The notes: generated from the sequence alone by a model not told the origin. Counted from the first letter of the stretch, positions 1-64,000 are shown. The stretch is DNA of 64,000 bases from Bugula neritina (GCA_964035545.1 OZ037770.1:5280729-5344728); one strand, 5' to 3'. Translations and numbers: made by a program.

Positions 1-632
1 GATTCCTGGGTTTTTTCATCACAGATGTAGAGTAAGAATCACAGATTTTGAATTTGACACTTTTTAGATTATTCTACTGGCACTGTTTCACGTTGGGATG
101 TTTTTGTAAATTTAGTGACGCTCTGCAACTTAAAGGATTGGTTGTATGAGCTTTACTTTAATCAGCTAGCATTTTATTCAAACTGAAATATTTGTGGTTA
201 CATTCTTATCAATTTATTTTTTCAACTTATCTGTGTCTGGGGGTTTAATTGTAAATGTATGCAAATATTAACCTTACTTGGTGTAATATTAACTGATAGT
301 TGCTGGTTTTGACATTTTTGCAATTAAGGAAGGACAACCACAAAATTCGTACTCCAGAAGTAGTAACTTGTCAAATATAATAATTTTTTTGAAAGCTGCA
401 AGACTATACTTATACGAGAACAATTGCTTACATTTTGGTTGAAAATATAATGAGCTGTTCCCTAGCAATATCTACCCTAGCCATATGTCGTCTGTTTGAA
501 AACTGCAGAAAGAATTTCATAAAATAGTATCCAATATTCAAGCGATTTGCATTGGGTAGAGGCTTTCTTATGGTGTGATTCATTGGAGAGGTAAAAACAG
601 CAGTCTCTGTCTATTTATATATTATTTTGTAG

Positions 633-11422
<10,790 letters not shown>

Positions 11423-11424
11423 TT

Positions 11425-11667
11425 TCACCTACACCTACAATAACTATGCCATCACCTACAGCTAACTTCCCCATCACCTACAGTAACTATGCCATCACCT
11501 ACAGATAACTTCCCCATCACCTACAGATAACTTCCCCATCACCTACAGATAACTTCCCCATCACCTACAGCTAACTTCCTCATCACCTACAGATAATTTC
11601 CCCATCACCTACAGATAACTTCCCCATCACCTACAGATAACTACCCCATCACCTACAGATAACTGCC
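11425..11667. repeat. 22-bp minisatellite in the BRCA2 3' UTR
   Basis: cccatcacctacagataacttc units starting just after the stop codon. Confidence 0.95.
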
Positions 11668-11922
11668 ACAGAATCACAAATTTAACCAATTTATTTACAC
11701 GCAATTAATTCTACTGAAATTGTAACTACATATAGAGTCTTGCTTTAGATTTGTGCATTCATTTTATTTTGTTAGTTTATTTTCCTTCTGTGGGAAGCAA
11801 AATCTGCTAATCACAGCTATTTTTCCATGAATCAATTTGAATCTCCTACTCTAAGTTTATTTTGTCACACAATAGTATTTTCCTGTTACTTATATTTTAA
11901 TTAGTGTTTTACTCAAACTGTT

Positions 11923-11928
11923 AATAAA
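11923..11928 (+). promoter_or_regulatory. Candidate polyadenylation signal of the BRCA2-like gene
   Basis: AATAAA about 500 bp after the stop codon; weak on its own in AT-rich DNA. Confidence 0.4.
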
Positions 11929-12827
11929 AAGGTTATCAGATTCAAAGACTTATCACTGCAGGTATAAACACAGCGCAGGTGTTTCTTCTCACAACTTACA
12001 GCATACCTATACTACTTCCTATTAGTTCTTACTATAAAGTTGACTTGCAGAAATACTCAGATACGAGTTCCAATCATGTTTCCTAAACTTACTAAACAAT
12101 ATTCCCAGCTAATAAAAGCCCTAAGATACTAGAACCCCCAACAGCTTTGAACTGGTTTAAAAACAGCATTGTGTTGCATATTTGACAAGCAGTACCTGCA
12201 GAAACGTTTGACAACTCTAAACCTGTAGGGCTAAACATTCATTTCCTTTGTATTTGCAATGGCTTAACATTACTAGGGCATAGCATTTGAGTCTTGGACT
12301 CAATTCAAAACTAACCAGCAATGTAACTGCAGGCCAGTGTTTTCTAAACTCATGGGAGTTGAATTTGCGTGAAAAAGAGAGACTTGAGCTAACCATCAGC
12401 TACAGCTGTACTCTAAAGGACTTGGTTAGCTTGAGTAGTCTGTTGAGTAATGTTGGCTAAGTTTAAGTTTGGAGTACCAAGAGTGATGGTAATTATTAGA
12501 GCATGGACCAGGTTCCACATGCTATGGGTGTCTTAGCATATTACTTGCTTGTGTTAAAAGCATTCAATATTTAGTCTCTGCCATTGAATTTATGATTCTT
12601 GTAGGACTGTTATTCTTCAGGTACACTTGAAAACTACCAAATCTTATAACATTTTGTGACGAGCTATGGAATGCATGCACAAAGTCAGCAACAACAGACT
12701 TCATAATAATATGTTTTATCGGTTATATTCACAAAGTAATGCTTACAACACAATATTCATGACTATTATTAGATGGAGCTGCCAGAATATGTGTAGTGGA
12801 TTCAGCTGTGGGATTGTGCCCTCCTGA

Positions 12828-14618
12828 CTACTGGTAGATCAGTGGTTGGAGGTTGTTAAGGTTTATGTATTCACCCACACCATTTGCAAAGTCTCCGTTA
12901 GACATTGGGAACACGGAGATGCTAATGTGCGGGTGGTGAGACGTGCCCATACTGCCATGCACACAAATCTCACTATTGCAGTATTTTATAGCCTTTGTAC
13001 CATCATAGTCATACTCTTGTCGGGTGAAAGTACCTTTGTCACTGTACATTGTATCAGCCAATGAGGAAGTATAATGATCGTCTGCGCCAATGATGCCTAC
13101 AGCCAGAGTGTTGCTGTGGAAGTCAAAGTTGAAGGGAGCCGACCACATGACTGCTAGCCTCATTTTCCCATTCACATCCCAGGAAACTGTCCCATAACTC
13201 CCTGCAACAATGTAGCCAGTCTTTCTCATCACCATCATCTCTTTGGTGCCTGGTTGCACTGCTGTGGGAGGTGAAATCACATAGCCCGAGTTCTCATAGA
13301 ATATTGGCAAGGTCAAGGGCCACTTGCTGTAGTTATCTATCTGCAGCGTGACGCCTACTCGGTAGTTTCTAGATTCTTCCACGGCTTTTGCTGAGGAAGT
13401 AATGCTGTTCCCATTTGACAGAGCTTTTCCAAGGACTGAGGTAATGAGTTTGGTGTTAGGGTTGACTAAAAGTACACAACATAACATACTGATAACATAA
13501 CATACTGATATATCTACTAGCTATAGACTAATATAAGCAAATTTATCTTCCATGCATAAGGTTAGCCCTCTATACACACTTTGGGCGCACCGTAGGTCCT
13601 AACATAAAATATCAGCCATTTTTACAATAGCTTCATGCATGGTACATCAGGATCAAGTACTGCTTAATTTAAAAAAGTTATATCTGGCTCGGACAGGAAG
13701 ATGTTTGCATCAATTTATTGGATCTAAATGTCCAATGAGGTGTCATAGATTGTACCCAATAGCGCACTTTGAGAACTGCAACCTGGAAACACTAAAAATG
13801 GTTGACATTTTACTTTACAGCTTACGGTGTGGCAAAGTGTGTCTAGGGGGTGAGACTTGTCAGCAGTGAACTAAAAAATAAGATGCAATATTCACACACA
13901 GCAGTTTTTTGTTTGCAGTTTACATCAACAAGAGTTTTTTTATAATGAATTTAGAATCACAATGCTTTAAATAGCTGTAGTTTGTTTTTTTTTTGGTTTC
14001 ACAGAGAGTAAGGAGTTCCGTGATCAGATATTTCTCGTTACATCACTATGAAGGACCTTATATGGTCCACAGGCTTCACCATACCTAGGGTGCTCTTTCT
14101 TTACATATACATAGCTATGGAGGATATTTCTCATACAATTATTTACTCTTACAATTCAACTTGCAATAGATAATTGTTTGCAGTTTTAAAATCCAACCTT
14201 GGGAAGTGGTATAATTATTAAGGTCATGGTTGGGGTTTGAATCTTGGGTTAGGCTATCCGCTATCACAAGAAGCCATAATGCGGTTTGCAACAATAGTAA
14301 CAAGTTTTTAGCCTGCTTAGACCTTAACCTGAAAGTTCTTGCAGGGATAGTGGACCAAATTATACAGACATAGCTCAAGTTGATAATGACAACAGTAAGC
14401 TTAGAGCAATGCAAGTTCATAATTCCCTTATTAGTAACAGGAATCAGTTGACCTACATCTATTTTAAGTTGACCTACATTTATTTTAAGTTTTTAGTATT
14501 TTAACAAAACATGCACCAGATACTCATACATACCGCCTTCTCCATAGGATGCGACTTCGCCAAACACCAAAGAACACCCAGTCAATAAAATTAAGGTAAC
14601 TCCAACCACACTATGCAT
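12828..14618 (-). CDS. Secreted actinoporin-like pore-forming protein (tereporin/conoporin/echotoxin-like), about 240 aa
   Basis: Exon 1 14618-14534 encodes a signal-peptide-like MHSVVGVTLILLTGCSLVFGEVASYGEG (G|GTATGT, phase 1). Exon 2 13465-12828 (TTTTAG acceptor) encodes VTLQIDNYSKWPL, PPTAVQPG, RKTG..AGSYGTVSW and VMWSAPFNFDFHSNTLAVG, matching the actinoporin aromatic lipid-binding signature. Confidence 0.88.
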
Positions 14619-14723
14619 GGTGAATTTATACATGTAATGGGTATGTCACTCTGCAGCTGTATGATGTGGGTTAACTGAGAAATGACATCACATAGGATAA
14701 AGATTCTAATTGGTCCAACGTAA

Positions 14724-15062
<339 letters not shown>

Positions 15063-16471
15063 AACAAGCCTAAAGCTTTTAATCAGCTAAAATAATTAGC
15101 AAGTACTTGCATGAATGACTTAGGCTCTTAGACTCTTACATCATATAGCTGTACTTTAAATTATTACATAAGTATCTTGAATTATTTTAGTATCTTGTAG
15201 TTTAATGCTGTAACTAAGTTATCAGTAGTGTTGCCAAACTCTACTCATTATTACTCAATATATTCACCAGTAAGCTATAATTACTTTAGAAAAGTCAAAA
15301 TTAATTATTCGTGTTGTGTTTATAGTTTTTTAAATATTGTTATTCAGTTAATTTTGCAGAAATAACATGTCAGCCTTCTCATTTCATTATTGACAATCTT
15401 AAAAGTAATAACGCTGAAAAAATTTTAGCTGGTATGTTGGAATGCTTACAGTAAAACCATTATTCAAAAATATTTATAATTCTTGTAAAAAATTACATAA
15501 TATAATGTATGCTTCAATATTATGCTATTGATCTATATAAAAATATATCAATTAATAAGCTTACAAACTATTGGAAAAATTATACTGAATACATTATATA
15601 ATACATTGGCTAACTTTAAAATCACAGAAATTTCATCATATCTTTTCAAAGCTGACATAATATTATATAATATCAGAGTAAATTAAACTCAAATAACGTA
15701 ACTTTGCACACAGCTTACTCATAGTCAAATGTATATATATTAGTAACTTTTTTTAAATCATTTAAATGCATTGCTGATTTACATTTATCTATATTTATCA
15801 ATATTTTTCTATAAAAATGATGCAAAACACCATTCCTAGAAATATTAATACTTTTGGAATATCACTTAAAGCAGCACAGTGTTAGGGGTGACGAAGCACA
15901 GTTTTGATAAACATATTATTATTATTGTTTCCCCTAATTCTTAGCCCAAGACCCGCCTATCAATGCACTGGGTGACAACCAACCCTGTGCTGCTTCAAGC
16001 AATTTTCCTAGTGTTGGCTAAAAACAGACACAGGAAGCTATACTAATATAACCGAGGAGTATTGCTGAGTGGTATCGCCTACCGCCCTAACAGAATAATT
16101 GCCTAGTTGTTGAGAATTTAAGTGTAAAGTCATCAACCAACTTGATCTAAATTGAAAAGTCTAAATGCAGCACACAACTTTTGATGATAATATTTGATTA
16201 GACATCCATATCCCACAATCCAAACAGAAAAAAGTGGAGATAGGTGAGAATAGGTGAGAATTATCACATAGTAGCAGTACCTAAGGACAATTGCTTCAGG
16301 TCAGTTAGTATAATACTCATACAACATTGTTACTCTTCTTGCTGCAAATTCTTAGCTATCTATTTGGAGTTATTTTCTTTTTCTTGTCCAAACTCTTACA
16401 CGGCTGCACATTGGCTGCAAACTGTAGCATATAGCAGTTTAGCTAACTCCAGTGGAAATCCTCATTCAGTG

Positions 16472-19400
16472 CTAGGATGTTGATTGTGTGCCTGCAAAAA
16501 CAAGCTGAGATTTATTATGAGTTGATCTCATGAAATTTGAAGTACAAATTTATAATATTATTGTTCCGTAGAGGTGAAGTAAGCAGTCTTATTAAACTAA
16601 TCATCTTGCGATAATAAATTTAATTTCATAGTAAGAGAAAACATATTGCACAAAGCATCATAACATAGCATAATACAATATAGCATAATACAATATACAA
16701 TATACAATAACTTATAACATTAGCATAATAAAATATGTAAATTATTACATAATACTATAATTAAATTGCTGTCAGTTGTTCCTTGTACCAGCTAAATATG
16801 TTTTAAAATGGTTTGAATATTACGCAAGATTACATATATAATTTTCAATGATAAAAAGCGTTGGATGCATACTTGACTCAACAACACATCTATAACCTTA
16901 GTTTCAGTGTAATCAGAAGGCTGGTCATGTCTCGCCTCACAAGCCATGCTATAAGCAACATGGCTCAAGTGCATGTAGAAAAAAACTTCAATTGAATGTC
17001 TTTTGAATGGTTCAAACCAGCAGCCGAGCACTTATGAGTCATGCTAGACTTGATGAGTCATGCTAGACATGGTGACATAAGCCAGCTAGCCCTTCCCTTA
17101 CTATACACTATGCTAAATGCTATTATCTGTTTTACAACATCGCACTCCCTGCCGCAATCACTGCCTTACATCAAAGGAATTCGCAGCTACAGGTTAATGC
17201 AAGCACAAATTAATCTGTTATAAGGGCATCCATCCATCTGCCATGATGGCAGTCATGGAAATGCAGTGAATGTCTCATAGGTAGTGAGCATCCACACATA
17301 GGCAGTAGCAGTGAGCATCCACACATAGGCAGTAGCAGTGAGCACCCACACATAGGTAGTAGCAGTGAGCACCAACACATAGGCAGTAGCAGTGAGCACT
17401 CACACATAGGTAGTAGCAGTGAGCACCCACACATAGGTAGTAGCAGTGAACACCCACACATAGGCAGTAACAGTGAGCACTCACACATAGGCAGTAGCAG
17501 TGAGCACCAACACGCATAGACAGTAAAGTGTAACAATAATGAGCTTTAACTTACTGGTATTTGTGTTGTCCCAATCATCATCAAAGGATTCTACAGAATA
17601 ATATGATGTAACACTTAAACAATACATTTGATCTGTAAATATTATTCTCAATCTCATATAGCTGAAATAGTAAAGTACACAATAATTCAGATTCACATGG
17701 AAAGTATTATATGATGGGCACAAATCTCTGAAGAAAAGTTTTACTTGTCAAGACTTATTTGCCACTGTTTATATTTTATAAACTATAAAGTGACTTGAAT
17801 GCATATGTAGTAGTCACAGTTGAGTAAACATATAGAAAGCTTGAAAGTGAGATTTGCTCAGAGTTGTCTCATTATTTTTAATAACACTGAACAATTTATT
17901 TTATCCTTATACAATAAAACTGCAATAGACACATCACTAAAGCTCAAACAAATAGCCATTCAACTCTATTAGCCAGAGTAGGTTAGCATGATTTACACAG
18001 AGTAACAACTACTTTGGAAATTGAATAACACGTTTGTCTTTTTCATCAACATTCCTTTAGAAGAGATTTTTTCAGAATTGGGGCATGACTGGCATTGCCC
18101 TTATTTTAAGATTTATGTATCTGTTAAAACTACTTGGGTTTTAACTAACTATTTCTCTAATTTGATTTCTTGGGTAAACTTAGTTAATCAATAATTTGGC
18201 GCTTGGCCAAATTGTTGATTAACTGTTTAAGCCAACAGTGATTGTAAATTAATCTCCTTAATCTAAGTCAATATTTAATTTACTACAGGCTAATAATAGA
18301 GTGGAAAGATCAATCATTACTTAAAGTATTATTCTAAAATTGGCACAATGCCAAGCCAGCGGGTCTTATTTCCTATAGTTTGAGCTCTTATCGCACTTGA
18401 GCTTCAATTACAGCATAATGAAAAGCCTTTCATAAGGTTCCATGATGCAAGATCTATTATAACACAGTACTCGTTGGTTGGTTATCAAGTAAGGGCCTTA
18501 GAACATAGTGATAAGCTACGAGCTCCATGTACAAGTGGCTAGTTGTAGTCACAAAAGCATTTATAAATCACTTAAGGAGTTAGCTTCGTGAAGTAGCCAT
18601 GATATTAGCCTACACTCTCAATAAGTTTTATCTCAAATGTAACGTAATGTATATTCTTATTTTGTATTGTAGCATTATAGCTATATAAGCTATTAAGGAA
18701 AAAAAGCTTTCAACTACATGTACAGTATGTAGCTGTTTTTTATGTATCTTATATTTTTACTTGTTTTGTACCTTTTAACCAAATTATATATATACTAAAA
18801 TAGAATATTTGTCTTAATATCACAATACAAAATCAGACACAATATTGGAATATTAATATAAGGAATGACTCACTGAACAGCAGCTTCACCACATCAGACA
18901 GCATGTGCCCAAACTTCTCCAACTCCTTCCTGCACTGCTCATCACATGACCTTTCTCTGTCAGGGTTGTCTATAAACTCGGCCAGCTGATGTTGTAATGC
19001 ACCAATCATCTCTCTTTGCCTGTCATGGCGGAGTGAGCAGTGCTGTCTAGCTGCCTGGTGCTCATCCAGGCTCTTAGCTAATTGATGTTGCTCAGCAGCC
19101 AAAGTCTCTAATTCTAATATATATAGAAATGCTAATCAAGCTATGCATTAATAGCCTATACTATATAAATGTTGCCTAAACAGTTGATATTGCACCTACA
19201 GGAGCAGTAGTGGAAAGATTGAGATAGCCAAAGTATATTGATTTTTTTATTAAATTTTGGTTTGGGTTGCGGGTTTAAATAACAACTTTTTATGCTACAT
19301 TTCTTTTCTAAAGCACAGGCTTTTCTGAATGTCTCCACTGCTGCACCTAGTATACCTCTGCTATATGCAAAGTAAAAGTAGAACATGGGATTCTAATCTG

Positions 19401-22400
19401 TGAATCAATTATCTAATTAACAGTTATTAACAAGAAGTTGTAATGAAATATATTTTATATAAAGTAACAGCATAAATGCTTTTAGGATTATATAACCCAA
19501 TTTATGCAGAAAGCATAGAATGCCCATTTAAATTAAGAATGACTATAGCGTGCAGTAACGGCTAACGACTATAGTATAACTAGAATCTCCATTAATGTGT
19601 AGCAAAAGTTCCAACAGTAGTGTCGACCAACAATACATTTTTTACCGGTTATATTGATGTCGTGCATCATAGCTTTAATATCTTGTTACTTAAGCTAAGA
19701 AGACTTTTTATAAATTTAAACTGAGTGCCCAATAATGCTGAAACTGTTTTTAACTATGGTGTCTTATTTACAAGAGTATTCTAATTGTTAAACTGAGACC
19801 TGAAACGACTAATAAAGATACATAATTTATTATTGTTCTCAATCTTAAATTTGTTTTACTGACTGCTCAAATCAAGGGAAATTGTGTGACTTCTGGCTGC
19901 CTGTTGTGAAATTACTGTCCCTCCTCAACTCGACTTTGAACCACAGACTAAGTCTTGCAAACCAATACACTACAGAAGCTACGGGGTTATCCCAACACTA
20001 CATCTTCACACTTAACTTACGCTCAGTTATTTCCAGCAACTTTCTTTCTGATTCATCTTTTTCTACTCGCTGTTTGTCGCGTAATGCTCCATTCTCTTCC
20101 TTCAAATCCTTGACCACTACGAACAAAGTTTTAATCAATGCCCATCAGAGAGTGGCTAATAATGAAACATAGTAAAACATTGTTCTTCCTAGTGTTTTTC
20201 ACATAATGCTCAAACCAAGAGAATTCTTCTTGTCTGCTATATAAGATAATTACCTAAACTGGGAATCGAACCAATAAAAAGAGGGATCGTCACGGTGTAA
20301 TGTCAACACTACATCTTCGTACTCAACTTACGCTCAGTTATTTCCTGAAATTTTCTTTCTGATTCTTCTTTTACCACCCGTAATGCTCCATTCTCTACCT
20401 TCAAATCCTTCAAATCCTTCACCTCTATAAACAAGGTTTTAATCAATGCCCATCAGAAAGTGACTACTATATTATAGCATACTTATTTTTCCGCAGGTAA
20501 ATTGAAATATTCCATCAGTTGTGCAAGCTATAGAACCACTGCCGTCATGGTCAGTATTAGTGGGCGGTATAATCTGCACAGGTAAAATGGCACAGGTGAT
20601 AATAGCACAAATAGAAAAGTAGGCAAAATGGCACATTATCAATATTGGGGTTTTGGGGTTGGGAGTTGGAGTTTGAAGCTAGGGTTTAGGGGTTTGGGGT
20701 TTGAGAAAATTTAACATCAGTGAGCTATTTTTACCTATTTTTCCATTTATGCCATTATTACATGCGCCATTTTTGTCTAAAATTATTGCAATGCATTAAA
20801 ATTTTCATTGAATATATTTGGATAGTTTTTATAAACAGCTAATTAACTAAATGACGTTTTGTCTAATTCCAGCTACAAAAGGTGAAAAGTTGATGAGCTT
20901 ATTTCTTTTCTTAAAACTTGCAATTATAATAATTATGCATAATGACTCCTATGTTCAAGTTTAACTTACGGCCAACTAGTTGCTGCAATTCAGCCTTCAA
21001 TTCTTCATACAATGTACACTTTTCCTCCTTCTCTCTCTGAAGCACTACAAATCAACAATCTAGTGTTAACTATCTCCCACAGTGTCCGATGACAGTGTAA
21101 AGTAGAGTAAATAAAATAATTACTCAACTGTACACGTAACTTGAATAAAAAATTCCCCTGACTGCATGAACAATCTGAAAGAGTGTTGAATTACTTACAG
21201 GTAAGTTTACCTACAAAGAAAGTGATGCAAAGAGTGCACAATCATTCAGCGTAATTACAGGTTGTAAAGTGAGTCATTGCAATTAATAAACTGAAATTAA
21301 ACAGATCCTAATATATTAATTTACTGATTCACATTTCGAAATTAGTAATGAATTGGATTATAAATTTAGCAGTTTAAAAACACCTAAATACTTGTGAATA
21401 ATTTCCTGAACTCACGAACAAATAGATAGTAAAACGTTTTGACAACCAAATTAGACATTATGTTTGTGCTTTCTGAACTAAAACTTATGTAAGAGTTATG
21501 CTTGGTTGTACACGGACAAGACAATTGATTGAATTGACCCAGAATTTTGAACAAAAAATTTTAAATATGTTGGAGCGCTATGTACGATTTTTTAAGTAAT
21601 ATGTTTGATTCTGGCTGGTTTTCTCCTTTAACAAAGTGAGTGTCATTACTGCACAGGTAACCAGGCTTTTTATTTACTGCTCCTTTGCAATAATTTCGCA
21701 AAATGTTTGTTCTAAAAATATGTAGCAGTAAAAATCTTTGGTGTTGCCTTGAACTAAAATTCTTTAAACTTTGTGATAGGTTAGGAATGAGTTAAAAAAT
21801 TTAAATGATGAAAATATTAATGCAAATTAATCAGTAGCCAGAGAAAAATTCTATTTAAAGAAATCTATGAGTGAACACTGAAAAGACTGGCTAATTTGTA
21901 GATTTAGCAAGCAGGGCTGAGAAACTAATATTAACTATATCTTTAAAGATGCAAAACTATTTCGTTATAACTACTAACTATAGCTACTAACTATAGCTAC
22001 TAACTATAGCTACTAACAATAGCTACTAACAATAGCTACTAACAATAGCTACTAACAATAGCTACTAACTATAGCTACTAACTATAGCTACTAACTATAG
22101 CTACTAACTATAGCTACTAACAATAGCTACTAACTATAGCTACTAACTATAGCTACTAACTATAGCTACTAACTATAGCTACTAACAATAGCTACTAACA
22201 ATAGCTACTAACAATAGCTACTAACTATAGCTACTAACTATAGCTACTAACTATAGCTACTAACTATAGCTACTAACTATAGCTACTAACTATAGCTACT
22301 AACAATAGCTACTAACAATAGCTACTAACAATAGCTACTAACAATAGCTACTAACTATAGCTACTAACTATAGCTACTAACTATAGCTACTAACAATAGC

Positions 22401-25400
22401 TACTAACAATAGCTACTAACTATAGCTACTAACAATAGCTACTAACAATAGCTACTAACTATAGCTACTAACTATAGCTACTAACAATAGCTACTAACAA
22501 TAGCTACTAACAATAGCTACTAACTATAGCTACTAACTATAGCTACTAACTATAGCTACTAACTATAGCTACTAAATATAGCTACTATAACTAGCTACTA
22601 ACTGGCTACTCACTGGTTATAAACATAACATTAAAATTAATATTTTGATACATCACTAAGAAGGAAAATCTACTTTGTAAATTAGCAAAAGCAGTGTATT
22701 TTATTACAGCCATTTTGAGTGAAGCTATGCTGCATCTCTAATAACATACATATCATCTTTGGATATGGTGGGTTCTATTCTAAAAAGTATACAATTTATA
22801 AATGTATTTGACTGGTGGTCATGGTATTTAGTCACGGCCATTGCATACGCATGACATGACACTTCCTCTAACAGTACGAAGATATGCATCACTACTGAGC
22901 TGCATCATTTTGCCAGGAACAAACTAACAACATCTGAATTAGATTATCCAGAACTTAATTTTCAGTTCATAATTTATAGAATAGAGTCAATAGACCTTCT
23001 TCTATAATACTACAGAGAATCAGCTGTTAGGCTCTCTATAAAAGCTGTGCTAAACCATTGCTCTCGCACATCTAATGGAGCAAACTTGGTATTCAGTTAA
23101 TTACGCGTAATAATGGCAGACTAAAATTAGGTCTATAAAACATTTTTATACTTTGCATACACTTATAGCTCCGTAGAAACTTGAAGTTAAATGGAAAATA
23201 ATAAAAATTGGAATTTAAATGAATGGCAATAAAAGTAATTACTAAATAGGTAATTAATGAATGAGGAATCACATTATTTTATATAACACTATACTCAGTG
23301 GTTTTATGTGCACAAACTAAATAGAATCAACTTACATCCATCCAATCCTTGCAGCTTTTCTTTAAACCCTTTATTTTCGGTCTGAAGGAACTCAATTGCT
23401 AAAATAGTTATAGACAGCTTAAAAAGTTTGAAACCACAAACCATATAACTAACATGTAACTGGTCTATATTCTATTAATTCAATGCACATGTAGTGATGA
23501 ATCTACCAAGTGTCCCTTGGTGTAACGGTTAGCACACTTGCTTGCAAGCCAAGGGTCTTGGGTTTGATTCCCAGTGGGGGCAACTACTTTGTAAGTTATT
23601 TCGGCCTTTAGTAAAGTGTAGTAGTACTCTGAGGGAGTTGAGTGGCCAGGGAAGCCTGAATACTGAAAGAGTAGTAGATAGGCCTGCGGAGTTTTCGATA
23701 ACTGGGTAGGATGTAGTGTTGAGTTTACCCAGTAGTCCCCTCAGTGTAACGGTTAGCACACTTGCTTGCAAGCTTGAGGCCTCGGGTTTGATTTCCGGTG
23801 GGGGCAATTATTTTACAGCACAAAAGGTTTTCTTATATTCAACTTAAAACCTGTTGGCAGGTTCAACTTACACCCATTCATTTGTTGCAGTTGTTTTTTA
23901 AGTACATCATTTTCTGCCTGTAGCTTCTTAACCCCTAAAAGAGTAAATTTACCTTTAGATCGATGATAGTTTTGAGCAACTGAGAATTAATTCAGATGAG
24001 CTTGGGTGTAGCAAACCAATCTTCAGTGTGGATTTACTGCTTCATTTTACAGACTAAGTATCCAAGCTGGTGTTAGTATTAATCGTTGTGTAGTTTAGTA
24101 TGTGTTAGGATTTGCACAAATCACTTGAACAAAAGTATTTCAGGAAATAAGTAAAGAATGCAACTCTTTCTGATAATAAAAAGCAGAATTAGTGTTCACT
24201 TCCTGCTATGCAGTAAATTTGATAACGACAACGAATTTCGGAAGACATAAATATAATCTTACTTTCATTTTGTATACCCGACTCCCTCTGTTGATCAGTG
24301 AACTCCTCACTGTTCCTTGCACTGGTTCCACTGTCAATAGTTTCTATAATAAAAATATTGTTTAAAAATACACAAGTTGTTACGCTGAGTGATTGAGTAC
24401 TTTGATTATCTTATCCCTATACAGCTTTGAGGTGGTTTGAATGGCCTGTTCTTTAGATGTGGGCTTAATTACAACAACAGACAATGAGTATACAGCATTA
24501 CTTGTTGGGTACAACAATGTTTGTTTAGATTGAGCACAATAGGTGGTTGGCTTGCAAGTTGGGAAACTTCGTTTGGGTTTGATTCCCAGTGAAGATAATC
24601 ACCTGTGGTAATTTAATACTATTAGCATGTAGTGGCTTTAGCTATATGCGTAATTCATACTAGATTATTATAGTAGCACAAAAAGTATATTAAGTCTAAG
24701 TGTTAATAATTTTCCACTCCTGCATTAAATATAATAAGCCAATAGCTCTATGCTAAGGTTATGTGGATTTGGGGTTCTTCTTGTGAACAAGAAGCTAGCA
24801 TTAACGCGACTGTACTTCCTCTAATTATGACTCATCTTGTGCAGTTCACACACAAGGAAATAAAACTAAGCGCAAGCAACTGCCCTAATTCACTTCAATG
24901 ACCAGGTAACTGGTTAAGCTAATATAGTCATCATTATGCAATACTAATCATTCCACTGGAAGCTTCCTAATTTCCAGGATTGGCTTTGGGAGAAATTTAT
25001 TGCCCCTGATTAGATTTCACAGCATTATTATCATAATTAGATGGGGGATTTGAATGCATAAATTTTACCTAACTATATCCAGCCTTTATATATATATATA
25101 AGCTGTTTCATTGCCGTGGAAAAACGACGTGAGCAAGTGAGTGATATACATCACAAACTACACATGTGGAGTATTCAACTGTGTATTTGCTGTGACTGCT
25201 ATAAGTGACCTGCAAGTGTTTTAAATCTGGGCTGTCTAACAGGCGCCTAGTGGCCTGTAGTCTACATTTATGTGGCCCTGGAAGGCATAAAGCTAAAATT
25301 ATTTTTCCACATGTATAGTTAATTAAAGTGAAAAGCCACTTTTTAACCGCTTTATTTATACACAGGCTACAAACATGCAGCCTGCAGTAACTACTGGTAC

Positions 25401-26649
25401 TTAATTGTGTAATGATTCATAAGAATTTAGAATAAAGTAGTTAGAAAAACACTGATGCTGTGGCCCCCAGCTCAAAGTGAATTTTACAGTGTGGCCCTTG
25501 CCACTAGTATTTTCCCTTTCAGTGACCCTCATTCTATAGTTAGATGGACATGCTCTACTGATAACATGCTATTTTCATAATCTTTGTTGAGTATGCCTAC
25601 AGCCTAAGTAATGTGACTACAAGTAGAATAGAATACTGCTAGCACCTAGCAGAGGCTTTCAAACAGAGTCCACGCTTTTTAAGCTGTTGCAAAATTTTCT
25701 CTTTCTAATCAGTGTTGTGGTATAAAGTTATGTGATTATGGTTTTCATAGTAAAATCAAAATTTAGCAGGTCAAATTATCTAACTTGGATAACTTCTCAA
25801 ATTTTCCAGTTACACATTTTTTACTTTTTACTGATTCTTAGTATAATAACATTCCAATAGAAAAAGAATGAATGAGTTACCTCGACTAACCGGACCACTT
25901 TCCACGAGAACATTCCCACCGTAATCATCTATTAGCTTCTGTAGAACTTCTCTTCTCTCTGGAGGCAACTCACTTAAGACCTCTTTGAACTCTTTCAGTT
26001 GTCCATTCTTGGCCAGACATTGAAGAACTGTATCCTTGTCTCTGGTGGTCAATGTGAAAAATCTTTGAAGCTCTTCAGCAGACAGAGATGTTGTGATGTA
26101 CTTTACAACCTTCAGTCTTTGTTGTATTGCTGCCCAATGCAAAACATTGGCCCTTTCTCTTTCTGTTTGAACTTCGAGTAGTTCAACCCATCTGCTATAA
26201 GAATTGTTTTTTATCCATTTGATAATTTCAAATTCTGCCAAGTGTATGGCTGCGTAGCCATCGGCATCTTTGATAACTAAAAGTTCACACCTGCTGTCAT
26301 TGGGCACTTCGGAAATAAGAGCCTTGAAGACTGTCAGATTATTCTTTTCTGTTGCATAATGAACAGCTGTTTTGCTGCTATCATTGCAAGGCAACTTTAA
26401 GACTGTTGTTAGTTGAGATTGAATATTCTGACTGTCTGGTAACGCAAATAAACGACCCACTATGTTGCTAATAAGTTCAGCATTTGCACCTTTTGCTGCT
26501 GTTGAAAAGACTGTATGTCCATTCTCATTTTGAATCTTTTGTTCACTGCTCTGTTGTTCAAATGAGTCTCCAATGTCAATGCTTTCTTTCTGAACAATGC
26601 CATTAGAGTTAACATTGAGTACATCTAAAACTTCTTGCGATAATTCCAT
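16472..26649 (-). CDS. Ankyrin-repeat plus coiled-coil protein, about 499 aa
   Basis: Exons 26649-25881 (ankyrin-like NGHTVFSTAA, KTAVHYA, DADGYAAIHLA, ANVLHWAA, DTVLQCLA), 24343-24263, 23934-23872, 23398-23336, 21044-20970, 20424-20332, 20116-20021, 19113-18874, and tentative last exon 16491-16472. All junctions are GT-AG and phase 1; the small exons are heptad-rich (RVKKLQAENDVLKKQLQ, LVKDLKEENGALR). Confidence 0.8.
17276..17518. repeat. 27-bp minisatellite
   Basis: About 9 copies of cacataggcagtagcagtgagcaccca. Confidence 0.95.
20576..20776. mobile_element. Inverted-repeat element with a G-rich core
   Basis: aaaatggcacaggtgataatagcacaaat..aaaagtagg is mirrored by cctatttttccatttatgccattattacatgcgccatttt; the centre is ttggggttttggggttgggag...agggtttagggggtttgggg. 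Confidence 0.55.
21970..22590. repeat. 13-bp minisatellite, about 47 copies
   Basis: tagctactaac(t/a)a units with two interspersed variants. Confidence 0.97.
23512..23806 (+). mobile_element. Two tandem tRNA-like SINE heads (23512-23582 and 23735-23806)
   Basis: A-box-like TGGTGTAACGG, B-box-like GGTTTGATTCC, GTCCC...GGGGGCA termini, imperfect cloverleaf; degenerate third copy at ~24530-24595. Confidence 0.65.
25226..25500. mobile_element. Degenerate copy of the hAT-like MITE at 1182-1491
   Basis: Collinear shared segments: ctacatttatgt.gccct, aaggcataa, cctgcagtaa, gaataaagt, gctgtggcccc. Confidence 0.7.
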
Positions 26650-28015
26650 GTTTATACCTTGAGATGGGATGCACAAGCTCTTCAGAGTATAGTGAATCAC
26701 TCTTCTGTCCTTTGCAGTAACCACACTTCAACTGTGATTTGCTAGTTAATAAGATCAACCAAAGGCAACATTAACGGAGTATCAAATGGCTTGCATTTGA
26801 TATGTAAGTACAGTGTCACTTAATCAGTGCTGTAATCTTTCAAAGGCTAATCAGTGTTTTAACTAAAAGCCACTTGCACAAGGACAAAGTGTTGCTTGCA
26901 TTGTTCATGTAGCTCATATTTTCAATATTATACCTACATACAATACAATTAAATAATACACTACTTTGCACAGTACAATACAATACAATATTCTTATGAA
27001 TGTATAAAATGGTATACAGGGAATGCATGCAATTTGTGCAGCCATATGTTTATTATGCATTGTTTAAGCTCAGTTTATAGCAAGTTTGTGTGTAGTTTAG
27101 GCAAGTTTAAAGTCACTATCCCCTTGAAAATCCTTGATGGGAAGGTTTTGAATGAATTCATATTGATGCTTGCAAAGACGAACCTGTGGTTACAGTTTGC
27201 ATGAAAGTAATATTGCATGGCTTCATTGGTGCAACTCTTTCTTAACATCTAACGAAAAAATTTTAAGATAGCACAAGCAAAATTGTTTGTTCTTTCATAG
27301 CTTTATACAATACATACATATATACATATATACATATATACAAACATGTATACATAATATATCAATAAAAACATAAAATATAATAATATTATACATGCAT
27401 GCTATAAACAGTACGTAAGAATAAAATACAATGTGTACTTCTGACCTTGCCTTTCATTTGTCTCTTGATTTCAATAAAAAATATACACATTTGAAACAAA
27501 CAACATGGCCCCCTAATTAGATATATTAAATTATATTAAACTATATTATTGATGTGTTGATATTGTTATACTCTTTAGAGCTATTTCAGGTATAAGTATA
27601 TTGAGTGTTCTTATATAGGTGTTATAAGGCACCATTCTAAAGTGCTTTATAGATATTTGCAACTGCCACAGCCTTATAAAGCTGTCTGTTAGAATATAAT
27701 ATTATATCATGATGCATCTTATCAAGAATAAAAGAGAAACAAATTATATACAGCAGAAGACAATCATATCTCAACAGTACAACAAAGCATTTTGGTATGT
27801 GGGGAATTTTTTGCTTATTAATAGTGGCTATATAATATATATCTATTATTAAATATTTATTTTTGCAAGTTTTATTTAATATAATGAGTTTTGTTTTTTC
27901 TTGCGGTAGATTCTAGCATTTTCTATTTAGATTCTGTAAAAGTCACATGAGACATTTATTAAGTAAGAGGAGTTGTGCCACTCTGCCCATGTGTCAGTCA
28001 GTTTTCTGTACGGAG

Positions 28016-31000
28016 ATGGACAAACTAGAGTGGCTACTTTATGGTAACTCAAATCATATGCTTGAATTTTTTTCCTGTACATGTTAGTATTTAGATATCT
28101 ACAAACTTAATAAAATAATCATTCTTATATTATAAATATCATTTTATTATAAATATTATTCTAATATTATGCAAAATGTGGAAAAAAATCCTCAAACTAC
28201 TTAAAACCTGTAGGGTTTCGTAGAGCATTTCTTCTTTAAGTTGATTCTTTTAAAAACTTGAAATTCTAATAAAACTATCTTTTCAAAAATAACCACTCAT
28301 TTTAACTTTTTAATAACATAGTAAGAATTCTCGTTTTCATCTGTTAAATGAAGCACAGGAACAATTATGAGTAAATGCTTTTCCTAACATCATCAATGGC
28401 CTTTGTCTGGGCTCGAACCCAGACCTCCTGTTTATTAGGCAAACGTTCTAACCCCTAGACCACGGCTGCTCCCTATAGTATTATAGTAATTATATGTATT
28501 ATTATATTATTGTTGAAGTATTTTATTATTAAACTATTACACAATCATAATAACTATTATAAATTAACAATTTGCTCTCACTATTACTATCGAAATACTT
28601 CATTATTACTAATGCATATTATATTGTTATATTATATTGTTATATAAAGCATATTGTCATACAATTATAATATTATCTCATATAACTCGGTATTCCAGTT
28701 ATTGGAATCTTACTCAGTGGAGAACCTCTGAGGTCTTGTCAGCCATTTCCTGTTTCGGATAAAAGAGACTTCCTGTTTACAAGTTTCGCTAACCTAAATG
28801 GAGTTCAATTAAATGAGACATCGAATAAAGCTGAAGCAGTAAGTTATACCTGCAGAGGAGAGTTATATAGTATAGTATAGTATAGTATAGTATTATAGTA
28901 TAGTATAGTATATAGTATAGTATAGTATAGTGTAGTATAGTATAGTATAGTATAGTATAGTATAGTATAGTGTATAGTATAGTATAGTATAGTATAGTAT
29001 AGTATAGTATAGTATAGTATAGTATAGTATAGTATAGTATAGTGTAGTGTAGTATAGTATAGTATAGTATAGTATAGTATAGTATAGTATAGTATAGTAT
29101 AGTATATTGTATAGTATAGTATAGTATAGTGTAGTATAGTATAGTGTAGTGTAGTATAGTATAGCATAGTATAGTATAGTATAGTATAGTATAGTATAGT
29201 ATTGTATAGTATAGTATAGTATAGTATAGTATAGTATAGTATAGTATAGTATAGTATAGTATAGTATAGTATAGTATTATAGTATAGTATAGTATAGTGT
29301 AGTATAGTATATAGTATAGTATAGTATAGTATAGTATAGTATAGTGTAGTGCATGTAACACCATATATGAGCTGTTTGTGTTTTGAATTTCAGAGTGCTG
29401 AGCTGAGGTCGGCTGCTGCATTACAAAATGAACCATCTGAAGTCTTTTTTGTAAGTTTCTACATCTGATATTACATAAAAATTAGGGTGGGTTCTTGGGT
29501 AACTACCCTTCAATTTAACAATTCATTCAGGGAATCTAAGGTAGATTTAACATGGTCTAATCTAGTCCAGGGTAGGGTCAGTATATAACTATGAACAATA
29601 TATCTGAGAGAGGATCCAGTTGTAACTCTACAAGTTGCGACTTTGAAGGTAGTGGTGATATGTTTTCAATGTTTTCAATCAACCAATCGAAATCTGGAGA
29701 AAATTAGCTTTAGTATAAAATATATTATGTAAAAATTTATAAACTGCTACACAAATATTATTACCATCAATGACATTAGCCTATATATAAACATGTTTTG
29801 ATCAACTTTTTTTATTTTTCAAAATTCACAAGTTATAAGCTTAGATGCAAAGTTGAATTAAAGCTATCTTGTAATTCAACTCAAGATCGGTAGCTTCTTG
29901 TCTACAATGATTCACATCTGAATATATTGCTAATTTTTAACCTATGGCCATTTGATCCCCTAAGAGGGCTAACATTGGCAGGTTAAGTTTCTAATTACAA
30001 CTTCAACCTGCAGCCAACTGTAGTCTTCTTAAAAGACGGCTCCTTTAGTTTAGCATCCTGTTTCTAAGAGAGATAACTCTAGATAATGAATTTTTCATAT
30101 TGGGCTGGTTTTATTTGCTCTGTCAATAACAAAAACATGTGTGAATATTACGGCCCAATAGAAAAAATTACTTCACTGGTAGTAAAACAAAATTTCATAA
30201 CCCAAAAGTGTAAAATAATACATAATAGGAGTTATTTTCCTTTAAAATATTTCCCACTAATATAGTGCCATTCAAAATACTTGCATCATGTTTCGTCCTA
30301 TAGATAAATGCTTTGACTTGCATTGGCAGAAGCATCACATAACGTAGAGTTGCGTTCTCTTTTAGGGGTTATCGAAATTAGAAGTCAACATTTTCGTGGC
30401 CATCTTCACCATTCTGAGTGTGCTATTTGCCTCCACTCTGATCGTTCTGCTCGTACAGGCCTGTAGCCCCATGTGTATACATGTGTGTGTTTACAGGTAA
30501 ATATTCTTTTTGAAATCAACTTTGAAACAATAATTGTGCACATCGGACACAACTTATGAACTTTGCTATTTTAAAAACACAGAAACTTTCCATCTGCATA
30601 GCTTTTGAATTTTAAAACAACTGATAAAATGTTTTTATAAACCGAAAGTTTTAAACATTCATCGGTTATAGTTGATTAGCTTGAAAAGTAAATGTGTTAT
30701 ATGTGCATGCTATTACAAGAAAAATTAAAACATATATTATTAATCCATGCTTTATCAAAATCTGCGAAAATACATTTTTATTCTTTTTAAAAAGAGGTTA
30801 AAGCACTTCAATGAATATAAATAATGGTTTACTAACTTAACGAATAAGTTTTTACACACTGCGTTTCCCTGTATATATGTGTACAATCATTGCATGTTAG
30901 AATTGCATATAGTTTTTCTTGTATATTTTAAAGAGTTCTGTCGTGTCTTTGGATTAAAGAAAATATCCACACGACAGTTACAGTGACTCCATTTGGGATC

Positions 31001-34000
31001 TTTAGAAGGAGAAAGAGAATTTACCCAGATGAGTGAGTCACATTTATAGAGCAGATACTTTGTATTGCTATCTGGTGAATTCTTTTTCCATATACTAATG
31101 TAATTATCATTTTCTCATACCATAAAAGCCAATAAATATGTGATAATACAATATAAAGAAGCGAAAGAGAGCAGCCGTGGTCTAGGGGTTAGAGCCTTTG
31201 CCTAGTAAACACGAGGTCATGGGTTTGAGCGCTGACAAAGGCCATTGGTGATGTTAGGAAGAGCATCTAGTTATAATTGTTCCTGTGCCTTATTTGAATA
31301 AGCCCATAGCCTGCTTTAACAAACACCCTTTCCATCAGGGGTTTCCCACAGGGATAGTGACTATAAACTTGCGCGAGTATATAAAATGTTGGTAATTTCT
31401 TTAGCTTGTGAAAATCTTAATTGATGCTAAAATATTAAGTTTTGAGGCTGAATTTTCAGTGTGTATTGTTCGGTAACTTTGGCAGTTGGTATACAAAACA
31501 TCATATGTCAATAGTAATCAATAGTTATTGTTATCAACATAATATAACTAGTCAATGTGGCCATCAGTTCAATAGTCAGTGCTGCAGTAAAATGTGGACT
31601 GATATTAACAACATTTTACAGACGAGTAAACAAGTTTGGGGTGGTGAGTGGAATATTAAAGAAACCTTCATCAGAAATGTGAGTTGACCTAAAAGGCCCC
31701 TTTTATGCAAATGCCTCCTCGTTTATGCCTCAATATGTTATATATTCAGCAGAGCATATAATATTTAAATCATGTTTCAACATTATATTATATTATACAG
31801 TTTATACAGATATTGACACGAGCTATAAAGAAATGCAGCTTATATAGTGTAGCATGCTACGATAGAGTGTGCTGTGTTTAACTTAGTATAGGTTGCATGT
31901 ACTTTAGTATAATGATGTATGTAAACTAGTATTGATGTATTTATTTACATTAGCTATATTATGTTCTATATGTACGTTATTAAATTATATATGTCTGTTA
32001 TTATATGCTACATGACTGTCCGCATATATTATTTGGTTTCGAGCATGATATATGCCATGCAAGTAAATGCTAAAAGCCTATATGGCTATATGGCTGTCAG
32101 TATAGTATAAATATTATGTTACTGTCAGTATATATTATATTACTGCTAGTATATATTATATTACTGCTAGTATATATTATATTACTGCTAGTATATATTA
32201 TATTACTGCTATAGTATATATTATATTACTGCTAGTATATATTATATTACTGCTAGTATATATTATATTACTGCTAGTATATATTATATTACTGCTAGTA
32301 TATATTATATTACTGCTAGTATATATTATATCACTGCTGGTATATATTATATTACTGCTAGTATATATTATATTACTGCTAGTATATATTATATTACTAC
32401 TAGTATATATTATATTACTGCTAGTATATATTATATTACTGCTAGTATATAATATATTACTGCTATAGTATATATTATATCACTGCTAGTATATATTATA
32501 TTACTGCTAGTATATATTATATTACTACTAGTATATATTATATTACTGCTAGTATATATTATATCACTGCTAGTATATATTATATTACTACTAGTATATA
32601 TAATATTACTGCTAGTATATATTATATTACTGCTAGTATATATAATATTACTGCTAGTATATATTATATTACTGCTAGTATATATTATATTACTGTCAGT
32701 ATATATTATATTACTGCTAGTATATATTATATTACTGCTAGTATATATTATATTACTGCTAGTATATATTATATTACTGCTAGTATATATTATATTACTG
32801 TCAGTATATATTATATTACTGCTAGTATATATTATATTACTACTAGTATATATTATATTACTGCTAGTATATATTATATTACTGCTATAGTATATATTAT
32901 ATTACTGCTAGTATATATTATATTACTACTAGTATATATTATATCACTGCTAGTATATATTATATTACTGCTAGTATATATTATATTACTGCTAGTATAT
33001 ATTATATCACTGCTAGTATATATTATATTACTGCTATAGTATATATTATATTACTGCTAGTATATATTATATTACTGCTAGTATATATTATATTACTGCT
33101 ATAGTATATATTATAATACTGCTAGTATATATTATATCACTGCTAGTATATATTATATTACTGCTAGTATATATTATATTACTGCTAGCATATATTATAT
33201 TACTGCTAGTATATATTATATTACTGCTATAGTATATATTATGATACTGCTAGTATATATTATATCACTGCTAGTATATATTATATTACTGCTAGTATAT
33301 ATTATATTACTGCTAGTATATATTATATTACTGCTATAGTATATATTATAATACTGCTAGTATATATTATATCACTGCTAGTATATATTATATTACTGCT
33401 AGTATATATTATATTACTACTAGTATATATTATATCACTGCTAGTATATATTATATTACTGCTAGTATATATTAGATTACTGCTAGTATATATTATATTA
33501 CTGCTAGTATATATTATATTACTGTCAGTATATATTATATTACTGCTAGTATATATTATATTACTACTAGTATATATTATATTACTGCTATAGTATATAT
33601 TATATTACTGCTAGTATATATTATATCACTGCTAGTATATATTATATTACTGCTAGTATATATTATATTACTGCTAGTATATATTATATTACTGCTAGTA
33701 TATATTATATTACTGCTAGTATATATTATATTACTGTCAGTATATATTATATTACTGCTACAGTATATATTATATTACTGCTAGCATATATTATATTACT
33801 GCTATAGTATATATTATATCACTGCTAGTATATATTATATTACTGTCAGTATATATATTATATTACTACTAGTATATATTATATTACTGCTAGTATATAT
33901 TATATTACTGCTAGTATATATTATATTACTGCTGGTATATATTATATTACTGTCAGTATATATTATATTACTGCTAGTATATATTATATTACTGCTATAG

Positions 34001-37000
34001 TATATATTATATTACTGCTAGTATATATTATATTACTGCTAGTATATATTATATTACTACTAGTAAATATTATATTACTGCTAGTATATATTATATTACT
34101 GCTAGTATATATTATATTACTGCTAGTATATATTATATTACTGCTAGTATATATTATATTACTGCTAGTATATATTATATTACTGCTAGTATATATTATA
34201 TTACTGTCAGTATATATTATATTACTGCTATAGTATATATTATATTACTGCTAGCATATATTATATTACTGCTATAGTATATATTATATCACTGCTAGTA
34301 TATATTATATTACTGCTAGTATATATTATATTACTGCTAGTATATATTATATTACTGCTAGTATATATTATATCACTGCTAGTATATATTATATTACTGC
34401 TAGTATATATTATATTACTACTAGTATATATTATATTACTGCTAGTATATATTATATCACTGCTAGTATATATTATATTACTGCTAGTAAATATTATATT
34501 ACTGCTAGTATATATTATATTACTGCTATAGTATATATTATATTACTGCTAGTATATATTATATTACTGCTATAGTATATGTTATATTACTGCTATAGTA
34601 TATATTATATTACTGCTAGTATATATTATATTACTGCTAGTATATATTATATTACTGTCAGTATATATTATATTACTGCTAGTATATATTATATTACTGC
34701 TAGTATATATTATATTACTGTCAGTATATATTATATTACTGCTAGTATATATTATATTACTGCTAGTATATATTATATTGCTGCAAGTATATATTATATC
34801 ACTGCTAGTATATATTATATTACTGTCAGTATATATTATATTACTGCTATAGTATATATTATATTACTGCTAGTATATATTATATTACTACTAGTATATA
34901 TTATATTACTACTATAGTATATGTTATATTACTGCTAGTATATATTATATTACTGCTAGTATATATTATATTACTACTAGTATATATTATATTACTGCTA
35001 GTATATATTATATTACTGCTAGTATATATTATATTACTGCTAGTATATATTATATTACTGCTAGTATATATTATATTACTGTCAGTATATATTATATTAC
35101 TGCTAGTATATATTATATTACTGCTAGTATATATTATATTGCTGCAAGTATATATTATATTACTGCTAGTATATATTATATTACTGTCAGTATATATTAT
35201 ATTACTGCTATAGTATATATTATCTTACTGCTAGTATATATTATATTACTGCTAGTATATATTATATTACTGTCAGTATATATTATATTACTGCTAGTAT
35301 ATATTATATCACTGCTAGTATATATTATATTACTACTAGTATATATTATATTACTGCTAGTATATATTATATTACTGCTATAGTATATATTATATTACTG
35401 CTAGTATATATTATATTACTGCTAGTATATATTATATTACTGTCAGTATATATTATATTACTGCTATAGTATATATTATCTTACTGCTAGTATATATTAT
35501 ATTACTGCTAGTATATATTATATTACTGCTAGTATATATTATATTACTGCTAGTATATATTATAATACTGTCAGTATATATTATATTACTGCTAGTATAT
35601 ATTATATTACTGCTAGTATATATTATATCACTGTCAGTATATATTATATTACTGCTAGTATATATTATAATACTGCTAGTATATATTATATTACTGCTAG
35701 TATATATTATATTACTGCTATAGTATATATTATATTACTGCCAGTATATATTATATTACTACTAGTATATATTATATTACTGCTAGTATATATTATATTA
35801 CTACTAGTATATATTATATCACTGCTATAGTATATATTATATTACTGCTAGTATATATTATATCACTGCTAGTATATATTATATTACTACTAGTATATAT
35901 TATATTACTGCTAGTATATATTATATTACTGCTATAGTATATATTATATTACTGCTAGTATATATTATATTACTGTCAGTATATATTATATTACTGCTAG
36001 TATATATTATATCACTGCTAGTATATATTATATTACTGCTAGTATATATTATATTACTGCTAGTATATATTATATTACTGCTAGTATATATTATATCACT
36101 GCTAGTATATATTATATTACTGCTAGTATATATTATATTACTGCTAGTATATTTTATATTACTGCTAGTATATATTATATTACTGCTAGTATATATTATA
36201 TTACTGTCAGTATATATTATATTACTGCTAGTATATATTATATTACTGCTAGTATATATTATATTACTACTATAGTATATATTATATTACTGCTATAGTA
36301 TATATTATATTACTGCTAGTATATATTATATTACTGCTAGTATATATTATATTACTACTATAGTATATATTATATTACTGCTAGTATATATTATATTACT
36401 GCTATAGTATATATTACATTACTGCTAGTATATATTATATTACTGCTAGTATATATTATATTACTGCTAGTATATATTATATTACTGTCAGTATATATTA
36501 TATTACTGCTATAGTATATATTATATTACTGCTAGTATATATTATATTACTGTCAGTATATATTATATTACTGCTAGTATATATTATATTACTGCTAGTA
36601 TATATTATATTACTGCTAGTATATATTATATCACTGCTAGTAAATATTATATCACTGCTGGTATATATTATATTACTGCTAGTATATATTATATTACTGC
36701 TAGTATATATTATATCACTGTCAGTATATATTATATTACTGCTAGTATATATTATAATACTACTAGTATATAGTATATTACTGCTAGTATATATTATATC
36801 ACTGCTAGTATATATTATATTACTGCTAGTAAATATTATATTACTGCTAGTATATATTATATTACTGCTATAGTATATATTATATTACTGCTAGTATATA
36901 TTATATTACTGCTAGTATATATTATATTACTGCTAGTATATATTATATTACTGCTAGTATATATTATATTACTGCTAGTATATATTATATCACTGCTAGT

Positions 37001-40000
37001 ATATATTATATTACTGCTAGTATATATTATATTACTGCTAGTATATATTATATTACTACTAGTATATATTATATTACTGCTAGTATATATTATATTACTA
37101 CTAGTATATATTATATCACTGCTAGTATATATTATATTACTGTCAGTATATATTATATTACTGCTAGTATATATTATATCACTGCTAGTATATATTATAT
37201 TACTGCTAGTATATATTATATTACTGCTAGTATATATTATATCACTGCTAGTATATATTATATTACTGCTAGTATATATTATATTACTGCTAGTATATAT
37301 TATATTACTGCTAGTATATATTATATTACTACTAGTATATATTATATTACTGCTAGTATATATTATATCACTGCTAGTATATATTATATTACTGCTAGTA
37401 AATATTATATTACTGCTAGTATATATTATATTACTGCTATAGTATATATTATATTACTGCTAGTATATATTATATTACTGCTAGTATATATTATATTACT
37501 GCTAGTATATATTATATTACTGCTAGTATATATTATATTACTGCTAGTATATATTATATCACTGCTAGTATATATTATATTACTGCTAGTATATATTATA
37601 TCACTGCTAGTATATATTATATTACTGCTAGTATATATTATATTACTGCTAGTATATATTATATTACTACTAGTATATATTATATTACTGTCAGTATATA
37701 TTATATTACTGCTAGTATATATTATATTACTGTCAGTATATATTATATTACTGCTAGTATATATTATATTACTGCTATAGTATATATTATATTACTGCTA
37801 GTATATATTATATCACTGCTAGTAAATATTATATTACTGCTAGTATATATTATATTACTGCTAGTATATATTATATTACTACTAGTATATATTATATTAC
37901 TGCTAGTATATATTATATTACTACTAGTATATATTATATTACTGCTAGTATATATTATATTACTGCTAAAATATATTATATTACTGCTAGTATATATTAT
38001 ATTACTGCTAGTATATATTATATTACTGTCAGTATATATTATATTACTGCTAGTATATATTATATTACTGCTAGTATATATTATATTGCTGCAAGTATAT
38101 ATTATATTACTGCTAGTATATATTATATTACTGTCAGTATATATTATATTACTGCTATAGTATATATTATCTTACTGCTAGTATATATTATATTACTGCT
38201 AGTATATATTATATTACTGTCAGTATATATTATATTACTGCTAGTATATATTATATCACTGCTAGTATATATTATATTACTACTAGTATATATTATATTA
38301 CTGCTAGTATATATTATATTACTGTCAGTATATATTATATTACTGCTAGTATATATTATATTACTGCTAGTATATATTATATTACTGCTAGTATATATTA
38401 TATTACTGCTATAGTATATATTATATTACTGCTAGTATATATTATATTACTGCTAGTATATATTATATTACTGTCAGTATATATTATATTACTGCTATAG
38501 TATATATTATCTTACTGCTAGTATATATTATATTACTGCTAGTATATATTATATTACTGCTAGTATATATTATATTACTGCTAGTATATATTATAATACT
38601 GTCAGTATATATTATATTACTGCTAGTATATATTATATCACTGCTAGTATATATTATATCACTGTCAGTATATATTATATTACTGCTAGTATATATTATA
38701 ATACTGCTAGTATATATTATATTACTGCTAGTATATATTATATTACTGCTATAGTATATATTATATTACTGCCAGTATATATTATATTACTACTAGTATA
38801 TATTATATTACTGCTAGTATATATTATATTACTACTAGTATATATTATATCACTGCTATAGTATATATTATATTACTGCTAGTATATATTATATCACTGC
38901 TAGTATATATTATATTACTACTAGTATATATTATATTACTGCTAGTATATATTATATTACTGCTATAGTATATATTATATTACTGCTAGTATATATTATA
39001 TTACTGTCAGTATATATTATATTACTGCTAGTATATATTATATCACTGCTAGTATATATTATATTACTGCAAGTATATATTATATTACTGCTAGAGTATA
39101 TTATATTACTGCTATAGTATATGTTATATTACTGCTATAGTATATATTATATTACTGCTAGTATATATTATATTACTGTCAGTATATATTATATTACTGC
39201 TAGTATATATTATATTACTGCTAGTATATATTATATTACTGCTAGTATATATTATATTACTGTCAGTATATATTATATTACTGCTAGTATATATTATATT
39301 ACTGCTAGTATATATTATATTACTGCTAGTATATATTATATTACTGCTATAGTATATGTTATATTACTGCTATAGTATATATTATATTACTGCTAGTATA
39401 TATTATATTACTGCTATAGTATATGTTATATTACTGCTATAGTATATATTATATCACTGCTAGTATATATTATATTACTGCTAGTATATATTATATTACT
39501 GCTAGTATATATTATATTACTGTCAGTATATATTATATTACTGCTAGTATATATTATATTACTACTAGTATATATTATATTACTGCTAGTATATATTATA
39601 TTACTACTAGTATATATTATATTACTGCTAGTATATATTATATTACTGCTATAGTATATGTTATATTACTGCTATAGTATATATTATATCACTGCTAGTA
39701 TATATTATATCACTGCTAGTATATATTATATTACTGCTAGTATATATTATATTACTGTCAGTATATATTATATTACTGCTATAGTATATATTATATTACT
39801 ACTAGTATATATTATATTACTGCTAGTATATATTATATTACTGCTAGTATATATTATATCACTGCTATAGTATATGTTATATTACTGCTATAGTATATTA
39901 TATTACTGCTAGTATATATTATATTACTGCTATAGTATATGTTATATTACTGCTATAGTATATGTTATATTACTGCTATAGTATATATTATATTACTGCT

Positions 40001-43000
40001 AGTATATATTATATTACTGCTATAGTATATGTTATATTACTGCTATAGTATATATTATATTACTGCTAGTATATATTATATTACTGCTAGTATATATTAT
40101 ATTACTGCTAGTATATATTATATTACTGTCAGTATATATTATATTACTGTCAGTATATATTATATTACTGCTAGTATATATTATATCACTGCTAGTATAT
40201 ATTATATTACTGCTAGTATATATTATATTACTGCTATAGTATATATTATATTACTGCTAGTATATATTATATTACTGCTAGTATATATTATATTACTGCT
40301 AGTATATATTAGATTACTGCTAGTATATATTATATCACTGCTAGTATATATTATATTACTGCTAGTATATATTATATTACTACTAGTATATATTATATTA
40401 CTGCTAGTATATATTATATTACTGCTATAGTATATGTTATATTACTGCTATAGTATATATTATATCACTGCTATAGTATATGTTATATTACTGCTATAGT
40501 ATATATTATATTACTGCTAGTATATATTATATTACTGCTATAGTATATGTTATATTACTGCTATAGTATATGTTATATTACTGCTATAGTATATATTATA
40601 TTACTGCTAGTATATATTATATTACTGCTATAGTATATGTTATATTACTGCTATAGTATATATTATATCACTGCTAGTATATATTATATCACTGCTAGTA
40701 TATATTATATTACTGCTAGTATATATTATATTACTGCTAGTATATATTATATTACTGTCAGTATATATTATATTACTGCTAGTATATATTATATTACTGC
40801 TAGTATATATTATATTACTGCTAGTATATATTATATTACTACTAGTATATATTATATTACTGCTATAGTATATATTATATTACTGCTAGTATGTATTATA
40901 TTACTGCTAGTATATATTATATTACTGCTAGTATATATTATAATACTGCTAGTATATATTATATTACTGCTAGTATATATTATATCACTGCTAGTATATA
41001 TTATATCACTGCTAGTATATATTATATTACTGTCAGTATATATTATATTACTGCTAGTATATATTATATTACTGCTAGTATATATTATATTACTGCTAGT
41101 ATATATTATATTACTGCTATAGTATATGTTATATTACTGCTATAGTATATATTATATCACTGCTAGTATGTATTATATTACTGCTAGTATATATTATATT
41201 ACTGCTATAGTATATATTATATTACTGCTATAGTATATATTATATTACTGTCAGTATATATTATATTACTGCTAGTATATATTATATCACTGCTAGTATA
41301 TATTATATTACTGCTAGTATATATTATATTACTGCTAGTATATATTATATCACTGCTAGTATATATTATATTACTGCTAGTATATATTATATTACTGCTA
41401 GTATATATTATATTACTACTAGTATATATTATATTACTGCTAGTATATATTATATCACTGCTAGTATATTTTATATTACTGCTAGTAAATATTATATTAC
41501 TGCTAGTATATATTATATTACTGCTATAGTATATATTATATTACTGCTAGTATATATTATATTACTGCTAGTATATATTATATTACTGCTAGTATATATT
41601 ATATTACTGCTAGTATATATTATATTACTGCTAGTATATATTATATCACTGCTAGTATATATTATATTACTGCTAGTATATATTATATTACTGCTAGTAT
41701 ATATTATATTACTACTAGTATATATTATATTACTGCTAGTATATATTATATCACTGCTAGTATATATTATATTACTGCTAGTATATATTATATTACTGCT
41801 AGTATATATTATATTTCTGTCAGTATATATTATATTACTGCTAGTATATATTATATTACTGCTAGTATATATTATATTACTGCTAGTATATATTATATTA
41901 CTGTCAGTATATATTATATTACTGCTATAGTATATATTATATCACTGCTAGTATATATTATATTACTGCTAGTATATATTATATTACTGGTAGTATATAT
42001 TATATTACTGCTAGTATATATTACATTACTGCTAGTATATATTATATTACTGCTAGTATATATTATATTACTGTCAGTATATATTATATTACTGCTAGTA
42101 TATATTATATTACTGCTAGTATATATTGTATTACTGCTATAGTATATATTATATTACTGCTAGTATATATTATATTACTGCTAGTATATATTATATTACT
42201 GTCAGTATATATTATATTACTGCTAGTTTATATTATATTACTGCTATAGTATATATTATATTACTGCTAGTATATATTATATTACTGCTAGTATATATTA
42301 TATCACTGCTAGTATATATTATATCACTGCTAGTATATATCATATCACTGCTAGTATATATTATATCACTGCTAGTATATATTATATTACTGTTAGTATA
42401 TATTATATTACTGTCAGTATATATTATATTACTGCTAGTATATATTATATTACTGCTAGTATATATTATATTACTGCTATAGTATATATTATATTACTGC
42501 TAGTATATATTATATTACTGCTAGTATATATTATATTACTGCTAGTATATATTATATTACTGCTAGTATATATTATATTACTACTAGTATATATTATATT
42601 ACTACTAGTATATATTATATTACTGCTAGTATATATTATATTACTGCTAGTATATATTATATTACTGCTAGTATATATTATATTACTGCTAGTATATATT
42701 ATATTACTGCTAGTATATATTATATTACTGCTAGTATATATTATATTACTGCTAGTATATATTATATTACTGCTAGTATATATTATATCACTGCTAGTAT
42801 ATATTATATTACTGTCAGTATATATTATATTACTGCTAGTATTTATTATATTACTGCTAGTATATATTATATTACTGCTAGTATATATTATATTACTGCT
42901 ATAGTATATGTTATATTACTGCTATAGTATATATTATATCACTGTCAGTATATATTATATTACTGCTAGTATATATTATATTACTGCTAGTATATATTAT

Positions 43001-45179
43001 ATTACTGTCAGTATATATTATATTACTGCTAGTATATATTATATCACTGCTAGTATATATTATATCACTGCTAGTATATATTATATTACTGTTAGTATAT
43101 ATTATATCACTGTCAGTATATATTATATTACTGCTAGTATATATTATATTACTGCTAGTATATATTATATTACTGCTAGTATATATTATATTACTGTCAG
43201 TATATATTATATTACTGCTAGTATATATTATATTACTGCTAGTATATATTATATTACTGCTATAGTATATATTATATTACTGCTAGTATATATTATATTA
43301 CTGCTAGTATATATTATATCACTGCTAGTATATATTATATTACTGCTAGTATATATTATATCACTGCTAGTATATATTATATTACTGCTAGTATATATTA
43401 TATTACTGCTAGTATATATTATATCACTGCTAGTATATATTATATTACTGCTAGTATATATTATATTACTGCTAGTATATATTATATCACTGCTAGTATA
43501 TATTATATTACTGCTAGTATATATTATATTACTGCTAGTATATATTATATTACTGCTAGTATATATTATATTACTGCTATAGTATATATTATATTACTGC
43601 TAGTATATATTATATTACTGCTAGTATATATTATATTACTGCTAGTATATATTATATTACTGCTAGTATATATTATATTACTGCTAGTATATGTTATATT
43701 ACTGCTATAGTATATATTATATTACTGCTAGTATATATTATATTACTGCCAGTATATATTATATTACTGCTAGTAAATATTATATTACTGCTAGTATATA
43801 TTATATTACTGCTAGTATATATTATATTACTGCTAGTATATATTATATTACTGCTAGTATATATTATATTACTACTAGCATATATTATATTACTGCTAGT
43901 ATATATTATATCACTGCTAGTATATATTATATTACTGCCAGTATATATTATATTACTACTAGTAAATATTATATTACTGCTAGTATATATTATATTACTG
44001 CTAGTATATATTATATTACTGCTAGTATATATTATATTACTGCTAGTATATATTATATTACTACTAGTATATATTATATCACTGCTAGTATATATTATCT
44101 TACTGCTAGTATATATTATATTACTGTCAGTATATATTATATTACTGCTAGTATATATTATATTACTGCTATAGTATATATTATATTACTGCTAGTATAT
44201 ATTATATTACTGCTAGTATATATTATATTACTGCTAGTATATATTATATTACTGCTAGTATATATTATATTACTACTAGTATATATTATATTACTACTAG
44301 TATATATTATATTACTGCTAGTATATATTATATTACTGCTAGTATATATTATATTACTGCTAGTATATATTATATTACTGCTAGTATATATTATATTACT
44401 GCTAGTATATATTATATTACTGCTAGTATATATTATATTACTGTCAGTATATATTATATTACTGCTAGTATATATTATATTACTGCTAGTATATATTATA
44501 TTACTGTCAGTATATATTGTATTACTGCTAGTATATATTATATTACTGCTATAGTATATATTATATTACTGCTAGTATATATTATATTACTGCTAGTATA
44601 TATTATATCACAGCTAGTATATATTATATCACTGCTAGTATATATTATATCACTGCTAGTATATATTATATTACTGCTAGTATATATTATATCACTGTCA
44701 GTATATATTATATTACTGCTAGTATATATTATATTACTGCTATTATATATTATATTACTGCTAGTATATATTATATTACTGCTAGTATATATTATATTAC
44801 TGCTAGTATATATTATATTACTGCTAGTATATTATAATATTATTATTCAGAAGTGCTTCCTCTGCATCATCCAGAGGTAAAGTCAGCACCAAAGTCACCC
44901 CACAAATTAGAAAGGAAATGGAAAAGTAAGTAAAATATTTCCCCTTCTTAAAACTATCTTCTCAATAATAATTTCTACTGAGATCTTACTAAATCTATAT
45001 ATTCCGTGTTATTGAGTGTTGATGGTGTTTTATAGGAGGCGATTCGAATCAACATCTTTGGCTAGACTTGTCAGCACCGGTTTAGTGTGAGTACAGTATA
45101 ATTATATGAAATAGTATTTATTGGTGTCTCTTGTTTTACATGTAAAATATGCATGAATCTTTCATTTATATTTATAGGC

Positions 45180-45218
<39 letters not shown>

Positions 45219-48200
45219 TAATATATATAATATATAATATATATAATATAATAACACATATATAACGAATATTATAATATAATAACACCTATATATAACG
45301 TATATAATATTATAATAACAGTTATATATTACGTATAAAATATAAAACATGTATATATATAACGTATATAATACAATAACATATACATAACGTATATTAT
45401 AATATAATAACACGTATATATAACGTTTATAAAACACACCATTCTGTTCAGGAAGGACATGGCTAACGAGTCTATACAGGAGGAGCCGAGTATATCAGCT
45501 CTGTCAGTTGGAAAGGCAGCTCAGAGTAAGTAACACTACAGTTAGTTAGTACTGCTTTAGTTAGTACTGCTTTAGTTAGTACTGCTTTAGTTAGCACTGC
45601 TTTAGTTAATGTTGCTTTAGTTAATACTGCTTTAGTTAATACTGCTTTAGTTAGTACTGCTTTAGTTAGTACTGCTTTAGTTAATATTGCTTTAGTTAAT
45701 ATTGCTTTAGTTAACACTGCTTTAGTTAGTACTGCTTTAGAATTGGTACTGCTTTAGTTAGTACTGCTTTAGAATTGGTACTGCTTTAATTAGTACTGCT
45801 TTAGCTAGTACTGCTTTACTTAGTGCTGCTTTAGCTAGTACTACAATATTCTTAAGAAAAAGTTATTTTATCACAGAGTAGAAGTATTGTTATATGGTTG
45901 CAATAATGAACTTGATAATTCTTTTTCATCCATTATCTCGATCTAAACAACTAATTAAATTAAAAAGTTTGTTATTGCAAATTGAATCAATACAATAATT
46001 GGAATTTTCATGCAGAAAAGATGTCTACTGGCTACACATAAAATACGATATAGAAAATAAATATTTAGATCGAAGGCTGTATTTTTAGATGAAGGGACGC
46101 CAGAAGAAGCTCAAAACAATTCAAAACAATCAATAAAACTGATTAGAAGAGATGGGAAGCCTTTTGCAATCTCCTCTGTGAGTGAAGTTCTCAGTCTATG
46201 TTTTACTTTTATACCTTTTACAGTCTACAGAACAATCTAAATCAAATTATTAGGCATATATCCAGACAGATTGCTTGTTTGCATCCATTATTAATTTCTG
46301 ATTTCTTTTCTTCCTCGTAATAACTTCAATCTAAGCATTTCAGCTACTTGTAACTACAAACCTTTTTTATGAAATTTTTATTGAGCAGCTGGAGATGATA
46401 AACCCATGAGCCTATTATGGCTCTATAAACAGCTTCGAGTCAGGGGTGAATTAGGGTAGTAGTTTTGAATTTCCAAGCTTGGAGTTGGGGGTTTAGTGGA
46501 AAACCTAATTCCAAACTCAAGAGCCCTAAATTATTGCACTTATTCACCCCTAACTCAGGGCTGCTTGTAGAACTGTTCTATTGTATCAGCAAACTAGAAA
46601 CTAACAGGGTCTAAAAAATGTAATGCGTTTCGATTAGGACTTGTACATAGAACAGTTTATTTAAATGCTATATTGTAAGCAGAACTGTTAGGTCATTGTC
46701 AGATGTGGCATTTTGGGACCTTGTTTTTGGTGCTGGGGTTAAACTTTTAATCCACTTGGAAAGAGAGACTATTGCAAACTTAAAACTTTTGAAACCCTCT
46801 AAGGTAGAACAACTCCAAAGTGTAGTGAAATTGCAAAGTACTGTATAATCCCATCTTTCCCCTAGGGGCCTTTTTCTAAATCTCGACTGAAGCCCAAGTC
46901 AATGTCAAAGTTCACCAGAAGATCCGAGGTAACCAACATGACGCCACAAAAATCTTCACATTTAGTGGCTGAAAAAGGGTGAGTTGATGTCATTGTGTGA
47001 TGTCATATTCTTTCATGTGTACAGTTTACTTTATTATAATGTCACACATTATTATGTTAAGTAATGTTGAAAATGTGCAATCTACAGTGATGATACGTTG
47101 ATAATATAGCCTAATATAATATAATATAATATAATGTAATATAATATAATATATTATAATATAATATAATATAATATAATATAATATAATATAATATAGT
47201 ATAATATAATACAATATGAAATAATATAATGTAAAATAATATAATATAATATATAATCATATTATATATGTAATATAGCATATGACATATAATATAGAAA
47301 AGTAAGATAATATGCATAAGTGTATGCAAGTATGATAGTATACCATATGTATAAAGTGTATAAAAAGTTGAAGTACCATACAACGTAGCCTATATACTAC
47401 ATATATATAAAACCTATATTTGTAACTGCCCTCCTAGTTTGCTATGAAAGTTCCATACGGGTGTATGTTTTAGTGTAGATAGTTTATTGATTTACACTGT
47501 TCACACCATTTACACCTTTTACACCGTGAAACTACAATTTTCACAAAACAAAATGATTAAAATATGATAGAATAAGAGCAAATTAAACACAGAAAAGTAC
47601 ATAAAAGAATTTGATAAATTGCTTGTTTTATAATTATTAAAATATTCAAAGTAACAGTATAAATCAACAAAGTTATAATATATAAAAGCATACCTCTTTC
47701 ACCCTTTCTAGGAGAGAGTTAGTAGTATAAAGAAAGCAACATTTTATACCGTGTGTTTGTAAAAATAGCTATAATATTATGTGAGAGTAGATGAGAATGG
47801 AACCTTGACGCTTGAGGGTTCTTACGATAATGTCCTGGCTAAATGTATTTTAACTGTTTTTGTCGGCATGTGTAAAGCTAGTGCACTCAGTTTCTTAGTC
47901 ATGGTTTTTTGAGTGCAGCCAGTGCAAAATAAAACTTGCAATGCACCGAGTGATACTAAAATGGTCTTGAAGATAAAAAAACAGTGACAAACAAGTGCTA
48001 AAGAGTACACTAAGGATGGGTGATTCATCGCTGTTGGAATATGTGACAACACAAACGCAGTGTGGCAATGTCGGTAAATGCTAAATTGCTAATTGATATA
48101 TATTATGACAGTTATGAACAAATTGGCAGCAGAGTGTCAGTAAGCAAACTAAATAAAACCAAATTTATGAAATTTTACTATTTATTATAAAGGACACTAC

Positions 48201-51200
48201 ACTCCCACCTAAAATTTCAGAAATTTTTCAGCAAAGTTTTACTCGTTATCCTTTAAATACATATGTATATATTTTTTAGTTTTCAATTAGTGTCACCAGC
48301 TTTGAGACAGGGCGGTGTAGGTACTTTTTGGAGTTCACAGGCTGGTTTCTATTACCAATTAAAATTTTGGCTGATCGGACTCTACCGTCTTTTGATTTTA
48401 TACATTCTACCACCTTTCCCATAGACCACTCATTTCTATTACCATTGTCATTCACAATAATCACTATGTTTCCGGTCTTCATTTCTCGGCCTGTTTGATT
48501 CACCCATTTCTGGCGAGATTGGAGATAGCACAAATACTCAGTGCGCCAGCGCTGCCAGAAGTTATTTGCCAGATGCTGCACAGCACGCCAGCGCTTGCGG
48601 CTGTAAATATCACTGTCGGTGAATTCAGATGGAGGTGAAAGAATGATGTCTGACTTCATAGTCAGCAGGAGATTTGGAGTGAGAGGATGATGTTCTTCAG
48701 TGACTGTGGAAAGGGGCCTCGAATTTATGATAGCCATAACCTCATACATGAGGGTTCGGAGGTTACTGGTGTCGAGTCTTCCGGCATGTTTTCTCAGAAC
48801 GTGCTGAAGTATGCTTCTAGCTGAACGGATCATCCTTTCCCAGACGCCACCCATGTGACTGGCTGCAGGCGGGTTTAGCTTAAACTCCAGGACACCTTTC
48901 TCAGTTAGTTCAGGAATAGCGCCAATGAAGTTGGTACCCTGGTCACACCAGATTTCTCTAATGGGGCCGCGAATAGCAATTACGTTGCGAATGGCATTTA
49001 TGAAGGAAGAAGTAGTCATGTCATCGAGTAGCTCGATGTGGACCGCTCGACTGGCCAAGCAAGTGACCATTAGACCATAACGTTTCAGTTCAGTGCGTCT
49101 ATCCTTGACTTGGAAGGGGCCAAAACAGTCGACTCCACAATAAGTGAAAGGGGGTGACTCTGTAACTCTTTCTGCAGGAAGTGAAGACATATTTGGAATG
49201 ATTGGCTTACCGCGATCACGACGGCAGTCCACACAATGATAGATGAGAGAGGTAACTAGCTGTCTAGCACCTATGACCCAATAACCAGCTGATCTCATTT
49301 GAGCTAGGGTCATTCCACGACCTTGATGCTTAGCCTGGTTATGGAAGTGCTGAAGAAGAAGTTGGGTAAAATGTCCGGCCTTGGGAAGGATGATTGGGTG
49401 TTTGTTTGAGAACTCAATGAATGCGCTATGATCGAGTCTACCTCCAACTCTCATGATACCCTTTGAATCAAGGAATGGGCTGAGATTGAAGATAGGGCTG
49501 CTTTGACTGATTTTCTTGCCATCTTTCAGGCATTGAGCTTCAGGAAGATGCTCCTGTTGTGCAGATTTGATGATGTATGATTCAGAGGCAGATTTTATAT
49601 CATAAGAAGTGCTTTTCATGTGCTTAGAGCGTGCTTTCTGAATGAATAGTCCTGTCACTTTGACAGCTGTCGTCCAGGAGGAAAAGCGATGGAGCAAATG
49701 ATAAAGTGTTGGATGGGTGGAGGTATCATGGGTTGAAGTAACAAGTGACTTGACCTCTTTGTCATCATTTCTAACTTGTGGGGTTGGCTGCTCAGGGATT
49801 ACTATCGGTTCATTCCAGAGAAAATCTGGTCCCGTGAACCAGTTGGATTTGTTTAGCTGATCAATGGTCAGACCTCTTGAGGCATGGTCAGCAGGGTTCT
49901 GGTCTGTTGGTACGTAAAACCAACTTTCTGGACATGACTGGTCTCTAACCTTTTGGATTCTGTTTGTGACATATACATGGAACTTCTTTGAGGTGTTTTT
50001 GAGATAGCCAAGTACAACTTGAGAATCAGTCCAAAATGTTTCAGTGACATCCATTCCAAGTTCTGACCTAATAATGCCGGATACTTGTGCTGAGGTGACT
50101 GCTGCTTGCAGTTCCATGCGGGGGATTGTGATGGGTTTGATTGGAGCTACTCGACCTTTACTCATGAGCAAGGAAACATTGACTTGGTGCTTGGCATTGA
50201 CCACTCTCAAGTAGCTGACTTCACCATAGCCATTTGTACTGGCATCGGAGAAATGATGAATTTCTGCTTTGGAGATATCACCGAAATCATGTGGTTTGTA
50301 GCATCTCTTGATGTGGATGTTGGAGAGATCGGACAGAGAAGATTTCCAGCTCTCCCACCGTAATAACAGTTCACCTTCTAGGGTTGCCTCCCATGAAGCT
50401 GAAATTCTACACATATCTTGGAGTATATTTTTACCCTTCAAAATGAATGGGGAGAGGAAGCCTAAAGGATCAAATATGGATGCAATGGTAGAGAGAACAC
50501 CTGAACGAGTGTTAGGGTTTGACTTGATGGATGAGCTGAATGTGAAAGCATCAGATTTGAGTGACCACAGAAGACCTAGAGTTCTTTCAATGGGTTGAGA
50601 ATCATCATCAGGCTCAAGAGTTTGGATGTCTTGCACATTTCTTTCAGAAGCGGGGATAGATTCGAGAACAGCAGATGAGTTAGATGAGAATTTGTGAAGA
50701 CGTAAATTGCCTTCTTGGCATATGGATATGGCGTCTTGGACCACACTAATTGCAGAGTCAGTATCAGAGAAACTCATTAAACCATCATCCACATAAAAGT
50801 TGTTTCTGATGAACGATTTAGCAAGTGTGTTTGGGTTGATGCTAGTGTCACAAAGTGACCGCAAACCGTATGTTGTGCATGCGGGGGATGACGTTGCGCC
50901 AAAGAGATGCACTTTCATTCTGTAAGGAACTATCTCTCCCTGTTCGTCATACCAAAGAAACCTGAGGAGATCTCTATGTTCAGGAAAAATCCGAAACTGA
51001 TGGAACATTCTACCAATGTCACAGGTTACTCCTACCAGGTATTTCCTGAATCTCATCAAAATACCTATCAAGCTATTCATTTGATCAGGACCCTGGAGCA
51101 GATAGTCATTGAGACACATCCCTCCCACCTTGGCGGCTCCATCAAAGACAATCCGAATTTTTCCAGGTTTCTTGGGATGGTAAACACCAAAGTGAGGGAT

Positions 51201-54200
51201 GTACCATGCGCTCTCATTGTTTTTCTGGTCATCTGGAACAAGTTCTGCCTCACCTTGTGTTATGATGTCATTCATAAATTTGTGATAGTGCTCGGAGAAA
51301 GTAGGATCAGTTAAATTTTTTTGAAGATTTTTAAATCGATTGAGTGCCATGTATTTAGATTTGTTCGGACCGGGTTGAGATTTTAGTGGAAGAGGCATAG
51401 TGATGTGACCTTCTACATCTTTATATGTTTGCTCTTTCATGAGTTTCAAGAAGTTGATGTCATCGATTGACATCTTTGAATTCTCATTTGACGGATCTGA
51501 ATCAAAGTCAGAGCTTAGGATCTTAAGGATTTTGGTTTCCAGGTTGGCATCTTCATTGTGGCTGTCTGCCTGTATCTTAAATGAGATATTTTCTCTGGTT
51601 GTGGGTTGTAAGACTGCAAGGTTTACTATCGTAAGCAAATTACGGGGGTTCTTTTGAGTATTATTTTGTGTGGTATTTCCCATGAGTAGCCAACCAAGAT
51701 CACTCAGCCTAGCAAATGGCACATTGTCACCAGCAGTAATTTCTTGCCGTGACATGAATACTTGTGGCAGATTGCCACCAATGAGGAGACCGAGAGTGAG
51801 CTGGTTGCCTTCTTTGGCAGTGATGAATTCAGAAGCAAGGTGACGTAGATGGGGCCAGTCCTGTACGGACATGGAATTAGGAATTTCATTGCGATTGAAG
51901 GGTATTTGTGACTGACTTACACAAGTTGGCAGCTTAATATACTTTTGTCTATTGTAGCCGCGGACTAACAGCCCAGTTGCAGCTTGTCTGCTGGATGTAG
52001 ACCCTTGTACATCAGTGAGGGTGCTGATACTCATGTCCGTATCATGAGTAGTGGCATTGAGTGCATTAATAGTGTCGTGAGTGATGAACGTGTGATTAGA
52101 ACCAGAGTCTAATAGAGCATAGACTAGGACTTCATGGTCAGGATTTTCTATTGATGATACATACACTGGAATGGTCCATGAGGCGAGGTTTGCTGGCCTA
52201 TTTCCGGCGCAGCTACGCGCAGTGGCTTGTGTTGGATTATTTTCGTTGTCTTGATTTATATTTGGATTATTGTGATTGGTTTTATTTTCGCTACCTTTAT
52301 TGGAAGTTGAGTTTTGAGTGGAGGACTTATTTTCGCTGCCTCGAATTTGATTGTTATGTGAAATTTTATTTGGTTGAGAGGTCTTATTTTCGCTGCCTCT
52401 ATTGTAATACTTATGGAACACAGCAAGATGTTTTTGCTTACAGTCTTTTTTAGTGCACGTCGCAGGGTGGCGACATTTATCCATTTTGTGTCCCGGCTTC
52501 GCACATGAATAACAAAGGTTGTTATTGTCAAATAATTTCTCTATGTCTGAATGAGGTAATTTTTCAAGTTTGAAACAGATGCCAGTGCCATGGTTGTTCA
52601 TGTTACACATCAAGCATGGGTACCTACGCATAGGTTTTGTGGTGTCATGTGATATGTTAGCTGTTGTAGCTTGATTTTCTGAAGCGAGAAATACTGTTGC
52701 CTGCTTTTCGGACTTGCGAGTAGGTTGACTCCGCCTATAGCTGTTATCATGGTTTCTATTTGATACGACTCTTTTGGCTATGGCTTTGTTTAGACTGTTG
52801 CTTGCTACATCAGCCTCTCTAGATAAGAACCGGACAAAATCAAATATTGATGGAAACCGATCTGTTGTTGATTCTATTTCAGTTGCCATTTTGACCCACC
52901 GATTGCCTACCGATATTGGTAACTTTGCGAGAATTTTTTCATTTTCTCTTCGATCATTAAGGCAGTTGAGTTCAGGAAGCTTGTTCATGGCGGTTTGGCA
53001 GGATTCTAGAAAATTGACTAGTTCTTCCAGTGCCTCCCCGTCATGTTCTTTGATAAGGGGCCACTGTTCCAACTGGGTCCGATATGCTTCAGTGAGTATG
53101 TGGGGTTTCCCGAATTTATCATTTAGCTTGCGTTTTGCTTCTTTAAATGCTTCTTCAGTTCCAATTTGGAATAAATTTGCTACTACTCGTTTGGCTTTAC
53201 CACCTAAATATTGTTGAAGGAGAGCTATCTTTTGGAGGGGATTGTAACTACCACTCTCAATGAGACCCTCAAATGCCACCTTCCAATCCAAATATTCGAG
53301 GGGTTCACCAAAAAATACAGTGGGCTCGGCAGGTTTTAGTTTGATTGTGTGAATAGCTTGTGCTAGTGTGTTAGCAAATGCTTGTTGATCAGAAACGGAG
53401 CTGATGTTCCATGGTGGAGTGACGTCTACAGGGCTCCTTGTAGGGTACGAAGTGGAGTCAGCTGGTGCCTGGTAGAACTGAGGGTTGGTAATAGGATGTT
53501 TAGTCTGAGTCCTAGGTGCAGGTACTGGAGGCATGATAGAAGGTTTGACTGGATTATGGGTTTCGACATGTAAATGTTTAAAGTTAGGTGCAGGTGCTGG
53601 AAGTACAATAGAGGAAGACTTGGCTGGATTATCGAGTTCGGCATGTGATTGTGTGAAGTTAGGCTGGGGTAGTGGATGAAAAAGTGAAATACTGCCTTCA
53701 TCTTCCATAGCCTCAGAAAGAACCTGTTCTTCAGCTTCAATGGCATCAAGTTTTGCTTGAATTTTGCTTTGCTCTATAGCCATTGCCAATTGTTTGGCTT
53801 GCATTTCTAGTGCATGAGTGCTTTTTGATGACTCAAGTTTCTGTTTGAGAGCTGCAGATTTTGCTTTAGCTTCCAACTGCATAGCTTTAATTTTTGAACT
53901 AGCACGGGATGATTTGGAAGCTGAGGTGAGATAGGATTGAGATTGAATTGAAATGACTGAACCTGATGGGTTACGTGGTTTAGACAGAAAAGCAGCTGAT
54001 GATGCGCCTGGTTGGTTTGATAAAGCAGTTTTAGAACGCGTTGTATAGACATGCATCAGCTCTAAGACTTGTTGCAGACAATTTTCATTATCTGCTCCTA
54101 CGCGGTCAATTTGGTTTCTGACTTTTAGATCTGGTTCAAGATCGCCACAAGCTTCGCGCAATTGTTCATAGGCCTTGATTACATTGGCCTTCTCTTCAAT

Positions 54201-56491
54201 AAGCTGCGTCTTTAAACCTTCTAAAGTCTCAAACGATATCTCTTTATGTGAGGAAAATTCCTTACTTATGAACTGATGAAACACACTGCAGTTTTTTAGT
54301 ATCTCTTTTAATTTATCTGCCAATAGTTTGATTTCAATACGTTTAGCATGAGTTGGATTGTCTTCATGTATCTCAACATGTCCTTGTGTGGGTGGAATTT
54401 CCTGTTCTAATGTCTCGTAATTTTTGGCTGACGAATTTTGGTCAAATTGAAAAGTGTCACTAATTGCAGCATTTTCTGATTGAGTATTTTGTTTATACAT
54501 GGTTGACAAAAAGAAATAGCAAAATGTGTGAGAATTTAGTGTTGAATATCTTGGCGTGAAAACACAACTCCTAATTAGTTTTTTGAAAATATCGAATTTC
54601 TGGTCAGTTGGCTTACTGTCACAAAGCGCACAATAAATTCAAAGATAGCACGCGTAACCACAGTAGGCAAGGAAAATCGTAGTGCGTTGACTGTTAAATT
54701 ATTGCTTTGACCTAGTTATTGCCCGGAATGTAAACGCAGCACGCTGTGTTGTCACTATTACAACAGCGATGTTACAGTAATAAAGAGATAGAACAAATGA
54801 AAATAAAGATGCTCACTAATAGTAATTGTGATATGTGAATGAAAAGTTATAATTAGCTTGAGAGCTATGTAAAATTTGGTAGCTATGTAGTACAAGAAGT
54901 AAATTGTGGTTAACTAGGACAATGTGTCAGTTGGGTAAAAACTTATACAGTATAGATATAATTAAACTTATCGCTCTGGAGTCTTGTTGGCTGCTGGCTC
55001 TGGCTCTTGGCTCTGGCTTTGTAGCTCTGGCTCTTGGCTGACTGGCGCTGGCTCGGTACGACTGTATAGGCTGATAGTTTGGCTATCGTTCGACTGCTGG
55101 TCAGTTTTCCCCGGAGACTGTATGCCTGATTTGGGTGAATTGTGGGTTGAGTTGTTTAACTTGGGTTTGGTGTGCTTGTGCTTATCGTAAGTGATGAATG
55201 AGAATTTACTCTGTGCATGAGGATAGAAGCATTTCACATTAGAGTATTACGTGCTGTTTTGGATTAAAGTTGTGGGAGCTTGATGTAGAGTGGAAAATCA
55301 AGGTTCAATCATTTGAGTGTAAGTAGGTTACAGTTTCGCTTGTCAGCAGCAAGTGGGAAGTTTTACTTGCTGTCTTAGGTTAAAGTTCCACTTCGTGAGA
55401 GCTAAGAGTCTAACACTTGTCAAAGGCAAGTGGGAAGAGTTTCACTGTAACTGCCCTCCTAGTTTGCTATGAAAGTTCCATACGGGTGTATGTTTTAGTG
55501 TAGATAGTTTATTGATTTACACTGTTCACACCATTTACACCTTTTACACCGTGAAACTACAATTTTCACAAAACAAAATGATTAAAATATGATAGAATAA
55601 GAGCAAATTAAACACAGAAAAGTACATAAAAGAATTTGATAAATTGCTTGTTTTATAATTATTAAAATATTCAAAGTAACAGTATAAATCAACAAAGTTA
55701 TAATATATAAAAGCATACCTCTTTCACCCTTTCTAGGAGAGAGTTAGTAGTATAAAGAAAGCAACATTTTATACCGTGTGTTTGTAAAAATAGCTATAAT
55801 ATTATGTGAGAGTAGATGAGAATGGAACCTTGACGCTTGAGGGTTCTTACGATAATGTCCTGGCTAAATGTATTTTAACTGTTTTTGTCGGCATGTGTAA
55901 AGCTAGTGCACTCAGTTTCTTAGTCATGGTTTTTTGAGTGCAGCCAGTGCAAAATAAAACTTGCAATGCACCGAGTGATACTAAAATGGTCTTGAAGATA
56001 AAAAAACAGTGACAAACAAGTGCTAAAGAGTACACTAAGGATGGGTGATTCATCGCTGTTGGAATATGTGACAACACAAACGCAGTGTGGCAATGTCGGT
56101 AAATGCTAAATTGCTAATTGATATATATTATGACAGTTATGAACAAATTGGCAGCAGAGTGTCAGTAAGCAAACTAAATAAAACCAAATTTATGAAAATT
56201 TACTATTTATTATAAAGGACACTACATATATTGATGTAGAACTGGTATATTATAATAACAACATATAATATTAAATATAATAACATGTATACCATTATAA
56301 TATAATCCAATTACTATATAATATTAACAGTACATATAATAAATAATGCAGTAATTAACCTGTACTTAATGTGATAGTAAATAACTATATTATCATAACA
56401 CATCTTCATATATGTATGTCATTTTAGGAAGAAACGACTTGGACAGACAAATAAACTTACTAATTTAACTTCTAAAGACGATATCAAGTGA
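28016..56491 (+). CDS. Orphan type I single-pass membrane protein, about 256 aa, 9 exons
   Basis: Exons 28016-28043, 28699-28838, 29394-29450, 30366-30496, 44851-44925, 45452-45525, 46089-46177, 46866-46978, 56428-56491 (TGA). All 8 introns are GT-AG and join without a stop (phases 1,0,0,2,2,1,0,2). Signal-peptide-like MDKLEWLLYVIGILLSG; TM segment IFVAIFTILSVLFASTLIVLLV. Upstream in-frame ATGs at 27947 and 27989. Confidence 0.72.
28352..28471 (-). mobile_element. SINE family A, tRNA-like head
   Basis: Reverse complement reads GAGCAGCCGTGGTCTAGGGGTTAG...GGGTTCGAGCCC (A and B boxes). Confidence 0.8.
28865..29350. repeat. (TAGTA)n pentanucleotide repeat
   Basis: About 95 units filling most of intron 2 of the orphan gene. 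Confidence 0.98.
31169..31380 (+). mobile_element. SINE family A, near full-length
   Basis: tRNA-like head GCAGCCGTGGTCTAGGGGTTAG...GGGTTTGAGC plus a ~140-bp body ending gatagtgactataaacttg; at least 4 copies in the window. Confidence 0.8.
32105..44835. repeat. 12.7-kb satellite array, 21-bp unit (about 600 copies)
   Basis: Consensus tatattactgctagtatatat; recurrent variants ctgtcag, ctactag, atcactg and a 23-bp ctgctatag form. Confidence 0.99.
45541..45842. repeat. 15-bp minisatellite
   Basis: gttagtactgcttta units starting about 15 bp after the donor at 45525. Confidence 0.95.
47113..47260. repeat. (ATAAT)n simple repeat
   Basis: Direct observation of the pentamer tract. Confidence 0.9.
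47421..48201 (-). repeat. 3' LTR
   Basis: tgtaactgcc...ggacactaca; no differences from 55446-56226 seen by eye. Confidence 0.97.
48276..54500 (-). CDS. BEL/Pao Gag-Pol polyprotein (Gag, 3 Zn knuckles, protease, RT, RNase H, integrase)
   Basis: Uninterrupted ~2074-aa ORF (first ATG 54500). Motifs: FFGEPLEYLDWK, CYSCAKPGHKMDKC, ALLDSGS, KIRIVFD, YVDD, FSDAS/WTDS/NPADHASRG, integrase VDCFG-CDQGTNF-GGVWERM, and FWQRWRTEYL...RQKW. Domain order PR-RT-RH-IN. Confidence 0.97.
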   Translation of the reverse strand: MYKQNTQSENAAISDTFQFDQNSSAKNYETLEQEIPPTQGHVEIHEDNPTHAKRIEIKLLADKLKEILKNCSVFHQFISKEFSSHKEISFETLEGLKTQLIEEKANVIKAYEQLREACGDLEPDLKVRNQIDRVGADNENCLQQVLELMHVYTTRSKTALSNQPGASSAAFLSKPRNPSGSVISIQSQSYLTSASKSSRASSKIKAMQLEAKAKSAALKQKLESSKSTHALEMQAKQLAMAIEQSKIQAKLDAIEAEEQVLSEAMEDEGSISLFHPLPQPNFTQSHAELDNPAKSSSIVLPAPAPNFKHLHVETHNPVKPSIMPPVPAPRTQTKHPITNPQFYQAPADSTSYPTRSPVDVTPPWNISSVSDQQAFANTLAQAIHTIKLKPAEPTVFFGEPLEYLDWKVAFEGLIESGSYNPLQKIALLQQYLGGKAKRVVANLFQIGTEEAFKEAKRKLNDKFGKPHILTEAYRTQLEQWPLIKEHDGEALEELVNFLESCQTAMNKLPELNCLNDRRENEKILAKLPISVGNRWVKMATEIESTTDRFPSIFDFVRFLSREADVASNSLNKAIAKRVVSNRNHDNSYRRSQPTRKSEKQATVFLASENQATTANISHDTTKPMRRYPCLMCNMNNHGTGICFKLEKLPHSDIEKLFDNNNLCYSCAKPGHKMDKCRHPATCTKKDCKQKHLAVFHKYYNRGSENKTSQPNKISHNNQIRGSENKSSTQNSTSNKGSENKTNHNNPNINQDNENNPTQATARSCAGNRPANLASWTIPVYVSSIENPDHEVLVYALLDSGSNHTFITHDTINALNATTHDTDMSISTLTDVQGSTSSRQAATGLLVRGYNRQKYIKLPTCVSQSQIPFNRNEIPNSMSVQDWPHLRHLASEFITAKEGNQLTLGLLIGGNLPQVFMSRQEITAGDNVPFARLSDLGWLLMGNTTQNNTQKNPRNLLTIVNLAVLQPTTRENISFKIQADSHNEDANLETKILKILSSDFDSDPSNENSKMSIDDINFLKLMKEQTYKDVEGHITMPLPLKSQPGPNKSKYMALNRFKNLQKNLTDPTFSEHYHKFMNDIITQGEAELVPDDQKNNESAWYIPHFGVYHPKKPGKIRIVFDGAAKVGGMCLNDYLLQGPDQMNSLIGILMRFRKYLVGVTCDIGRMFHQFRIFPEHRDLLRFLWYDEQGEIVPYRMKVHLFGATSSPACTTYGLRSLCDTSINPNTLAKSFIRNNFYVDDGLMSFSDTDSAISVVQDAISICQEGNLRLHKFSSNSSAVLESIPASERNVQDIQTLEPDDDSQPIERTLGLLWSLKSDAFTFSSSIKSNPNTRSGVLSTIASIFDPLGFLSPFILKGKNILQDMCRISASWEATLEGELLLRWESWKSSLSDLSNIHIKRCYKPHDFGDISKAEIHHFSDASTNGYGEVSYLRVVNAKHQVNVSLLMSKGRVAPIKPITIPRMELQAAVTSAQVSGIIRSELGMDVTETFWTDSQVVLGYLKNTSKKFHVYVTNRIQKVRDQSCPESWFYVPTDQNPADHASRGLTIDQLNKSNWFTGPDFLWNEPIVIPEQPTPQVRNDDKEVKSLVTSTHDTSTHPTLYHLLHRFSSWTTAVKVTGLFIQKARSKHMKSTSYDIKSASESYIIKSAQQEHLPEAQCLKDGKKISQSSPIFNLSPFLDSKGIMRVGGRLDHSAFIEFSNKHPIILPKAGHFTQLLLQHFHNQAKHQGRGMTLAQMRSAGYWVIGARQLVTSLIYHCVDCRRDRGKPIIPNMSSLPAERVTESPPFTYCGVDCFGPFQVKDRRTELKRYGLMVTCLASRAVHIELLDDMTTSSFINAIRNVIAIRGPIREIWCDQGTNFIGAIPELTEKGVLEFKLNPPAASHMGGVWERMIRSARSILQHVLRKHAGRLDTSNLRTLMYEVMAIINSRPLSTVTEEHHPLTPNLLLTMKSDIILSPPSEFTDSDIYSRKRWRAVQHLANNFWQRWRTEYLCYLQSRQKWVNQTGREMKTGNIVIIVNDNGNRNEWSMGKVVECIKSKDGRVRSAKILIGNRNQPVNSKKYLHRPVSKLVTLIEN
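55446..56226 (-). repeat. 5' LTR
   Basis: 781 bp; on the minus strand it has TATAAAA at 55773-55767 and AATAAA about 65 nt before the LTR end. Confidence 0.97.
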
Positions 56492-58109
56492 CTCAGTCAC
56501 ATGACCAGGTCATGTGACATCCAAGCAGCTCCTACTACGTATGCTACTCAGCAATTGTACAGAACATTTACTATTTGTAAATACTGTGTCATATGTTTTT
56601 TCTATTCTTCTAAATACATTCATTCATGAAATTGTATTACCATAACGTGCATTTTGAAATAGTAAATAGTTTATGATGTTACAGGAATCTTATGTGAGAG
56701 TAGAATGTTCAAATGCATAATATTATTAATCAAGCAGTCAAACTGCAGTGATTAGCTTATAATCCAACTCTGGGTCATTAGGCCAGATTTACATTGAAAT
56801 CCTGCAAGATTAATATCAAAAACACATTTATAGTTTAACAATTCAGTTATAAGTTTTATAATTTATTATATAGGAACAGGTGGACTGTATTAAATAAAAA
56901 GAAAACTGTGCCAATGAGAGGCTTTTATTTATTGGATAGAATGTGATTTGATTAAAGCTATAACTCTTTGTAAAATATTCAACAAGTTTTAATTATCTTT
57001 GTTTAAAAAATTCTGTCAGACTATAGGATTAAAACTGGTGAATTAAAAATAATCTGTTACATTTAAAAACATATATGGTTTGTGTAGCAAAGCAGTAATA
57101 AAACTGTACGTTTTGCTTTGCAGTTATGTATTGCGCTATTATTGTGTGGAAATAAGTTAATGTTAGTAAGTTACTGAACAATCTCTTAGCAGCATAAGCT
57201 ATAATTAAATATGGGAATTGGAATGATAACTCCGAAATACAATTTAATTTATGTGTGCATAATAATTATTTAAGATGTCTTTACCTATCCCACTCACAGC
57301 TGACCTGTTCAAGTAGCTAAAATATTCTAATTACAATTAGATATCTTTATATTTATAGCTTTTGATTGAAGTCTAAAGATGAACACAGTGGTAATTGAAA
57401 TGCTAGTTCCCTTCGCTTTGATATAAATAGAGCAATAAAAATGACTCATCATTTCTAAATTACTAGCTAGTGAGGATAGATTCAAACTATAACAGCTTAT
57501 TCCACATCAAGAATTCTTTTGAAACATTCAAGCTTTAAGTTTATCATTATAGCCAAAGCAATGAGCCCTTTCAATTAAGATTTACAAATGGGAAGGTAAC
57601 ATATGAAATGGTCATGTAAACAATGTTGCCGTGGTAACAATACCTGTAGACATGATTCAACTGCTCTTTCCCTAACAAACTAGTTTTATGTGGAAAAGTG
57701 AGATAGAAAAGCTGTGGTCATTACAACAAAAATAATATATTTTCTAAACTTTGATATACAAATTGCATAGTAATAATATATAAATAAAATCATGACAGGT
57801 ACTACAAAACCGCACTGTACAAAGCGAATTATTTTGTGAAAAATGTCAACAGTTTGAAATACAACAAAATGCACTAGAAAAAGCAAAATACTACAAATAT
57901 TATAATTAGATTTTTTAGGCATTCCGTGTTTCAGAGAAGATAAGAAAGTCAGATGGGCAAAGAGTTTTCAACCTGCAAATCACAATATTCTGTTCAAGGG
58001 CCAAAAATAACTCTTGACAGAAAAGTAGCGGTGTGAAACACTCGGCCAAAGCCCGTTTCAACTTAGCGGCTATGGAGGTAGTTGAGAGAAAGCTAGATCT
58101 GCTGTCACA

Positions 58110-59212
58110 CTATTGGTTAGAATCAGCGGAGCTGTGAGAGTTGGGGGCGGAGCTGTGAGAGTTGAGGGCGGAGCTGTGAGAGTTGGGGGCGGAGCTGTGA
58201 GAGTTGGGGGCGGAGCTGTGAGAGTTGAGGGCGTGTTCATGCTGCTTGTTCCAGAGGTGGGCGTAGAGACTGTGGGGCTGAGAGAGAAGCTGCTGGTGGG
58301 TTCCCTGCTCGCTGATCTGTCCGTTCTCCAGAACCAAGATGGTGTCCGCGTCTATGACGGTGGAGAGACGGTGAGCTATGACCAGAGTAGTCCTGCCTTG
58401 CGTCGCGTTCCCCAGGGCTTTTAGTATGTTCTACAAAACAATCGAAGCCGCCAGCTAAAAATTTAGTGATGACAAATTTGAACAGAAAAGACAATTCTGA
58501 CTAGCGTAGTTTGGTTACTACATGGTGGAGACAATACCAAAAGTTCTCTGCAAAAATTATACCACAGGAGTTTAAACTGACTGTTAAATGAATACAGAGA
58601 GTTATCAATAATTAAATACAGCACTCTTATATCTCACGGATCCACGGGGTCACGAGAAGAGCTTTTGTGCCTTATGTACGTTTATAAGGACAAAATGGCC
58701 CAACTTAATGGATCCGTGAATTAAATCTGGTATTCTATTCTGTCATACATTGAGGTGTCAAGTCAGATATGGAGGGAGCTCTGTATTCTATTTAAAAGAA
58801 CTCTACTCCTGAATCATGATGTAAATAATTCATATACGGCAAGTTGAAAGGTTTCAACAGGAAGTGACTCACCTGCTCTGTTATGGAGTCGAGTGACGAC
58901 GTCGCTTCATCGTACAATATGATTGGAGGATCTTTGAGAATAGCTCGACCAATCGAAATTCGCTGCTTTTCTCCACCTAAAAGCGCAGATAACCAATCAT
59001 ATTAATGGCAGCAGCAATACAGTATTGGTAGTATATGGACTTAGTCTCCATAATAGCTGTGTTAACTACAATTACTGTTAGTAGCAGCAGCAGTAGTAGT
59101 AGTAGTACTGATAGTGGTGGTAGTGGTGGTGGTGGTGGTGGTGGTGGTGGTGGTGGTGGTGGTGGTAGTGGTAGTGGTAGTGGTAGTGGTAGTGGTAGTG
59201 GTAGTGGTAGTG

Positions 59213-59284
<72 letters not shown>

Positions 59285-62200
59285 ATACATACCTGACAAC
59301 TTCAACCCTCTCTCACCAACTTGAGTGTCATAACCTTGAGGAAACCGAAGTATAGTGTCATGGATGTCGGCCATTTTTGCAGCAGAATACACTTGTTCGT
59401 CAGTTGCGCAGATGTCACCATACTTGAGGTTATAAAATACTGTGTCGTGGAACAGCACCGAATCCTGAAACAAGATGGATGCTAATTGGTTAAACAGCTG
59501 CCAATACCGAGTGTTCTTCCATGTTAACCATCAACAAATACACAAACACACACACCTGAGGAACGACTCCCAAGGACTTGCGAAGGTCATCTAGCTTCAG
59601 GAAGCTGATATCCTGACCTCCTACCAGCACTTGTCCAGAATTGGGTTCAAAGAATCTGTAGAGCAGACGTACAATGGTGGACTTCCTGTAAACAGAGAAT
59701 AGTTTGAGTTATTTGCCAACTGAAGTCTGAATACCAAACAAAAACACACGCCTTAGCTAAGAGGTTCACATGAGAGCCAAACTATGATCATATATACATG
59801 GCTTAGCGAAATAGAAAGGGCTCAAAATCGCAAGCCCCGCCCACTAAGATCAAACTCCGCCCACACTTGCTGACAAGGAGTAAGTCTCGCCCACAAAAAG
59901 AGCAAGTTCCACCCTAATTAAGAATGAACTCCGCCTACACTTGCCAATTAGCAGTAACTCCCGCCCCCAAAAATAAAGCTCCGCCCCAACTCACCCACTG
60001 CCACTGCCACCCACAATGGCTACCTTCTTTCCTGCCGGTACCTGGAAGGAGAGACCCCTGAGGATGGGTGCCCCGGGGACATACTCAAAGTGAACGTCGT
60101 TGAACTGAATGCTGCTCATCTCCGGCTTTAGGACAAAGTCTAATGCACCGGGCTTGTCCTGTAACAGAGAGAGCGGATCGGGCTGAACCATAGAAGGCAA
60201 CTTGATAGGCCTCAAGATTTGAAATACAAATAAACTTGAACCATCAAATTTAATTTTCTTCTGCATAGTCCTAATGACAATTATAACATAGTAATATTAG
60301 AATATAGTAATATTATATTATATTAACATCATAATATAAAGCTATTACAGTATAATAATATTATAACATAGTAATATCAGAATAATATATTAATACCAGA
60401 ATAATACAGTAATATCATAAATTCATAATATAGTAACATAAAGATATTACAGTATAGTAATATTATAACAAAGTAATATTAGAATATAGTAATATTACAA
60501 AGAGTGCATTGACAGCTTGAACTGTGAGGTATCGATCCATATTATAACATGTTGTGATATTAAAACCTGACAAACCAAAACATATGGTAACACATAGTTA
60601 CATGCTGTGACATATTCTGACATGCTGTGACATGTTACCACAGGCTGGAATATGCTGTGACATGTGACATGATGACTTGTTTGTGACATGTTATGACATA
60701 TTCTGACACTCTGTGACATATTCTCAAACACTGTGACAAGTAACCACAGCCTAGAAGATATTGTGACATATTCTCATTTGCTAGAAGATATTGTGACATA
60801 TTCTGACATGCTGTGACATGATGATTTGCTGTGACATGTTGTGACAAGTGTACCTGAATGTCGGTAGATACTTTGAGGAGAGAGAACATGGCCTGCATAT
60901 CTATCAGTGACTGTCTGACTTCGCGATAAACTGAGCCGAGGAAGTTGAGAGGCATAGACAGCTGGAACAGCAGTCCATTCACCATTACTAGGGAGCCAAC
61001 TGTCATCGTGCCTTCAAAATACAACACAGCCATAGTAGACAATAACTACAGGTGCTAGCAAGTGCCACTGATGACAGGTGCTAGCAGGTCCTACTGGTGA
61101 CAGGTGCTAGCAGGTGCTGGCAGACCCCAGCAAGTGCTACTGATGACAGGTGCTAGCAAGTCCTACTGATGACAGGTGCTAGCAAGTCTTCCTGTCGACA
61201 GGTGATAACAGGTGCAACTGATGACCAGTGCATGCTGCAATCATTTCCACCAGTTAATAACATGAATAGAAATTTTAGCATCAATAATTATTTATCTAAT
61301 GTATAAATAAAAATATGAATGCAAGTAAATGAATAGTAATAACACGCTACATGACTATGATCAGCCTACCAGCCATGATGTCTTTGGTGGACATGTACAT
61401 TATCAGTCCCAGTCCTCCACTTAGGATAAACTGCTGGCCAAAGCTAAGGAAAGCCAAAGACTGGGTGGTCTTCAATGAGGCTTGTTCATATTTCTACAAC
61501 AAAGCAATCAGATTACCACACACAGAGCATCACAAAACTAGAGAAGTGCTATCTGTACAGTCTGACAGGTCAAAGTGTCTAAGAGCAATCACCTGCAACA
61601 ACTTGTCGAACCGGTCAGCTTCATAGGTTTCATTGTTGAAGTATTTGACTGTTTCATAGTTGATGAGACTGTCAATGGCTCTGTTACCAGCTTGCTGGTC
61701 GGCCTGGTTCATCTGTACTCGAAACTTGGTCCTGTAGAAAACATACATCACCTAGTATAATATAATATAATATAATATATATATATATATATATCTCACC
61801 TAGTATATAATATATCTCACCTAGTATATAATATATTTCACCTAGTATATGACATATCTCACCTAGTACATGATATATCTCACCTAGTATATAATATATC
61901 TCACCTAATATATGATATATCTCACCTAGTATATAATATATCTGTATTGGTATGCCACCCAGAAGTATTGGCAGGCAGCCAATCATTAAAGCTTTCAAGC
62001 TTCAAAAGCTTTCACCAAAGCTACTATTAGCTGGCAGAGCTAATTCATTCACTGTACTGCATGAGTCAGTGTATCATGATCAAACCGCCATATTTACACT
62101 CTTTGTAAGAATAAACTTACGGTTTCGGTATTGTGATGGCTAAGATTTTTATCCACGCATCAATATTGTAAGTTTATTAGAATTACAATAGTTCATGTCA

Positions 62201-63811
62201 ATTTTTTGGTTCTGTAATATTCATAGTGTTCCTCTGAATTTTGATTTATATTGTGACTACTTATTTATACAATTTCTAATGTTTCCCATTTTATAGGGTA
62301 CGATTTGACAGTTAATAAACTCGAAAACCTGTTGCCAAGTTGGCTAGTAGTTAAAGCATATCTTGCAACCAGACACAAACACAAACCGATACAATATCTC
62401 ACCTAGTATATAACATATCTCACCTAGTATATGACATATCTCACCTAGTACATGATATATCTCACCTAGTACATAATATATCTCACCTAATATATGATAT
62501 ATCTCACCTAATATATGATATATCTCACCTAGTATATGATATATCTCACCTAGTATATAATATATCTCACCTAGTTAATTATATATTTCACCTAATACTA
62601 GAAAAAAGCACACCGAAATGATAGTTAATAGCTCACCTAACACAAATAATTATTATATAAATTAATACAGAAAAATCTTAACCTAGACAAATAATATCTA
62701 GTGCAGCACAACAATATTTAACCTAGAATAGAGGCTAGCTTGCTTTAGAAAAAAAAACTTAATAATAGAAAAGTTTATCCTGGGTAGAAAATAATAAACT
62801 AAGAATGAGTAGTGAATTCTTAAAACAAAGAGTAGCTCTAAGGCTAGAAATGGCGAGACTGAAACAACAATAGCTAAAGTATCATATGAATAGTTCACAC
62901 ACAACCAACCTACCTACAGAGTACATCAAGTATAAGTTCACAGAAATGTAGGGAATCAACTGAAACACAAACCTCCACTGGGTGGTGGCGATGGTGAACA
63001 GTCCATAAGTTCCTAGAAACCCGAGAGTGGCTACGGCGTACTTCCAACCACAGGTGGCTGTCTGCAAAAGGAAACAGAGTACATGTGAGTAGAGAGAGTT
63101 GAAGAGTAAACAGAGTACAGGTGAGTAAAGAAAATGAAAAAATGTGTATGAAATAAAACGATAAAAAATGTCAGAAAAGAAAGTTTTGATTTTCACTCAT
63201 GAAAAAAGTCTCCGAAGCAACATTTAACAGTAAAAATGTTGCTTCCATTAACTCCACGCATATAGGGTGAGTCAACACGTATATGCTTACCATAGCTGCT
63301 GTAACCATGGCAACCTCAATCATGGTCGGCACAACATTAAACACCAATGCACTCAGCAGAAAGTTAATCCCCCTAAAACAGACCACAACAAACTTACTAA
63401 ACTTCTATCTGATTTCCACCTCAGTCATCTTAGCCCCGTTTCACCTAGTCTGGATTTATCCGTCACAATATTTATTTCCGTAGTCACAGAGATTGAAACT
63501 ATTGCTAGATAATCAGCAAACACTTGATCAAGACATAGCGCTTATTATTTTGAGAAAATTATAGTTAACTGGGTTATTTGAAAATGATATCAATTCGAAT
63601 AGCACATCTTAGAAGTTATCACACCTTGTGCCCCGATCTATTGTCTTGGACAAGGCGCCAGTTTGCCGAGAGAGGTGGAAGTTGAGATCTAGATTGTGCA
63701 GGTGAAGGAACACCTTTCTCCCGACATGACGTACGGAGTTCTGAGCCACCTTGGCAAACACGTAGTTCCTCATCTCATTGAATAGACTGGAGCCTGCCTT
63801 CGCTGTAGCAT
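58110..63811 (-). CDS. ABCB7: Mitochondrial ABC transporter ABCB7/ATM1 (Fe-S cluster export), 3' part
   Basis: Exons 63811-63625, 63372-63291, 63061-62973, 61731-61593, 61493-61370, 61011-60854, 60158-59995, 59685-59556, 59464-59293, 58976-58873, 58430-58110, all phase-consistent. Motifs: [56 protein letters not shown], Walker [32 protein letters not shown]. Confidence 0.96.
58617..58785. mobile_element. Tc1/mariner-like MITE
   Basis: TA-CAG...CTG-TA ends with imperfect TIRs; internal similarity to 11006-11192. Confidence 0.5.
59079..59284. repeat. Compound (GTA)n/(GTG)n/(GTAGTG)n microsatellite
   Basis: Directly visible; starts 8 bp inside an ABCB7 donor site. Confidence 0.97.
60590..60848. 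repeat. Degenerate GTGACAT-based tandem repeat
   Basis: Multiple tgtgacat(g/a) motifs. Confidence 0.8.
61048..61230. repeat. Degenerate ~25-bp minisatellite
   Basis: gacaggtgctagcaagtcctactgat-like units. Confidence 0.85.
61748..61942. repeat. 21-bp minisatellite, block 1
   Basis: atatctcacctagtatataat units. Confidence 0.92.
62392..62596. repeat. 21-bp minisatellite, block 2 (same unit as block 1)
   Basis: atatctcacctagtatat(a/g)at units. Confidence 0.92.
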
Positions 63812-63827
63812 CTATAGTATTATATTA

Positions 63828-64000
63828 ATGTGTTATATTACTAGCATACTGTGACATATTACTAGCATATTGTGTTATATTACTAGCATATTGTGTTATA
63901 TTACTAGCATATTGTGTTATATTACTAGCTTACTGTGTTATATTACTATCATACTGTGTTATATACTGACATACTGTGTTATATTACTAGCATATTGTGT
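63828..64000. repeat. 21-bp minisatellite running off the window edge
   Basis: tgtgttatattactagcatat units. Confidence 0.92.

What the first reader, a model, noticed from the sequence alone, without database searches (positions are those of the whole stretch)
55431..55775. BEL retrotransposon with no tRNA PBS: splicing an LTR intron would create an 11-nt self-primer
Seen: on the element strand the 5' LTR end (...TTACA) is followed directly by GTGAAACTCTTCCCA, not the TGG that pairs with a tRNA CCA end. The LTR contains TATAAAA (55773-55767), a donor GAG|GTATGC (intron starts 55718), a TTAAT branch-like motif, a T-rich tract, and an acceptor TGTAG|TTTCAC (intron ends 55557; 162 nt). Splicing gives ...GTGAAAGAG|TTTCAC, whose last 11 nt (AAGAGTTTCAC) are exactly complementary to the first 11 nt after the LTR; unspliced RNA offers only 8. 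A start ~30 nt after the TATA would place this junction within the first ~30 nt of the RNA. Established: fission-yeast Tf1 primes minus-strand synthesis with its own first 11 nt after RNase H cleavage. Inference: this BEL lineage may use tRNA-independent self-priming that is strengthened or gated by splicing. The 3' LTR copy of the intron would have to stay unspliced for the intron to be inherited.
Basis: partly seen in the sequence, partly recalled or inferred. Interest (0 to 1): 0.9.

Follow-up and report, generated by a model that had tools for sequence, protein, structure and literature searches.

The report
Retrotransposon primer assembled by splicing
A young BEL/Pao retrotransposon has no tRNA primer site; the bases after its 5' LTR pair with the exon-exon junction of a real intron inside the LTR, and this pairing co-varies in relatives from bryozoans to fish, so a whole clade probably primes reverse transcription with its own spliced RNA.

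Summary

- **The element.** It is an intact BEL/Pao retrotransposon on the minus strand, window 47421-56226, with 781-bp LTRs that differ at one base.
- **The intron is real.** The 162-nt GT..AG segment (55718-55557) is removed exactly at those borders in other genomic copies. One is a full element with two identical 619-bp LTRs and its own target-site duplication.
- **The pairing.** The 11 nt after the 5' LTR (55445-55435) pair with the last 5 nt of exon 1 plus the first 6 nt of exon 2.
- **Conservation.** The same design occurs in 12 lineages: two further families in this genome, two in Watersipora subatra, five unnamed assemblies, a sea star, an acorn worm and a fish. The duplex is always 10-12 bp, with compensatory changes in both halves. 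A second helix (5' part of exon 1 with the end of U5) also co-varies.
- **Host primer.** The site changes in step with each element's own exons, even between families in one genome. That rules out a single host RNA.

What is missing is direct RNA or cDNA evidence. The only intron-less RNA(?) contigs come from an LTR fragment that already lacks the intron in DNA. The transcription start, the cleavage step, and cis versus trans priming are all inferred. Two first-stage notes in this scan raise the same idea on other DNA of this genome.

The parts
47421..56226 (-). Complete BEL/Pao LTR retrotransposon, 8806 bp. AATATA flanks both sides; other copies have 5-bp target duplications.
55446..56226 (-). 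5' LTR, 781 bp, TGTAG...GTTACA.
   Evidence: one mismatch to the 3' LTR.
47421..48201 (-). 3' LTR, carrying the same intron at 47532-47693.
55767..55773 (-). TATAAAA box. A start about 30 nt downstream (around 55745-55741) is inferred, not shown.
   Evidence: No read evidence for the start.
55733..55741 (-). Helix 2, 5' arm: CTCTCCTAG in exon 1.
   Evidence: It pairs with 55462-55454 and co-varies across lineages.
55719..55723 (-). Last 5 nt of exon 1 (AAGAG). This is the 5' half of the proposed self-primer and pairs with 55439-55435.
55557..55718 (-). 162-nt spliceosomal-type intron in R, GTATGC...TTAAT...T-rich...TTGTAG.
   Evidence: Precisely absent from L021/L022, L023, L025 and the family B repeat. 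The GT..AG borders are conserved in all related families, with intron lengths of 94 to about 580 nt.
55551..55556 (-). First 6 nt of exon 2 (TTTCAC). This is the 3' half of the proposed primer and pairs with 55445-55440. The proposed cleavage lies between 55551 and 55550, before the conserved GGTGT.
   Evidence: CAC|GGTG is conserved in all lineages (TAC|GGTG in Glandiceps).
55508..55513 (-). AATAAA polyadenylation signal. It places the intron inside R and puts the last roughly 50 nt of the LTR in U5.
   Evidence: An AATAAA or ATTAAA sits at an equivalent place in all lineages.
55454..55462 (-). Helix 2, 3' arm: CTAGGAGGG near the end of U5.
55435..55445 (-). Primer-binding site GTGAAACTCTT, directly after the LTR. 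It has no TGG.
54501..55434 (-). Long leader with several more PBS-like motifs next to small hairpins (CACTTGC...GACAAGTG), and a GCCAGA-rich stretch at about 54990-55050.
48276..54500 (-). Single intact gag-pol reading frame, 2074 codons from the ATG at 54500, no internal stops.
   Evidence: Pfam hits: Peptidase_A17 (2e-44), DUF1759, DUF5641, Integrase_H2C2.
48202..48210 (-). Polypurine tract AGGTGGGAG, abutting the 3' LTR.
   Evidence: The same tract is present in L088, L090 and L091.

Best explanation
The element is a recently active BEL/Pao LTR retrotransposon that starts minus-strand DNA synthesis with a piece of its own RNA rather than a tRNA.

**What is shown**
- The R region of the LTR carries a spliceosomal intron.
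- After splicing, the last 3-5 nt of exon 1 and the first 6-8 nt of exon 2 form one contiguous 10-12 nt stretch. That stretch pairs with the bases directly after the 5' LTR, which is the primer-binding site.
- A second helix joins the 5' part of exon 1 to the end of U5.
- The pairing is conserved with compensatory changes.

**What is inferred, by analogy with Tf1 of fission yeast**
- The element's RNase H cuts the folded-back RNA after ...CAC, just before the conserved GGTGT.
- The new 3' end is then extended into U5.
- Strong-stop DNA would therefore begin downstream of the junction.
- The intron would be re-copied from an unspliced 3' R, or from an unspliced partner RNA if the spliced RNA primes in trans. 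That would explain why most new copies keep the intron and a few lose it.
For: **1. The intron is real.**
- Four loci and one repeat family have LTRs lacking exactly 55718-55557, with the junction GAAAGAG|TTTCA(C/T).
- One of these is a full element with identical 619-bp LTRs and an ATTAT target duplication.
- The GT..AG borders are kept in every relative, while intron length (94 to about 580 nt) and sequence drift.

**2. By the logic of LTR formation, the primer must anneal directly after the LTR.** No TGG is present there.

**3. The duplex is conserved.**
- It is 10-12 bp in all 11 lineages tabulated, and 10 bp in a twelfth, Glandiceps.
- Exon 1 positions -1 to -3 pair in 11 of 11, with two pair types at -2 and at -3. 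Position -4 shows three pair types. Position -6 never pairs.
- The exon 2 half co-varies too: TTTCAC, TTTTCAC, TTTTTCAC, ATCTCAC and ATCTTAC against matching post-LTR bases.
- Swapping partners between lineages never reaches the observed total in 100000 permutations.

**4. Families A and D share one genome but differ.** Their Gag proteins are only 36-38% identical. Their sites differ (CTCTT versus CTCTA) exactly as their exon 1 ends differ (AAGAG versus TAGAG).

**5. Helix 2 co-varies with unrelated sequences in distant lineages.** Own-pair energy averages -17.1 kcal/mol against -11.7 for cross pairs, with 0 of 100000 permutations reaching the observed value.

**6. No longer complement exists in any unspliced LTR.** Splicing adds 1-3 pairs in 12 of 12 lineages.

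**7. Self-priming has precedent.** It is established for Tf1 and proposed for other Ty3/gypsy and Ty1/copia lineages (PMC4600332, PMC6317226).
Against: - **No direct RNA or cDNA evidence.** The intron-less contigs in runs X1, X4 and X7 match family B, which lacks the intron in DNA. No clean 55719-to-55556 joint was reported.
- **The transcription start is unknown.** Family D has its nearest TATA-like box only about 41 nt before the donor, which would leave a very short exon 1.
- **A long primer tail is unexplained.** If exon 1 is about 25 nt, the primer would carry a roughly 20-nt 5' tail. How plus-strand transfer copes with that is not explained.
- **Thermodynamic folding does not favour the proposed helix.** Folding the natural intron-less copy L022 recovers helix 2, but pairs the junction with a U5-internal look-alike or with the second PBS copy rather than the first.
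- **Splicing adds little in some lineages.** In the deuterostome lineages exon 1 supplies only 3 pairs, and the intron's terminal AG mimics two of them.
- **One copy shows a mismatch.** Copy L007/L015 has a G>T change in exon 1 in both LTRs, but an unchanged site.
- **One single copy is degenerate.** L058 has mismatches at the primer's 3' end.
Confidence: 0.7

Rival explanations
1. The two helices are a long-range 5' UTR structure with another role, such as packaging, dimerisation, or a switch between translation and packaging. Priming would use a host RNA that I could not identify.
For: - The leader holds 2-5 further PBS-like motifs next to hairpins in several lineages, which looks like a repeated binding module.
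- The minimum-energy fold does not single out the first site.
- The host tRNA set could not be screened: there is no tRNA in the window and only one in 507 kb of loci.
Against: - The primer must anneal at the LTR border, and that is exactly where the perfect 10-12 nt lies.
- The later copies of the motif are degenerate.
- There is no TGG, and nothing beyond position 12 is conserved.
- The site differs between families in one genome and between phyla, in step with the element's own exons. One host RNA cannot do that.
Confidence: 0.12
2. Self-priming happens on unspliced RNA. Either the exon 2 start plus the intron's terminal AG (8-10 nt) is the primer, or exon 1 pairs across a looped-out intron. 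The intron would be there for other reasons, such as expression or export, and would be lost only occasionally.
For: - The unspliced LTR already offers 8-10 contiguous pairs.
- Seven of eight young full-length copies keep the intron. That is the simplest outcome if the replicated RNA is unspliced.
- In the deuterostome lineages splicing adds only 1-2 pairs.
Against: - Exon 1 positions -3 to -5 co-vary with site positions 9-11 in the bryozoan lineages, and -3 pairs in all lineages, whereas the intron base at that position never does.
- A canonical intron has been kept exactly inside the helix in every lineage examined, from four animal phyla.
- The exon border sits at different depths in the helix (after 6, 7 or 8 pairs), yet total length stays at 10-12.
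Confidence: 0.13
3. The complementarity is chance, or a by-product of shared ancestry of short motifs, with no function.
For: GTGAAA/TTTCAC is shared by many lineages and could simply be inherited.
Against: There are compensatory changes at six or more positions in both halves, across four phyla. Both permutation tests gave 0 of 100000.
Confidence: 0.02

Closest known systems
Tf1/Tf2 of Schizosaccharomyces pombe and the Tf1/sushi group (Ty3/gypsy): self-primed reverse transcription
   Same: There is no tRNA site. A stretch of about 11 nt near the 5' end of the element's own RNA pairs with the site next to the LTR. An adjacent helix involving U5 is present. The proposed mechanism is a cut in an RNA duplex that creates the primer end (PMC4600332 and the Levin papers it cites).
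   Different: In Tf1 the primer is the first 11 nt of an unspliced transcript. Here the primer sequence does not exist contiguously in the DNA: it is created by removing an intron from R. It lies downstream of another paired segment. The elements belong to BEL/Pao, not Ty3/gypsy. The cleavage step was not tested here.
Predicted self-priming in plant Tcn1 (Ty3/gypsy) and TAR/Houba/Osr-1 (Ty1/copia) lineages
   Same: [quoted passage not shown]
   Different: Those screens require at least 10 contiguous bases in the unspliced LTR. The elements here give only 8-10 and would mostly be missed. No intron is involved in the plant cases.
Ordinary BEL/Pao elements as usually described (tRNA-primed LTR retrotransposons)
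   Same: The proteins match (Pao peptidase A17, DUF1759 Gag, DUF5641). So do the TG..CA LTRs, the polypurine tract and the short target duplication.
   Different: There is no tRNA-type site. I found no paper in the searchable library that describes priming in this superfamily.
Retroviruses and retrotransposons that sort their RNA by splicing (retroviral subgenomic RNAs; BARE of barley, PMC3735527 abstract)
   Same: Splicing status separates functional pools of RNA from one element.
   Different: In those systems splicing removes coding or packaging sequence. It is not known to build the primer of reverse transcription.

Membership tests
BEL/Pao LTR retrotransposons | Pao-type aspartic peptidase (Pfam Peptidase_A17) in the polyprotein | tested here: met
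   E = 2e-44, residues 1334-1496.
BEL/Pao LTR retrotransposons | BEL-type Gag (DUF1759) and C-terminal DUF5641 after the integrase | tested here: met
   DUF1759 at 1.3e-8, DUF5641 at 3.4e-23, Integrase_H2C2 at 8.6e-5 (just under the curated cut-off).
BEL/Pao LTR retrotransposons | Two LTRs with TG..CA ends, a polypurine tract and a target-site duplication | tested here: met
BEL/Pao LTR retrotransposons | Closest relatives are BEL/Pao polyproteins | tested here: met
   1933 hits. The best carry PF05380, PF03564 and PF18701. Watersipora subatra proteins are 57-59% identical.
tRNA-primed LTR elements | TGG-initiated site complementary to a tRNA 3' end within a few bases of the LTR | tested here: not met
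   the sequence is GTGAAACTCTT with no TGG. Host tRNAs could not be screened genome-wide.
Self-primed LTR elements (Tf1 type mechanism) | The site after the LTR is complementary to the element's own 5' RNA | tested here: met
   10-12 bp in 12 lineages, but only in the spliced form.
Self-primed LTR elements (Tf1 type mechanism) | The complementary stretch is the very 5' end of the transcript | tested here: inconclusive
   The transcription start is not mapped. From the TATA position, the junction would be about 20-30 nt into the RNA.
Self-primed LTR elements (Tf1 type mechanism) | RNase H cut of the RNA duplex creates the primer 3' end | not testable with these tools
   The only indirect hint is the invariant (C/T)AC|GGTG at the predicted cut in all lineages.
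Tf1/sushi clade of Ty3/gypsy | Ty3/gypsy chromovirus polyprotein | tested here: not met
   the proteins are BEL/Pao. The resemblance is in mechanism only.
Spliceosomal intron | GT..AG borders, a branch-like motif and a pyrimidine tract, with precise removal seen in retro-copies | tested here: met
Spliceosomal intron | Spliced reads from this family in RNA | tested here: inconclusive
   only contigs were available, and the joined contigs belong to family B. In run X7, contigs lie on the exons, U5 and the leader, but hardly on the intron.

The most novel reading that the evidence does not exclude
A large and old clade of BEL/Pao retrotransposons (bryozoans, echinoderms, hemichordates, teleosts) replicates with a primer that exists only after splicing of an intron in R. 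Strong-stop DNA would start downstream of the junction and pick the intron up again from an unspliced 3' R or an unspliced partner RNA. Splicing status would then decide which RNA is primer and which is template. This would be a third way of priming LTR elements and a built-in link between the spliceosome and reverse transcription.
Probability: 0.45. Interest if true: 0.95.

Novelty: new variant of a known kind. Interest (0 to 1): 0.88.

Why it matters
- **It would fill a gap for BEL/Pao.** This is one of the three big LTR-retrotransposon superfamilies of animals, and its priming has hardly been studied. If this reading holds, self-priming is not a peculiarity of Tf1/sushi and a few copia lineages. 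It would also be used, in a spliced form, by elements that are active in many animal genomes.
- **It would explain a recurring annotation problem.** Annotation pipelines report 'no PBS' for such elements because the primer sequence is split by an intron in the DNA.
- **It would explain why an intron persists inside an LTR.**
- **It predicts immunity to one host defence.** Such elements should escape silencing by tRNA-fragment small RNAs that target tRNA primer sites.
- **It gives a concrete system for a wider question.** It shows how a retroelement might sort its RNAs into messenger, primer and template.

Tried and rejected
- **RNA evidence.** One run search and one read-laying run were allowed, and only Logan contigs were served. 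The contigs that join 55719 to TTTCAC lack one 9-nt unit and then diverge at 55523. They match the family B repeat, which is intron-less in DNA, so I do not count them as splicing evidence.
- **Joined model.** I did not search any collection with a joined exon1+exon2 sequence. For folding I used the natural intron-less copy L022 by reference.
- **Family B as a counter-example.** Its LTR part lacks the intron, yet is followed by unrelated sequence. I rejected it as a counter-example. B is a 1.5-kb composite repeat that starts about 110 nt inside the LTR and carries 900 nt of other DNA, so what follows is not a primer site.
- **C>T at the last primer base.** This change recurs (TTTCAT in L021/L022, L065, L028), and I considered it a strand-transfer signature. 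I rejected that because the base sits in a CpG.
- **GGTGTAAAA copy number.** The variation right after the predicted cut fits a transfer point, but ordinary slippage explains it equally well.
- **Contig starting near the predicted start.** Logan contig L091 starts at AACTCTCTCC, near the predicted transcription start, but it is a circularly collapsed LTR with a 31-nt overlap. It gives no information on the start.
- **Host tRNA screen.** Not possible.
- **Rfam.** No family on 54400-56300.
- **Literature.** Searches found no description of this mechanism. Only open-access papers are covered.
Full report
**1. What is in the window**

- TATAAAA lies at 55773-55767.
- Exon 1 ends GTGAAAGAG at 55719.
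- The intron starts GTATGC at 55718. It has a TTAAT motif and a T-rich tract, and ends TTGTAG at 55557.
- Exon 2 starts TTTCAC at 55556.
- The LTR ends CAGTTACA at 55446, followed by GTGAAACTCTTCCCA.

The direct repeat 47421-48201 / 55446-56226 is 781 bp with one mismatch. It has TG..CA ends, and the polypurine tract AGGTGGGAG sits before the 3' copy. AATATA lies on both flanks.

Between the LTRs is one open frame of 2074 codons starting at the ATG at 54500. It carries Pao peptidase A17, DUF1759 and DUF5641. This is an intact BEL/Pao element.

**2. The family in this genome**

The genome is 216 Mb. It holds eight full-length copies with this leader.
- Seven copies carry the intron. Their LTR pairs are 99.9-100% identical and they have 5-bp target duplications, so the family moved recently.
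- The eighth copy (loci L022/L021) has two identical 619-bp LTRs that lack exactly the 162 nt. Its junction is GAAAGAG|TTTCAT, and it has its own ATTAT duplication.

Two older LTRs (L023, L025) and a composite repeat, 'family B', have the same precise deletion.

Intron-containing LTRs also occur in much more diverged lineages, and the eighth copy is 99.6% identical to the others. The simplest reading is therefore loss of the intron by reverse transcription of spliced RNA. In other words, these splice sites are used in vivo.

**3. The pairing and its conservation**

The 11 nt after the LTR pair with AAGAG (end of exon 1) plus TTTCAC (start of exon 2). The unspliced LTR offers only 8 nt, located at the acceptor, and nothing longer anywhere else.

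*Family D, same genome.* This second BEL family has a Gag only 36-38% identical to family A. Its intron is 94-102 nt, at the same place. Exon 1 ends TAGAG, and the post-LTR sequence is GTGAAACTCTA in four 5' LTR copies and GTGAAACTCTAT in a fifth. That is a compensatory A-T to T-A change relative to family A. The rest of its leader is unrelated.

*Relatives from other sources.* A protein search and contig look-ups brought in more lineages:

| Lineage | Exon junction | Post-LTR sequence |
|---|---|---|
| Watersipora subatra, family 1 | ATAAG\|TTTCAC | GTGAAACTTAT |
| Watersipora subatra, family 2 | ACAAG\|TTTTCAC | GTGAAAACTTGT |
| Unnamed assembly L088 | TCAAG\|TTTCAC | GTGAAACTTGG |
| Unnamed assembly L089 | AAAAG\|TTTCAC | GTGAAACTTTT |
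| Unnamed assembly L091 | 10 bp duplex | |
| Unnamed assembly L093 | 10 bp duplex | |
| Unnamed assembly L094 | AAG\|TTTTTCAC | GTGAAAAACTT |
| Patiria miniata (sea star) | GAG\|ATCTCAC | GTGAGATCTC |
| Glandiceps talaboti (acorn worm) | GAG\|ATCTTAC | GTAAGATCTC |
| Astyanax mexicanus (fish) | ACG\|TTTTCAC | GTGAAAACGT |

*Summary of the duplex.*
- It is 10-12 bp in every lineage, although the exon border cuts it after 6, 7 or 8 pairs.
- Exon 1 positions -1 to -3 pair in 11 of 11 tabulated lineages. Position -6 never pairs.
- Exchanging partners between lineages never reaches the observed total in 100000 permutations. That test ignores relatedness, but the pair types themselves differ between lineages.
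- Donor contexts are homologous between neighbouring lineages, so the donors were not chosen to fit.

**4. A second helix**

The 5' part of exon 1 pairs with the end of U5, just before the last 8-10 nt of the LTR.
- In the window this is CTCTCCTAG with CTAGGAGGG.
- The distant lineages use unrelated sequences, for example GGTCTAA/TTAGACC in the fish and TATGACCAGG/CCTGATCATA in Watersipora family 2.
- Own-pair duplex energies average -17.1 kcal/mol, against -11.7 for cross pairs, with 0 of 100000 permutations reaching the observed value.

Other features are shared by all lineages. The LTR ends in ACA. Exon 2 continues (C/T)AC|GGTG. A polyadenylation signal follows 18-50 nt later, so the intron lies in R.

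**5. Mechanism**

*Shown:* a real intron in R, and two co-varying helices that fold the spliced 5' end onto U5 and the site next to the LTR.

*From established knowledge:* the primer of minus-strand synthesis anneals directly after U5, and Tf1 uses its own first 11 nt after an RNase H cut (PMC4600332 and references therein).

*Inferred:*
- The cut falls after ...CAC.
- Extension proceeds from there.
- Strong-stop DNA covers only the exon 2 part of R plus U5.
- After transfer to the 3' R, the intron is copied again if that copy is unspliced. This gives intron-containing progeny (7 of 8 young copies). If the 3' R is spliced, the progeny lack the intron (1 of 8).
- Priming in trans by a spliced RNA on an unspliced partner would give the same result.

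A host primer is excluded by the covariation, not by a tRNA screen. I could not run that screen.

**6. Weak points**

- **No usable spliced reads for this family.** The joined contigs in X1, X4 and X7 match family B. B is a 1.5-kb composite repeat holding an old intron-less LTR fragment.
- **Only a hint from contig placement.** In X7, contigs lie on the exons, U5 and the leader but barely on the intron. The data are contigs, so this is a hint and nothing more.
- **The transcription start is unmapped.**
- **The fate of a primer 5' tail is unexplained.**
- **Thermodynamic folding is ambiguous.** Folding the natural intron-less copy recovers helix 2, but pairs the junction with look-alike motifs rather than the first site.
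- **Splicing adds little in deuterostomes.** It contributes only 1-2 pairs there.

**7. Comparison and novelty**

- The mechanism resembles Tf1/sushi self-priming, and the predicted self-priming of plant Tcn1 and TAR lineages (PMC6317226).
- The elements are BEL/Pao by every protein test, so they are not members of those families.
- The new feature is that the primer sequence is split by an intron in the DNA.
- Standard screens that require at least 10 contiguous bases in the LTR would miss most of these elements.
- Eight literature searches found no description of this. The Sinbad paper on Pao-like elements does not discuss priming at all.
- Two first-stage notes of this scan (s1-472012, s1-472023) raise the same idea on other pieces of this genome. 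They are unchecked and are not independent evidence.

**8. Host**

The host is probably a bryozoan. This is an inference: the closest named proteins are from Watersipora subatra.

**Verdict**

Direct biochemical or RNA proof is still missing.

Noticed in passing
window 36000-44842 (may begin earlier); also 45542-45842 and 47101-47296: A satellite of 21-bp units (about 416 copies, 93% matches) lies just downstream of the element on the plus strand. It is followed by a 15-bp repeat array and an (ATAAT)n tract.
   Followed up: partly
L031-L043, L047 (e.g. G000:C6:10790583-10793604): 'Family B' is a repeat of about 1.5 kb with at least 13 copies. It starts about 110 nt inside an intron-less LTR and continues into 900 nt of unrelated DNA ending ...GGCACTCCATA. 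Contigs matching it are abundant in the RNA-labelled runs.
   Followed up: partly
window 55300-55445; L004, L005, L007, L022; L088:78-170; L093:745-810; L096:3439-3510: The leader repeats the primer-site motif 2-5 times at 18-28 nt spacing, in bryozoan and hemichordate lineages. One family A subgroup has a fresh 25-nt duplication that starts with the exact 11-nt site.
   Followed up: partly
window 55533-55550 and the same place in L006/L017, L016, L023, L025: The 9-nt unit GGTGTAAAA, directly after the predicted cut, varies from -1 to +3 copies among closely related LTRs.
   Followed up: partly
L088, L090, L093, L094, L095, L096, L097, L098 (R/U5 border): A motif CATCAGT lies 1-30 nt after the polyadenylation signal in lineages from bryozoans to fish. 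It may mark the cleavage site or the R/U5 border. Family A has lost it.
   Followed up: no
L026, L029, L030 (G000:C3:1414807-1432358): A cluster of diverged LTR copies lacks exon 1 and the donor but keeps most of the intron and the acceptor. It may be an LTR-derived array.
   Followed up: no
window 54990-55050; L057:1540-1620; L090:3290-3310: A GCCAGA/GCCAAG-rich stretch in the leader is conserved between families A and C, and is partly present in Watersipora.
   Followed up: no
window 55719-55727 with 55551-55556: In family A, the exon 1 end GTGAAA repeats the first six bases of the primer site. The spliced junction could therefore also fold into a small local hairpin (GTGAAA-GAG-TTTCAC) that competes with the site. 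This is not conserved in other lineages.
   Followed up: no
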